From a virus (Duplodnaviria > Caudoviricetes), in IMG/VR virus record IMGVR_UViG_3300030330_001909, positions 1 through 48,954 of that record: 48,954 nucleotides of DNA. One strand, given 5' to 3'. The notes under the pieces are model-generated. The model was not told the origin of the DNA. It did not search any database and saw only the letters and a list, made by a program, of their open reading frames with translations. The translations under genes and the position numbers were made by a program. Shown piece by piece: positions 1 to 48,954 of this stretch; position 1 is the stretch's first letter, and every line of letters starts with the position of its first letter.

Positions 1-192
1 TCTTTGTTTTTTAGTCATATCTTGTTTGATTTTATTGACTAGCTCATCTTTTATCATTGGGTAAAACCCAGGTGCAAATATAGATGTTCTGCCGCTTTCT
101 TCTATAGCTTTTATTTCAGCTTCTAAGTGAGCAACGTAATAGTCAAGTGAATCACATATAAGATTAGACTCCATTTTATTAAATTTTTTCAT
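1..192 (-). CDS. Hypothetical early protein, truncated by window edge (MKKFNKMESNLICDSLDYYVAHLEAEIKAIEESGRTSIFAPGFYP...)
   Basis: Manually translated open frame from ATG at 192 to the window start; the ATG lies 5 nt after motif copy 1. Confidence 0.75.
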   Translation of the reverse strand, partial: MKKFNKMESNLICDSLDYYVAHLEAEIKAIEESGRTSIFAPGFYPMIKDELVNKIKQDMTKKQR

Positions 193-197
193 ATTAT

Positions 198-228
198 TAT
201 TATCCTGTAGTGTTCGTATTTAGTTTGT
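198..228 (-). promoter_or_regulatory. Repeated early promoter-like motif, copy 1
   Basis: Plus strand TATTATC-N10-CGTATTTAGTTTGT = minus ACAAACTAAATACG-N10-GATAATA. Confidence 0.8.
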
Positions 229-230
229 AA

Positions 231-563
231 TTAAGGCTCTAGTGTTTGTAATACTCTGTATAATATATCACTATGTTGTTCACGATACCACTCATGCCAA
301 GCGTCTTCAAATAGTTCTTCGCCCGCTTCAGTTAAGTAATTATTTTGTCTAAACATATAATTTTTACTCATCTCATCAGCTACAGCTTGAAATATTATAT
401 CATAAAATTGATCTTGTAAGTTGTTGACTATCAAGTCTTTAGCTTGTTTAAGCATGAACTCATCGCCTGCTATATCTTTATGCTTTGGCTCGTCAGTAGT
501 ATGTATATTAGCTATACCTTGGTACTCTTTAGTTTGTCTTAGTTCATTCATAGTTTTCTTCAT
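231..563 (-). CDS. Hypothetical acidic protein
   Basis: 110-aa ORF, coupled to the upstream ORF. Confidence 0.75.
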   Translation of the reverse strand: MKKTMNELRQTKEYQGIANIHTTDEPKHKDIAGDEFMLKQAKDLIVNNLQDQFYDIIFQAVADEMSKNYMFRQNNYLTEAGEELFEDAWHEWYREQHSDILYRVLQTLEP

Positions 564-750
564 AATCTTCTAATATTTCTTGTATAAACTCTTGATCGTC
601 CATTATTTCTTGAGCTAAATGTAATATTTCTCTAAGACCTTCTAGTTCATAATTATTTAGTTCATCTGTTTCACCATTGTTAATAGCTTGTACACAGTCT
701 CTTAAATCTCTTGCAGTGTTTTCAAACCTGCAATAACTCATATTTCCCAT
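544..750 (-). CDS. Small phage protein (MSYCRFENT..DL.DC motif)
   Basis: 68-aa ORF; N-terminal motif recalled from phage hypothetical proteins. Confidence 0.75.
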   Translation of the reverse strand: MGNMSYCRFENTARDLRDCVQAINNGETDELNNYELEGLREILHLAQEIMDDQEFIQEILEDYEENYE

Positions 751-751
751 A

Positions 752-910
752 TTATTTATAGTTATTATCCATAGCGCAATGTATTACATTTTGTTCTAAG
801 AATGTTGTTAAATCTTCTATAAACTCATTTGATTTATAGTATCCGGTGTTACCATTTACATAGTCATTTACCATAAATACTACCTCTTGTAATGCTTCTT
901 TGTCGCTCAT
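752..910 (-). CDS. Hypothetical protein, 52 aa (MSDKEALQEVVFMVNDYVNG...)
   Basis: Manual translation; ATGA overlap with the upstream ORF. Confidence 0.65.
   Translation of the reverse strand: MSDKEALQEVVFMVNDYVNGNTGYYKSNEFIEDLTTFLEQNVIHCAMDNNYK
763..794 (-). promoter_or_regulatory. Degenerate copy of the early motif
   Basis: TATTATC-N10-TGTATTACATTTTGT, 12 nt before the ATG at 750. Confidence 0.4.
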
Positions 911-1077
911 TTTATTAGTGTGTTAATTATTTTAGTTATTAGTTTGTCAGCGTCATCGACATACTTGTCATTAGTTTCGGTATAACCTAGTTCTTCAAAC
1001 ATATAGTAGTCTAGCTCGTTATAAAGCACTGTAACCATTCTATCACAGATCTTTTCTATTACTTCTTGCTCGGTCAT
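907..1077 (-). CDS. Hypothetical protein, 56 aa (MTEQEVIEKICDRMVTVLYNELDYYMFEELG...)
   Basis: Manual translation; ATGA overlaps at both ends. Confidence 0.7.
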   Translation of the reverse strand: MTEQEVIEKICDRMVTVLYNELDYYMFEELGYTETNDKYVDDADKLITKIINTLIK

Positions 1078-1355
1078 ATTAGTTCAAGTTTTTTAATTAG
1101 TTCTTGTGATTTGTACTTTAGCATATGTTTACCATGATTATTTAGTAACATTCTATGTAATACATTAGTTACACCATGTGTACCTTGCACATGAAATGAT
1201 TGGCCATCTTTTTGACTATCAAAATCATAGAACATAGATCCACCATACTTGTCTGATAGTTTTTCTACATCAACTATAAATTTGTCTACTATTTGTCTAC
1301 ACTCTGAGCTTATCTTTTGCTGAAGTGCTTTTTCTATTGCGTTAGTATCTTTCAT
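1074..1355 (-). CDS. Hypothetical protein
   Basis: 93-aa ORF in the coupled array. Confidence 0.75.
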   Translation of the reverse strand: MKDTNAIEKALQQKISSECRQIVDKFIVDVEKLSDKYGGSMFYDFDSQKDGQSFHVQGTHGVTNVLHRMLLNNHGKHMLKYKSQELIKKLELI

Positions 1356-1510
1356 TTTTTATTTTTAGTCTCATTATACGCCTTTTTCAACTGGGCGATC
1401 TCAGTTTGACACTTTCTTATTTGTTCTTTATTACCAACTTCTTGATAGAATTGTGTCCAAGAGTACAAGTTTTGTAGTTTTTTGGTAATTTGTAATTGTT
1501 TTACGCTCAT
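1352..1510 (-). CDS. Hypothetical helical protein, 52 aa (MSVKQLQITKKLQNLYSWTQFYQEVG...)
   Basis: Manual translation; fills the gap, ATGA overlap. Confidence 0.7.
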   Translation of the reverse strand: MSVKQLQITKKLQNLYSWTQFYQEVGNKEQIRKCQTEIAQLKKAYNETKNKK

Positions 1511-1511
1511 A

Positions 1512-1727
1512 TTATCGTAACATTGTGCCGTAACCTTTACGGCGTGTTAGTTTGGCGATGCGCTTTGCATCTGCTCTGGATAATATTTGTATACTATTAC
1601 CCGTTTTATGGTTGATAACTGGAGCGCAACCATAACGCTCTACGGTAGAACATGGTACACATGTACTATAACCGTACTTAATTCTAACTGGGTGCAGCTC
1701 TTCGCCGCATTTGCAATGTGTATTCAT
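1512..1727 (-). CDS. C4 zinc-finger protein, TraR/DksA-finger-like
   Basis: CKCGEELHPVRIKYGYSTCVPC resembles the C..CG..I...R......C..C finger; likely start is the ATG at 1727, 5 nt after motif copy 2. Confidence 0.7.
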   Translation of the reverse strand: MNTHCKCGEELHPVRIKYGYSTCVPCSTVERYGCAPVINHKTGNSIQILSRADAKRIAKLTRRKGYGTMLR

Positions 1728-1732
1728 ATACA

Positions 1733-1763
1733 TATTATCGATTAGTCTTCGTATTTTGTTTGT
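1733..1763 (-). promoter_or_regulatory. Early motif copy 2
   Basis: TATTATC-N10-CGTATTTTGTTTGT. Confidence 0.8.
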
Positions 1764-1857
1764 GTTTAATTTTACGAGTATATTTCTTTTTATTTCTTTG
1801 TATTGAAGGACGCATAGCATCGTATATTTCCTTCATAGTTACTTTTATTTCTTTCAT
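1735..1857 (-). CDS. 40-aa basic peptide with ArfA-like C-terminal motif
   Basis: MKEIKVTMKEIYDAMRPSIQRNKKKYTRKIKHKQNTKTNR. Confidence 0.6.
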   Translation of the reverse strand: MKEIKVTMKEIYDAMRPSIQRNKKKYTRKIKHKQNTKTNR

Positions 1858-1932
1858 AGAGCGAGAGAGAGGATTCGAACCTCTCATGTCTAGAACAGTT
1901 CATCACTTTTACATATGACACCGAACCTCGCT
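1857..1932 (-). ncRNA. tRNA-like RNA or degenerate tRNA (T arm and acceptor stem, no canonical D arm)
   Basis: T arm AGAGG-TTCGAAT-CCTCT; acceptor GCGAGG/TCTCGC; helix GTGTC/GACAT; ends T-CTA. Confidence 0.65.
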
Positions 1933-1955
1933 GTCCACGTCAAGCCGTCGCTCGA

Positions 1956-2099
1956 CTAGTCGATTACAAATGTTAAACCTTTATAATTGAACCAACTATT
2001 TCTCTCGTATGGTACATCGTTTAACTTGTAACCTTTAATCATTTTGCCATCTAATTTTATTAGTGACCTATTGCTTGGATAAAATTTAATTGTTTTCAT
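1956..2099 (-). CDS. Hypothetical protein, 47 aa (MKTIKFYPSNRSLIKLDGKMIKGY...)
   Basis: Manual translation; ATG 7 nt after motif copy 3. Confidence 0.7.
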   Translation of the reverse strand: MKTIKFYPSNRSLIKLDGKMIKGYKLNDVPYERNSWFNYKGLTFVID

Positions 2100-2106
2100 A
2101 TATATA

Positions 2107-2137
2107 TATTATCTTTTAGTAATCGTAATTAATCTGT
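2107..2137 (-). promoter_or_regulatory. Early motif copy 3
   Basis: TATTATC-N10-CGTAATTAATCTGT. Confidence 0.75.
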
Positions 2138-2380
2138 ACAGTCAGTTACTTTTTTATTGTATTTTAAAGCTAATGAACATTTAGTATTTATTATTACGAT
2201 CATATAGTTATCAGCTACATACCTTGGTATGTCACCATTTGCATAATCTTCTTGTAGCCACTTTTGCATTTCATTTAAGTTATGAATACATTTGTCTACA
2301 TTTTTACTATAATATATTCTATCTCTTTTCATTGCACAGCTACTCAATAATATAGTAATTGCTATAAATATCTTTTTCAT
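2129..2380 (-). CDS. Putative lipoprotein
   Basis: MKKIFIAITILLSSC signal peptide and lipobox. Confidence 0.75.
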   Translation of the reverse strand: MKKIFIAITILLSSCAMKRDRIYYSKNVDKCIHNLNEMQKWLQEDYANGDIPRYVADNYMIVIINTKCSLALKYNKKVTDCTD

Positions 2381-2517
2381 ATAGTTTCTGGTGTTTTATT
2401 TACTAATTCACGCACTTTAGCACCTAAATCAGCGTCATTTGGATATTTAATTTTTAACTCTCTTACTTGCAGCCATCTTACTTTTTCAATAGATCGCCAT
2501 GCTTCTTCATGTATCAT
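2377..2517 (-). CDS. Hypothetical protein, 46 aa (YPND.DLG.KVR motif)
   Basis: Manual translation; ATGA overlaps. Confidence 0.65.
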   Translation of the reverse strand: MIHEEAWRSIEKVRWLQVRELKIKYPNDADLGAKVRELVNKTPETI

Positions 2518-2717
2518 AGTTGTTCAAATTTTATATCACCATTATCATCAAACCAGGTGTGATCAGGATCTATTAGTAACTCACCATCGTAAATCTTTCT
2601 TGCTTGGTTGTAAGCGTATTGCCATTTTTGGGTTTCAGTACCTGCTGTTTGCTTAGTACCATAATATCCGGCTAAGATATCTTTTGTTATAGCCTCTATA
2701 GCTTGTAATTCATTCAT
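2514..2717 (-). CDS. Hypothetical protein
   Basis: 67-aa ORF. Confidence 0.7.
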   Translation of the reverse strand: MNELQAIEAITKDILAGYYGTKQTAGTETQKWQYAYNQARKIYDGELLIDPDHTWFDDNGDIKFEQL

Positions 2718-2877
2718 TATCTATTATTTCTATGGTTCTTTGGTATAAACCTTCTACTGTTGACCACACTTCACGGCCCTCACACTCATCGATGAAGAAG
2801 GCTTTTTCATCTGGAGTATATTCAGTGATCTGAGTTAATTTAATTAACTTGTGAGGACGTGTAGTCTTTACTTTCAT
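2710..2877 (-). CDS. Hypothetical protein, 55 aa (MKVKTTRPHKLIKLTQITEY...)
   Basis: Manual translation. Confidence 0.6.
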   Translation of the reverse strand: MKVKTTRPHKLIKLTQITEYTPDEKAFFIDECEGREVWSTVEGLYQRTIEIIDNE

Positions 2878-3027
2878 TTAGAAAAATGTTCTTATAATCT
2901 CTTTTACTACTGCAACCATTGCTGGTATCCATACTGCAAAGAATATTGTAGTCATTACAGTTGCATAGATTTTTAACATTTTTTCTTCGACTGCTGCATA
3001 GCAGAATTTTATTAATTTAGCTTTCAT
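2878..3027 (-). CDS. Small membrane protein, 49 aa
   Basis: Hydrophobic stretch IYATVMTTIFFAVWIPAMVAVV; ATGA overlap. Confidence 0.65.
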   Translation of the reverse strand: MKAKLIKFCYAAVEEKMLKIYATVMTTIFFAVWIPAMVAVVKEIIRTFF

Positions 3028-3338
3028 AAGTATTCATTTACTTTTTTTAGTAACTCGTGTATTTGTTCGTTTGGAAAGGTAGAATACACTTCATCTACCT
3101 TTGATTTGACATAGTCAAATGTAAATTCTTTTTGTTCTACTGCAAAATAAGATCTTAGTAGATTTGTTTTAGTGTAACCATAAGGAGATTTAACTTTCTC
3201 ATTTATCATGAGCTTCACACTTTTGTCACCATAGATTATGGCTGTTAATAGATTTGTACTTACATTAACTTTTGAGGCTGTCATCTCGCGAGTTATATTA
3301 GTATCATGTACTAGTGCTTTTATTTCTTTCTCTGTCAT
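3024..3338 (-). CDS. Hypothetical protein
   Basis: 104-aa ORF downstream of motif copy 4. Confidence 0.75.
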   Translation of the reverse strand: MTEKEIKALVHDTNITREMTASKVNVSTNLLTAIIYGDKSVKLMINEKVKSPYGYTKTNLLRSYFAVEQKEFTFDYVKSKVDEVYSTFPNEQIHELLKKVNEYL

Positions 3339-3363
3339 ATTATTATTATTACACGTTTGTATA

Positions 3364-3394
3364 TATTATCTACTGCTTATCGTATTTAGTCTGC
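3364..3394 (-). promoter_or_regulatory. Early motif copy 4
   Basis: TATTATC-N10-CGTATTTAGTCTGC. Confidence 0.8.
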
Positions 3395-3598
3395 GATCTC
3401 TATTAGTAGTTCTTCAGTTGTACTTAAATGATGTAAGTAATAGTCAGCTATAGTACTATCCATACTACCACTGTTAAGATCTTCGATCACCCACTCTTGC
3501 ATATCGCCAATGTAATCGATCGCTAGTTCTACTTTTGTTCCGTCAGGTTGGCAACTAAGTCCACTTAGTACACCAACAATAAATATTAGTTTATTCAT
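3386..3598 (-). CDS. Putative lipoprotein, paralog of 2129..2380
   Basis: Likely start MNKLIFIVGVLSGLSC (lipobox); shares the MQ.W..ED...G......AD.Y core. Confidence 0.7.
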   Translation of the reverse strand: MNKLIFIVGVLSGLSCQPDGTKVELAIDYIGDMQEWVIEDLNSGSMDSTIADYYLHHLSTTEELLIEIAD

Positions 3599-3770
3599 AT
3601 AGTTCACTTTGTGTGTTATAAACTTTGTAGACGCATTGGTAAATATCAATGTGAATATCTTCTAAAAAGTCTACAAATTCTTTTGTTAGTTTAGGTGAGT
3701 TGTTTACCTGATAGCATACTTCGCCATCCGGAAGAGTAATCTCAAACTCATATATAAAATCATTTATCAT
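3591..3770 (-). CDS. Hypothetical protein, 59 aa (MINDFIYEFEITLPDGEVCY...)
   Basis: Manual translation. Confidence 0.6.
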   Translation of the reverse strand: MINDFIYEFEITLPDGEVCYQVNNSPKLTKEFVDFLEDIHIDIYQCVYKVYNTQSELYE

Positions 3771-3774
3771 AGTA

Positions 3775-3846
3775 TTAGTTATTAGAAATAAAATCGTAAA
3801 TAATAAATAGTGATATTATTATTGGTGGTATTGTTAGTAGTATCAT
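3775..3846 (-). CDS. Tiny hydrophobic peptide, 23 aa
   Basis: MILLTIPPIIISLFIIYDFISNN; ATGA overlap with the upstream stop. Confidence 0.4.
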   Translation of the reverse strand: MILLTIPPIIISLFIIYDFISNN

Positions 3847-4046
3847 AGTATTTGACTTAGTATTACGTAAAGATTATCTTGTTTGTCTTTACTTAGTTTA
3901 TCATACTCACCATCTGACTTGCCAGGATAACCGGCTAGGTGATTTACTACTTGCTGAGTATATTCAGCTTGTCTTATTGTTTTAGCCATTTCATCAAATG
4001 CTTTTGACCATGACCAATTGCTAGGATTATTAGGATTATAAGGCAT
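3843..4046 (-). CDS. Hypothetical protein
   Basis: 67-aa ORF. Confidence 0.7.
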   Translation of the reverse strand: MPYNPNNPSNWSWSKAFDEMAKTIRQAEYTQQVVNHLAGYPGKSDGEYDKLSKDKQDNLYVILSQIL

Positions 4047-4143
4047 AAGCGTATTTTTAAAAGTTAATAAATTAGTTTGGTGGCATCATATGCTCGTATT
4101 ATTTATAGTCGTTAAGGTATGATGATCAACACCGACTTTATTA

Positions 4144-4174
4144 TATTATCTATGAGTTATCGTATTTAGACTGT
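4144..4174 (-). promoter_or_regulatory. Early motif copy 5
   Basis: TATTATC-N10-CGTATTTAGACTGT. Confidence 0.8.
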
Positions 4175-4276
4175 ACAATAGTCAATGATTACTATGATTG
4201 ATAATATAGTCATTACTGAAATAGTTATGGTAGTTTCTAAGTTAAACCAGAGCATATTTTTTTGATACTTATTCAT
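4166..4276 (-). CDS. Small membrane peptide, 36 aa
   Basis: MNKYQKNMLWFNLETTITISVMTILSIIVIIDYCTV; stop codon inside motif copy 5. Confidence 0.5.
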   Translation of the reverse strand: MNKYQKNMLWFNLETTITISVMTILSIIVIIDYCTV

Positions 4277-4370
4277 TTTAAAAAGGTGTTAAATAGTTTA
4301 TAAATTGTTTAGTAGTGTATAGGTATAGTGCTATACTTCACTGTATGTAATTAAATATTAATTACGAGTA

Positions 4371-4418
4371 AGTGTGACATTAGCTAGCTAGACTATATAG
4401 AGTAACTAGCTATTGTCA
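4371..4418. repeat. Imperfect dyad site A (TGACA...TGTCA)
   Basis: AGTGTGACATTAGCTAGCTAG...GTAACTAGCTATTGTCA; related copy at 5104-5151. Confidence 0.75.
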
Positions 4419-4425
4419 TGTGTTA

Positions 4426-4665
4426 CTATTTAGTAACTTCACTTAAATCTCTACAGAATTTTGGTACTGTATTAGAGTTAGTGTATGAGCCATACTCTTG
4501 AAAGCAAGGCATACTTTCAAACTTTTCTTGAAATGTTGAGTAAATTTCATCATGATCATAAGTGAAAGTTTGATCTTTTTTGTTAGTGAAAGTTATCACT
4601 TTGTTTTCGCCAATTAGAGACTTTCTAATTACGAATCTTTTAGTAGTTAAATTATTATTTGACAT
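4426..4665 (-). CDS. Hypothetical protein
   Basis: 79-aa ORF downstream of motif copy 6. Confidence 0.8.
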   Translation of the reverse strand: MSNNNLTTKRFVIRKSLIGENKVITFTNKKDQTFTYDHDEIYSTFQEKFESMPCFQEYGSYTNSNTVPKFCRDLSEVTK

Positions 4666-4702
4666 AGTTGTTATATTTATTAGTTTAACATTTATTTATT
4701 AT

Positions 4703-4733
4703 TATTATCGTTAGTTGCACGTATTTAGTCTGT
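4703..4733 (-). promoter_or_regulatory. Early motif copy 6
   Basis: TATTATC-N10-CGTATTTAGTCTGT. Confidence 0.8.
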
Positions 4734-4736
4734 ATA

Positions 4737-4862
4737 TTAAATACCATTAAAAGAAATGTAGTTAATAATTCCATACGTTAATACATTGTAGAATATTACT
4801 GACCACATAAGTAAGATAAATATTCCAGTGATATAGTTGAGGTTATTTTTTAAAGTTTTCAT
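4737..4862 (-). CDS. Small membrane protein, 41 aa
   Basis: MKTLKNNLNYITGIFILLMWSVIFYNVLTYGIINYISFNGI; first ORF after motif copy 7. Confidence 0.6.
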   Translation of the reverse strand: MKTLKNNLNYITGIFILLMWSVIFYNVLTYGIINYISFNGI

Positions 4863-4902
4863 AAGCATTATATTAGATTAAGTTATTAAGTTTATTTATA
4901 TA

Positions 4903-4933
4903 TATTATCTATTATGCATCGTAGTTAGTTTGT
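4903..4933 (-). promoter_or_regulatory. Early motif copy 7
   Basis: TATTATC-N10-CGTAGTTAGTTTGT. Confidence 0.8.
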
Positions 4934-5103
4934 AAAACGTAAAACGTTGAGCAAAAATGTCAATTTTAAACGTAAATGCGTATATATGAAAAAAATATAA
5001 AATGATCGCAGGGGGCCCGTAAATCTAAAATTCGTTTTCGTAACGTATTGATTATCAGTAGGTTAGGGTTAAGTACTTTACTTCTATATATCTAATACCA
5101 ATA

Positions 5104-5151
5104 GTGACAATAGGTAGTTAGATTAGTAGAATAACAGGCAAATGTCACACT
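5104..5151. repeat. Imperfect dyad site B
   Basis: GTGACAATAGGTAGTTAG...ATAACAGGCAAATGTCACACT; its reverse complement matches the ends of site A. Confidence 0.75.
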
Positions 5152-5221
5152 GTAAAAAAGTAAAAATAGTGATTTACCTGTAATTAACTAAATTAAGTAC
5201 GTACGAAAAATATTTAAACAA

Positions 5222-6310
5222 ATGGCAAGTTATAAACTAAAAAATAAAAACGCAGTTGGAATGATGGCATCGTCGCCATTATACACCACACCTAAGCCTG
5301 ATCCATCAGATTATGATATGACTGATGAAGGGGATAGAAATCTTTATAATGAAAAACTAGACAGTTGGCATAGAAGTCAACAAAAAGGATCTGAAATAAA
5401 AGGTAGTCAAATATCTGAAAAAGGCACAAAATTTGTAAAAGGTGCCATGCAAGGTCAAAATCCTAATGTTCAGTTTGGTGGTGATGGAAGAAGAATACTA
5501 AAATCTGGAGGTGGTAATGTTGGTGCTAGTTCTGGTACCGGTGGTGGTAAAAATGAAAATGTTACAGGTATTCCCATTAGTCCTAGAATAGGTGGCGGTG
5601 GTATAGGTTCTGGGCTTGCTAGTTCTTTTACAGGTTTAGGTAAATTAGGTACTACGTTTAATCCTGATCCTTTAGTTATTCCTCCACCTGCTACTAAAGA
5701 TAAAAAAGATAAAAAAACAAGTACAAATAATAATAAAAAAACTAATACTCAGACAAAACCAACTAAATCTACTGGAACAGGTACACAAACTAAAGTTAAA
5801 AAAGGCCCTGCTTCTACTAGTATTAAGCCAATGCAAGGTTTAGTTGATCTAGGTGGCAGTGATTTAACTCAAAATATCTCAAAAGTACGTGCAACAGTAG
5901 AAAGAGCTAGAAGTGCTGACCACGATTTAATTTCAAGCAGGCCAAAATCAGGCGGTAGAGTGGGTAGAGTAGCTAGAAGACAGCAAGCAAAGACAGACAG
6001 AGTGTTAGGAAGACTAGAAAATAGAGCTCAAATACGAGGAATTAGAGAAACTGAACGCGGTAAACGACAAGCAGGTAGAGAATCTGCAAAACAAGAGCGA
6101 AAAAATCTATTAATGGACAATCCTGTTGCAAAAGACGCGGCAGGTGGTAGAAAATCTAGCAAACCTAAGACAGGATCGCAAGATTTTACAGGCATGAAAG
6201 GTGATAAACCTAGACAAAATCAAGGTTTTGACTACTCAAAAGGTGGAAAAAGCAAAAGATCTAAGAAAAAAGCGCAAAGAGGACATGAAGCGCAAAAATA
6301 TGGAATTTAA
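5222..6310 (+). CDS. Basic low-complexity protein (putative internal virion protein)
   Basis: 362 aa, G/K/R/T-rich, N-terminal MASYKLK...MASSPLY. Confidence 0.75.
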   Translation: MASYKLKNKNAVGMMASSPLYTTPKPDPSDYDMTDEGDRNLYNEKLDSWHRSQQKGSEIKGSQISEKGTKFVKGAMQGQNPNVQFGGDGRRILKSGGGNVGASSGTGGGKNENVTGIPISPRIGGGGIGSGLASSFTGLGKLGTTFNPDPLVIPPPATKDKKDKKTSTNNNKKTNTQTKPTKSTGTGTQTKVKKGPASTSIKPMQGLVDLGGSDLTQNISKVRATVERARSADHDLISSRPKSGGRVGRVARRQQAKTDRVLGRLENRAQIRGIRETERGKRQAGRESAKQERKNLLMDNPVAKDAAGGRKSSKPKTGSQDFTGMKGDKPRQNQGFDYSKGGKSKRSKKKAQRGHEAQKYGI

Positions 6311-6321
6311 AAAGCAAAAAA

Positions 6322-6603
6322 ATGGACTATAAAAGTAAAAAAGCAGCAGGTCAAATGAAAGATCCTGCAGGATACATGGCAAAAGAAGCAATGGGTAAAA
6401 TGAAACCTGACGCAGTGTCTAAAATGGGTAACTATGGTAAGAAAAAAGAAGGACCTCAAATGAGTGGTGGTCATTATAAAGGTAGTGTAAATAAAATGAG
6501 TAAAGAATTAACTTACGGTGGACCTGTAATAGATCAAATGGGTAATGCATTATCACACATGGGAGCTATGAAAGTTTTAAGACACATGAAATCTAGAATG
6601 TAA
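6322..6603 (+). CDS. Met/Lys/Gly-rich small protein
   Basis: 93-aa ORF. Confidence 0.75.
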   Translation: MDYKSKKAAGQMKDPAGYMAKEAMGKMKPDAVSKMGNYGKKKEGPQMSGGHYKGSVNKMSKELTYGGPVIDQMGNALSHMGAMKVLRHMKSRM

Positions 6604-7949
6604 TGGCTATAATCTACACGTATCCAACAAAAGGCGCGCCAGTAGGTAATGATTTGATTATTATTTCTGATTCACAGGATAATAATAAAACTAAACAAGT
6701 AAAAGTTTCTACTTTACCTAGCTCTGGAGGAGGCGGTGGTAATCCATGTTTTGAAAATATTTTTGGTAATCCTGGAAAAATACTAGCATCTGCATCGCCA
6801 ACAGCTAATTTTTTAGTAGATGCAAATACTAACATGGTAATTTCTGGTGATGGAGCATCTAATTTAACATGGACTTTAAATCCTCCTACTGCTGTTAAAA
6901 AAGGAGGTGTTACAGCATTAGCTGGACCTAGCGCTATACCAAGTCAATCACCTAATGGAACTTGGTATCCTATAGATAATGTAGAAATAGATACATCTAG
7001 ATTAGCTGTTAGAATACCTAGTTCTGCAACTCCAGGAGATGGTCAAATAGAAATTGTAGCAGGAACTGGTTTAACCGGAGGTGGAACTTTTACAGTTAAT
7101 CAAGCAGGTAATACTACTATAACACTTAACGCTAGCGCTACTGGTGGAGGTGTAGACTCAGTTACCACTACAGATGGAAATTATATTAATTTAACACCTA
7201 ATGCTGCTACTACAGGTGCAGTAACTGTAACTGCTGATTTATCAGCTATTAATGGGGCTGCAGATACTACTACTAAATTTTTAAGTATAGATAATAAATG
7301 GGCTGTTCCTGCTTATACTACTGATACCACATATACTTATGGTGTTAGTGGAACTACAAATCCTAATTTAAGATTATCAGATGGAAGTACTCCTCAAGAT
7401 ATACAGTTAATAGGTGCAGGTACTACTACAATTACAGGTTCAGCAGGTCAAGTAACCATATCATCTACAGGAACTGGTACAGCTGGTGACTTAGGTTTTC
7501 AATTTTTATCTATTTATGAAGCTGAAAATGAGGTAGCTGGTGCAAATCAAATATATAGACAATCTGTTTCTCAGCTAGATTGCGCTATAAATAAAGTTGA
7601 TTTTTTCGTTACCTCAGTTGCAGGTCAAGGTGAAAGTGTTACTATAGCAGTATATACAGGTGCATTAGGCGGTAGTGGTAATAGAAGACTGTTAGGAACT
7701 AAAAACAGTGTTTCATTAGGTATAAATACAATAACATTTTTAGCTCCTTATACTTTTAATGCTGGTGATGATATAGTTATATATTCATCTCAAACTGAAG
7801 GCGTTTCTTTAGCAGGTAATGATAATTTACTTAATAATGTTCTTTTATCAAGAGGAGAAACCGATTATGATGCTGCACCACCTGCACTTTTAGCAACTAG
7901 TGAACAACCAACTAGCGCAGGTGTAGCATTACATTTTTATAATCAATAA
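6603..7949 (+). CDS. Fibre-like virion structural protein
   Basis: 448 aa, G/T/A-rich fibre repeats (AGTGLTGGG, GVDSVTT, GQVTISST), beta-rich C-terminal domain. Confidence 0.7.
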   Translation: MAIIYTYPTKGAPVGNDLIIISDSQDNNKTKQVKVSTLPSSGGGGGNPCFENIFGNPGKILASASPTANFLVDANTNMVISGDGASNLTWTLNPPTAVKKGGVTALAGPSAIPSQSPNGTWYPIDNVEIDTSRLAVRIPSSATPGDGQIEIVAGTGLTGGGTFTVNQAGNTTITLNASATGGGVDSVTTTDGNYINLTPNAATTGAVTVTADLSAINGAADTTTKFLSIDNKWAVPAYTTDTTYTYGVSGTTNPNLRLSDGSTPQDIQLIGAGTTTITGSAGQVTISSTGTGTAGDLGFQFLSIYEAENEVAGANQIYRQSVSQLDCAINKVDFFVTSVAGQGESVTIAVYTGALGGSGNRRLLGTKNSVSLGINTITFLAPYTFNAGDDIVIYSSQTEGVSLAGNDNLLNNVLLSRGETDYDAAPPALLATSEQPTSAGVALHFYNQ

Positions 7950-7979
7950 CAACCAACGTTTAACTTAAAACCAAATACA

Positions 7980-8267
7980 ATGACGTTTTTATATACCCGC
8001 ACTAACTCGTGGACTAGTGCACCACAACCAAATGAAAAGACCATTGAACTATGGAAGCATGTAGCAACCAAAAGCAATTGGAGAATTGTACAACTACCAA
8101 ATGGATACTATCAAACCGAGTATAAAGACTTAGATGAAAACTGGGTCGATGTAACAAGGAGAGAAACCATGGATGGCGCAGAGCAAGCAATAGACAGTTC
8201 AATAGAACATTATACTAAAAAGCTTGAATTTGCTAACGGACCAAAAGTTGTAAAAACATTTGAATAA
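7980..8267 (+). CDS. Hypothetical protein
   Basis: 95-aa ORF immediately upstream of groEL. Confidence 0.8.
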   Translation: MTFLYTRTNSWTSAPQPNEKTIELWKHVATKSNWRIVQLPNGYYQTEYKDLDENWVDVTRRETMDGAEQAIDSSIEHYTKKLEFANGPKVVKTFE

Positions 8268-8295
8268 CAAAAAATAAAATTTAATTTAATTTAAT

Positions 8296-9843
8296 ATGGA
8301 AGAAATAAAGTTAGTTAAAGAACTGGCTTTTGGCGATAGTGCTAGAAGTCAGGTCTTAACTGGCGTTAAAAAGTTGACTAACGCAGTTAGTTCAACGTTA
8401 GGCGCGAGTGGTAAATGTGTTATACTTGAGGATAAAAATGGTAATCCTGTTATAACAAAAGATGGAGTTACAGTTGCTAACTCTGTAACGTTGCAAGATC
8501 CATTAGAAAACATAGGATCTACACTAATTAAACAAGCAGCACAACGTACAGTCAAAGACGCTGGTGATGGAACTACTACAGCAACTGTATTAGCTGAAGC
8601 TATAATAGACGAGTTTAACAAACACAGTGAGCTAGATACTTTAAGGAATATAAAAGAAGGTATTAATTTAGGTGTTGATAATGTAATTAAATATCTAAAA
8701 AAACAAAGTAAAAAAATTAGTGGTAAAAAGATTGATCAAGTAGCTACTATATCTGCAAATAATGACAAAGAACTAGGTGACATAATATCTAACGCTTTTA
8801 AATTAGTAGATGAAACAGGAGTAGTTATAATGGAAATAAATGACGAACCTGAAACATTAGTAGAACTTATAGAAGGTTTTGAATATAATGGATCGTTAAA
8901 GTCACATCATTTTATAACAAATAAAGACAAAGGTACTTCTGAACTAGAAAATCCATATGTTTTAATAATAGAATCTAAAGTAGAAAACGTAAGAAAAATT
9001 CAAAACGTATTAGAATATATTATTAAAAACAAAAAAAGCTTATTACTAATAGCTGATGTAGATCCACAAGTATCCGCTGCATTAGCAATGAATAAAATAA
9101 AAGGTAATATAAAAGTTAATATTATTGATGCACCTACATACGGTTTAAATAAAAAAGAAACTTTAACTGATTTATGCTTAGTTACTGGTGCTACTTTAAT
9201 TAATGAAGAGCTTGGTGATGATATGGATCTTATACAACCAGAACATCTAGGTAAATGTAAAAAATCTATTACAAACAACCATCATACTATATTAAAAGTT
9301 GATACTTCAACTAATGAAAAAGTTCAAGAAGTAATAAGTAATTTATATAATCAACTTGCTAAATCAAATAATGCTAATAAAAATTTAATTATAGAAAAAA
9401 GATTAGCAAAGTTAAAAGCTAAAATGGCTATAGTAAAAGTTGGTGCAAACTCTGATATAGAGTTAAAAGAAAAAAAAGATAGAGTTGAAGATGCTATTTG
9501 CGCTACTAAAGCCGCGATTAAAGAAGGTATAGTATCTGGTGGTGGTATAGCTTTATTAAACGCTTCACAAAAACTAAAGCCAAAAAGCATAGGTGAAGAA
9601 GTTTTATATTGTGCTATAAAAAAACCATTTGAAATTATACTTAAAAACGCTGGTGTTGAAGAATATGAAACTCCAAATGTCGAAGGAAAAGGATTAGACG
9701 TGGTTACAGGAAATACGGTGGATATGGTAAAAGCCGGAATAATAGATCCTTTACTAGTAACTAAAAGTGCGTTACAAAACGCGGCTTCTGTAGCTACAAC
9801 TATAATGAGTACTGATTGTGTAATAAACAATGTTAGAGTATGA
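8296..9843 (+). CDS. groL: Phage chaperonin GroEL (Cpn60)
   Basis: ITKDGVTVA, AGDGTTTATVLA, KKDRVEDA, EGIVSGGG, GIIDP motifs; lacks the GGM tail. Confidence 0.97.
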   Translation: MEEIKLVKELAFGDSARSQVLTGVKKLTNAVSSTLGASGKCVILEDKNGNPVITKDGVTVANSVTLQDPLENIGSTLIKQAAQRTVKDAGDGTTTATVLAEAIIDEFNKHSELDTLRNIKEGINLGVDNVIKYLKKQSKKISGKKIDQVATISANNDKELGDIISNAFKLVDETGVVIMEINDEPETLVELIEGFEYNGSLKSHHFITNKDKGTSELENPYVLIIESKVENVRKIQNVLEYIIKNKKSLLLIADVDPQVSAALAMNKIKGNIKVNIIDAPTYGLNKKETLTDLCLVTGATLINEELGDDMDLIQPEHLGKCKKSITNNHHTILKVDTSTNEKVQEVISNLYNQLAKSNNANKNLIIEKRLAKLKAKMAIVKVGANSDIELKEKKDRVEDAICATKAAIKEGIVSGGGIALLNASQKLKPKSIGEEVLYCAIKKPFEIILKNAGVEEYETPNVEGKGLDVVTGNTVDMVKAGIIDPLLVTKSALQNAASVATTIMSTDCVINNVRV

Positions 9844-10100
9844 AAGCAATTGGGAAATATATAGTTATTGATCCTGTTGATGAATCAAGCTCTACAACTA
9901 AAGGAGGTTTATTATTAGGTGAAAAACAAAGAGAAGACATTAGATATAGAAAAGCTAAAGTAATAGAACTTGGCTCTGATGTACAAGTATTAAAAAAACA
10001 TGATGAAGTTTATTACGATAAAGCTGCTGGATTTAATATTGAAATAAAATCACAGAAGTTTAAAGTAATAAAAGAGATGGATGTAGTAATAGTATTATGA
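9840..10100 (+). CDS. groS: Co-chaperonin GroES (Cpn10)
   Basis: TTKGGLLL mobile loop, KVIELGS; ATGA overlap with groEL. Confidence 0.9.
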   Translation: MKAIGKYIVIDPVDESSSTTKGGLLLGEKQREDIRYRKAKVIELGSDVQVLKKHDEVYYDKAAGFNIEIKSQKFKVIKEMDVVIVL

Positions 10101-10540
10101 AAATTGATTCTATTTTTTTAAAAGACATAGGATTACTAAAGCATTATCGTATTATTAGAAAGTGGGCTTGTAAAACCTACAATATAAAAGAAGCAGATTT
10201 AGAGTTATTAATATATTTAGATGCTATAGATTTTTTTACTAAAAATGATTTTAAAAAAGGTACGTACTCTTATAGCTGGGACAACAGACGCTGGAACAGG
10301 TTGTTAAAGGAAGGGTGGATTAAAGTGTGGAGAGAAAGAAACCGCACAACCCAAAAGTATAACATATACAAAGTATCCGTAAAGTGTAAACAGCTAATTG
10401 CACGTATGTACCGAATCATGTTAGGTGAAGAAGATATGCCTACAAAAACATTAAACAATAACAATAAATATATTTATAAAGTTACAGCTAAGGCTGTAGA
10501 TTTTGCAAACAAAGATAAAACTAGAGGACATGGCATTTAA
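10097..10540 (+). CDS. Putative winged-helix DNA-binding protein
   Basis: ADLELLIYL...NRLLKEGWIKVW...YKVSVKCK is a MarR-like wHTH pattern. Confidence 0.55.
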   Translation: MKIDSIFLKDIGLLKHYRIIRKWACKTYNIKEADLELLIYLDAIDFFTKNDFKKGTYSYSWDNRRWNRLLKEGWIKVWRERNRTTQKYNIYKVSVKCKQLIARMYRIMLGEEDMPTKTLNNNNKYIYKVTAKAVDFANKDKTRGHGI

Positions 10541-11696
10541 AATGAGATCACCATTACATAATGAACCATTAAAACAAGGATATGGAAAAGTAGTGGAAAA
10601 AACTGGCGCGACAAAACAAACATTAAAACCTAAAGACTTTAGTGCTAGTAAAGATATTGGTGCAGGAGGTGTAAGGGTACTAAAAAGCTCAAAACAAAGT
10701 AAAACTCCTACCATCGACAAATTCATGAAAATGAATGAAAGACCTAGCGTTAGTTCAAATGAACCAAGCTATCTTGATAAAGTTAAAAGGAAAGCAGGTA
10801 TGGTAGGTGATTTAGCTATAAAAGCTATGGATCCATTTGGCATTGGTCAAAAACTAGCTGGATCACTTGTATCGCCAATGCTCTCACCTAAATCTGGACC
10901 TAAATCTATAATAGAAGGACCTAGTAAAAGAGATACACAAGAACAAAAAAGAAGACAAGAAAAAGCTGATGAGTCAGCTAAAGCTCGTGGCGAATTACCA
11001 GCACCAGGAAATATGAGTCCTTTGCATAATGAACCTGTTGGTGTAAAATTTGGAGTGCGCGGAGCTAACTTAGCTGCTGACACAAAAGGTAAAGAACAAT
11101 TTTTTGATGTAGACGATGATGGGCAAAACACTACTACTAAAGATAATTTTACAAACTCTAACACAGGCGCAGAAGAAAATGTAAGTGGTGAAGATAAGAC
11201 TATGGCAGATAAACTAATAGAAGAAAATGAAAGTGGCGATGGAAAATCTGATGCTGAAAGAGAGTTATATGAATATAATCCAGCTATGTATGCTAGACGA
11301 AAAGCTAGACAAGATAAAAGAAATATTAGAAGAAGCCAAAGAGAATCAAGAATTGTAGGTAGACAATACGGTTATGAAGAAGGTAGGAAAGTAGATGATG
11401 CATACACTGGTCCTCGTAGTATGGATGAGGCATCATATGAAAATCCTGATATGAGAGACAAAAGAGTAGAACAAGAAAGAAAAGATAAAGAAATGCAAGA
11501 AAAAATGGACCAAGCAGAACAAAAAATAGATGCACTAATTAATAGTGGATCACCAAGTCCTATGACACCTAATAGAGCTGGTAGGCCAAAAAACAGTAAT
11601 ATACTAATGACTGCACCTGTAATAAAAACTGGTAAGCACTCAGCTAAAGATGCTGTAGCTAAATTAAAAATGCGTAACATTGCACAAAGCGAATAA
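10530..11696 (+). CDS. Low-complexity protein with MAFKM and two SPLHNEP motifs
   Basis: Probable start ATG 10530 (MAFKMRSPLHNEP). Confidence 0.75.
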   Translation: MAFKMRSPLHNEPLKQGYGKVVEKTGATKQTLKPKDFSASKDIGAGGVRVLKSSKQSKTPTIDKFMKMNERPSVSSNEPSYLDKVKRKAGMVGDLAIKAMDPFGIGQKLAGSLVSPMLSPKSGPKSIIEGPSKRDTQEQKRRQEKADESAKARGELPAPGNMSPLHNEPVGVKFGVRGANLAADTKGKEQFFDVDDDGQNTTTKDNFTNSNTGAEENVSGEDKTMADKLIEENESGDGKSDAERELYEYNPAMYARRKARQDKRNIRRSQRESRIVGRQYGYEEGRKVDDAYTGPRSMDEASYENPDMRDKRVEQERKDKEMQEKMDQAEQKIDALINSGSPSPMTPNRAGRPKNSNILMTAPVIKTGKHSAKDAVAKLKMRNIAQSE

Positions 11697-11698
11697 CT

Positions 11699-12778
11699 AT
11701 GGCTGGATACAAAAAGAAGCGTAAACTGTTTGGAAATAAAAAAAATAATCCAGATAAAACCCATTATAGAAGTGGTAAGACGCCTAAGTCTGGTAAGCCT
11801 TTTACTATATCAGAAAAAGATTTAAAAAGAGTTAGTTTTTCCCAAGATTACGATGACAAGAAAACGAAAGAGCAACAAGATGCAAGTGAAGCTATTCCTA
11901 TGCATAACAAGTATTTTGCTCACACCGAACAACGTCTAGACAAAAAATCTGAAACTGATCTTAGTGGAACAGAAACAAATGAAGGTTCTCCACTCCCATT
12001 TTTAGGTACACTAGGTGTAATGAAAGGAGGCGGAGCTTTAGTAAAAGGTATAAAAAATAGAGATCAATTTGGTGGTGGTTTAAAAGGAGCTTTAAAAGGT
12101 ACTGGTGATGCACTTACATCTGGAGGCTTAATAGGTAAAATTAAAGATGGTGTAAATAAAAGAAATGAAGAAATAAATGCTAAACTCGACACTATAATCG
12201 CAGCAGTCGGCGGTGGTGATGAAGGGATGGGTGCTGATACTATGAGCACATCTCCTGGAGCTGCTCCATTAGGTATGGCTAGCCCTGCTAAATTTAAAGA
12301 GTTTATGACTACAACTCAACAGTCTCCAGTGTCTAACAATACAGGTGGTAAAAAATCTACATTTGATCCTGTAATGGCTGATCGTATGATGGCTGTGGCA
12401 GATCCAGAAACAAATACTAAAGATCTTTTATTTATGCTTGGTGGAGATGTAAAAAAAAAAGCAGTAACTAAAATGACAGGATCAGATGATAAGTCAGTAA
12501 AATCAGAAGATAAGCCAATAAAAGTAACAAATGAAGGTATTAAAGCTGGTAATTTAAAGATTACACCTTACGGTGAAACTGGGGCAACAGATCCAATAAC
12601 AGGTTATACAAAAAATAAAGGAGGAGTTAAAGTAAATTTAGCCAATTTACCTGTGAAACTAAAAGTAGGCTTTGATCAAAAAAATACTGGTTATAAGTCT
12701 AGTATAACACCTAATATTCAAATAGGTGGAAAATTCAAAATTAAAGAAAAAACACAAGAAAAACCTAAACACATTTAA
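11699..12778 (+). CDS. Basic low-complexity protein
   Basis: 359 aa; GSPLPF and MASPAK motifs. Confidence 0.75.
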   Translation: MAGYKKKRKLFGNKKNNPDKTHYRSGKTPKSGKPFTISEKDLKRVSFSQDYDDKKTKEQQDASEAIPMHNKYFAHTEQRLDKKSETDLSGTETNEGSPLPFLGTLGVMKGGGALVKGIKNRDQFGGGLKGALKGTGDALTSGGLIGKIKDGVNKRNEEINAKLDTIIAAVGGGDEGMGADTMSTSPGAAPLGMASPAKFKEFMTTTQQSPVSNNTGGKKSTFDPVMADRMMAVADPETNTKDLLFMLGGDVKKKAVTKMTGSDDKSVKSEDKPIKVTNEGIKAGNLKITPYGETGATDPITGYTKNKGGVKVNLANLPVKLKVGFDQKNTGYKSSITPNIQIGGKFKIKEKTQEKPKHI

Positions 12779-12780
12779 TT

Positions 12781-12951
12781 ATGCCAAGTCAAGGAGAATA
12801 TCAACAGCCAGCAGGAGTTAAACTAAAATGTAATAGACCTCTGCCAGGAACAAGAGTTATGAGAAGTAATAATACTACTATCATGCCTATATTACGTCAA
12901 ATCGACAACGTGCCTTATAAAGGTAACGCTGTGTTGAACGCTAATTCATAA
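12781..12951 (+). CDS. Hypothetical protein, 56 aa (MPSQGEYQQPAGVKLKCNRP...)
   Basis: Manual translation; TAATG coupling to the next ORF. Confidence 0.65.
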   Translation: MPSQGEYQQPAGVKLKCNRPLPGTRVMRSNNTTIMPILRQIDNVPYKGNAVLNANS

Positions 12952-13112
12952 TGGGACTTGATGATCTGAAGTTATACTGTTTAAATATAACTTCATTTAC
13001 TATCGCAAGTTTTGATTGGTTAGAACCAACTTTAAAAATATTATTATTAGTAACTACTTTAGGGTATACTGCTCATAAATGGTGGTTGTTAAAAAAGCAA
13101 AAAGATGCGTGA
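12951..13112 (+). CDS. Putative holin, 53 aa
   Basis: Hydrophobic segments and basic C-terminus; overlaps the endolysin start. Confidence 0.6.
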   Translation: MGLDDLKLYCLNITSFTIASFDWLEPTLKILLLVTTLGYTAHKWWLLKKQKDA

Positions 13113-13518
13113 TATAAATAAAATTATTGTACACTGCTCTGCTACTAGAGAAGGAGAAAATTTTGATGTAGCTGAAATACGCAAATGGCACGTTGAAGGA
13201 CGTGGTTGGAGCGATATCGGCTACCATTTTTATATCGACCTATATGGAGAAATACACAAAGGTAGAGATATAAATAAAATCGGAGCTCACTGCAAGGGGC
13301 ATAATCGTAATTCGATAGGGATATGTTATTGCGGAGGCGTTGAGGCAGATGGTAAGACTCCGAAAGATACTAGACTAGATTGTCAAAAAGAAGCATTATT
13401 AGCTGTACTTAGAACTTTAAAAGCTATGTACCCTAATGCTGTAATACATTCACATAAGGACTTTGCTAATAAAGCATGTCCGTCATTCGATGCTACTAAT
13501 GAATATGAAAATCTCTGA
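13105..13518 (+). CDS. Endolysin, N-acetylmuramoyl-L-alanine amidase (T7 lysozyme-like, Amidase_2)
   Basis: IIVHCSAT, GWSDIGYH, GAHCKGHN, SIGICY, HKDFANKACPSF. Confidence 0.95.
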   Translation: MRDINKIIVHCSATREGENFDVAEIRKWHVEGRGWSDIGYHFYIDLYGEIHKGRDINKIGAHCKGHNRNSIGICYCGGVEADGKTPKDTRLDCQKEALLAVLRTLKAMYPNAVIHSHKDFANKACPSFDATNEYENL

Positions 13519-13780
13519 AGGAACAGAATTTAAAATAGATCTTAAAACGGTAATAAGTATAATAGTAGTCACTTCAATGTTTGTAGGCATGTATTATACT
13601 TTACAATCAGATATAGATGATGCTAAGAAATTACCACCAGCTGTAATAGATCGTATTGAATATGATCTTAAACAAGAGTGGCAGACAAAACATATAGAAG
13701 ATCTAGAAGAAAAAGTAGATGAAATACTTTTCTGGTGTAGAGAGGTAGACGGTAAATTACAAAATAAAAAAGATAAGTAA
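13505..13780 (+). CDS. Single-TM coiled-coil protein (possible lysis accessory)
   Basis: Probable start 13505; TM segment VISIIVVTSMFVGMYY followed by a coiled coil. Confidence 0.65.
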   Translation: MKISEGTEFKIDLKTVISIIVVTSMFVGMYYTLQSDIDDAKKLPPAVIDRIEYDLKQEWQTKHIEDLEEKVDEILFWCREVDGKLQNKKDK

Positions 13781-13947
13781 TGGCTACAAAAAGAAGTGGT
13801 ATAAAAAGAATAAAAATATCTGCAGCTTGTAAAGCAGCAGCTAAAAAAAAGTTTAAGACTTGGCCAAGCGCGTACGGATCGGCATGGGGAGTAAGATGTA
13901 CACGTAAAGGTGGACCACAAAATATGGGTAAATCTAAAGATAAATAA
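13780..13947 (+). CDS. Small basic protein, 55 aa (AC...K..F..WPSAY.S....C motif)
   Basis: MATKRSGIKRIKISAACKAAAKKKFKTWPSAYGSAWGVRCTRKGG... Confidence 0.75.
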   Translation: MATKRSGIKRIKISAACKAAAKKKFKTWPSAYGSAWGVRCTRKGGPQNMGKSKDK

Positions 13948-14120
13948 TGAAAAAGCGTGGCGGTGAATATCGCGGTACGTTAAAAGCTAGAATAAACAAA
14001 CTGTATGGTGGTGATGTAACTTGTGATAAAGTTAAAAAACTTAAGTCAAGAAAAGGAGCAACTAAAAGAGATGTACAATTAGCTAATTGGTTTATTAATA
14101 TGCATAACTGTAAAATATAA
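13947..14120 (+). CDS. Small basic protein, 57 aa
   Basis: MKKRGGEYRGTLKARINKLYGGDVTC...LANWFINMHNCKI; TAATG coupling on both sides. Confidence 0.75.
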   Translation: MKKRGGEYRGTLKARINKLYGGDVTCDKVKKLKSRKGATKRDVQLANWFINMHNCKI

Positions 14121-14368
14121 TGGCAAAGAAAAAACCTGAATGGAAAGACAGCGAGTACGCAGATGCTAAAGGCAAGTTTAAAGAGTTATCATGTGGTGAC
14201 TTAGCTAACTGGTTAATTAAATCTAGGAAAGGAAATAAAAAAGCTATTGTTGGTAGTTTAAATCAACAAATAGTTTTTAATAGAAAAAAGAATCCTAGTT
14301 ATGCTAAAAAAATGAAGTGCGCTAGAAATGCTGCAATGAAAAAATTAGGCAGTGGCAAAGAAAAATAA
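14120..14368 (+). CDS. Small basic protein
   Basis: 82 aa, Lys-rich, two Cys. Confidence 0.75.
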   Translation: MAKKKPEWKDSEYADAKGKFKELSCGDLANWLIKSRKGNKKAIVGSLNQQIVFNRKKNPSYAKKMKCARNAAMKKLGSGKEK

Positions 14369-14645
14369 AGATCCAAAAGAAGGTACAGGTAAAAAACCTA
14401 AAGGCTCAGGTAGAAGATTATATACAGATGAAAATCCAAAAGATACTGTTAGAATAAAATATGCTACACCAGCAGATGCTAGAGCTACATGTACTAAAGT
14501 CAAAAGATCTGGTAAAAATTTTGCTAGACAAATACAGATATTAACTGTAATGGAACAAAGATCTAGATTTGGAAAAAAACCTGAGCAAGCTAAAATAGCT
14601 AAGCAATGTAAAATATCAATAAGAAGAAAACATGGCAAAAAGTAA
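14352..14645 (+). CDS. Small basic protein (GTGKKPKGSGRRLYTDENPKDT motif)
   Basis: 97 aa, GTG start; motif recalled from marine phage proteins. Confidence 0.8.
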   Translation: MAKKNKDPKEGTGKKPKGSGRRLYTDENPKDTVRIKYATPADARATCTKVKRSGKNFARQIQILTVMEQRSRFGKKPEQAKIAKQCKISIRRKHGKK

Positions 14646-14922
14646 AGTCAAAGGTGGTGGCACTACAAAGGTTTGCTTGCCAAAGGCAAAGGTAGATAAA
14701 ATGTCTCCTGAAGAAAAGCAGAAAGTTATTAATGCTAAAAAGTCTGCTGCATCAAAAGGTAAATATAAAAGATCAGGTGATAGCAATGTTAAAGGTGCTC
14801 GTAAACCAGGAGCTACACTAAGAGACTGGTTTGAAAAAGAAAACTGGATAAATGTAGAAACAGGTCAACCTTGTGGTGCTAAAACAAATAAAAAAAGTAA
14901 ACGTGGCAGGAAGAGTAGATAA
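14632..14922 (+). CDS. Small basic protein (LRDWF..E.W....TG.PCG; DUF5872-like)
   Basis: 96 aa; motif recognition. Confidence 0.7.
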   Translation: MAKSKVKGGGTTKVCLPKAKVDKMSPEEKQKVINAKKSAASKGKYKRSGDSNVKGARKPGATLRDWFEKENWINVETGQPCGAKTNKKSKRGRKSR

Positions 14923-15181
14923 AAGCAAATTACCTTGTAATAAACCAAAGAGACAAGCTCATGGGTCAGGACCTTCTGGCAAGTCACACATTGTAAAAGC
15001 TTGTAAAGATGGTAAAGAAAAGATTATTAGGTTTGGACAACTTGGTGTTAAAGGCGCTGGTAAAAAACCTAAGACTGAAAAAGATAAAGCACGCAAAAGA
15101 TCATTTCAAGCTAGACATAAAAAGAATATAGACAAAGGAGTTTTCAGCGCTGCATATTGGGCTAATAAAGTTAAATGGTAA
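14903..15181 (+). CDS. Small basic protein (IIRFG...SF.ARH...SAAYWANKVKW; DUF5754-like)
   Basis: Probable GTG start 14903; motif recognition. Confidence 0.75.
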   Translation: MAGRVDKSKLPCNKPKRQAHGSGPSGKSHIVKACKDGKEKIIRFGQLGVKGAGKKPKTEKDKARKRSFQARHKKNIDKGVFSAAYWANKVKW

Positions 15182-15330
15182 TGAAAGATAAAGGACTAGG
15201 TGATACGATTGAGCGTTTCACAAAATTTACAGGAATAAAAAAACTAGCGGATAGTATACCAGGTGGTTGCGGTTGTGATGATCGCAAAGACTGGTTTAAT
15301 AAAAATTTCCCTTATAAAAATTATAGATAA
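15181..15330 (+). CDS. Small protein, 49 aa (GLGDTI...TGIK...CGC..RK motif)
   Basis: Manual translation; TAATG coupling on both sides. Confidence 0.8.
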   Translation: MKDKGLGDTIERFTKFTGIKKLADSIPGGCGCDDRKDWFNKNFPYKNYR

Positions 15331-15674
15331 TGGCAAAAAAATTCAAAGCACACATGATGTATAAGAAATGTAAAGGCGTCATGGCTAAAACAATGGAACA
15401 ACATCTAAAACTTAAAAAGAAAGGTTACGATCACAAACTAGATAAAAATTGCAAAACTAAAGATTCTGCTACTGCTATGAAAAGTGGACCAGGTGGTAAA
15501 GGAGCAAAAGGAGCACTAGATTCAGCGAGAATGAGAGGTGATATAAAAGAAAAACCACAGTCAAGCGATAGTGGTTTAACTGACAAGCAAAAAACACTAC
15601 CTAAATTTTTACAAGAAAAAATACAAAAAGCAAAAGCTAAAAGAGAAGCTAAAAAAGAAGCTAAAAATAAGTAA
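15330..15674 (+). CDS. Small basic protein
   Basis: 114 aa, Lys-rich. Confidence 0.75.
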   Translation: MAKKFKAHMMYKKCKGVMAKTMEQHLKLKKKGYDHKLDKNCKTKDSATAMKSGPGGKGAKGALDSARMRGDIKEKPQSSDSGLTDKQKTLPKFLQEKIQKAKAKREAKKEAKNK

Positions 15675-15676
15675 TT

Positions 15677-15841
15677 ATGAAACAGAATCCAGCAGAACAT
15701 TACGCAGAAAATGCACAACACGATATTAAGACCGGTGAAGGATCTAAAAAAGATATTATGTATGACATTAAAAAAGCATCACAGTATGGTTATTTAAATA
15801 GACATCAACCACATGTGATACATAAACATATGAAAAAATAA
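15677..15841 (+). CDS. His-rich small protein, 54 aa
   Basis: MKQNPAEHYAENAQHDIK...PHVIHKHMKK. Confidence 0.7.
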   Translation: MKQNPAEHYAENAQHDIKTGEGSKKDIMYDIKKASQYGYLNRHQPHVIHKHMKK

Positions 15842-16023
15842 TGTATATGGAACAAGTTATAAAAGTAGTTAATTCATCATGGTTTAAATCGTTAGCCATA
15901 GGTATTATTGGTATAGCTCTTATAGCTGAAGGACATCCTTTTTATTCAGGTATTGCTTTTGGTTTTGCTGCTAGAGAATTTTTATTTTCACTTAGACCTA
16001 CTTGTGACGTTTGTAACAAATGA
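15841..16023 (+). CDS. Small two-TM membrane protein with C-terminal CxxC
   Basis: 60 aa. Confidence 0.7.
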   Translation: MYMEQVIKVVNSSWFKSLAIGIIGIALIAEGHPFYSGIAFGFAAREFLFSLRPTCDVCNK

Positions 16024-17231
16024 GTTTTAAATTAAAACCTTTTTACGTAGACAATACAGTACCAGTTTTTAAAGTGCCCATGGAGAAAAATGTTTATGGT
16101 AAGGCTAATAATGACACCTCGTCTAACTCTGGTTTTAATATAAGCATAAATCAAAATATAAATGATACACCGACATTTATGAAAGTTGTAGAGCACGAAA
16201 ATCTACATATAGAACAAATGGCTAAAGGTGATATGGATTATGACGACGAATACGTATATTGGAAAGGACAAAAAATACCTAGAGCAAATATGCCTGAAGG
16301 TGCCCATGATTTACCATGGGAAGAAGAAGTATATGATAAAACAGATGTAGATATGAGTTTTAAAATGAGAGAGGGTAGTGGTAACCACCCAGCTTTTGCT
16401 AACTTGAGCGAAAGACAATTAATAAAATCAGCTAATGCTATGGCTTCACCATTGCATAATGAACCTGTTAGTAAAATACCTACTAAAGGAAGTAAAAAAG
16501 CAGAAGAACAAAAAGCTAACTTATCAAAAATAGGTAAAGAAAGAAAAGTAGAATTAAATCCTAATGATCCAGGTTATGGAGATCCAGACTTAGGTATTGA
16601 AAAGTTTACAGCACAATATGAGGCACCTACGCCAGAGTTAAAAAAGAAAGGCAATGAATATTGGGCAAGTTTATCTGAAGAAGAAAAGCAGAAAATAAGA
16701 GATAAAAAATCTAGATACGTTAAAGGTAAAATAAAAATAGAACCTCGTAAAGCTCAATTAATAGTTCAAGATAGGCCAGATCCTGAACCTATAAAAATTC
16801 CTATAGATCCTCCAGGAACAACAAACATTCCTAGAGAAAGAATTAAAACTAAAAGAGAAATAAAAAGAGAAACTCTTTCTCAATATGAGCCAGTGTCTAG
16901 AAATAGAAAAAGTATTGGTGGTTCGTTAGGTTTAAGAAATCAAAGAGGACAAATAAGAGAAAGTAAAGTTTTAACAAAAGTATTTGGTAGAAAAGACGTA
17001 ATGAGTCCAGAGGCTGAAGCTCACTATAACGAGCAACTTGCTAAGCGAAAAGAACAAAAGCATTATAATAGAAAACAAAACAAGTTTTTATCTAGTGACG
17101 AAAAGACAGCTGATTATAGAGATGAATATAATAACCCTGGTAATACTAAAGTAACTAGAACTAGCACAACTACTACCGAGCCAGTTGGTAATATGAAAGG
17201 TTATGCATATATAAGAAAAACTAATAGGTGA
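16020..17231 (+). CDS. Zincin-like HExxH metallopeptidase fused to a basic SPLH-motif region
   Basis: ISINQN...VVEHENLHIEQM...LPWEEEVY; then MSFKM...MASPLHNEP. Confidence 0.75.
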   Translation: MSFKLKPFYVDNTVPVFKVPMEKNVYGKANNDTSSNSGFNISINQNINDTPTFMKVVEHENLHIEQMAKGDMDYDDEYVYWKGQKIPRANMPEGAHDLPWEEEVYDKTDVDMSFKMREGSGNHPAFANLSERQLIKSANAMASPLHNEPVSKIPTKGSKKAEEQKANLSKIGKERKVELNPNDPGYGDPDLGIEKFTAQYEAPTPELKKKGNEYWASLSEEEKQKIRDKKSRYVKGKIKIEPRKAQLIVQDRPDPEPIKIPIDPPGTTNIPRERIKTKREIKRETLSQYEPVSRNRKSIGGSLGLRNQRGQIRESKVLTKVFGRKDVMSPEAEAHYNEQLAKRKEQKHYNRKQNKFLSSDEKTADYRDEYNNPGNTKVTRTSTTTTEPVGNMKGYAYIRKTNR

Positions 17232-17677
17232 AACAAAAAAAGAAGTTTAAAGAAACTAAAGTTGGAGCTTTTTTAACAGAAAAGGCTCCTAAACTAGTTT
17301 CACAACTTGGAGAGTTTTTACCTGATCAAGGTGGTCTTGGTATAGTAAAAAACATTATAACAAGTGATAATGATATTGAACCTAAAGACAAAGAAATAGC
17401 TTTAAAATTATTAGAACAAGATATAGCTGAAATGAGTAATATATCTAATAGATGGGCTAGTGATATGAGTAGTGACTCTTGGTTGAGCAAAAATACTAGG
17501 CCTATGACTCTTATTTTTCTTACTTTAGCTATGACAATATTTATAGTATTAGATTCAACAATACTATTGGAAATAAAAACAGGTTGGGTTTCATTACTAG
17601 AAGCTTTACTTATAACAGTTTATGTAGCATACTTTGGTAGCAGAGGTGCTGAAAAAATAACAAAAATAAAAAAATAA
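17228..17677 (+). CDS. Holin-like membrane protein (3TM/GTA holin-like)
   Basis: RWASDM.SDSWLSKNTRP, two TM helices, YFGSRGAEK. Confidence 0.75.
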   Translation: MKQKKKFKETKVGAFLTEKAPKLVSQLGEFLPDQGGLGIVKNIITSDNDIEPKDKEIALKLLEQDIAEMSNISNRWASDMSSDSWLSKNTRPMTLIFLTLAMTIFIVLDSTILLEIKTGWVSLLEALLITVYVAYFGSRGAEKITKIKK

Positions 17678-17681
17678 TAAA

Positions 17682-18047
17682 ATGGCAATAATTAACGAAG
17701 TTGATATAGCTGGTGCTGTAGGTGAAATGCAAGCGCAGCCTAGAATGTTTGCTCACGACGCCGTGTCTTTAACTATACCTACAGGTGCAGGTGTTTATGT
17801 AGATGTATTTGACGTTGCTAGCACCGTAACTCCACCAACACCAGCTGATGGTGATGAGGTAAGAGTACTTCAAAGAGGTGCTTGTCTATACGTAGGTGGT
17901 CTAGGAGATGTAGTTGTTGAAATGGAAAGTGGAACAAAAGTTACATTCGCAAATGTTGCAGCGGGTTCTTTTTTACCAATACAAGTTACAAAAGTATATT
18001 CTGATACTGACGGAACTACCGCAACAGATATATTAGCATTATTTTAA
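17682..18047 (+). CDS. Head spike base-like protein (RcGTA Rcc01079-like)
   Basis: LYVGGLGDVVV...VTFANVAAGSFLPIQVTKVY...TTATDILAL. Confidence 0.75.
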   Translation: MAIINEVDIAGAVGEMQAQPRMFAHDAVSLTIPTGAGVYVDVFDVASTVTPPTPADGDEVRVLQRGACLYVGGLGDVVVEMESGTKVTFANVAAGSFLPIQVTKVYSDTDGTTATDILALF

Positions 18048-18050
18048 ACT

Positions 18051-18206
18051 ATGTGGATAAGTATATTAAACACTATACCAACTGTTTCTAATTTACCTGG
18101 ACAAGGTGGAGGAGTAACACCTCCTGCAGGAAACTTTGTAGAATTAGAACCTAATCTTTTTTTAGTAGAACTAGAAGCAAGCACTGATCTTGTTGAATTA
18201 GAATAA
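18051..18206 (+). CDS. Small structural linker protein, 51 aa, with three VELE repeats
   Basis: MWISILNTIPTVSNLPGQGGG...FVELE...LVELE...LVELE. Confidence 0.65.
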   Translation: MWISILNTIPTVSNLPGQGGGVTPPAGNFVELEPNLFLVELEASTDLVELE

Positions 18207-18216
18207 ATAAATAAAA

Positions 18217-20187
18217 ATGGCAAATAAAAAAATAAGTGCATTTACAACTGTTACAGACGGACAGGGTAGTAAACCTGATGTTAGAAACTTAAGTGCTATA
18301 GCAGGTGTAGAAGGAGCTGCAAATGCTAAAATATCTGGAGCTGAATTAGTAAGTAGTGTTATAAATAGCAACAACTCAGGTGGTGCGTCTATTGTTCCTC
18401 ATAGAGTTACTTTTTATAATGCTAACGGAGAAAGCTTAGCTGGTAGTGAAAACTTTTCTTGGGATAATAATACAGCTACTTTAAGTGTTAATAATTTATC
18501 AGGTGGTCCAGTTGTAGGAAGACTTGATCTTACACATGAAACAATTTCGCAATCAAATGACTCTGGATTAACAATAACTACTGATGATGAATTAGTTATT
18601 GAATCTACTGGTGGTTTTACATCTTATATTACGTTACAAACTCCAGCTAATGGAGGAGGTATACGGCAAGTAGGTAAAGGATTATATGATATAAGAGGTA
18701 TTTCAGCTACTTCAGGTCCCGATGAGTGGTTGGTATATGGTCAATATACTGGTGGTGGTGTTGGTGATGGCACAGATATATACCTTAACAATTACGGAGG
18801 TTATGATGCTGCTACTGGAAATAATGGCGCTAGAATAAGAATGACTTCAGGTAATGAAACAGAAATAACTACTGGTAATCCTGGTAATAATCAAGCTGGT
18901 GGTTATATTACTATAGAGCCAATAGGTAATGATTTAAATTTAAAAACTAGAGATGGTGTAGGACAACCTAATAATACTCCATATCCGGGTGGAAATATAA
19001 ATTTATCTCCACAATCTGGACAAGTTAATGTTTCTAGTGATATAGAATTTAAAGCTGATATAAAAGATGGAGGAGGTGCTACTGGAACTTCTGGGCAATT
19101 GTTAAGATCAAACGGAACAGGTAATGGTGTAGAGTGGGTCACTGTCTCAAGTGGTGGTGGTATTGATTTTAGTAGTGTTAATGTATTAACTCCAGCTGAT
19201 ATAACTCAATCTAGTCAAACACAATATGGAACTGCTATAACAGTTACTGCAGCAGCTAACATTACTAATGGAGAAATAGTAATATGGGATTATTCTAATG
19301 GAAATGTTAGAGCTAATATACCATCGTCATTACCTGGTCAAAGCGAAATAATTGGTGTAGCAATTCAAGATATAGCTTCAGGTAACACAGGTAAAGTTTT
19401 AATATATGGATATGCCACTGTATCTGGAGTATATTCGGTTTCAAGTGGTTTTTTAAATCAAACTAATACTATTAATTTTCCTACTGGCTCCAATAATTCA
19501 CCAGGTTCTACAGTAGTTTCATTACCAACTGGAGCAAATGAATATATTACTTTGTTTGATGCTGGTGGACCAGGAAGTGGTGATTCTGGAAATAATCAAG
19601 TTTCATCAGTAAGACTTGATGCTGGAGCTGGAAATACTGTTAAAATGAAAATAAAAGGTTTTGATTTTGAATATTCAACTTCAAGTGGTGGTAGGCTATT
19701 GGATAGACTTCAAATTAGAGTAGGTCCAAACGCTAACAGCTTATCAAATGCTACATTAACACCAGGTGCAACAGGTTCAGGCTCAACTAACAATAATAAT
19801 GGATGGGTACAAATGAATGACTTTTTTGGTAATGACCAAGTTGTGAATGGCCCTTATAACCCAAGTGAAGGTAATGTTTTTCCAAGGGATCCAGGTGTTG
19901 GTGGAACCGGTCCAGACATAGATGACGAATTTGATCTTGGTCAACAAGTCGCTCAATTTGATTTTGTAAGTGATGGTTCAGTTCAAGGTGAATTTGAACT
20001 TCAAATAGCTTCAAGTCAATCTCAAACAGTTACTAACACTACTCCAGGAGCTGGAATATATTTAGATGGTACAAACTTTGAACAAGCAACAAATAATACA
20101 TCTACTGCTAGATATATAGGAGCAGCTACAGGTAGTACATTTGCTGATGAAAAATTTGTAATATTCGTAGCACCGCCAAGGGTGTAA
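18217..20187 (+). CDS. Fibre/spike protein with CUB-like domain
   Basis: MANKKIS N-terminus; GTSGQLLRSNG..VEW fibre motif; CUB-like motifs at about 19546-20013. Confidence 0.75.
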   Translation: MANKKISAFTTVTDGQGSKPDVRNLSAIAGVEGAANAKISGAELVSSVINSNNSGGASIVPHRVTFYNANGESLAGSENFSWDNNTATLSVNNLSGGPVVGRLDLTHETISQSNDSGLTITTDDELVIESTGGFTSYITLQTPANGGGIRQVGKGLYDIRGISATSGPDEWLVYGQYTGGGVGDGTDIYLNNYGGYDAATGNNGARIRMTSGNETEITTGNPGNNQAGGYITIEPIGNDLNLKTRDGVGQPNNTPYPGGNINLSPQSGQVNVSSDIEFKADIKDGGGATGTSGQLLRSNGTGNGVEWVTVSSGGGIDFSSVNVLTPADITQSSQTQYGTAITVTAAANITNGEIVIWDYSNGNVRANIPSSLPGQSEIIGVAIQDIASGNTGKVLIYGYATVSGVYSVSSGFLNQTNTINFPTGSNNSPGSTVVSLPTGANEYITLFDAGGPGSGDSGNNQVSSVRLDAGAGNTVKMKIKGFDFEYSTSSGGRLLDRLQIRVGPNANSLSNATLTPGATGSGSTNNNNGWVQMNDFFGNDQVVNGPYNPSEGNVFPRDPGVGGTGPDIDDEFDLGQQVAQFDFVSDGSVQGEFELQIASSQSQTVTNTTPGAGIYLDGTNFEQATNNTSTARYIGAATGSTFADEKFVIFVAPPRV

Positions 20188-20214
20188 TAAAAACAAACAA
20201 TTAAATTTAATAAA

Positions 20215-20466
20215 ATGAAAATAAAAGAAGAACAATTAAAAAAAATAACAGAGCAACAAAACCAATTAAATGATTTAGTAACAGAAATTGGTGTGTTAGA
20301 AACAAAAAAACACGCTTTGTTACATGAGATAGCTGGTGTCAATAAAGATATTGAAGATATGAAAACTGAGCTACAAGAAGAGTATGGTGCTATCAATATA
20401 AATCTTAAAGATGGTACATACACTAAAATAGATAATGAAGAAGAACCAGCCGTAGCTCATGTCTAA
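20215..20466 (+). CDS. Coiled-coil protein (possible fibre chaperone)
   Basis: 83 aa heptad pattern then YG.ININL.DG.Y. Confidence 0.7.
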   Translation: MKIKEEQLKKITEQQNQLNDLVTEIGVLETKKHALLHEIAGVNKDIEDMKTELQEEYGAININLKDGTYTKIDNEEEPAVAHV

Positions 20467-20683
20467 TATAAGAAAAATTAGTATTGGATCTGATTATAAA
20501 AATGATGCTATGCATTATTCTATAGGTCAAGAAGTTTATGGTGGTCATACTATTTGTGATATATTAAACAACGAAGAAAGCGGAGAATATTCTATTTATA
20601 TTAAAAAAAATAATGAAGTATTACCGTGGAAAAAGTTTAATAGAAATATGGCTGTATCTGTTGAGTTTGATTTAAACTATTAA
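20459..20683 (+). CDS. Hypothetical protein
   Basis: 74-aa ORF. Confidence 0.8.
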   Translation: MSNIRKISIGSDYKNDAMHYSIGQEVYGGHTICDILNNEESGEYSIYIKKNNEVLPWKKFNRNMAVSVEFDLNY

Positions 20684-21291
20684 TGAAATCTTTATACAGT
20701 TTTATTATTAAACCGTTTGAAAAAAGGTATGATAATGTAAAAAAAATAGGAGATAAATCTCTTATTTTAAATACTAGTATTGAACCTCACGAGTTTGTTA
20801 GTAAAAAAGCTGTAGTTGTTTCTACTCCTGCAGCTTTTAATACTGATACAAAAATAGGTGATATAGTATATGTGCATCACAATATATTTAGAAGATGGTA
20901 TGATCAAAAAGGTAGAGAACGTAATAGTTCTACTTATTTCAAAGATGATTTATACTTTTGTAATCTAAGTCAAGTATACGCGTATAAACAAGATGGTAAA
21001 TTAAAATGCCATTGGAAATATTGTTTTGTATCTCCTATTAAAAATAACAATACTCTAACAACAGATAAAGAACAAAACCATATTGGGATATTAAAATATT
21101 CTAATAAGTTCTTAGATGATCTAGGATTAAAACCTGGAGCACTTATTACGTTTACACCTAATTCAGAGTTTGAATTTATTATAGATGGTGAACGACTTTA
21201 TTGTATGAAATTTAATGATATAGCCCTTACACATGAATACGAAGGAAACGAGAAAGAATATAATCCAAGCTGGGCGCAAAGCTGTAATTGA
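20683..21291 (+). CDS. Tandem GroES-like protein
   Basis: Two GroES-like units: KAVVVSTP...IGDIVYV and GILKY...LKPGALITF...IDGERLYCMKFNDI. Confidence 0.65.
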   Translation: MKSLYSFIIKPFEKRYDNVKKIGDKSLILNTSIEPHEFVSKKAVVVSTPAAFNTDTKIGDIVYVHHNIFRRWYDQKGRERNSSTYFKDDLYFCNLSQVYAYKQDGKLKCHWKYCFVSPIKNNNTLTTDKEQNHIGILKYSNKFLDDLGLKPGALITFTPNSEFEFIIDGERLYCMKFNDIALTHEYEGNEKEYNPSWAQSCN

Positions 21292-21508
21292 GTTAATCAA
21301 AGTAGCTGAAGAAAAAATAATTACAAATACAGAAGATGATGTAGCTGCAGATCGTTTAAAAAATGCAGCTGCAACTAAAAAACTTTGTATTATGGATGCG
21401 TTTGAAATACTCCAACGTATTGAAGAAGAGCAAAACATTTTAGATGGAGTTGACAAAAATAAACAAACAAAGACGTTTAAAGGTTTTGCTGAAGGGAGGA
21501 GTAAATGA
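21233..21508 (+). CDS. Putative terminase small subunit
   Basis: 91 aa, helical, overlaps the terminase large subunit start. Confidence 0.5.
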   Translation: MNTKETRKNIIQAGRKAVIELIKVAEEKIITNTEDDVAADRLKNAAATKKLCIMDAFEILQRIEEEQNILDGVDKNKQTKTFKGFAEGRSK

Positions 21509-23730
21509 GTTATAAACAAACTCTTTGGTCAGATATTACTAATATTATAAATCCTAAAATACTTAAAAAAAATAATAGGTATAAAAAATGGAATTATGGA
21601 TATAATAGTGAATATGACTTTGTATGTATAAGTAAAAGCGGTAAAATTGGACAAATCATTGAGATACAAAATTTACGCATTGCATTACCAGCAGAGCGTA
21701 AATCTTATAAACGAAGCGAAGATAAAGCGGAACAATACTGGCAAAGATTTAAATACCCGCAAGAACTTGCTAAAATAAAAAATAGATTTGATTGGGAAGA
21801 TTATCCTATAAGCTTTAAAGAAAAATGGTACGATTATATTGATGAAGAATTTAGACGTAGAGAAGAAGGTTTTCATTTTTACAACAACGGTGTTTCTACT
21901 TATATTACAGGTACTCATTATATGTACTTGCAATGGTCAAAAATCGACGTTGGTGCACCCGAATATAGAGAAGCAAATAGGTTATTCTTTATATTCTGGC
22001 AAGCATGTAAAGCCGATGACAGATGTTACGGGATGTGTTATCTTAAAAACAGACGGTCTGGTTTCTCCTTTATGGCATCAGCAGAGCTTGTTAACTTGGC
22101 AACAATATCAAGTGATTCAAGATTTGGAATATTATCTAAGACAGGTGCAGACGCCAAAAAAATGTTTACAGATAAAGTTGTGCCAATATCCGTTAACTAT
22201 CCGTTTTTCTTCAAACCAATACAAGATGGTATGGACCGGCCAAAAACTGAACTGGCATATAGGGTTCCTGCCGCCAAACTTACTAGAAGAAAGTTACAGG
22301 AAAATATTAAAGAACTAGACTTAGAAGGTTTAGATACAACTATTGATTGGAAAAATACAGGTGATAACTCTTACGATGGTGAAAAGTTAAAACTATTAGC
22401 ACATGATGAAAGTGGTAAATGGGAAAGACCTGATAATATATTAAACAATTGGAGAGTTACAAAAACTACACTAAGACTAGGATCGAGAGTTGTAGGTAAG
22501 TGTATGATGGGATCAACTTCAAATTCATTAGATAAAGGTGGAGAAAACTTTAAAAAATTATACTACAATAGCGACGTTACAAAAAGAAATAAAAACGGAC
22601 AAACATCTTCTGGGCTCTATAGTTTGTTCATACCTATGGAGTGGAACTACGAAGGATTCATGGATACTTATGGATTACCTGTCTTCACTGGAGAAAAAGG
22701 TTCAGTCAAAGGAATTGATGGTTATGAAATTACAACAGGAGTTATCGAACATTGGGAAAACGAAGTCGATGGATTAAAAAACGATACTGATAGTTTAAAT
22801 GAATACTATAGACAATTTCCAAGAACAGAGCAACACGCTTTTAGAGATGAAGCTAAAAATAGTTTATTTAACTTAACTAAGATATATCAACAGATAGATT
22901 ATAACGAAGAACTAGCTAATAGCTTTAATGTTACTAGAGGTTCTTTTATGTGGCAAAATGGTATAAAAGATACACAAGTTATTTTTTCACCTAACAAAGA
23001 CGGTAGATTTTTAATATCATGGGTACCACCTAAAAATCTTCAAAATCAAGTGATTTTAAAAAATGGAGTAAAACATCCAGGTAACGAACACATAGGTGCT
23101 TTTGGATGTGATAGTTATGATATATCAGGAACTGTTGATGGTAAAGGATCTAACGGTGCATTGCATGGATTAACTAAATTTTCAATGGAAGATGCACCAC
23201 CTAATCATTTTTTTCTTGAATATATAGCTAGACCACAAACTGCTGAAATATTTTTTGAAGATGTTCTAATGTCATGTGTTTTTTACGGTATGCCTATACT
23301 TGCAGAAAACAATAAACCTAGATTACTATATTATTTTAAGCGTAGAGGATATAGAGCATTTTCAATAAATAGACCTGATAAAGTTTGGAATAAATTATCT
23401 ACTACAGAAAAAGAAATAGGTGGTATACCAAACACAAGTGAAGATATTAAGCAAGCTCATGCAGCAGCTGTAGAAAGTTATATTGAAGAATATGTAGGAA
23501 ATTTAGGAGAAGCATATGGTGATATGTATTTTCAAAAAACATTAGAAGATTGGGCAAAGTTTAATATAAATAATAGAACAAAATATGATGCTACAATTAG
23601 CTCAGGTTTAGCTATTATGGCTTGTAATAAAAATAGATATACACCAGTGGCTAAAAGATCAATTAAAAGTATAGACTTAGGTATTAAAAGATATGACAAC
23701 AAAGGATCACTTTCAAAATTAATTAAATAA
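21505..23730 (+). CDS. terL: Terminase large subunit
   Basis: Walker A-like KNRRSGFS, Walker B LLAHDESGK, motif III MGST, nuclease GCDSYD, ENN, YDATI. Confidence 0.92.
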   Translation: MSYKQTLWSDITNIINPKILKKNNRYKKWNYGYNSEYDFVCISKSGKIGQIIEIQNLRIALPAERKSYKRSEDKAEQYWQRFKYPQELAKIKNRFDWEDYPISFKEKWYDYIDEEFRRREEGFHFYNNGVSTYITGTHYMYLQWSKIDVGAPEYREANRLFFIFWQACKADDRCYGMCYLKNRRSGFSFMASAELVNLATISSDSRFGILSKTGADAKKMFTDKVVPISVNYPFFFKPIQDGMDRPKTELAYRVPAAKLTRRKLQENIKELDLEGLDTTIDWKNTGDNSYDGEKLKLLAHDESGKWERPDNILNNWRVTKTTLRLGSRVVGKCMMGSTSNSLDKGGENFKKLYYNSDVTKRNKNGQTSSGLYSLFIPMEWNYEGFMDTYGLPVFTGEKGSVKGIDGYEITTGVIEHWENEVDGLKNDTDSLNEYYRQFPRTEQHAFRDEAKNSLFNLTKIYQQIDYNEELANSFNVTRGSFMWQNGIKDTQVIFSPNKDGRFLISWVPPKNLQNQVILKNGVKHPGNEHIGAFGCDSYDISGTVDGKGSNGALHGLTKFSMEDAPPNHFFLEYIARPQTAEIFFEDVLMSCVFYGMPILAENNKPRLLYYFKRRGYRAFSINRPDKVWNKLSTTEKEIGGIPNTSEDIKQAHAAAVESYIEEYVGNLGEAYGDMYFQKTLEDWAKFNINNRTKYDATISSGLAIMACNKNRYTPVAKRSIKSIDLGIKRYDNKGSLSKLIK

Positions 23731-26141
23731 TGATTATAACTGATAGTAATAGTATATTTCCAGATCAGGTAGTTCCAGAAGAAGTTAAAGCAAGTTACGA
23801 ATATGGTTTACAAGTAGGTAAAGCTATTGAAGGTGATTGGTTTAGTGGAACAAGAACTGGTTTAGGTAATAGATACTCAACACAATATAACAACTTTAGA
23901 AATTTAAGATTATACGCACGAGCAGAACAATCTATACAAAAGTATAAAGATGAATTATCTATAAATGGAGATTTATCGTATCTTAATTTAGACTGGAAAC
24001 CTATACCTGTACTACCTAAATTTGTAGATATAGTTGTTAATGGTATGTCTGAAAAGATATATGAAGTTAAAGCATATGCACAAGATCCTGAGAGTTTAAA
24101 ACAAAGAACTACATATGCTCAAAACATAATAATGGATATTGAAACTAAAGATTTTATTGACACTGTTAATAGTGCTTTAGGTGTAGATTTACATTCGTCA
24201 GCTGATCCTGCCAATATGCCTCAAACGAAAGAAGAGCTTGATGTTCATATGCAGTTAGATTACAAACAGTCTGTAGAAATAGCAGAGGAAGAATTAATAA
24301 GCAATGTACTTGATTTTAATAAGTACGAGTTAACTAGACGTAGAATTAATTACGATCTTACAGTTTTAGGTATTGGCGCTGTAAAAACTTGTTGGAATAA
24401 AGCTGAAGGTGTAACTGTAGATTATGTTGATCCTGCTCATATTGTATACTCATATACTGATGATCCTAATTTTGAAGATATATGGTATGTAGGTGAAGTA
24501 AAAAGATTAAGCTTAGCTGACTTAAAAAAAGAGTTTCCTAATTTAACAAATGAACAACTAGAACGTATACAAAAATACCCTAATAATAGTAGTTATGTTT
24601 TTGATTATAACGCTAGAAATGATGGCAATAGTATATACGTCTTGTATTTTGAATATAAAACCTATCATGATCAAGTATTTAAAATAAAACAAACTAATAC
24701 AGGATTAGAAAAAGCTTTAGAAAAGCCTGACACATTTAATCCACCTGCTAACGATAATTTTGATAGAGTTTCAAGATCAATTGAAGTTCTTTATAGCGGT
24801 GCAAAAATACTAGGGCACGATGATTTATTAAGATGGGAGTTAGCTAAAAATATGACAAGGCCTACTTCTAATTTAGTCAAAGTTAATATGAATTATAATA
24901 TATGCGCACCACGCATGTATAAAGGCAGAATAGAAAGTTTAGTAAGTAGAATTACAGGCTTTGCTGACATGATACAATTAACACATTTGAAGTTACAGCA
25001 AGTAATGTCTAGAGTAGTACCTGATGGAGTATACTTAGACGCTGATGGTTTAGCTGAAGTAGATTTGGGTAATGGAACTAGTTATAATCCACAAGAAGCT
25101 TTAAATATGTATTTTCAAACTGGTAGTATCATTGGTAGATCAATGACTCAGGATGGAGGCATGAATCCAGGTAAAGTACCTATACAAGAATTATCTACTA
25201 ACAGTGGTCAAGCTAAAATACAATCGTTAATAAGTACTTATCAATATTATTTACAAATGATAAGAGATGTTACCGGTCTTAATGAAGCTAGAGATGGTAG
25301 CGCACCAGCTAAAGACGCGCTTGTAGGTTTACAAAAACTAGCTATAGCAAATTCAAATACAGCCACTAGACATTTAGTACAAGCTAGTATGTATCTAACT
25401 GCTAAGACTTGTGAAAATATAGCTTTACGAGTTAATGATACTTTAGAGTTTGATTTAACAAAAGAATCGTTAAGATCTGCAATAAGTAGTTATAATGTTG
25501 GTACATTAGAAGATTTATACAATTTAAATATATTTGATTTTGGTATTTATCTAGAATTAAAACCTGATGAAGAAGAAAAAGCTCAGCTAGAACAAAACAT
25601 ACAAGTGGCTTTACAGTCAGGTCAAATATACTTAGAAGATGCTATTGATATTAGAAATGTAAATAATATTAAATTAGCTAATCAATTGTTAAAGTTTAGA
25701 AGAAAGAAAAAACAACAACAAGATCAACAAGCTCAACAAGCTAATATACAGGCTCAAGCACAAGCAAACGCTCAAGCTACTGAAGCTGCAGCAGTTGCAG
25801 AAGTGCAAAAACAACAGGCTTTGGCAGACACTCAAGTGCAAATAGAAACAGCTAAAAATAACTTACAAATTACTAAGTTAGAAAGAGAAGCAGAAGTTAA
25901 AAGACAATTAATGGAAATTGAGTTTGATTTTAACATGCAATTAACTAGAGCAAGAGCAGAAGCAGAAGCTACAAGAGAAAAAGAAATAGAAGATAGAAAA
26001 GATAAAAGAACTAGAATATCAGGTTCTCAACAATCACAAATGATTGATCAAAGAAAAAATGACTCATTGCCTATAAATTTTGAATCAGCAGGTAATGATA
26101 CATTAGGTGGATTTGGACTAGAACAGTTTGCTCCACAATAA
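23730..26141 (+). CDS. Portal protein
   Basis: 803 aa after TerL; PVLPKFVDIVVNG, IRDVTGLNEARDG, Q/A-rich C-terminal barrel (P22-like). Confidence 0.9.
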   Translation: MIITDSNSIFPDQVVPEEVKASYEYGLQVGKAIEGDWFSGTRTGLGNRYSTQYNNFRNLRLYARAEQSIQKYKDELSINGDLSYLNLDWKPIPVLPKFVDIVVNGMSEKIYEVKAYAQDPESLKQRTTYAQNIIMDIETKDFIDTVNSALGVDLHSSADPANMPQTKEELDVHMQLDYKQSVEIAEEELISNVLDFNKYELTRRRINYDLTVLGIGAVKTCWNKAEGVTVDYVDPAHIVYSYTDDPNFEDIWYVGEVKRLSLADLKKEFPNLTNEQLERIQKYPNNSSYVFDYNARNDGNSIYVLYFEYKTYHDQVFKIKQTNTGLEKALEKPDTFNPPANDNFDRVSRSIEVLYSGAKILGHDDLLRWELAKNMTRPTSNLVKVNMNYNICAPRMYKGRIESLVSRITGFADMIQLTHLKLQQVMSRVVPDGVYLDADGLAEVDLGNGTSYNPQEALNMYFQTGSIIGRSMTQDGGMNPGKVPIQELSTNSGQAKIQSLISTYQYYLQMIRDVTGLNEARDGSAPAKDALVGLQKLAIANSNTATRHLVQASMYLTAKTCENIALRVNDTLEFDLTKESLRSAISSYNVGTLEDLYNLNIFDFGIYLELKPDEEEKAQLEQNIQVALQSGQIYLEDAIDIRNVNNIKLANQLLKFRRKKKQQQDQQAQQANIQAQAQANAQATEAAAVAEVQKQQALADTQVQIETAKNNLQITKLEREAEVKRQLMEIEFDFNMQLTRARAEAEATREKEIEDRKDKRTRISGSQQSQMIDQRKNDSLPINFESAGNDTLGGFGLEQFAPQ

Positions 26142-26165
26142 CGTTTAATTATATAATATTATATT

Positions 26166-27371
26166 ATGGCTGAAGAAAAAGAAGAACCTATCGTTGACAA
26201 CACTAGCGAAGGTTTAAAAGTAAAAAAGAAAAGAGGTAGACCTAAGAAATTAGTAAAACCAGATGAAGTAATTAAAGTAGATTTAACTAAAAAAGAAGAT
26301 AATGCCGTTCAAGAACAGGGATCAAATGATAGCAATGCTACTATCAAACAACCCGAAAACGAAGTCAACAGCGAAAAAGTGGTTGACGAAGTACGGGAGT
26401 CCAGCGCCAATGAAGCGTCAGAACAAAACCAAAATGAGAAACAGGAAGAAATAGCTAGCCCATTAGTAGAAATTACAGATGAAGAAGTTAAAGAACCTGT
26501 TGAAGAAGAAACGGTAATTGAACAAACAATAGAAACTACACAGCAGCGAGAGCTTCCAGAAAATATAGAAAAACTTATAAGTTTTATGGAAGAAACTGGC
26601 GGTACTGTAGAAGATTATGCTAGATTAAATGCTGACTACTCTCAAGTAGAAGAAGATGTTTTATTAAGAGAATATTATAAAACTACTAAGCCACATTTAA
26701 ATAGCGAAGAAATTAATTTTATGCTAGAAGATAGTTTTTCTTGGGATGAAGAAGAAGAAGAAGAAAGAGCAGTTAGAAAAAAACAATTAGCATATAAAGA
26801 AGAGATTGCTAAAGCCCGTAAGTTTTTGGAAGATACCAAAACTAAATACTATGACGAAATCAAGTTGAGGCCGTCTGTTACTCAGGAGCAGAAAAAAGCT
26901 ATGGACTTTTTCAATAGATACAACGAAGAACAACAACGTGCAGAAAAACTTCACAGTGACTTTGTTAATCGTAGCAAACAATTATTCACTGATTTTAAAG
27001 GTTTTAATTTCAATGTAGGTGAAAAAAAGTTTCGCTATGCTGTTAACAATAGTGATGAAGTAATGAACAACCAAAGTAAAATTAGTAACTTTGTAGGAAA
27101 GTTTCTTAACAAAGATGGTACTATAAAAGATACTGAAGGTTATCATAGAGCTTTATACGTTGCAAATAATTCTGATGCTTTTGCTCAACATTTTTATGAG
27201 CAAGGAAAAGCAGATGCCGTTAGAGACATTAATGCTAAGTCTAAAAATATAAATGTTGAAAATCATAATTCAAATGATGAAGATATTTTTATTGGAGGAT
27301 TTAAAGTTAGAGCCATTAACGGTGAAGATAGTTCGAGGTTGAAAATTAAAAAACGAACAAAAATAAATTAA
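26166..27371 (+). CDS. Capsid scaffolding protein
   Basis: Acidic, between portal and MCP; N-terminal KKRGRPKK. Confidence 0.75.
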   Translation: MAEEKEEPIVDNTSEGLKVKKKRGRPKKLVKPDEVIKVDLTKKEDNAVQEQGSNDSNATIKQPENEVNSEKVVDEVRESSANEASEQNQNEKQEEIASPLVEITDEEVKEPVEEETVIEQTIETTQQRELPENIEKLISFMEETGGTVEDYARLNADYSQVEEDVLLREYYKTTKPHLNSEEINFMLEDSFSWDEEEEEERAVRKKQLAYKEEIAKARKFLEDTKTKYYDEIKLRPSVTQEQKKAMDFFNRYNEEQQRAEKLHSDFVNRSKQLFTDFKGFNFNVGEKKFRYAVNNSDEVMNNQSKISNFVGKFLNKDGTIKDTEGYHRALYVANNSDAFAQHFYEQGKADAVRDINAKSKNINVENHNSNDEDIFIGGFKVRAINGEDSSRLKIKKRTKIN

Positions 27372-27372
27372 A

Positions 27373-28923
27373 ATGAGTTTTACAGTGGGCGGGAGTTTTC
27401 CTGCACAATTAAAGCCTGCACAAAAACGTTTAGCACTTAATGATAATTATTTATCATTTAACGAAGGTGGTGAAGGTAACTTTGCGCAGCAATATCTTCC
27501 TGAGTTATACGAGCAGGAGGTTGAAAGATATGGTAATAGAACCTTATCTGGATTTTTAAGAATGGTTGGCGCTGAAATGCCAATGACATCAGATCAAGTT
27601 ATTTGGTCTGAACAAAATAGATTACACGTAGCTTACAAAAATGTAGATACAGCTTTATCTGCAACAGGTGTAAATAATATCACAATTACATTAGACTTGT
27701 CTGCTGCTACAGGTGCTGACTCTCCTAATGGTGCAGTAAGAATAGGTCAAACTGTACTTATAGCAGACAAAGCAACTGGTCTTTTAACAGCCAAAGCTTT
27801 AGTTCAAAATGTAACTGGTGGTACGTTAAATACTCTTGATTGTACTCTTTATGAAAGTACTTTTGCTGCTTTACCTGCAGGATTAAAAGGAAATGACAGC
27901 TGTACTTTATTTGTATATGGTTCTGAATTTGCTAAAGGTTCAGTTGGAATGGCAGCTTCTATTCAACCACAATTTACTCAGTTTTCAAACAAGCCTATTA
28001 TACTTAAAGATAACTTTGAGATTAACGGTTCTGATACTGCACAAATTGGATGGGTTGAAGTAGCTACTGAAGATGGTACATCTGGATATCTATGGTATCT
28101 AAAATCTGAATCTGAAACAAGATTAAGATTTGATGATTACTTGGAAATGGCTATGGTTGAAGCAGTAAAATATAATACTGCTGGAGGTAGAGCTACTGAA
28201 GATTATGATTTTGGTGGAGTATTTCCTGATGGAAGTGCTGTAGGTGCTAACTATCCAAATCAAGCTGGACAACCAATTGCACAGCCAATACAAGGATCTG
28301 AAGGATTATTTCAAGCTATTGAAGACAGAGGTAATGTATATTCTGGTTTTGCTGGAGCTGCTGCCCCTGGTTCAGGTGCTTTAGGTGATTTTGATGAAAT
28401 ACTTAAGCAATTAGACAAGCAAGGTGCTATCGAAGAAAACATGTTATTCTTATCAAGAGAAACTGCTCTTGACTTTGATGATATGATCGCGGCAATGGCT
28501 GGTGGAGGTTATGCTTCTACTACTGCTGCTTCTTATGGTTTATTCGATAACGAAGCTGACATGGCTATGAACTTTGGTTTCTCTGGTTTTAGAAGAGGTT
28601 CTTATGACTTCTACAAAACTGACTGGAAATATCTTAACGATATCTCTACTAGAGGATTATCAAAAGCTATTGATGGTGTTATGATACCTGCAGGTACTAC
28701 AACTGTATATGACCAAATGTTAGGTGTTAATATCAGACGTCCTTTCTTACACGTAAGATATAGAGCTTCTGAAACTGAAGATAGAAGATATAAGTCTTGG
28801 ATCACAGGATCTGTAGGAGGTGCTTACACTTCTGATCTTGATGCTATGAGAGTTAATTTCTTATCTGAGAGATGTTTAGTTGTACAAGCTGCTAATAACT
28901 TCGTGTTATTTAAAGGAGCTTAA
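27373..28923 (+). CDS. Major capsid protein
   Basis: 516 aa after the scaffold; IWSEQNRLH, PIILKDNFEINGSD, FLSERCL. Confidence 0.88.
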   Translation: MSFTVGGSFPAQLKPAQKRLALNDNYLSFNEGGEGNFAQQYLPELYEQEVERYGNRTLSGFLRMVGAEMPMTSDQVIWSEQNRLHVAYKNVDTALSATGVNNITITLDLSAATGADSPNGAVRIGQTVLIADKATGLLTAKALVQNVTGGTLNTLDCTLYESTFAALPAGLKGNDSCTLFVYGSEFAKGSVGMAASIQPQFTQFSNKPIILKDNFEINGSDTAQIGWVEVATEDGTSGYLWYLKSESETRLRFDDYLEMAMVEAVKYNTAGGRATEDYDFGGVFPDGSAVGANYPNQAGQPIAQPIQGSEGLFQAIEDRGNVYSGFAGAAAPGSGALGDFDEILKQLDKQGAIEENMLFLSRETALDFDDMIAAMAGGGYASTTAASYGLFDNEADMAMNFGFSGFRRGSYDFYKTDWKYLNDISTRGLSKAIDGVMIPAGTTTVYDQMLGVNIRRPFLHVRYRASETEDRRYKSWITGSVGGAYTSDLDAMRVNFLSERCLVVQAANNFVLFKGA

Positions 28924-28954
28924 TTATAGTTTAACATTTTAAAATATAGAAATT

Positions 28955-29242
28955 ATGGGATTAGTAAAAATTATACCACAAGACACGCTTCCTGAAAATC
29001 CAGGAGTTGCTCAGTTAATAGATGGTGGAACATGTATACTTTCAGTAGATGCTGGAGAAGTGACTTTCGGTTCTAACACTATTACTTATACCTCATCAGC
29101 TGGTAATTTACCAAGCGATCAAGTAATATTTGATCTATGGGAACCAGTTGCTGGTGGTGCTAACGGAGCTTCTGGCCCCGCTATAGTAGCACCTATAATA
29201 GTCGATGACAACAACGACGTACTTTATCCTGCAATATCGTAG
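28955..29242 (+). CDS. Putative capsid decoration protein
   Basis: 95 aa between MCP and a terminator. Confidence 0.55.
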   Translation: MGLVKIIPQDTLPENPGVAQLIDGGTCILSVDAGEVTFGSNTITYTSSAGNLPSDQVIFDLWEPVAGGANGASGPAIVAPIIVDDNNDVLYPAIS

Positions 29243-29252
29243 GTAAATTAAC

Positions 29253-29281
29253 AAGATCCCGCTTAGGCGGGGTCTTTTTTT
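29253..29281 (+). terminator. Rho-independent terminator
   Basis: AAGATCCCGC-TTAG-GCGGGGTCTT followed by a T-run. Confidence 0.85.
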
Positions 29282-29301
29282 AAATTATATTATATTATAT
29301 T

Positions 29302-30072
29302 ATGGAAACAAAAGAAAAAAAACCTAAAGTAAAAAAAGATACTTGGGAATACAAAGATAGAAATTACTATTTAATAGGTAACAAAACTCCTTTAACATAT
29401 ACATTACCTAGCAGACACTCAAGAAGATATCCTCTTGTTTGGTTTGACAAAAATTTAGGTTATGAAAGAGAGTTGCGATATGCTACTAATTCACAAACAC
29501 CCTTTGTAGATGAACAAAAAGGTAGTGTTACTTTAAAGCATATTGTATTTAATAATGGTCATTTAAATGTACCAAAAGAAAAAAGAAATTTACAAGAATT
29601 TTTAGCTCACCATCCTCATAATGGATTAGTTTTTGCTGAGTTCGACAAGCAAGTTCAAGCTGAAGATCAGTATGATCAATTAGAAATTGAAATAGCAGCT
29701 ATGAATTTAGCTTATGAAATGGACATAGAACAAGCTGAAGCTATTCTAAGAGTTGAACAAGGAACGTCAGTAGGTGAATTATCTAGTAAAGAACTAAAAA
29801 GAGATATATTAATATTTGCAAAAAGAAATCCTAAATTATTTATTGACTTATCAGAAGATGATAATGTAATATTAAGGAATTTTGCTATAAAAGCTACTGA
29901 AGCTAAAATAATTATTTTGGCAGATGACCAAAGAACTTTTAAATGGGCTAGTAATGGTCGTAAGTTAATGACTGTACCATTTGATGAAAACCCATATTCA
30001 GCCATGGCCGCTTGGTTTAAGACTGATGAAGGTTTAGAAGTTTATAAGTCAATAGATAAAAAACTAAAATAA
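29302..30072 (+). CDS. Virion morphogenesis protein, function unknown
   Basis: 256-aa ORF in the head-tail region. Confidence 0.8.
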   Translation: METKEKKPKVKKDTWEYKDRNYYLIGNKTPLTYTLPSRHSRRYPLVWFDKNLGYERELRYATNSQTPFVDEQKGSVTLKHIVFNNGHLNVPKEKRNLQEFLAHHPHNGLVFAEFDKQVQAEDQYDQLEIEIAAMNLAYEMDIEQAEAILRVEQGTSVGELSSKELKRDILIFAKRNPKLFIDLSEDDNVILRNFAIKATEAKIIILADDQRTFKWASNGRKLMTVPFDENPYSAMAAWFKTDEGLEVYKSIDKKLK

Positions 30073-30087
30073 CAAGTGATTATAATT

Positions 30088-30114
30088 AAGGTGGCCTAAC
30101 CGCCACCTTTTTTT
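30088..30114 (+). terminator. Rho-independent terminator
   Basis: AAGGTGGC-CTAACC-GCCACCTT followed by a T-run. Confidence 0.85.
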
Positions 30115-30126
30115 AAATATATATAA

Positions 30127-30840
30127 ATGGCAGTATCAGTTAACGAAGTCTACAGAACAGTCTTATTAATACTTAATAAAGAACAACGTGGTTATTTAAC
30201 ACCTGAAGAGTTTAATCAAATAGGCAGTCAAGTACAAAGAGAAATATTTGAAAGATATTTTGAAGATTTAAATCAAGAACTTAGACAAAGACAAACAAGT
30301 GAAGATTATGCTGATCGTGTAGAAAACACTGATGAAAAAATAGATATATTTAAAAGAAATGAAACATTAGTATATGATGCTGTTAATGGCAGGTTTGATC
30401 TTCCCACTAATCATTATAGATTAGGTTCTATTACATTTACAGACACTAATCGTTTACCAATAGAAGCTCAACGAGTAAATCGTACAGACTTTTACCAAAT
30501 TCAAAGATCTAAGCTTTCTCAAGCTAGCAAACAATTTCCTATATACTTATACGAAGAAGATAAAATATTTTTATATCCTTTAGATATTACTTCAGGTGTA
30601 GAAGCTCAATACGTTAAAAAACCTGAAAATATAAACTGGCCTTATACAGTTAATGCTGTAGGGGCTTTTATATTTAATGGTGCAGATCCTGCATTGCAAA
30701 ACTTTGAACTTCACAACTCAGAAAGAGTTGAATTAATACTAAATATATTGCTATACGCCGGTGTAGTAATAAGAGATCAGTCTATAATATCTGCTGCTGC
30801 TGGACAACTGCAAGCAGACAGAGTAAACGCTAAAAGTTAA
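30127..30840 (+). CDS. Head-tail adaptor / ring protein
   Basis: LNKEQRGYLTPEEFN, FDLPTNHY, YVKKP; position. Confidence 0.65.
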   Translation: MAVSVNEVYRTVLLILNKEQRGYLTPEEFNQIGSQVQREIFERYFEDLNQELRQRQTSEDYADRVENTDEKIDIFKRNETLVYDAVNGRFDLPTNHYRLGSITFTDTNRLPIEAQRVNRTDFYQIQRSKLSQASKQFPIYLYEEDKIFLYPLDITSGVEAQYVKKPENINWPYTVNAVGAFIFNGADPALQNFELHNSERVELILNILLYAGVVIRDQSIISAAAGQLQADRVNAKS

Positions 30841-30843
30841 CAA

Positions 30844-31998
30844 ATGGCATTAATAACAGAAACAAACTCTCAATACTACGAAGGTGAACAATACTTTACT
30901 TCTACAGGTCAAGTTAACTTAAAAGTTGCTTTTAATATAGCTTTAAATGACTACGGAGCAGGAACACCTCCCCAAAATGCTAATTACACTATTGCAGTTA
31001 ATACTTTAGCAAATCCTACTGTATTTACTGATTTAGCCGTAGGTACTTATAGTGTTGTCAATAATCTTATTACAATACCTGCTCAAGCTGTTGGGGTTGC
31101 TATAAGAGTAAAATTAAAAGATAATGCTCTTTTTAACAGCTATGGAGGCTATGAATATGTACCTTTACAAGAAATTATAAATAACTTTATGATGGCTTAT
31201 GTTGGTCCTGACAAGTTGATAAGTAAAGTAAAAAGAACAGATGTTATTTTTCACGCTAAAAGAGGTTTACAAGAATTTAGTTATGATACATTAAAAAGTA
31301 TAAGAAAAGTAGAAATAACTGTCCCACCTAGTTTGTCTTATCCTATACCTCAAGATTACGTTAATTACGTTAGAATTGGTTGGACAGATGATCACGGTGT
31401 TTTCCACCCAATAAAGCCTGCTAATTTATTAACTCAATATCCTACTGAAGTACCTATACAAGATGATATAGGTTTACCTACTCAAGATGATCTAGGAGAA
31501 AACTTGCAGTCTGCACAATCAATTACAGTAGAAAAGTGGAAGAAAAATAATGATAACGATTTAACTGGAGCTTATTTAGAATTATATGATGACTCTAATA
31601 TATTTAATTGGACATGGCGTAAAAACAATTTAGGAAGAAGATATGGATTAGATCCTGTGATATCTCAGTCTAACGGCTGGTATGTTATAGATAGAAGGCA
31701 TAACAAGTTTGCTTTTTCTAGTGATTTAGCAAATAGATGCGTAATACTAGAATATATATCAGATGGTTTAGCTTATGATATAGATATTAAAATACCAAAA
31801 ATGGCTGAAGAAGCTATGTACATGCATATAGCTTATTCTATATTAGCAGGTAGAGCAGGTGTTCAAGAATTTATAGTACAAAGATTTAAGAGAGACAGAT
31901 CAGCCCAGTTAAGAAATGCTAAAATAAGATTAAGCAATATGAAATTAGGCGAGATGATACAAAACATGAGAGGCAAATCTAAATGGATTAAACATTAA
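30844..31998 (+). CDS. Tail ring/adaptor structural protein
   Basis: PQDYVNYVRI, ILEYISDG adaptor-type motifs. Confidence 0.65.
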   Translation: MALITETNSQYYEGEQYFTSTGQVNLKVAFNIALNDYGAGTPPQNANYTIAVNTLANPTVFTDLAVGTYSVVNNLITIPAQAVGVAIRVKLKDNALFNSYGGYEYVPLQEIINNFMMAYVGPDKLISKVKRTDVIFHAKRGLQEFSYDTLKSIRKVEITVPPSLSYPIPQDYVNYVRIGWTDDHGVFHPIKPANLLTQYPTEVPIQDDIGLPTQDDLGENLQSAQSITVEKWKKNNDNDLTGAYLELYDDSNIFNWTWRKNNLGRRYGLDPVISQSNGWYVIDRRHNKFAFSSDLANRCVILEYISDGLAYDIDIKIPKMAEEAMYMHIAYSILAGRAGVQEFIVQRFKRDRSAQLRNAKIRLSNMKLGEMIQNMRGKSKWIKH

Positions 31999-32000
31999 AT

Positions 32001-35000
32001 ATGGCTGAGTCAAGAGTAGTTTTCACTAAGTCTAAAATGAACAAAGACTTAGATGAAAGAATACTAACACCTGGAGAATACAGAGATGGATTTAATATAT
32101 CTGTTAGTAAATCAGAAGGTCCTGATGAAGGAGTAGTTGAAAATGTTTTAGGTAATAGTCAATTAACTAATTACACATGGAATAATGCTACTGATGTAGA
32201 GATTATAGGTGTATATACAGATACTAACACTGATAGAATATTTTTATTTGCAACTAACTATAGTGACTCGTCTGAAGATCAATTAAGTAATTTTGCTCCA
32301 GGTAGTTTTCTTGACGGAGGTGGTAGATCTAGACCAGGCGCACAATGTTTTATAGCTTATAAAGATTTAAGAACAGGTGATGAAGATATTTTAGTTTCAG
32401 GAAGTTTTTTAAATTTCTCTAAAACACATCCTATATATGCTGTTGATCTTGTAGAAGATTTATTATTTTGGACTGATAATAGAAATCAACCTAGAAAAAT
32501 AAATGTAAATACAGCTATTGCAAATCCTGAAACTTATTACCTAAATGAAGACCATATATCTGTTTCTAAGTATATGCCTTATAAACCTTTACAACTAGTT
32601 TTTTTAGATAGCGGGTCTTGGCAGTCTTCAATGATAAACGAAACTGAAGAATACTTAGCACCAAATGCTTTGTGGCCTGTAAAAACTGTAATTGCGGCTA
32701 ACAATGCTTTACAGTTTGAAAAGTTTAATAAAGACGTTGGTAATTTTTCTTCTCAAATGTATTTTATTAATTTAAATTTTCCAGAGTTAGGAGTCTTTAA
32801 ATTACAAAATAAACCAAATGAACTAGAAATAACATATAACTGGCCAACGCCTGATTATCCTTATTCTACAGGAGCAGAAATAAAAGACGCAGTAGATGCA
32901 GCAGCTGCAAGATTTATAGATCCTGCTACAAGAAAAGCATTTGAAGCTAATGATGTTTTAGCTTTTTTCTATAAAAATCCTGAGTATAATGTAGATTATG
33001 ATGGTGATGAAGATTATTTAAAAAATAAATTTATAAGATTTAGTTATAGATTTAAATATGATGATGGTGAATATTCGTTAATGGCGCCGTTTACTCAAGC
33101 AGCTTTTGTTCCTAAACAGTATGGTTATTTTATAGACTCATCATTTAAGACTCTAGCTACATCTATGCCTACTGCTGCTAATACGCAGCCTGTAGGTGCA
33201 CCGGCTAGAAAAGACGAAAGAGACGCTGCTGCTACAGGTGTAGTTAAATGGATGGAAAACCAAGTATCTACTATTGACTTTAATTTATTATTGCCTGAGC
33301 CTTTTGGAAGTAATCAAGCTTCTCAACAACAACATTTTGCAGATGATTTTAAAGTTGAGTCTATACAGATTTTAGCTAAAGAGTCTGACGGTTTATCAAT
33401 AAAAGTTATAGAAGAAATAGATATATCTACAGCTTTTAGTGGTACAGATAGATTTTATATATATAGATATTTATCTAACAAACCTTTTAAAACTTTACCT
33501 GAAGCTGTTTCTACTAGAGTACATGATAAAGTACCTATAAGAGCTTTAGCTCAAGCTACTACAGGTAATAGGGTTATGTATGGTAACTTTATAGAAAAAC
33601 ATGGTTCACCAGACTTTTTAAATTACTTTTTAGGCTATACACAAAAACCAAAATTAGAAGTTACTCCTGTATTTAGACAACAAAGAAAAGAATATCCTAA
33701 TCATACTGTTAAGCAAAATAGATCTTATAAAGTTGGTGTAGTACTTGTAGATAGATATGGTAGATCATCTAACGTAATATTAAGAGATCCTTCACAGTCT
33801 TTAGGCATAGGGCAAAAAGATTCTACTATATACGCTCCATATTCTGGAGGCGGAAAATCTCCTCTTAATTGGCCTGGTAATAGTATTACAGTTAACTTCG
33901 TAGATACTATCCCTACAACACCTTTTAAAGGTTATCCTGGTGTATTTAGTAATGATAACCCGTTAGGATACTATAGTTATAAAATAGTTGTGCAACAACA
34001 ACAACAAGAATACTACAATGTATATCTACCTGGTGCTACCTCTGGTATTATAACTTTTAGTGGTCAACTAGGTGATAGTACTGCAGCTGGAGATAAACCT
34101 CAATATGTAAGAACTACTCAGTTCTCTAATATAGCTTTATTTGGAGACAATATAAATAAAGTGCCAAAACAATTAGCTGATGTTGGCCCTACTGAAGAGA
34201 TATATGGTAGTGAAACATTATTATTTCCAAGAGTTGTTACTACATATATTGTAACTTCAAGTAATATATCTACTGATGCAAGTGTAACCGGTTATATAGA
34301 TCAATTAGCAGTATCTGAAAGTTCTCAAATTAAAGGTAAATTTACAAGTACAGTTAATTCTATAATATCTTTTAATGATTTAGGAAAGTGGACTTCACAA
34401 AATAATTCTTCTGGAGTATCAATAGCTAACTCATCTTATCCTAACGATTTAACAGATTATATAGATCCTTTATATTTAGGCGCGTCTGCTAATCCATTTG
34501 TTGCACAAATATCTACAGATTTTATTATTGGTTTATCTGCAGTAACACAAAATACTCCAAAGTTTTCTAGAGCATTAAACGTTTTTGAAACAGATCCTGT
34601 AGAATCTCAAATTGAAATATATTATGAGTCGTCAACTAGTGGTAGAATAGATTTACTTAACAATGATATAACTAGTGGTACTGGTTTTGTTGACGCTGAT
34701 AATGTAAATTTCACGTTAGCTTTACCTGAAAGTTCTGACGGTACAGGAACGCCTGTAGTAGTAGCGCAAGTAGAACCACTGTTAAATGATGGATCTGCTG
34801 CTGGCTATGGCACAGTTACATTAGATTCAGTAAAAAATAAAAATGATTATGATTTTACTAGTGACTTTCAATTAACACCTACTGCAGCTAGTCAATATAA
34901 TTTAGAATATATAGGCCCTGGTATACCTGTAGTGTCTGACTTAGATGTGTCTACTCTTGATTTTGATTTTACAGTAAACGGTGTTATTGCACATGATTCT

Positions 35001-35489
35001 TCAGTCAATAATCAAAGTGTTACAAACGTAGCGCCTGTTGCTGGTAATGATTGGGCAACTGCAAAAGCCGCTGCTTTAGACACAAGTAAGACAAACCCAG
35101 GAGGCCCTGGTGATACAGTATTAAACTCTACATTTTTTATAAACTATGGTTTTGCACCTAATGATGATTATTTTAGAAATGGTTGTGTTAATCCACTTAA
35201 TTACTATGATGGTGTATCATTTGATGGTAGTGGTGGAGTAAATCCACCTGCAGGTAGTGGAGATATAATAACTACTGTAAGTGATTTACTTACATTAGGT
35301 GTTTTTGAAATAGTAAATCAACCTACTCCAGGGCAGTTTAGACTTTACACTCAAGGTGGACCACCGTCTGTAGGTATCCAATGTGACACTATAGCAGCTC
35401 CTTCAGGGACTTATAATTTAACACTTAGAGTTACTGATAGATCAGGCTCGGGTGAATCTTCAGATTTTGATTTTGATTTAGTACTTTAA
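32001..35489 (+). CDS. Tail stabilisation/nozzle protein, N-terminal part (P22 gp10 / crAss muzzle-like)
   Basis: KMNKDLDER..GEYRD, LLFWTDNRNQPRKIN, RFSYRF, NRVMYGNF; Ig-like C-terminus. Confidence 0.75.
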   Translation: MAESRVVFTKSKMNKDLDERILTPGEYRDGFNISVSKSEGPDEGVVENVLGNSQLTNYTWNNATDVEIIGVYTDTNTDRIFLFATNYSDSSEDQLSNFAPGSFLDGGGRSRPGAQCFIAYKDLRTGDEDILVSGSFLNFSKTHPIYAVDLVEDLLFWTDNRNQPRKINVNTAIANPETYYLNEDHISVSKYMPYKPLQLVFLDSGSWQSSMINETEEYLAPNALWPVKTVIAANNALQFEKFNKDVGNFSSQMYFINLNFPELGVFKLQNKPNELEITYNWPTPDYPYSTGAEIKDAVDAAAARFIDPATRKAFEANDVLAFFYKNPEYNVDYDGDEDYLKNKFIRFSYRFKYDDGEYSLMAPFTQAAFVPKQYGYFIDSSFKTLATSMPTAANTQPVGAPARKDERDAAATGVVKWMENQVSTIDFNLLLPEPFGSNQASQQQHFADDFKVESIQILAKESDGLSIKVIEEIDISTAFSGTDRFYIYRYLSNKPFKTLPEAVSTRVHDKVPIRALAQATTGNRVMYGNFIEKHGSPDFLNYFLGYTQKPKLEVTPVFRQQRKEYPNHTVKQNRSYKVGVVLVDRYGRSSNVILRDPSQSLGIGQKDSTIYAPYSGGGKSPLNWPGNSITVNFVDTIPTTPFKGYPGVFSNDNPLGYYSYKIVVQQQQQEYYNVYLPGATSGIITFSGQLGDSTAAGDKPQYVRTTQFSNIALFGDNINKVPKQLADVGPTEEIYGSETLLFPRVVTTYIVTSSNISTDASVTGYIDQLAVSESSQIKGKFTSTVNSIISFNDLGKWTSQNNSSGVSIANSSYPNDLTDYIDPLYLGASANPFVAQISTDFIIGLSAVTQNTPKFSRALNVFETDPVESQIEIYYESSTSGRIDLLNNDITSGTGFVDADNVNFTLALPESSDGTGTPVVVAQVEPLLNDGSAAGYGTVTLDSVKNKNDYDFTSDFQLTPTAASQYNLEYIGPGIPVVSDLDVSTLDFDFTVNGVIAHDSSVNNQSVTNVAPVAGNDWATAKAAALDTSKTNPGGPGDTVLNSTFFINYGFAPNDDYFRNGCVNPLNYYDGVSFDGSGGVNPPAGSGDIITTVSDLLTLGVFEIVNQPTPGQFRLYTQGGPPSVGIQCDTIAAPSGTYNLTLRVTDRSGSGESSDFDFDLVL

Positions 35490-35490
35490 T

Positions 35491-37371
35491 ATGGCAACAA
35501 CAGTATTCGTAGATTATTATAATTCATTTTGGTTAAAAAAAGTTGTATATAGAGGCACTCTAGATACTAGTGTTAGCCCTGTACAACCGTGGCCTTATCC
35601 AGCTACAGTTGGTGGAGAAGATCCATATAGAGGTGGTTATGGTTCTACATTTCCAGGTTTACCTTGGAGAGGTGCTAGCGACGGTTATCCTGAGTTTCCA
35701 TCAGGCGCTGCAGATAGTGAAAATTATAATTACCAAGAAGTAGAAAACTGGGTTGTAGAAGAAGCTAGAATTAGAGGTGGATTTAATGGTGTATCTTTAG
35801 ACTATGGAGCTAAGGCATATTTAAAAGAAGATAGTAATGCTCAAGAAATTAGACCTAATGCTTTAATATATTCTGGTTTGTATAACTCACGAACAGGTAT
35901 TAATCAAACAAATGTTTTTTCAGTAGGTGAAGCTATTACTAAAGCAGTTGATCCACAAAAAGGTAGTATACAAAGATTATATGCAGAAGATACTAACTTA
36001 ATAGTATTTCAAGAAGACAAAGTAAATAGAGCTTTAATAGATAAAGATGCTATATTTTCTGCAGAAGGTGGAGGCACTGTTACATCGAGTAATTTAGTTG
36101 TTGGTCAAATAACACCTTATGTAGGTGAGTTTGGTATTAGTAAAAATCCAGAGTCTTTTGCTGTGTTTGGTTATAGAAAGTATTTTGCAGACAGAGACAG
36201 AGGTTCTATAATGAGATTATCTAGAGATGGATTAACTGAAATATCTCAATATGGTATGTCAAACTTTTTTAGAGATTTATTAAGAAATGTAGAAGAAGAT
36301 TACAAACCAATTGAATATGCAGGTGCTACATTTAGTAGTTTAACCACTGGTCCACCTAGTTTTATAACTGTTACATCATCTGTTGATGCAGCTAATATTT
36401 CTATAGGATCTTTAATACTATATAGAAGCGGTACGCCAGGTGCTTATGTTTATACAAATGCTGGGATTTTAGGTTTTCCTGTATATGTTAGAGGTGTTGT
36501 TGGGGCTCTTGTGTATACAACTATAGAGCCTTCTAGCCCAGGCGTAGGTGAAGAACTAGTGTTTAGAACTTTTGACAAAGACAAAGTACAAGGTGGTTGG
36601 GATACATATGATAGATTTTATACTATATCTATACGAGACCCACAGGTTGGTCAAGCACCTACTAAAGCCGGTGAGGGTAATGAAGATGACTTTAATCAAA
36701 CAGTTGTATTTGATGAGCAAGTTTTAGGCTGGACATCAAGATATAGCTATGTACCAGACTTTATTTTTAGTATTAAAAATGATTATTTTACTACAAAAAA
36801 TAGTCAAGTATGGAAACATAATGATGAAACAAGTAATACTAGAAATGAGTTTTATGGTGCTGCTACTCAACCTTCTGCTGTTAAACTAGTATTTAATAAC
36901 AATGTAAATATAAATAAAAACTATTTAACAATTGGTTATGAAGGTAGTAATGGTTGGCAAGTAGATTCATTTGTATCTGACTTACAAAGAACTTTTGAAG
37001 TACCTAGTGATTATGCTAATCCAGTTCCTGATCCATATGAAAACCAAGAAGATAAAACAGCTCAAGTAAGAAGTTACTATGAAGGTGCTTATGACGATGC
37101 AGGTAATGTATATCCTGCTGCTTTGAATCAACCTATTAGAAGAGCAGGGTTTGTTAGGAAAGAAGGTAAGTACGTGGCTGAATTAAAAAGTAATAGTGAT
37201 CCAAGGCCAGGTGAAGTTATATTTGGACCTGACTCTTATGGTGGTTATCCATCATCTGGTATTAAAGGATATTTTGCTACAGTAGTAATATCAACTGATG
37301 CAGGTACAGATCCTGCAGGAGAAAAAACAATATTTTCTGCATTTAGTAATAATGTAGTATCATCAACTTAA
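35491..37371 (+). CDS. Tail stabilisation/nozzle protein, C-terminal part
   Basis: GSIQRLYAEDTNLIVFQEDK, GISKNPESFA, MRLSRDGLTEIS, FVRKEGKY. Confidence 0.75.
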   Translation: MATTVFVDYYNSFWLKKVVYRGTLDTSVSPVQPWPYPATVGGEDPYRGGYGSTFPGLPWRGASDGYPEFPSGAADSENYNYQEVENWVVEEARIRGGFNGVSLDYGAKAYLKEDSNAQEIRPNALIYSGLYNSRTGINQTNVFSVGEAITKAVDPQKGSIQRLYAEDTNLIVFQEDKVNRALIDKDAIFSAEGGGTVTSSNLVVGQITPYVGEFGISKNPESFAVFGYRKYFADRDRGSIMRLSRDGLTEISQYGMSNFFRDLLRNVEEDYKPIEYAGATFSSLTTGPPSFITVTSSVDAANISIGSLILYRSGTPGAYVYTNAGILGFPVYVRGVVGALVYTTIEPSSPGVGEELVFRTFDKDKVQGGWDTYDRFYTISIRDPQVGQAPTKAGEGNEDDFNQTVVFDEQVLGWTSRYSYVPDFIFSIKNDYFTTKNSQVWKHNDETSNTRNEFYGAATQPSAVKLVFNNNVNINKNYLTIGYEGSNGWQVDSFVSDLQRTFEVPSDYANPVPDPYENQEDKTAQVRSYYEGAYDDAGNVYPAALNQPIRRAGFVRKEGKYVAELKSNSDPRPGEVIFGPDSYGGYPSSGIKGYFATVVISTDAGTDPAGEKTIFSAFSNNVVSST

Positions 37372-37381
37372 TTAAATAAAA

Positions 37382-37783
37382 TTGAATATACGTAAATTAA
37401 CAGAGCAAGACTGGGATGTGTTGTCTAAATGGTGGGCAGCTTGGCCTAAGTGGAAAGCTCCAGTAAAAGATTTTTTACCCAACAATGGGACTGGTGGAGT
37501 AATAGTAGAAATAAATGGTAAACCTGTAGTTGCAGGATTTATTTATTTTACTAATTCTAAGACAGCTTTGCTTGAATGGATAGTATCAGATCCAGAATAT
37601 AGAGAAACTGACAGAGAAGCCGCGATAGAGCTCCTTATAACCGGTGCAGAGAACCTTATTAAAGCTTCAGGGTATAAATATTTATTTGCAATAATGCAAC
37701 ATACTAAACTAATAGAAACACACGAAAAATTAGGGTGGATTAAAGATAATAAACCCTCTTATGAATTAACAAAAGTATTATAA
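37382..37783 (+). CDS. GNAT-like protein (T7 gp13-like position)
   Basis: TTG start; MNIRKLT, PVVAGFIY, KASGYKYLF, HEKLGW pattern. Confidence 0.55.
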   Translation: MNIRKLTEQDWDVLSKWWAAWPKWKAPVKDFLPNNGTGGVIVEINGKPVVAGFIYFTNSKTALLEWIVSDPEYRETDREAAIELLITGAENLIKASGYKYLFAIMQHTKLIETHEKLGWIKDNKPSYELTKVL

Positions 37784-37784
37784 T

Positions 37785-38453
37785 ATGGCAGTAGCAACAA
37801 CATTAGCAATTAGTGCAGGAGTAGCTGGAGCCACTCAGTTAGTAAAAGGTGGTATAGCTAAAAGAGCTGCTAAAAAAGAGCAAGAAAAACAAGAACAAAT
37901 AGCTAAAGATAAACAAAAAGCTTTAGAAGAGTTTGAGGCTAATAGACAAGAAGTAATAAATCCATATGAAAATATGGCTAATGAGTTTGAAAATTTAGGT
38001 GTAGCTACACAAGCAGCTAAGTTTCAAGCTGAAGAACAAGATATTGCATTAGCTAATACTCTAGATACTATAGCGCAAACCGGTGGTGGATCAGGTGGAG
38101 CTACAGCATTAGCGCGTATGGCACTAGAAAGTAAACGTGGTATTTCTGCTAGTATAGAACAACAAGAAGCTGCTAATCAAAAAGCTCGTGCAGAAGGCGC
38201 TCAAAAAGTTAATCAACTAAAAGCTGCTGGTGAAGCGTTTAAATTTGAAGCACAAGAGTCTAGAGACATATCAAAACAAGAAATGTTAAGATCAGATCAA
38301 TTAAGAGCTGAGAACTCAGCAAACATGGCTAGACTAGCAAAGTTAAAAGCTACAACTGATATGGTAGGAGCTGTTGGTGGAACTGCTGAGGCACTAGCTG
38401 GAAATATGACAGGTGGTGGAACAATAGGACCACCTAAACTTTTTGGTATTTAA
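37785..38453 (+). CDS. Ejection (internal virion) protein
   Basis: Ala/Gly hydrophobic N-terminus then an A/Q/E-rich coiled coil. Confidence 0.7.
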   Translation: MAVATTLAISAGVAGATQLVKGGIAKRAAKKEQEKQEQIAKDKQKALEEFEANRQEVINPYENMANEFENLGVATQAAKFQAEEQDIALANTLDTIAQTGGGSGGATALARMALESKRGISASIEQQEAANQKARAEGAQKVNQLKAAGEAFKFEAQESRDISKQEMLRSDQLRAENSANMARLAKLKATTDMVGAVGGTAEALAGNMTGGGTIGPPKLFGI

Positions 38454-38465
38454 AACAAATAAACA

Positions 38466-40298
38466 ATGGTAAAGTATTCAGGACAAAGAGCAAAATTAGC
38501 AAATTATCAACAGCGTAATGCTTACGCAGAAGGTTTATTAGATTTAGTAATTAAAAACCAAGAGAGTGCCGCGGCTAGTAATAGAAATTTTAGGGCATTA
38601 GCCGAGCAAGAACAAATAAATGCAAAAGAAAGAAAAGCTCAAGAGGAACTTTTTGCTAATCAACAATTTCAAAGAGCTGAACAAGATGCTGCTGCTATAT
38701 ATAAAGTAGATTTAGGCTCTAATAAGACCAACCAAAACTTTCATGATTACTTATTTGGTATGAAAGAACAATCATATAAAATAAGAACATTACAAAGAGA
38801 AGGTAAAATATCATCTTCTGAAGCTGCGCAAGCAATAGCAGAGTTAAATCAAAAGGTTAAAGGAACTATGGATGAAGCTATAGCAGTAACAGTTCAAGCA
38901 GATGCTTTACGTAAAGGTTTAGAGATACCACCTGGCCAAGCAGGTGCTATTAGCTCAAGAACGCCTGACGGAGTACAACAAGCTTTATTAGGAATGAGCA
39001 CAGGTGACTCAAGATATGTAAGAAGAAATAATGTAACTTATGCTGTAAGAGAAAATCCTAATGATCCTAATAATCCTTTTGTAGCTAATTTAACTCAAAT
39101 AGCTAAAGACTCTGCAGATGGTAAAGATGCTTTTAGTAGTGTACCAGATTTAACAGATGCGTATAAAAATGCTTATAACAATGTAGTAAAACCTGGTGGA
39201 AAAGATAATGCTGATTTAATTACTTTTGAAGAAAAAAGAGTAGGATCTGAAATGGCCACTGTTAAATTCATGACACCAGCACAAAGAACAAAAGCTGCTT
39301 CAGCTATGGTAAATGGTAATCAATTTAAAAATTTACTTGATGATGAAGAAAGAATGAAAAGTGTATGGGCAGATTTAATGGGTAAAGATACTGACTGGAT
39401 GAATGTTGAAGGAAATACTCCTGAAGAAATAGAAGCTAATATACAAAAGCAAAGAAAAGAAGCTGCTATGTTTTTAGCTAATAAAGCATTAGAAGAAAAC
39501 GCAGCTCCTGATGGTGTTAAAATGCTTGTTAAAAGTACAAAATATAAACCACCAGGAAGTAGCAGTAAAAAAACTAGTAAACCTCCTAGTAGAGCAGATC
39601 AAAGATTTGATGCTAAACAAGCTATATATGAAGATTATATTGCACAATCTAGCAATTTAGTAGGTGATTTTGATAAAATAGCAGTTGCTTTAACTGAAGT
39701 TAACCCTATAGATGGTACATACACAGTTGTAGATGACATGTACATAGTAGACTCTTTAGATGATGATACATATGACAAGTATTCTAAAGCAGATGCAGAT
39801 GAAAAAGCTAAAATTATAGACGCCGCTGCTAAGAAATTAAAGATGAAACCAGGTGAAACTATAATTGATGAAGATGGTAATGTAGTTTCAGGATTAAATA
39901 CAGCATCAGGTATTAAGAAAGCATTGACTAAAGTTCATGGTATATCAGCTGAAGATCAAAGAATATTCGACACAAGGATAACTGAAAGAGAAAGAAGAGT
40001 AAAAGCAGAGGCTCAACAAGCTTATGATGCAATAGAAGAAAAGCCTCCTGCTAATAAAGAATACTTTGAATATGAGGGTAAAAGATATAAAAATCCAACA
40101 TACACAGGCGCTAGGTCTGGACAAGGCGGAGCGTTTGATCCAAATGCAAGAGGAACAAAAGCTAATCCTGTACAAGGTATAGCTACTAAAGACACTGCAG
40201 TAGAAGGTGAATACTATATAAACACTGGACAAGGTGATCCTAAAGATAAAGGTAAAGTTTACCAATTTAAAGATGGTAAATACGTAGAAGTTAAATAA
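38466..40298 (+). CDS. Ejection (internal virion) protein
   Basis: 610 aa, helical, precedes the giant protein. Confidence 0.65.
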   Translation: MVKYSGQRAKLANYQQRNAYAEGLLDLVIKNQESAAASNRNFRALAEQEQINAKERKAQEELFANQQFQRAEQDAAAIYKVDLGSNKTNQNFHDYLFGMKEQSYKIRTLQREGKISSSEAAQAIAELNQKVKGTMDEAIAVTVQADALRKGLEIPPGQAGAISSRTPDGVQQALLGMSTGDSRYVRRNNVTYAVRENPNDPNNPFVANLTQIAKDSADGKDAFSSVPDLTDAYKNAYNNVVKPGGKDNADLITFEEKRVGSEMATVKFMTPAQRTKAASAMVNGNQFKNLLDDEERMKSVWADLMGKDTDWMNVEGNTPEEIEANIQKQRKEAAMFLANKALEENAAPDGVKMLVKSTKYKPPGSSSKKTSKPPSRADQRFDAKQAIYEDYIAQSSNLVGDFDKIAVALTEVNPIDGTYTVVDDMYIVDSLDDDTYDKYSKADADEKAKIIDAAAKKLKMKPGETIIDEDGNVVSGLNTASGIKKALTKVHGISAEDQRIFDTRITERERRVKAEAQQAYDAIEEKPPANKEYFEYEGKRYKNPTYTGARSGQGGAFDPNARGTKANPVQGIATKDTAVEGEYYINTGQGDPKDKGKVYQFKDGKYVEVK

Positions 40299-40308
40299 AC
40301 ATTATAAT

Positions 40309-43300
40309 ATGCCAGAATACGTATTAATGGATTCAACGGGTTATGAGTGGACTGTTAGTGAGCAAGACTTACCAACATTCATGGAGCAATACCCAGATGC
40401 TAGGTTAATTGAAGAAAAAGAAACTGAAGGTGAACCTGTTACTGAATCATTAACTGTAGATACTACAATAGATCCTATAGAAACAGAAACGACTACAACT
40501 CTAGAAGCAAACAACAACGTTAAAGGTGTACTAGACAAATACGATCCTGAACGTGTAGCTTTAGTTGAAAGCTTCAGAGGATTAGATATAGATAAAAGAA
40601 GTAAGTTAAGTGAGCAAGACTTTGCGTTTGGTAAAGAAGGTAATTGGGACAACATAAGTGATGAAGGTAAACAAATCATAATGGCTGATTATACTTTTCC
40701 TAAAGGTTATGAAGGACCAAAAGATTTTAATGCTTTTAAAAATAAAATAGTTCAAGATGAAATTGAATATGAAGTAGGATCAGATACTGCTGATATAGAA
40801 ACAAGCGCTTATGATGACTATAATGTATTTGGTAGTGGGTTAGAAAGTTCTCAAGAAAAAGCTAGAAAAAGAAACCAATATAAAACTGATGTTAGTAATG
40901 CTGTTTCAAAAGTAGAAGAAGGTGTTATGCCTACACATGTACTTGATGGTAAACTAGGTGGCGTATTAATAGGACAAGAAGAAAAAGTAGTAGATGATTT
41001 AAGAAGCATGTTCAAAGGTTATGGATTTAAATTTGATAAAGATAAGTCAGGTTTAAGTTATTTTACTGACGACATGATAGTTACTGCTGGCAATGGAAAT
41101 AAAATAAAAATAAAGCTAGATAATTGGACTGATGATGGAGATATAGAGCAAGCTCAAAAATTAAAAAGTTTTTTAGAACAAAACAAAGAAGAATATAAAG
41201 CACCTAATTACCAAGACATGGTTAAAGCTATGGCATCATTAGATGGTGAAGCTTTAGAAAACATGAAAAGAGTTACAGAAGAACAAGATCAAAAGTGGTA
41301 TGAAAACTGGTGGGCTGATGAGATAGACAAAGTAGACGAAGATAAGGCTTCAGAGTGGAGAAATATTTATGACGAAGATTTAGTAAAGCAAGAAACTCAA
41401 AGAGTTGAAAATGATATAGTAAAATTAAACAAAGAGTTTGCACTTAATGAGGCAAAAATAAACGATTATACTAACAAGGTAGCAGCATTACAAGCTCAAA
41501 TAGATGCTGGCAGCCTTGGGCCTGATGAAATAATAGAAAAACAAAACGAATTAAATGCATTACAACAGTCTTTAAAAATAGAAGGACAAGCATTACAAGA
41601 TAGATATAGATCTGAAGTTAAACCAGCTGTAGCAGATTTAAACTTAGTAGCTGCTAAACAAACTTTAGTTGAAGAAGGTAGAGGTGACTTTGGTATAATG
41701 ACAACTAAATTTGCTGGTGGTGTATATGATTCATTAGGTACTTTCTACAATCAAATAGCTCTTGCTTTTCGTCAAGGAGATATTGAAGACATTGCTAATG
41801 GTGATGAAGAAAAGTTAAAACAATTATTAGATAGAGAAGCTAAAATGGTTATTTACGATAAGTTCACAAAAGACGTTGACGTAAGTAATGAATATGAAAA
41901 AGCTTTTAATAACAGTATGGCTGGCGCTGCTTATAAATCTATAACTGAAATGGTTATTGGTCAAATTACAACTCTTCCGCTAGCGGCTATTCCTGTTGCT
42001 GGTCCAATTTTACAAAGAGTAGCATTTGGTAGTATGATGGGTGGTATGGTAGCTGGATTTGAAGCTCAAGAAATGCAAAGTGAAGATTTTGCTGATATGA
42101 CACCACGAGAAAAAGCAGCGTATCAATCAACTATTGGAACTGTTATTGGAACAATTGAAGGTGTAGTAGGACCAGCTGGTAGGTTTATAGCAGCACCTGT
42201 TAAAGCAGGTTTAACTAATTTAATAAAGCAATACGGAGGAAAAACACTGCGTAATGCTGTATTAAAAGAAACATTAAGAAGAACAGCTGGTAAAGCTGTT
42301 GGTAGTGCAGTTGTTAAAAGAACAGCATTAGACGTACTTCAAGATTTTGGTAATAAAGCTTTAAGCAGAGAAGGTTTAGGTACAGCAGCTACCATGGCAG
42401 GTATTGAAGGGCTTACTGAAGGTATACAAGAAGCTGCGCAAATGGGTATAACTGAGATATGGAGAGAAAATACAGAGGCTAACGGTAAGTTGTGGGAAGA
42501 AATAAGTTTAGAAGATGCTGTTAGTAAAATAATGCAAGCCACTACTTTAGGTGTTATGGCTGGTGGTCCATTTGGTGTTATAGCTGGCGGTGCTAATGCG
42601 TCTAGAAGTGGTACTATGGATATGATTAGTGATCAACAGTTTACTTTATGGAAAAGATATTTACTTGATCCTAAATGGCAAAAGCTTACTAGCGATAAAG
42701 AAATGTTAGCTGTACTAGATCCTGATAATGAATTAACAAAAGAAAAGGCAGATCTACTATTAAGAGAATATAGAAATATGGGTGGCATGCTTAGAGAAGT
42801 TGATAATATGGGTCTAACTACTAAAGGTGAAAAACAAGCTTATAAACTAATAGAGCAAAAACAAAAACTACAAAAGCAAATAGATAAAGCCACTGACAAA
42901 GCATTAGTTAAAAGACAAAGAGAAGAGATATCAGCTATTAACGAAGTGCTAGAAGAGATTAGTGTTAATGAAAACTTTGAAGTAGCATATGAAAGAGGAT
43001 TAGCTGAAACTGCTAGACGAGCTGAAATGTCAGACAAAGGTTTTGTTTTATTAACAGATCCTGCTGATTTTAATCAAGCTATGAAAGATATAGGTATTAC
43101 AGAAGATCTTTCAGGAACACCAGGTTATAACGATATTGATGGTACTATTTATATTAATGATAAAGTTGCTAGAGATCTAAGGCAAATAGGTGTAAGCTCT
43201 CACGAGTTACTTCATGGTGTAACTGGTAAACAAATAAAAGCTTTAGGTTTAACAGCAGAACAAAAAGCTGATTTAGTAGATGACTTTAAAAGTAGATTGT

Positions 43301-46300
43301 CATCAAAAGAATTTGATGTGGTAGCACAACGTATAGAAGCTTATGGAACAAACCCAGAAAATGCTACGTCTGAAGAATGGTTTAATGCTTTTGTAGAAGG
43401 TATTGTCAATGATGATATAAAATATGCTGAAGGTACTGCAGTAAAAATGGGTAACTTTTTAGCTGACAAGTTATTTAAACCACTAGGTTTTAGACAAGCA
43501 AACTTTGCTAATGGTAGATCTGTATATAGATTTTTAAAGAGTTATGGTCAACAGTCTAGGCGTATAGCTAGAGGTCAACAAGATACTTTCACTGGTGATG
43601 TAGCAGCTATAGTAGATCAAGGTATAGATACACCAGCTGTAGGTTTAGCTAGTAAAGTTTCAAATGTAGCAGCTACTGACTTAGCCGCACAATATAAAGA
43701 TGGTACAATAACCAATGAAGGTACAATTGATTTTATACAACAATATCATAAGCTAGGTAAAAAAGCTATGGGCTTTGATCAAGCTAAAGGTGATATTGCA
43801 GAATCTGAAGCTATAAGCTTTTTAAATAAAGAGTTTCCTAGTATAATGAAAAACTACGATCCTACTAGAGAATTAGAGTTTTCAACCTATTTAAATAATG
43901 TATTACCTTTTAGAGCTGTTGATTTTTATGAGCAACAAATAGGTGATAAAGCTAAAACAACAAGTACAGATTCAGATAAAGCAAAACAATTAGTAGCTGA
44001 TGAGACTTCTCCTAGAGATACTAGAACTGATAGAGAAATAAGACAAGATGAAAGAAAAGGAGTTAAAGTTAGAGAAAAAACACCAGGTGTATATAATGTA
44101 GATAAAGTAGTAAAAGCTATTAGATCTAAGGCTAAACAACAAAACATGAAGGGTAAAACCTTAAAGCAATTAAAAGGTTTTGCTTTACGTGAAGTAGTTG
44201 ACATGATATCTAGAGATAATAAAGATCTTGCAGATTCTATGTTTAGGAAATTAGAAAAAAATTCTGATCTTAATAAACCAGAAATGTTAGCTATACAGAA
44301 CTTCATAAACTCTAACGTAGACATGGCTAAAGGTTCTTTAATTGAAGGATATACAAGCGAATTTAAAGCTACAGGTGTAGTTAATAAGTTGTTAGAAAAG
44401 TTTTATAACAAACGTAGTGTAAGATCTAAAACAGGGCCAGGTTTAAAAGTACAAATTAAAAAACCTAATATAAGCAATACTGACTTTAAAGAAACATTTG
44501 GAATTATAGGTAATGATAGAGCTAAGTGGAATCAAAAAGTACCAGCTAGTCAAGGTGGTGTTAGTGATATACTAAAAGGATTTGTAAGAAACTTAGATCA
44601 AGTAATATCTAGTCAAGAAATAAGAGAACAGTATATAGCAGACGGTGATAAAGCTGATGCGTTAAGATCATTATCAGATGGAATACCATCAGGATTTTTT
44701 AGTAAATTGACAGTAGAAAATTTAGGTAAAACTTTTGGTAAGCTAAATGAAGGTCAAAAAGAAACATACTTAGCTAACATCCCTTACTTTATAGAATTAA
44801 TTACTGCTGGAGAAAGTGTTAATTCAGCTTTTGATACAGCACTTCCTAACGACTTTTTAACTAAAAAAGTTAAAGATAAAATAGTAGATAATAACACAAG
44901 AAAAACTATTAAAGAAGATTGGAATACTATAGTAGATCAATTTCCTAAAACTTTATATAAGTCTAAAAAGTTTAACAAGACTAAGTTAAATGAATACCTG
45001 CACACAGCTTTTGCTGAGCAAACTAGTAGAGAACTAGTAAGAGATCTATTAGGTATTAACAAAGATGGTTTAGATTGGAGAAGTACTAAACAAATAACCT
45101 CTTATGTTAGTTCTTTAAAAGAATATTTTAGAGATTTAAGAAAAGACTTTAATAGTGATTTAGAGTTTTTTAAATATGTAATTACTCATTTTGAAACTAC
45201 ATTTACTGGTTCGGCTAAAATTGGTGGATTACCAAATCATGTATGGAATAAAGATGGTATATTAGTAGAAGGAAAGAAAACTACTAAAGGACCAGGTATT
45301 AGAAATGGTATATTTAATAATAGAACAGAATTTTATAATGTACTTTTAAAACCTTTAGATACAGAGAATAAATTAAAACCAGTGCGTGGTGGTTTTACTT
45401 ATGATGGTAATTTAATAAAAATAAATAGAGCTCCTCAATCGATTGTTGCTACTAAAAAATATTTAGACGAGTTTTTAGAAACAGGTAAATTAAGTAATGC
45501 AACTTTAAAAACAAGTTATAATGATGCTATTGGTAATCAAAACGCTATAATAAGATTATTAAAGTGGTATAAAGATAAAGAAAAAAATACTAAATCTGAT
45601 ATTAATATAAATGATATAGGTATGTTTTTCGTTAATTCCACTGGAGATATGACTGCTATTTTAAGATCAGCATATTTTATGGATAGTATAGCTTTAAGTG
45701 ATAGTAAAAATCCTAAAGATTATAGGTTTGAACATAACCCACCTGTAAGAGTTATGCAAGTATATATGGCTCAATTTGTTAATGGTACTATAAATGAAGC
45801 TCAGTTAAAAGAAAAGTTTGCAGATACATCTGTTAGTGTTATACCTGAATTAATGGATAAAGCTATTAATATTAGGTATAAAGATACTATACCTATGAAC
45901 TCTACAAGTAGGTTTGATAGGTATTATAATCCTACTACTTACGGTAAGTTCCCATTTGAAATGACAGTGTACACGCCTGTGTTAAATAGCAAAGGAGAAG
46001 TAACATCGTTTAAAAAAGAAGTAAAAGGTAAAGATTTAAGGCAAGCTTATCAAGAAGAACAAGCTGCGTTAAAAGCAGATAAAGAATTAGGCTTTGCTAG
46101 TAAAGTTGCTACAACAAAAAATGTAACTAATGAAGAGTTGATAGATCAATTTGAAAAAATGGATCAATCACTAGTTAACGGAAATAAAATAAATCAACCT
46201 GTTAAAAAGATTAGAGTGTTTGATTTTGACGATACATTAGCTACAAGTAATAACTTAGTATTTGCAACTAGAGGTGATGAGCGTTTAGAATTAAACGCAG

Positions 46301-48780
46301 AAGAGTTTGCTAAAGATGGTGAGAGATTATTAAGCGAAGGGTATAAGTTTGACTTTACAGATTTTAATACAGTTAGAGATGGTGGGCGTGGTCCTTTATT
46401 TGAGCTTGCTAAAAAGATAAAAGCAGCTAGAGGTAATGAAGATCTTTACGTGTTAACAGCTAGAGCACCTGAAGCACAAACAGCTATATATGAATTTTTA
46501 AAATCACAAGGACTTGAATTTAAGAAAAGTAATATAGTAGGATTAGGTGATTCAACAGGTGCAGCTAAAGCACAATGGATGATAAGTAAATATGCTGAAG
46601 GTTACAATGACTTTTATTTTGCTGATGATGCATTTGCTAATGTTAATGCTGTTAAAAAAGCTTTTGAAGTATTAGACGTTAAAGGTAGAGTACAACAAGC
46701 AAAAGCAGATCAAGGATTTAGAAGTGTAGTAGATGTTAATCAAAAGTTTAACGACATAATACAACAGAATAAAGGTATTAAATCAGATGTTGTTTTTTCA
46801 GATGTAAGAGCTAAACTAGCTGGGCAGAAAAACGATAAGTTTAAATTTTGGATACCTTATTCTGCCGAAGATCTAACTGGTTTAGTATATCCATTATTAG
46901 GCAAAGGTAAGAAAGGTAATGCTGATATGCAGTTCTTCAAAGAGATGTTGTTTGATCCTTTAGCTAGAGCTAATGCTGGTATATCAGCCTCAAGACTTCA
47001 AATGATGGAAGACTTTAAAGCTCTTAAAAAAGTTTTAAATGTACCTAAAAATATTACTAAAGAAAACGAAACAGGATTTACTACTGAGCAAACTATACGT
47101 ATGTATATATGGAACTCACTTGGAGTTGATATTCCAGGCGTAAGTAAATCAGAACTTAATAAAGCTATTGAGTATGTAGATTCAAGAGATCAACTAAAAA
47201 CTTTTGCTCAACAACTTATTAATATAACTAAAGGTGATGGTTGGTCAAAGCCTAACGCTGATTGGTTTGCAGGTACTATACAAACAGACTTACTAGATAT
47301 TTTGAATACTACTAAGAGATCAAAATATATGGAAGAGTTTAATAATAATGCTAATATAATATTTAGTAAAGAAAATTTAAATAAGCTTGAAGCAATATTT
47401 GGTAGCAAGTATAGAGAAGCTATAACTAACATGCTTCGTAGAATAAAGACAGGTAAAAATAGAATAAGTGGTGGTAACAGGTTAAGTGACAAAGTATTAA
47501 ACTACATTAATGGTAGTATTGGTGCGATCATGTTTTTTAATATGAGATCAGCTGTACTACAAACTATATCATCTATTAACTTTATAAACTGGAGCGATAA
47601 CAACCCATTAAAAGCTGGTAAAGCATTTGCTAATCAAAAACAATATTGGTCTGATTTTAAAACTTTAATGAACTCAGAGTTTCTTAGAGATAGAAGATCA
47701 GGATTAAGACTAAACATAAATGAAAACGAAATAGCAGATCTTGCTAAGACAGCTAAAAACAAAGGTAAAGCTGCTATAAGTTATATACTTAGAAAAGGTT
47801 ATTTACCTACACAATTTGCAGATAGTTTTGCTATTGCATCAGGTGGCGCTACGTTTTATAGAAACAGAATAAATACTTATTTAAAACAAGGTTTATCACA
47901 AACAGAGGCTGAATCTAAAGCAATGCAAGATTTTAGAGAGATCGCTGAGGTATCTCAACAGTCTAGTAGACCAGATAAAATATCACAACAGCAAGCTAGT
48001 GATTTAGGTAGGGTATTACTTGCATTTGCTAATACACCTATGCAGTATGGTAGATTAACTAAAAGAGCTTATCAAGATCTAATAGCTGGTAGAGGAGATG
48101 CTAAATCTAACATTAGTAAAATAATATATTATACGTTTGTACAAAATATGATATTTAATGCTTTACAACAAGCAGTATTTGCATTAGGATTTGGTGATGA
48201 TGAAGATGATGAAAAGAAAGAAAAGAAATATATGGACACAGCTAATGGTATGGCTGACTCAATATTGCGTGGATTAGGTATAGCTGGTTCAGCAGTGTCT
48301 GTAGCTAAAAACTTTTTACTTGATATATACGAAAGATCAGGAAGGTCTAGACCAGAGTATGTTGATTCAGTATATAAGTTGTTACAGTTTTCACCACCTA
48401 TTAGTTCTAAGATATCTAAGATAAGACAAGCTGCGTGGATGTTTGATAGTAAAAAACGTAGACAAGAAATGATTGACAAAGGATTTAGCTTAGATAATCC
48501 TGCTTATGAAGCTTTTGCTAAAGTGTTTACTGCAACTACAAATGTTCCGTTAGATAGATTATATTTAAAGTTAGATAATATAGAGCACGCATTAGCTGAA
48601 GACACTGAAACATGGCAACGCGTAGCTAATCTACTTGGTTGGCCGACGTGGCAATTAGAAGATAAAGCTCCTGTTAAAAAGAAAAAGAAAAGTAGCAAAA
48701 GAGGAGGTTATAAATCTAGAACAGGTATTAAAAGAAGAAGAACAAAAGTTAAAAAGAAAGTTTCATCAAGAACTTTGTAG
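40309..48780 (+). CDS. Giant multidomain ejection (polyvalent) protein: hydrophobic region, zincin, sigma-like, unknown and HAD domains
   Basis: 2823 aa; HELLH aa 965-969; YDPTRELEFSTYL aa 1183-1195; DFDDT aa 1972; third gene of the ejection cluster. Confidence 0.8.
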   Translation: MPEYVLMDSTGYEWTVSEQDLPTFMEQYPDARLIEEKETEGEPVTESLTVDTTIDPIETETTTTLEANNNVKGVLDKYDPERVALVESFRGLDIDKRSKLSEQDFAFGKEGNWDNISDEGKQIIMADYTFPKGYEGPKDFNAFKNKIVQDEIEYEVGSDTADIETSAYDDYNVFGSGLESSQEKARKRNQYKTDVSNAVSKVEEGVMPTHVLDGKLGGVLIGQEEKVVDDLRSMFKGYGFKFDKDKSGLSYFTDDMIVTAGNGNKIKIKLDNWTDDGDIEQAQKLKSFLEQNKEEYKAPNYQDMVKAMASLDGEALENMKRVTEEQDQKWYENWWADEIDKVDEDKASEWRNIYDEDLVKQETQRVENDIVKLNKEFALNEAKINDYTNKVAALQAQIDAGSLGPDEIIEKQNELNALQQSLKIEGQALQDRYRSEVKPAVADLNLVAAKQTLVEEGRGDFGIMTTKFAGGVYDSLGTFYNQIALAFRQGDIEDIANGDEEKLKQLLDREAKMVIYDKFTKDVDVSNEYEKAFNNSMAGAAYKSITEMVIGQITTLPLAAIPVAGPILQRVAFGSMMGGMVAGFEAQEMQSEDFADMTPREKAAYQSTIGTVIGTIEGVVGPAGRFIAAPVKAGLTNLIKQYGGKTLRNAVLKETLRRTAGKAVGSAVVKRTALDVLQDFGNKALSREGLGTAATMAGIEGLTEGIQEAAQMGITEIWRENTEANGKLWEEISLEDAVSKIMQATTLGVMAGGPFGVIAGGANASRSGTMDMISDQQFTLWKRYLLDPKWQKLTSDKEMLAVLDPDNELTKEKADLLLREYRNMGGMLREVDNMGLTTKGEKQAYKLIEQKQKLQKQIDKATDKALVKRQREEISAINEVLEEISVNENFEVAYERGLAETARRAEMSDKGFVLLTDPADFNQAMKDIGITEDLSGTPGYNDIDGTIYINDKVARDLRQIGVSSHELLHGVTGKQIKALGLTAEQKADLVDDFKSRLSSKEFDVVAQRIEAYGTNPENATSEEWFNAFVEGIVNDDIKYAEGTAVKMGNFLADKLFKPLGFRQANFANGRSVYRFLKSYGQQSRRIARGQQDTFTGDVAAIVDQGIDTPAVGLASKVSNVAATDLAAQYKDGTITNEGTIDFIQQYHKLGKKAMGFDQAKGDIAESEAISFLNKEFPSIMKNYDPTRELEFSTYLNNVLPFRAVDFYEQQIGDKAKTTSTDSDKAKQLVADETSPRDTRTDREIRQDERKGVKVREKTPGVYNVDKVVKAIRSKAKQQNMKGKTLKQLKGFALREVVDMISRDNKDLADSMFRKLEKNSDLNKPEMLAIQNFINSNVDMAKGSLIEGYTSEFKATGVVNKLLEKFYNKRSVRSKTGPGLKVQIKKPNISNTDFKETFGIIGNDRAKWNQKVPASQGGVSDILKGFVRNLDQVISSQEIREQYIADGDKADALRSLSDGIPSGFFSKLTVENLGKTFGKLNEGQKETYLANIPYFIELITAGESVNSAFDTALPNDFLTKKVKDKIVDNNTRKTIKEDWNTIVDQFPKTLYKSKKFNKTKLNEYLHTAFAEQTSRELVRDLLGINKDGLDWRSTKQITSYVSSLKEYFRDLRKDFNSDLEFFKYVITHFETTFTGSAKIGGLPNHVWNKDGILVEGKKTTKGPGIRNGIFNNRTEFYNVLLKPLDTENKLKPVRGGFTYDGNLIKINRAPQSIVATKKYLDEFLETGKLSNATLKTSYNDAIGNQNAIIRLLKWYKDKEKNTKSDININDIGMFFVNSTGDMTAILRSAYFMDSIALSDSKNPKDYRFEHNPPVRVMQVYMAQFVNGTINEAQLKEKFADTSVSVIPELMDKAINIRYKDTIPMNSTSRFDRYYNPTTYGKFPFEMTVYTPVLNSKGEVTSFKKEVKGKDLRQAYQEEQAALKADKELGFASKVATTKNVTNEELIDQFEKMDQSLVNGNKINQPVKKIRVFDFDDTLATSNNLVFATRGDERLELNAEEFAKDGERLLSEGYKFDFTDFNTVRDGGRGPLFELAKKIKAARGNEDLYVLTARAPEAQTAIYEFLKSQGLEFKKSNIVGLGDSTGAAKAQWMISKYAEGYNDFYFADDAFANVNAVKKAFEVLDVKGRVQQAKADQGFRSVVDVNQKFNDIIQQNKGIKSDVVFSDVRAKLAGQKNDKFKFWIPYSAEDLTGLVYPLLGKGKKGNADMQFFKEMLFDPLARANAGISASRLQMMEDFKALKKVLNVPKNITKENETGFTTEQTIRMYIWNSLGVDIPGVSKSELNKAIEYVDSRDQLKTFAQQLINITKGDGWSKPNADWFAGTIQTDLLDILNTTKRSKYMEEFNNNANIIFSKENLNKLEAIFGSKYREAITNMLRRIKTGKNRISGGNRLSDKVLNYINGSIGAIMFFNMRSAVLQTISSINFINWSDNNPLKAGKAFANQKQYWSDFKTLMNSEFLRDRRSGLRLNINENEIADLAKTAKNKGKAAISYILRKGYLPTQFADSFAIASGGATFYRNRINTYLKQGLSQTEAESKAMQDFREIAEVSQQSSRPDKISQQQASDLGRVLLAFANTPMQYGRLTKRAYQDLIAGRGDAKSNISKIIYYTFVQNMIFNALQQAVFALGFGDDEDDEKKEKKYMDTANGMADSILRGLGIAGSAVSVAKNFLLDIYERSGRSRPEYVDSVYKLLQFSPPISSKISKIRQAAWMFDSKKRRQEMIDKGFSLDNPAYEAFAKVFTATTNVPLDRLYLKLDNIEHALAEDTETWQRVANLLGWPTWQLEDKAPVKKKKKSSKRGGYKSRTGIKRRRTKVKKKVSSRTL

Positions 48781-48820
48781 GACGTAAAAAAATGGGCACC
48801 ATACCCAAAGTCCTGTAACC

Positions 48821-48850
48821 AAAAAAGGGAGGCCGAAAGACCTCCCTTTT
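48821..48850. terminator. Bidirectional intrinsic terminator between convergent genes
   Basis: AAAAAAGGGAGGCC-GAAA-GACCTCCCTTTT. Confidence 0.85.
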
Positions 48851-48868
48851 ATTATTTATAGTTATTAG

Positions 48869-48954
48869 TTAAGTTATTTCGCAACTACCTCCAGCACAAG
48901 CTAGTTCGCCTGTGAGATCAGTATTGTCTTCACCTTCATATACATTAGATAAAT
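48869..48954 (-). CDS. nrdJ: C-terminus of a class II (B12-dependent) ribonucleotide reductase, partial
   Basis: ...LSNVYEGEDNTDLTGELACAGGSCEIT*, with the C-terminal redox Cys pair. Confidence 0.75.
   Translation of the reverse strand, partial: LSNVYEGEDNTDLTGELACAGGSCEIT

What the first reader, a model, noticed from the sequence alone, without database searches (positions are those of the whole stretch)
43642..46731. Giant virion protein is segmented by repeated G(L/F)xS(K/V) linkers: a likely self-cleaving polyprotein
Seen: GLASKV (aa 1112, nt 43642), GFFSKL (aa 1462, 44692), GFASKV (aa 1928, 46090) and GFRSVV (aa 2136, 46714) fall at apparent domain borders. They give segments of 350 aa (sigma-like), 466 aa (unknown), 208 aa (HAD) and 687 aa. 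They follow a zincin domain (IYIN...SHELLHG aa 965-969, EEW aa 1022). Known: zincin domains in phage polyvalent proteins are proposed to release effector domains. Inference: these are the cis-cleavage sites that liberate injected effectors.
Basis: partly seen in the sequence, partly recalled or inferred. Interest (0 to 1): 0.85.

Follow-up and report, generated by a model that had tools for sequence, protein, structure and literature searches.

The report
Cut-here marks in giant phage protein
A giant protein of a marine bacterial virus carries a short repeated mark at the joints between its swappable modules, and relatives that lack the protein's zinc-protease-like domain also lack the mark, so the protease likely cuts the protein there into separate, probably injected, pieces, although no cut has been observed.

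Summary
Observation confirmed, motif redefined. The four motifs lie at the stated places in a 2,823-aa ORF (40309-48780), at joints between a zincin, a sigma-region-2-like module, an unknown EHxxP module, a T4-Pnkp-like HAD phosphatase fold and a conserved C-terminal domain. The family (thousands of members) uses [FYMLA]-S-[KR], mostly K-F-S-K; the glycine belongs to this lineage only. The motif is enriched about sixfold between zincin and C-terminal domain in two held-out sets, survives cargo swaps, and is kept at protein level. Best new evidence: of 268 relatives, 40 lack the zincin and almost all lack the motif (1/40 and 2/40 at two joints, against 204/228 and 171/228). That equals only 2-11 independent events, and a family-wide test of motif-zincin co-variation was negative. 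Cultured Flavobacterium elemo phages have a homologous zincin and an [RK]-x-Q mark at comparable joints, which offers a bench test. Cleavage, its position, its timing and virion packaging are inferred. Autoproteolysis of such proteins was proposed in 2017; my ten searches listed no paper defining sites. The scan noted the same pattern before on other DNA, including probable members of this family.

The parts
40309..48780 (+). Giant ORF, 2,823 aa, last gene of the structural operon; probable ejection/cargo polyprotein
   Evidence: syntenic with giant 'structural protein' genes of Elemovirus, phi38:1 and phi13:2
40309..42999 (+). N-terminal region aa 1-897, weakly hydrophobic segments at aa 545-574 and 741-759; no marks
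   Evidence: family profile matches giant proteins of elemo, phi38:1, phi13:2 at E 1e-26 to 3e-14; hydropathy
43000..43623 (+). Zincin-like metallopeptidase domain aa 898-1105; HELLH at nt 43201-43215, third ligand E1023 at nt 43375-43377
   Evidence: E966, H969, E1023 invariant in 95 of 95 aligned rows; fold matches anthrax LF catalytic domain Z 6.6 and Pro-Pro endopeptidases Z 5.0-5.5
43642..43659 (+). Junction motif 1, GLASKV (aa 1112-1117)
   Evidence: family support weaker
43660..44691 (+). Module S1 (aa 1118-1461): sigma-70 region-2-like fold at aa 1118-1211, disordered linker aa 1213-1250 without a mark, then a domain without a fold match
   Evidence: SigB Z 10.3, rmsd 2.3, 90 aligned; ESM atlas lead 0.93; pLDDT
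44692..44709 (+). Junction motif 2, GFFSKL (aa 1462-1467); best conserved joint in the family
44710..46089 (+). Module S2 (aa 1468-1927): swappable slot; EHxxP domain (EHNPP aa 1808-1812), possibly a His-Me-finger-type nuclease (inferred from motif and strand-helix order only)
   Evidence: 92 of 137 slots carry this domain; H and R invariant in 46 rows; no Pfam or PDB match; replaced by an unrelated D..ExK domain in L084
46090..46107 (+). Junction motif 3, GFASKV (aa 1928-1933)
46108..46713 (+). HAD phosphatase module (aa 1934-2135), DFDDT from aa 1972, closest to T4 Pnkp 3'-phosphatase
   Evidence: Z 13.0, rmsd 2.4, 127 aligned; PNK3P E 0.039
46714..46731 (+). Junction motif 4, GFRSVV (aa 2136-2141)
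   Evidence: kept as DQGFRSV in close relatives P0172-P0176
46732..48777 (+). Conserved C-terminal domain (aa 2142-2823) ending in a basic tail
   Evidence: 367 relatives in viral contigs; at least 6,505 proteins at E<=1e-20; no family match

Best explanation
The protein is a chain of exchangeable modules whose joints carry a short [FYMLA]-S-[KR] mark (G-[LF]-x-S in this lineage), and the mark is likely the cutting signal of the protein's own zincin domain, which would release a sigma-like module, a possible nuclease, a predicted RNA-end phosphatase and the C-terminal domain as separate proteins, probably after the protein is ejected from the virion into the host. Shown: marks, their place at joints, cargo exchange, invariant catalytic residues, joint absence of zincin and marks. 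Inferred: the zincin is active (invariant E966/H969/E1023); it reads the mark (co-absence, lineage-linked glycine); the protein is virion cargo (gene position, homology to proteins annotated as structural); cutting follows ejection (analogy to the proposal of Iyer et al. 2017; cutting inside the head is not excluded). The scissile bond is unknown; next to the near-invariant serine is my guess.
For: (1) Position: joints defined without the motif carry [FYMLA]S[KR] at 21/37, 23/35 and 27/47, controls 2-5. A weight matrix trained on set 1 gives 3.39 hits per 1,000 aa between zincin and C-terminal domain against 0.56 before and 0.51 after in 63 held-out proteins, and 3.53 / 0.70 / 0.52 in 64 more. 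(2) Modularity: L084 keeps S1 (78% identical) and HAD but has an unrelated module between GFFSKS and GFFSKV; L001 has an extra module between GKFSKT and GRFSKQ; the mark stays before the C-terminal domain in many HAD-less proteins. (3) One reader: marks at non-homologous joints of one protein resemble each other more than marks of different proteins (p 0.0001-0.025, n 26-37). (4) Protein-level: motif serines use both codon sets (71 AGY, 34 TCN of 105), Phe and Lys codons match background. (5) Co-absence: S1-end mark in 193/216 HExxH proteins, 11/12 variants, 1/40 zincin-less; pre-C-terminal mark 159/216, 12/12, 2/40; flanks stay alignable where the mark is gone (P0043 against P0031). (6) Among 51 proteins with S1b at least 60% identical to the query, glycine at -3 is at 87/104 sites with a query-like zincin and 1/47 sites with another zincin. 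(7) Elemo-lineage proteins have a homologous zincin (E 3e-16) and an [RK]-x-Q mark where similarity between relatives resumes (aa 2079 in two relatives).
Against: No cleavage data exist here. Co-absence rests on few independent events: 11 changes on the C-terminal tree (paired test S1-end p 0.008, pre-C-terminal p 0.125) but only 5 changes, 2 forced, on the S1 tree, not significant; the genes are mosaics and I enriched zincin-less proteins on purpose. Across 76 proteins, motif similarity did not follow zincin similarity once the C-terminal domain was allowed for (partial rho 0.077, p 0.15; the reverse 0.13, p 0.04). The glycine contrast is essentially two clades, and the whole N-terminal half travels with the zincin. 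Zincins reading EExxH, QExxH or HDxxH keep the marks. 57 of 216 HExxH proteins have no scoring mark before the C-terminal domain. The first joint is weak (15/47). Recombinant N4 vRNAP with an HExxH domain showed no degradation (PMC13434306, passages). AGY codons are over-used at two joints (76-77% against 38%), and query sites 1 and 3 share 12 identical bases, so some DNA-level copying may contribute.
Confidence: 0.68

Rival explanations
1. The zincin domain binds the marks but does not cut them: a docking code that folds or orders the chain for packaging and ejection, or keeps the modules quiet.
For: Explains co-absence and the retention of marks in 12 proteins with altered metal-site motifs; N4 vRNAP is intact and its C-terminal part inhibits the polymerase (PMC13434306).
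Against: The catalytic Glu position is Glu in 95 of 95 aligned rows and HExxH is intact in 216 of 228 zincins; one domain cannot bind four marks at once without oligomers.
Confidence: 0.12
2. The marks are cut by another protease, of the phage or of the host, and the zincin does something else, such as attacking peptidoglycan or a host protein.
For: Peptidoglycan digestion has been proposed for such domains (10.1101/2020.03.07.982082; phi24B preprint). Motif variants did not follow the zincin family-wide. The genome is about 79% complete, so a protease gene could be missing.
Against: It does not predict loss of the marks with loss of the zincin. No protease family was matched among the 43 different window ORFs scanned. 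A host enzyme would not easily explain phage-lineage variants shared by all joints of one protein.
Confidence: 0.09
3. The marks are scars of recombination: short shared DNA through which cassettes are exchanged and homogenised, with no role in the protein.
For: Swap points lie near marks; inserted cassettes come with a duplicate of the HAD tail; all four query serines are AGT and two sites share 12 bases.
Against: Both serine codon sets occur at one homologous joint (13 AGY, 16 TCN before HAD), other codons follow background; a DNA scar has no reason to vanish with the zincin.
Confidence: 0.06
4. The marks are structural end-caps of the neighbouring domains or chance look-alikes.
For: Short, degenerate motif; at the S1 end and after HAD it sits at a fairly fixed distance from the domain.
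Against: It follows or precedes unrelated folds; its distance to the C-terminal helix varies from 3 to 17 residues; it lies in low-confidence linkers while another disordered linker lacks it; zincin-less relatives keep the same domains without it.
Confidence: 0.05

Closest known systems
Phage-type polyvalent proteins with a zincin-like MPTase (Iyer et al. 2017, PMC5512222; passages read)
   Same: Large multidomain late-region protein joining unrelated domains with an HExxH...E peptidase; the paper proposes autoproteolytic release in the head or in the host.
   Different: In the passages seen no cleavage site or junction motif is named ('linker' has 0 occurrences in the main text). The modules here match no LPD family above cut-off. 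Here a candidate site, its lineage variants and its joint absence with the peptidase are defined.
Crassvirales cargo block, phi14:2 gp65-gp66-gp67 (10.1101/2020.03.07.982082; passages) and crAss001 cargo (PMC10172136; passages)
   Same: Bacteroidota-type podophage architecture, giant cargo gene after the tail genes, zincin domain, fused polyproteins 'likely cleaved'.
   Different: No RNA polymerase: the DFDDT here is a HAD motif. A sigma-2-like module takes its place. No sequence match to cultured phages by tblastn of the whole protein.
Coliphage N4 vRNAP gp50 (PMC13434306; passages)
   Same: Giant ejected protein with membrane-type N-terminus, enzyme in the middle, HExxH domain and helical C-terminal part joined by linkers.
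   Different: N4 vRNAP was reported intact as purified and carries a T7-type polymerase; its HExxH domain lies after the enzyme, here before all modules.
Flavobacterium Elemovirus gp18 (NC_055853.1, 3,694 aa)
   Same: Same gene position; homologous N-terminal region and zincin; modules exchanged at a repeated mark.
   Different: Mark reads [RK]-x-Q, modules are different, no sigma-like, EHxxP or HAD match.
Pro-Pro endopeptidases and anthrax lethal factor catalytic domain (fold matches only)
   Same: Zincin fold with HExxH and a downstream Glu; these are sequence-selective endopeptidases (recalled).
   Different: Z 5.0-6.6 with rmsd 4.5-4.6 and 10-15% identity: shared fold only; no toxin relationship is implied.

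Membership tests
Phage-type polyvalent protein with MPTase (Iyer 2017) | Large protein joining functionally unrelated domains | tested here: met
   zincin, sigma-2-like, HAD and two further domains
Phage-type polyvalent protein with MPTase (Iyer 2017) | HExxH on one helix, Glu on the next conserved helix, three-stranded sheet | tested here: met
   HELLH 965-969, E1023; three strands then helices in the model
Phage-type polyvalent protein with MPTase (Iyer 2017) | Encoded among late/virion genes | tested here: met
   follows terminase, portal and virion structural genes
Phage-type polyvalent protein with MPTase (Iyer 2017) | Packaged in the virion and delivered with the DNA | not testable with these tools
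   only GenBank 'structural protein' labels on syntenic homologues
Widespread phage MPTase clade with extra Asp three residues after HExxH | Asp three residues downstream of HExxH | tested here: not met
   HELLH-G-V-T; feature from PMC5512222
Self-cleaving polyprotein | Conserved signal at module joints tied to the built-in protease | tested here: met
   independence of events limited
Self-cleaving polyprotein | Observed cleavage that depends on the catalytic residue | not testable with these tools
   needs experiment
Crassvirales virion RNA polymerase polyprotein | DFDxD catalytic motif in a double-psi-barrel RNAP | tested here: not met
   DFDDT lies in a HAD fold
Sigma-70 family | Region 2 helical bundle | tested here: met
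   aa 1118-1211, SigB Z 10.3; most of the top 30 rows are sigma factors; Z under 13 for a helical bundle is not decisive alone
Sigma-70 family | Region 4 helix-turn-helix | tested here: inconclusive
   no match listed for aa 1250-1461; model searched whole
Sigma-70 family | Binds core RNA polymerase and directs promoter choice | not testable with these tools
   host unknown
T4 Pnkp-type HAD 3'-phosphatase | DxDxT motif I, DD motif IV and HAD fold | tested here: met
   DFDDT, FADD; Z 13.0 to 5uj0
T4 Pnkp-type HAD 3'-phosphatase | Acts on RNA/DNA 3' ends | not testable with these tools
   hint only: a P-loop kinase is inserted in this HAD in some relatives
His-Me finger (HNH-like) nuclease, for module S2 | Catalytic His at the end of a strand, second strand, helix with metal ligand | tested here: inconclusive
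   invariant His in EHxxP, strand-helix order fits; no Pfam, PDB or fold match; the pattern is recalled

The most novel reading that the evidence does not exclude
A very large family of marine Bacteroidota-type podophages injects one polyprotein that is cut by its own zincin at a short, lineage-tuned code into a host-takeover kit: a sigma-type factor for the host RNA polymerase, an exchangeable nuclease, an RNA-end healing enzyme and optional extras. The code lets new genes be plugged in, and it decays when the protease is lost. This is RNA-virus-style polyprotein processing in tailed DNA phages, with predictable sites in a cultured phage (Elemovirus gp18, near aa 1685, 2081 and 2304).
Probability: 0.45. 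Interest if true: 0.88.

Novelty: new variant of a known kind. Interest (0 to 1): 0.72.

Why it matters
Self-processing of phage polyvalent proteins by their metallopeptidase has been a hypothesis since 2017, without a site to test. A defined mark, its loss together with the protease, and a cultured phage with an equivalent mark turn this into a direct experiment with predicted fragment sizes. If true, the marks also cut thousands of unannotated giant phage proteins into their real units, which exposes new host-takeover and counter-defence modules, such as a virion-delivered sigma-like factor, and gives a new sequence-selective protease whose specificity differs by lineage.

Tried and rejected
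Complex prediction of the zincin (alignment A4) with zinc and a 32-residue peptide around motif 3 gave 'no answer', score 0.00; it is not used as evidence either way. Pfam, PHROGs and tblastn against cultured phages found nothing for the whole protein. Single-sequence locus scans with the zincin and with S1-S2 gave 0 and 1 locus. Foldseek gave no match at E<=0.001 in the PDB for either model; the viral library gave two unnamed or uninformative relatives. S2 could not be identified: ESM atlas 0.77, PDB profile, Pfam on 46 members, 30 homologues without Pfam, GmrSD_C absent; both VIA lists were filled by the HAD domain, so S2 was barely tested by fold. Of 87 cargo segments only 6 had a Pfam match at E<=0.005. 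The family-wide Mantel test did not favour the zincin. The significant paired test on the C-terminal tree was weakened by my own check on the S1 tree. A DNA-palindrome reading of TTTAGTAAA was dropped after the codon count. Automatic motif picking missed the query's own fourth site, so those counts are slightly low. In one search three variant zincins were mislabelled 'absent'; one search corrects this. In one search P0050 was labelled E/QExxH but reads HDILH. No scan of bacterial genomes or of metagenome contigs was completed.

Full report
1. Setting. The window is a 48,954-base linear virus record, estimated 79% complete. It encodes GroEL and two GroES-like proteins, terminase, a P22-like portal and virion proteins. 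Its terminase is 45% identical to Flavobacterium elemo phages and matches Cellulophaga, Tenacibaculum and Maribacter phages; the portal gives the same set. A Bacteroidota host is therefore likely, not shown. The finding lies in the last ORF, 40309-48780, 2,823 aa. Elemovirus, phi38:1 and phi13:2 have a giant 'structural protein' gene in the same place, and a profile of the N-terminal region matches all three (E 1e-26 to 3e-14).

2. The observation. Two AlphaFold models (mean pLDDT 81 and 79) and fold comparison place them between domains. The zincin matches run to about aa 1101-1107 (lethal-factor catalytic domain Z 6.6, Pro-Pro endopeptidases Z 5.0-5.5) and the sigma-region-2 match starts at aa 1118-1119 (SigB Z 10.3, rmsd 2.3, 90 aligned). 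The HAD fold ends at aa 2133-2135 (T4 Pnkp phosphatase Z 13.0). Motifs 3 and 4 are in stretches with pLDDT under 50; a long disordered linker inside S1 (aa 1213-1250) has no motif, so not every linker is marked.

3. The family. The C-terminal domain found 367 relatives in viral contigs, of which 80 were kept, and at least 6,505 proteins. Of 75 full-length proteins, query included, 68 have HExxH and 7 have EExxH or QExxH. E966, H969 and E1023 are invariant in 95 of 95 rows of an alignment with 12% mean column identity; part of those rows were found with a pattern containing HELLH, but the 59-row set found through the C-terminal domain shows the same three invariants. The family motif is not G-x-x-S. 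In 42 non-redundant proteins FSK occurs 56 times between zincin and C-terminal domain (12.5 expected), 9 times before the zincin (8.8) and 12 times in the C-terminal domain (8.3). With joints defined by motif-free anchors, [FYMLA]S[KR] is at the S1 end in 21/37, before HAD in 23/35 and before the C-terminal domain in 27/47, against control means of 2-5; after the zincin it is 15/47 against 5-8, which is weak, partly because that anchor was poor and K-E-S-R/K variants are common there. A matrix trained on this set gave 3.39 hits per 1,000 aa in the cargo region against 0.56 and 0.51 outside in 63 held-out proteins and 3.53 against 0.70 and 0.52 in 64 others.

4. Modules are exchanged at the marks. 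Similarity to S1 ends at the mark in most relatives while what follows differs. L084 has S1b 78% identical to the query, then an unrelated module with a D..ExK pattern between GFFSKS and GFFSKV; L001 has an extra module between GKFSKT and GRFSKQ. Of 137 S2 slots 92 hold the EHxxP domain; 21 of the other 45 match a loose PD-(D/E)xK-type pattern, some by chance. Two unrelated nuclease-like patterns in one slot suggest a nuclease slot, but neither is confirmed by a library.

5. Who reads the mark. Marks at unrelated joints of one protein resemble each other more than marks from different proteins (p 0.0001-0.025), which points to one reader per lineage. Codon use argues for the protein level: 71 AGY and 34 TCN among 105 motif serines, both sets at each joint, Phe and Lys codons at background; the AGY excess at two joints is unexplained. 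Among 51 proteins whose S1b is at least 60% identical to the query, those with a query-like zincin have glycine at -3 at 87/104 sites, those with another zincin at 1/47; trees show the two groups mixed for S1b and apart for the zincin. This is about one contrast, and a family-wide partial Mantel test on 76 proteins did not favour the zincin (rho 0.077, p 0.15) over the C-terminal domain (0.13, p 0.04). The strongest result came from a third set. Of 100 proteins found through S2, 12 had no zincin but kept the S1 and S2 regions and the C-terminal domain, and they had 0.33 marks in the 900 residues before the C-terminal domain against 2.71. I then enlarged the set, on purpose with a zincin-less seed. 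Of 407 proteins fetched, 334 were at least 1,850 aa; 268, query included, could be scored: S1-end mark in 193/216 HExxH, 11/12 variant and 1/40 zincin-less proteins; pre-C-terminal mark in 159/216, 12/12 and 2/40. The flanks remain alignable, for example DVKSRVQQAIVDKA in P0043 against DVKSKVQIAKFSKT in P0031. On the C-terminal tree this needs 11 changes and the S1-end mark goes with the zincin in 8 of 10 pairs (p 0.008), the pre-C-terminal mark in 3.6 of 10 (p 0.125). On the S1 tree it needs 5 changes, only 2 forced, and no test is possible. So the association is nearly absolute in sequences but rests on 2-11 events.

6. A cultured handle. Elemovirus gp18 (3,694 aa) has a homologous zincin (E 3e-16) followed by RFQA (1683), RQQK (2079) and RMQK (2302); a fourth R-x-Q at 2223 seems to lie inside a module. 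Four R-x-Q in aa 1650-2330 were reached in 18 of 5,000 shuffles, post hoc. In two relatives with a different first module similarity resumes exactly at aa 2079, a third keeps RFQA, RNQK and RKQQ around a different second module, and L169 has a C-terminal part that matches this family's profile (E 3.5e-14). phi38:1 gp101 and phi13:2 gp127 have no HExxH and no array of marks.

7. Mechanism. Most likely (0.68) the protein is packaged, ejected through the tail as other cargo proteins are thought to be (PMC10172136, passages), and cut by its own zincin at the marks into S1 (39 kDa), S2 (53 kDa), HAD (23 kDa) and the C-terminal part (78 kDa). Shown are the marks, their places, the exchange of modules and the link to the zincin; activity, bond, timing and delivery are inferred. 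Rivals are non-cutting docking (0.12), another protease (0.09), recombination scars (0.06) and structure or chance (0.05). The zincin-less lineages show that, if cutting occurs, some phages do without it or use another route.

8. Literature. Iyer et al. 2017 (PMC5512222; 12 of 27 passages) propose MPTase autoproteolysis, cite processed P1 DdrB and unprocessed N4 vRNAP, ArdC and TraC1, and name no site in what I saw. The phi14:2 preprint (2 passages) suggests cleavage of fused cargo or peptidoglycan digestion. The 2026 N4 paper (passages) notes the HExxH domain and reports no degradation of the recombinant protein. The phi24B preprint (3 passages) prefers peptidoglycan digestion. PMC8776804 (passages) was used for family names only. 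Ten searches, judged by titles and abstract starts, listed no paper on junction marks in such proteins; the library lacks most subscription journals and I saw no supplements. Earlier notes of this scan describe the same pattern in other genomes, three of them with similar sequence; they are not independent evidence.

9. Verdict. A new variant of a known kind: a polyvalent protein with a defined, protease-linked junction code. Interest 0.72, because it makes a standing hypothesis testable with predicted fragments, also in a cultured phage.

Noticed in passing
L029:8402-8986; also L040, L062, L067, L073: A P-loop kinase (AAA_33, E 6e-19) is inserted inside the HAD domain, giving a nested kinase-in-phosphatase like a rearranged T4 Pnkp; in L057 a similar kinase follows the zincin.
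   Followed up: partly
P0043, P0071, P0129, P0164, P0290-P0302 and others (40 proteins): Lineages of the giant protein without a zincin; the N-terminal region runs into the sigma-like module. Genome context not examined.
   Followed up: partly
L019, L020, L030, L031, L041, L042, L077; P0039, P0050, P0056, P0110, P0161 and others: Zincins with EExxH, QExxH or HDxxH in place of HExxH that mostly keep the marks; either alternative metal sites or inactive binders.
   Followed up: partly
L162:18719-29803 (Elemovirus gp18), L167-L171: Sister lineage with an [RK]-x-Q mark at module joints; its modules match no Pfam family above cut-off.
   Followed up: partly
window 48706-48777 (aa 2800-2823): GGYKS followed by a very basic tail, kept in many close relatives; could be a fifth mark or a nucleic-acid-binding tag.
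   Followed up: no
P0174 aa 899, P0176 aa 890, P0177 aa 961, P0178 aa 904: A G-[FY]-R-S string inside the zincin, ahead of the HExxH helix, in some close relatives, resembling their junction mark.
   Followed up: no
L001:9470-9994, L014:9458-10006, L029:9461-10006: Extra module between HAD and C-terminal domain (weak DUF6934 match in two) that ends with a second copy of the HAD tail plus mark, a trace of how cassettes are added.
   Followed up: partly
window 8296-9843, 9840-10100, 20683-21291: GroEL and two GroES-like genes, as in phi38:1-type phages.
   Followed up: no
window 32001-35489 and 35491-37371: Two adjacent ORFs match the two halves of one virion protein family (phrog_14478), the second with a weak crassvirus muzzle C-terminal match; a split gene relative to cultured phages.
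   Followed up: no
L163:741-12320 (MW202828.1): Syntenic 3,859-aa protein with two HExxH motifs and a repeated [GK]-Q-Q-D string, possibly another lineage's mark.
   Followed up: no
P0035, P0108, P0117, P0136, P0142, P0148 and others: A further HExxH (HEK[RKQL]H, HEEQH) after the C-terminal domain, also in several zincin-less proteins; not examined.
   Followed up: no
window 43642-43659 and 46090-46107: All four motif serines use AGT and motifs 1 and 3 share 12 identical bases; AGY is also over-used at two joints family-wide.
   Followed up: partly

Follow-up and report, generated by a model that had tools for sequence, protein, structure and literature searches.

A sigma domain-2-like cassette in a giant virion-block protein of uncultured marine phages and its covariation with early promoter-like sites

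Organization of the locus

The DNA analysed here (the window) is a stretch of 48,954 nt from the IMG/VR record IMGVR_UViG_3300030330_001909, which belongs to an uncultured, marine phage group of flavobacterial type. Its features are listed in Table 1. A block of genes for portal, capsid, adaptor and a crAss-muzzle-like protein, together with a pair of shorter helical ORFs, is followed by a gene for a giant protein, whose conserved patterns recur in an estimated ~1400 IMG/VR stretches. The giant gene occupies the slot of a 3694-aa "structural protein" of Flavobacterium phage elemoF (depositor annotation), with which it shares a zincin domain (E 8e-10), and the two helical ORFs occupy the slot of an elemoF 205-aa "structural protein" and a 449-aa ORF. 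Synteny with the elemoF structural protein makes packaging and injection of the giant protein likely; we infer that it is an ejection or cargo protein and that the helical ORFs encode further ejection proteins.

The HELLH zincin, of which HExxH or a variant is present in ORFs of 72 of 82 relatives, is presumably a protease and a candidate for self-processing. The DFDDT, TAR and FADD sequences, which we take to be the HAD motifs, mark a phosphatase-like domain whose counterpart in a relative matches a PHROG polynucleotide kinase family. The zincin, sigma2-like and HAD-like domains within one large polypeptide fit the polyvalent type, which is marked by a zincin combined with disparate, interchangeable domains. 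The middle part of the protein varies among relatives, in which kinase and DUF domains are added. A hidden RNA polymerase was considered and rejected: in agreement with the initial annotation, no DxDxD occurs across the 2823 aa, the acidic motif is of HAD type, and no RNAP family was found by Pfam or PHROGs.

Table 1. Coordinates of features in the window
Feature	Position	Strand	Basis
Class I site 7	198..229	-	motif search
Class I site 6	1733..1764	-	motif search
Class I site 5	2107..2138	-	motif search
Class I site 4	3364..3395	-	motif search
Class I site 3	4144..4175	-	motif search
Conserved 79-aa early protein	4426..4665	-	core cluster in 7/8 genomes
Class I site 2, preceding the first early gene (conserved, 79 aa)	4703..4734	-	motif search
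Class I site 1 (box-N9-GATAATA)	4903..4934	-	motif search
Class II promoter-like site, TAAA-N14-GTGATTATA	30057..30084	+	motif search
Two helical ORFs, 222 and 610 aa	37785..40298	+	position ahead of giant gene
Giant multidomain (polyvalent-type) protein, 2823 aa	40309..48780	+	terminal gene of virion block
HELLH zincin metallopeptidase motif, aa 965-969	43201..43215	+	sequence
ASK linker ahead of cassette	43648..43656	+	linker pattern
Sigma domain-2-like cassette, aa ~1117-1216	43657..43956	+	fold models, structure searches
D1205 (aromatic+11 of helix 2.4)	43921..43923	+	column association with -13 base
Module X, aa ~1264-1456	44098..44676	+	AlphaFold2 model of aa 1116-1474
FFSK linker closing the segment	44695..44706	+	linker pattern
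HAD-superfamily phosphatase-like domain (DFDDT, TAR, FADD)	46270..46720 (limits approximate)	+	sequence

At the other end of the window, a motif of the form ACAAA-n3-AATACGA-N9-GATAATA (class I), which is found family-wide and in exact form in an estimated ~480 IMG/VR stretches, occurs in seven copies on the minus strand within positions 198-4934. The window contains eight matches to the upstream box at up to two mismatches compared to 1.2 expected, and at each of the seven sites GATAATA stands at a fixed distance from the box. Of 88 matches found with the box only, 83 are followed by GATAATA exactly 9 nt later, against a background of 0.4%. The initial annotation had proposed promoters with GATAATA, as found here, but with a spacer of 10 nt; the spacer is 9 nt, and the upstream box ends in ...ATACGA. 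Host-type TTG/TAnnTTTG sites number 0-3 in each of the early regions of the family, compared with 0.1-0.3 expected, which leaves room for early transcription being kick-started by host sigma.

All seven near-complete relatives that were examined also encode a separate 249-aa sigma factor (Sigma70_r2 and r4, ~70% identical), the gene for which lies downstream of class I promoters and is absent from the present partial genome. A stand-alone sigma-70 gene has been noted in group 2 Flavobacteriaceae environmental phages, relatives of phi38:1 (Nishimura et al. 2017, PMC5332604). The class II motif is located right behind the gene of the stand-alone sigma and ahead of late genes, and its site in the window is a candidate target of that factor.

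Fold and conservation of the cassette and module X

The residues from which a sigma-like domain had initially been proposed lie at the expected place within the giant ORF. The sigma-sized segment of 350 aa described there is sigma-like over about 100 aa (aa ~1117-1216, the cassette), whereas the other ~250 aa consist of a low-confidence linker and a further domain, module X. AlphaFold2 produced a four-helix unit for aa 1125-1232 (pLDDT 73) and again for aa 1116-1474 (pLDDT 75). A Foldseek search of the kind suggested in the initial annotation returned nearly all sigma domain 2 among the top matches (prob up to 0.99, TMq 0.5-0.6, rmsd 2.3-3.3 for the sigma rows), but none at E<=0.001. In a VIA-align comparison with 48,161 chains, ranks 1-26 were all sigma factors with Z from 8.3 to 5.1 (first non-sigma 5.1), and the second model gave the identical outcome; because, as the tool warns, helical bundles may often reach Z values below about 13, we place weight on the uniform sigma identity of the matches. 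The closest solved chains are S. aureus SigB (8x6g_H), pro-sigmaK (8vjl_B), Clostridium SigI (8i24_F), E. coli sigmaE region 2 (2mao) and M. tuberculosis SigC (2o7g). The models and the VIA ranking bear out the claimed fold, and aa ~1117-1216 are predicted to fold as sigma domain 2. Similarity at the level of sequence is marginal: the cassette of the window has no match to Pfam Sigma70_r2, which matches 3 of 67 relatives weakly (best E 4e-4), and a PDB profile search gave a best E of 0.26.

In common with sigma70-family domain 2 (PF04542), the cassette has a predicted four-helix fold (at Z 6-8 and, with most chains, an rmsd of about 2.5-3.5), a (Y/F)DP loop, the region 2.3 aromatic and an ECF-like spacing of helix 2.4. 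Unlike it, the cassette is embedded in a 2800-aa virion-block protein, differs between alleles to the point of ~15% identity, lacks a detected sigma4 and retains the core-binding residues of region 2.2 only in part. The median pairwise identity over 67 copies is 15%, a surprising value if the cassette reads an invariant -10 box. The positions that are conserved (aromatic residues at 1183 and at 1194 in 64/67 each, R/K at 1202 in 63/67) are the aromatic and basic residues of regions 2.3 and 2.4, in a register that we assume to match sigma70 F419/Y430. In region 2.2, position 1167 is acidic in 32/67 copies and 1171 is E, D or Q in 43/67; the window's cassette keeps E1167, but has S1170 and F1171 in place of the Q/E pair, which is presumably the core-binding pair of sigma70. 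Passages of PMC2613000 indicate that Y430 of sigma70 and its neighbours matter for the open complex and that region 2.4 faces -12. One relative (P0044) is 96% identical just upstream of the cassette, yet carries a different cassette variant; judged by such comparisons, the cassette is hypervariable and exchanged between close relatives.

Structure prediction with the RpoC clamp region, also suggested initially, gave a weak pass: co-folding of the cassette with residues 1-345 of beta-prime from a stand-in host scored 0.49 compared to 0.01 for the best of three controls, where the mark is reached by 116 of 157 solved pairs and 2 of 215 mismatched pairs, with 18 of the 157 solved pairs and both mismatches at 0.60 or under. 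At least 90% of contacts recur between runs, and the partner has a pLDDT of 74 or more; since structures of sigma2 with beta-prime have been solved, the pass may reflect complexes that the predictor had already seen.

Module X is modelled confidently as a helical domain of ~200 aa with a beta-hairpin and is homologous in 143 of 152 giant proteins with a cassette. It has no Pfam or PHROG match, only chance-level matches to PDB profiles (best E 0.034) and no usable match in the Atlas; a BFVD search returned one relative from the same family (E 1e-6) and weak sigma matches. No sigma4 helix-turn-helix was detected in it by Pfam or PDB profile, and the fold matches of the two-module model covered only residues 1-104. 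The initial annotation had noted the lack of an obvious region 4; the job of that region is probably taken by module X rather than dispensed with. Distance in module X tracks two positions of the upstream box, which do not track the cassette (r 0.19-0.36, p 1e-4 to 3e-3; weaker than the cassette signal described below and computed on discovery genomes only), and module X is a candidate reader of the box in place of sigma4.

Linkers flank the two modules. In 55 of 73 relatives (background 33%), an (F/A)S(K/x) linker follows the cassette at a distance of 190-340 aa, with F at the FFSK column in 41/62, which suggests a candidate cleavage site. The upstream pattern, seen in 22/73 relatives against 19%, is not clearly over background and was rejected as a clear cleavage motif; the ASK linker is a weak candidate.

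Near-complete records bearing the giant protein contain the box in 13 of 15 cases (no match in G060 and G077). Conversely, each of 16 motif-bearing records checked because the HMM had failed to match them does have the giant protein, and in 15 of them a cassette-like stretch ahead of module X could be made out by eye. Relatives of phi38:1, Elemovirus, Callevirus-type Cellulophaga phages and Maribacter phage Panino resemble the present group in GroEL, capsid (40-43% identical) and virion gene order. They differ in that the giant proteins of elemoF, despite its zincin, and of Panino contain neither cassette nor module X; the motif is also missing from the 49.8 kb of elemoF that was read. Among cultured members, tblastn of the segment and of the C-terminal part against INPHARED gave zero matches.

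Cassette variants and the base preceding GATAATA

An invariant promoter without covariation was the assumption that had to be dropped once the base just 5' of GATAATA (-13, if GATAAT is counted as -12 to -7) proved genome-specific: 322 of 364 sites match the majority of their own genome, compared to a mean of 221 and a maximum of 236 after shuffling. Covariation of domain and motif among relatives, which the initial annotation had named as a check, was found at this base and upheld in held-out genomes; it is a new finding of the present analysis. Cassette distance correlates with the -13 profile (Mantel r 0.35, p 5e-5; 51 of 55 genomes, the four with fewer than three sites being dropped), with a partial r of 0.58 when early genes, zincin and module X are held (28 genomes), and among 28 positions scanned the strongest cassette signals are at -13 and -14. 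With one genome per cluster the Mantel r drops to 0.135 (p 0.014) at 50% identity and 0.03 (p 0.32) at 35%, and hence the signal comes mainly from similar cassettes with a common base. Independent pairs on a tree of early and middle genes (41 genomes) gave 12 pairs, 8.6 in the same direction and 0.5 opposite (median p 0.02), and -13 changes 14 times on that tree compared to 9 times on the cassette tree.

The column of D1205 separates the genomes by base. G occupies -13 in 22 of 23 genomes with Glu in this column compared with 6 of 28 without it, a rule derived post hoc from the first genome set. Fixed beforehand and applied to 13 new genomes (12 clear, one tie), the rule found G in both Glu genomes (7/7 and 3/3 sites) and a G majority in none of 11 non-Glu genomes, one being a tie. 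G417, whose cassette shares 71% identity with a G-type cassette but has Thr instead of Glu, shows T at 6/6 sites. There are exceptions: G025 has Glu yet A at 9/9 sites, six non-Glu genomes have G, and near-alike cassettes differ at -13 (G019, G6C2; G419, A7C2; G430, A4G5) in a second batch where 4 of 15 non-Glu genomes have a G majority. In the window the base is mixed (A4 C2 G1). Columns 1174 and 1142 associate with -13 as strongly as 1205, so that 1205, a candidate reader of the base, is not pinned as the responsible residue. B. subtilis sigmaH T100/-13 may be a parallel case. For E458 and E585 of sigma70, recognition by Glu of the C in a G:C pair is known chemistry; passages of Todor et al. 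2020 have nothing on the position of interest.

A possible route to early transcription

These results lead us to consider it likely that the cassette and module X form a phage sigma factor, ejected with the DNA, that directs host core RNAP to class I early promoters. The fold, the -13 covariation, the joint absence in elemoF and the rarity of the motif in hosts lend partial support to such a factor as first proposed. The giant protein would be ejected along with the genome, and the neighbouring zincin would possibly free the two modules, joined by a flexible linker, at (F/A)SK linkers. The sigma2 domain would dock onto the beta-prime clamp helices and read and melt GATAATA with the base just 5' of it, while module X, in sigma4's stead, would read ACAAA-n3-AATACGA. 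The stand-alone full-length sigma would be encoded by one of the early transcripts and go on to serve class II promoters. Since the core promoter is constant family-wide, cassette alleles would be freely swappable, the -13 base then shifting to the new allele.

Several known systems are comparable. The cassette model aligns with 7d7d chain F (Z 7.7, rmsd 3.4, 94 aligned), which we take to be the T4 late sigma gp55, a sigma2-only phage factor that redirects host core. However, gp55 is synthesized in the infected cell and acts on late genes, for which it requires gp33/gp45, whereas the proposed factor would arrive by injection, act on early genes and bring along a module of its own for the upstream box. 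SigI-type sigma factors combine sigma2 with a non-sigma4 C-terminal DNA-binding domain; the likeness lies in a sigma2 joined to an unrelated domain that reads, or in the phage would read, an A-rich upstream element, the differences in the phage virion context and in module X, for which no similarity to any solved chain was found. In N4 and crAss-like phages the largest ejection protein is, according to passages of PMC13434306 and PMC4496689, a virion RNAP that begins early transcription without new protein synthesis; the present giant protein, lacking DxDxD, would instead give host core specificity only. Polyvalent proteins are described in parts of Iyer et al. 2017 (PMC5512222) as large, injected and multidomain, with a zincin proposed to process them and some jump-starting transcription; the word "sigma" has 0 occurrences in the main text. 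In the literature, chiefly open-access titles and abstracts, we found no description of a virion-delivered sigma factor.

The cassette's extreme divergence and the swapping of its alleles resemble an arms race, and domains of polyvalent-type proteins are mostly conflict effectors (passages of PMC5512222). The cassette might accordingly mimic sigma so as to tie up host core RNAP for shut-off or absorb anti-sigma or defence sensors, while another factor reads class I. We regard this as improbable: it leaves unexplained why -13 of unlinked promoters follows the cassette in independent pairs and held-out genomes, and the conserved face of the cassette is the DNA-facing one.

About the same small weight can be given to the stand-alone sigma, or another early-made activator, reading class I after a kick-start by host sigma, with covariation reflecting ancestry or linkage. 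Its conservation in the relatives and the host-type promoters in some early regions would suit such a role. Its own sequence, however, is no predictor of -13 (r 0.02-0.06, with p 0.40 at r 0.02; 34 genomes), early-gene distance has no predictive value for the base, its gene lies downstream of class I promoters, and the class II motif offers it a natural target.

It is very unlikely that a host alternative (ECF-type) sigma of certain Flavobacteriaceae reads the motif and that the phages copied a host promoter. Exact copies, intergenic and co-oriented ahead of genes, do exist in ~20 Bacteroidota contigs, including named isolates, and hosts with such copies have 4-20 sigma2-containing genes. Yet the motif is not enriched as a general host promoter (86 matches compared to about 103 for the reversed pattern, tallied by hand in 301 unselected Flavobacteriaceae genomes), even selected genomes hold only 1-4 copies, in low-GC accessory islands and mostly without an adjoining sigma gene, and covariation with a phage protein would be left unexplained. 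Homologues of the cassette were sought in 16 host genomes, with nothing better than E 0.009.

We give hardly any credence to the possibility that the two modules are the class I sigma but do not arrive from the virion ready to act, for example because the protein is produced late and carried over or depends on a further injected partner such as the 610-aa protein. Virion location is deduced from gene position and a relative's annotation, and linker motifs only suggest cleavage, but the gene closes the late block and its targets are early, a timing that only packaging would seem to fit.

Returning to the injected sigma factor, we can put forward tentatively a broader reading, in which a large family of marine Flavobacteriaceae phages has a virion-delivered, protease-released two-module sigma with a one-residue -13 code, and some hosts place defence-island genes behind the phage promoter. 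These genes would include one for a putative nuclease that carries a fused copy of the phage's first early protein, and the injected sigma may turn the islands on. Phage early genes are known to start from host-type promoters or via an injected polymerase; an injected specificity factor, if true, would be a third route, in an abundant uncultured marine group. The sigma2 alleles with their matched promoters would form a natural library for decoding -10/-13 recognition, and module X, in the place of sigma4, would likely be a DNA-binding domain with a new fold. Bacteroidota would also gain an orthogonal promoter system, and host promoters triggered by phage might prove to be a new class.

The conserved 79-aa early protein has a homologue that is fused into host island proteins. 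As a separate observation, a few host defence-type islands are headed by an exact class I motif.

The sigma-like cassette and its neighbouring module

The initial annotation had placed a sigma-factor-like domain in a sigma-sized segment of 350 aa within the giant protein, and the residues that it quoted are found there. The sigma-like part covers only aa ~1117–1216, where two AlphaFold2 models contain a four-helix unit (here the cassette); the segment consists of two modules and not of one domain. The claim of a sigma-2-like fold was borne out by structural comparisons of the predicted models, with sigma domain 2 in nearly all top rows of Foldseek and sigma chains in the first 26 ranks of VIA-align among 48,161 chains. 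The Z values for the cassette (8.3–5.1) are modest for a helical bundle, and the weight rests on the uniformity of the list. A longer model additionally matched a chain of the T4 late-transcription complex in VIA-align (Z 7.7). The cassette model yielded no Foldseek matches at E ≤ 0.001, Pfam did not recognise the window's own cassette and matched Sigma70_r2 weakly in 3 of 67 aligned copies from relatives (best E 4e-4), and the best PDB match of the cassette profile was a sigma factor at E 0.26. Median identity across the 67 copies is 15%. The conserved residues are aromatics at positions 1183 and 1194 of the giant protein (64/67 each) and R/K at 1202 (63/67), which we take to correspond to sigma70 F419, Y430 and helix 2.4. 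The core-binding positions of region 2.2 are partially conserved among the copies, two of them being missing in the window's copy. On the strength of the models we regard the predicted sigma domain 2 fold as real.

Co-folding with the RpoC clamp, a check proposed with the original claim, gave weak support: the cassette scored 0.49 with beta-prime 1–345 from a marine genome of the Flavobacteriaceae, used as a stand-in for the host, compared to 0.01 for the best control, in a pair that resembles already solved complexes. Contact agreement between runs was at least 90% and partner pLDDT at least 74. The co-folding mark was attained by 116 of 157 solved pairs and 2 of 215 mismatched pairs; at 0.60 or under it was attained by only 18 of the 157 solved pairs, yet by both mismatches.

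The cassette occurs as discrete alleles exchanged between close relatives. The relative P0044 is 96% identical to the window just upstream and 72% downstream, and carries an unrelated-looking allele. A low-confidence linker separates the cassette from the second module, X (aa ~1264–1456), which is homologous in 143 of the 152 giant proteins with a cassette match and is confidently modelled by AlphaFold2 as part of a longer segment; Pfam, a PDB profile search and Atlas returned no match for it. Among 73 relatives, 55 have an (F/A)S(K/x) linker at the end of the segment, compared to a background of 33%, and the linker upstream of the cassette is not clearly over background among relatives. A zincin HExxH lies ~150 aa upstream of the segment. 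This layout is that of polyvalent proteins (Iyer et al. 2017, PMC5512222), a paper whose main text does not contain the word "sigma". As noted at the outset, there is no RNA polymerase motif (DxDxD) within the 2823 aa. Two relatives depart from the usual arrangement: one giant protein has two cassette-like HMM matches (G021:C1:16371-16637 and 17322-17636), possibly a duplicated sigma domain 2, and in another (L074, ORF 4106-10273) the usual place of the cassette is taken by a P-loop domain (GGPGAGKT) that is kinase-like.

Covariation with the early promoter-like motif

The class I motif (upstream box ACAAA-n3-AATACGA, then N9-GATAATA) is present in the window in seven copies on the minus strand, facing the early genes, and is family-wide, with a tool estimate of ~480 IMG/VR stretches. 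GATAATA lies exactly 9 nt after the box in 83 of 88 box-only matches. The first ATG follows GATAAT by 6 nt in 53 and by 4 nt in 39 of 180 sites (some of these ATGs are not start codons), a spacing consistent with GATAAT as a -10 element, from which the numbering used here would follow. The motif is unlike the -7/-33 promoters described for Flavobacteria (PMC13472631). The box is found in 13 of 15 near-complete giant-bearing records and missing from two, G060 (L031, L305) and G077 (L062, L306). Either these two records lack the early region, or their phages use a different promoter. The cassette of G060 is of G-type.

Motif sites, cassette, X, stand-alone sigma factor and early-gene markers were collected from 55 genomes, 38 (window included) reached via the motif and 17 via the giant protein, and the 51 with at least three sites were retained. 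The base immediately 5' of GATAATA, at -13, is genome-specific, as 322 of 364 sites match the majority base of their own genome (shuffled mean 221, maximum 236). The initial annotation had called for a covariation analysis across relatives, and the cassette does track -13: cassette distance correlates with the -13 base at r 0.35 (p 5e-5, 51 genomes), but drops to 0.135 or 0.03 when each cassette cluster is represented by a single genome, which counts against the link. With early genes, zincin and X held, r was 0.58 (28 genomes). Among 28 positions scanned, -13 and -14 gave the strongest cassette signals, and two upstream-box positions follow module X (r 0.19–0.36, p 1e-4 to 3e-3). A tree built from early and middle genes of 41 genomes gave 12 independent pairs with unlike cassette types; -13 changed in the same direction in 8.6 of them and in the opposite direction in 0.5 (median p 0.02). 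The stand-alone sigma factor does not predict -13 (r 0.02, 34 genomes).

Glu at the 1205-equivalent goes with G at -13 in 22 of 23 Glu genomes compared to 6 of 28 non-Glu genomes; it is the simplest marker, picked after data inspection and equalled by columns 1174 and 1142. T100 of sigmaH at -13 presumably offers a parallel. The Glu-to-G prediction was recorded before the test on 30 new records, 13 of which gave a cassette match. Both held-out Glu genomes have only G at -13, and a G majority is absent from all 11 non-Glu genomes, one of which is a tie (Fisher p 0.013). The HMM had missed 16 records, counting earlier and new ones together, and all of them encode the giant protein. By eye, 15 show a stretch resembling the cassette; none of these has Glu, and 4 have a G majority (pooled p 0.04). 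In G417 the cassette shares 71% identity with a G-type allele but has Thr in place of Glu and Gly in place of Arg at 1174, and all 6 of its sites carry T. G025 is an exception to the rule, three near-alike alleles have differing -13 bases, and the window's own are mixed. For a glutamate that reads the C of a G:C pair, E458 and E585 of sigma70 are a precedent (PMC2613000). Comparative evidence now links the cassette to one half of the early motif and X to the other.

A stand-alone sigma factor with regions 2 and 4 is conserved in seven near-complete relatives. Its gene, preceded by a 206-aa HTH gene, lies downstream of class I sites in a replication module missing from the window. A second motif, TAAA-N14-GTRANTATA, is found behind this gene and ahead of late genes, including at window position 30057. 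The 40 shared ORFs scanned, a subset (core clusters L307-L325), include primase-helicase, ligase, ERF, exonuclease, thymidylate synthase and class II ribonucleotide reductase; no DNA or RNA polymerase was found among them.

Coordinates of features in the window and in compared stretches (L handles)
Feature	Location	Strand	Remarks
Giant gene	window 40309-48780	+	2823 aa; final gene of virion block
First early protein of phage	window 4426-4665	-	homologue fused C-terminally in host island proteins
Stand-alone sigma, 249 aa	L310:9618-10364	-	conserved; G024 and six other relatives
Host island protein (~350 aa)	L435:9833-10966	-	C-terminal early-protein homologue
Host island protein (~350 aa)	L438:7754-8797	-	C-terminal early-protein homologue

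The phage and a possible route of delivery

The window covers part of the genome of a podovirus-like phage and carries genes for GroEL/GroES, terminase and portal, together with structural genes of the phi38:1 type. Its capsid protein shares 40–43% identity with those of cultured phages of Flavobacterium, Maribacter and Cellulophaga, and this assigns the phage to group 2 of the environmental Flavobacteriaceae phages of Nishimura et al. 2017 (PMC5332604). At the equivalent gene position, the Flavobacterium phage elemoF encodes a 3694-aa protein annotated as structural by its depositors and sharing the zincin domain, and from this match in position we infer that the giant protein is packaged and ejected. 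Its strongly basic C-terminus (window 48700-48780, KKKKKSS...RRRTKVKKK; relatives' tails are basic too) is possibly a DNA-binding or packaging handle. The non-coding gap at 4940-5220, which separates the diverging early and late arms and contains a GGGCCCCC run, is possibly a genome end or packaging site.

We consider it likely that the phage injects a two-module sigma factor (sigma domain 2 plus X) for the host core RNA polymerase. The giant protein would be packaged, and the two-module unit would be cleaved out, bind core and be active. The injected sigma factor originally proposed is partly supported: the predicted fold and the covariation of cassette with -13 and of X with the box favour it. 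The sigma-like part is confined to the cassette, and a separate module tracks the box. The listings returned by our literature search contain no described system of this type.

Outside the family, elemoF lacks cassette, X and class I motif in the 49.8 kb examined, and the giant protein of the cultured phage Panino lacks cassette and X. The elemoF early region has 8 TAnnTTTG compared to 2.6 expected. Host-type sites occur 0–3 times in the family's early regions, and their absence is therefore unusable as an argument.

Motif copies in host genomes

The exact class I motif turned up in 78 GTDB genome stretches, of which many are short contigs resembling binned phage DNA; ~20 have intergenic, co-oriented sites on Bacteroidota contigs. 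In 301 unselected Flavobacteriaceae genomes the motif is not enriched (86 matches versus ~103 for the reversed pattern, by hand count). In 12 stretches read whole, the sites lie mostly ahead of low-GC accessory genes, encoding MORN-repeat, TerB, trypsin- and caspase-like and small secreted proteins, and several have defence genes nearby (AbiH, DISARM, Zorya II, restriction genes). On one reading these copies would be host promoters triggered by the phage; on another they would be read by a clade-specific host sigma factor. Most of the stretches examined have no sigma gene near the sites.

Two host island proteins, of a type forming a family of 66, have a C-terminal domain that is a homologue of the first early protein of the phage (E 7e-11 and 6e-9 in pairwise comparison) and an HNH-like HCH motif, by eye, in the N-terminal part. 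For one of them, the gene comes immediately after an exact class I site. Such a protein resembles a nuclease into which a phage decoy has been integrated.

In islands of Flavobacteriaceae chromosomes (L433-L444; G098-G110) the exact motif heads accessory operons. The base at -13 is T in 13 of 22 host sites, unlike most phage copies. Motif-bearing, phage-type early regions also occur in assemblies of unrelated bacteria (L354, a Prochlorococcus single-cell contig, and short contigs among L326-L402), probably as co-sorted or mis-binned phage DNA.
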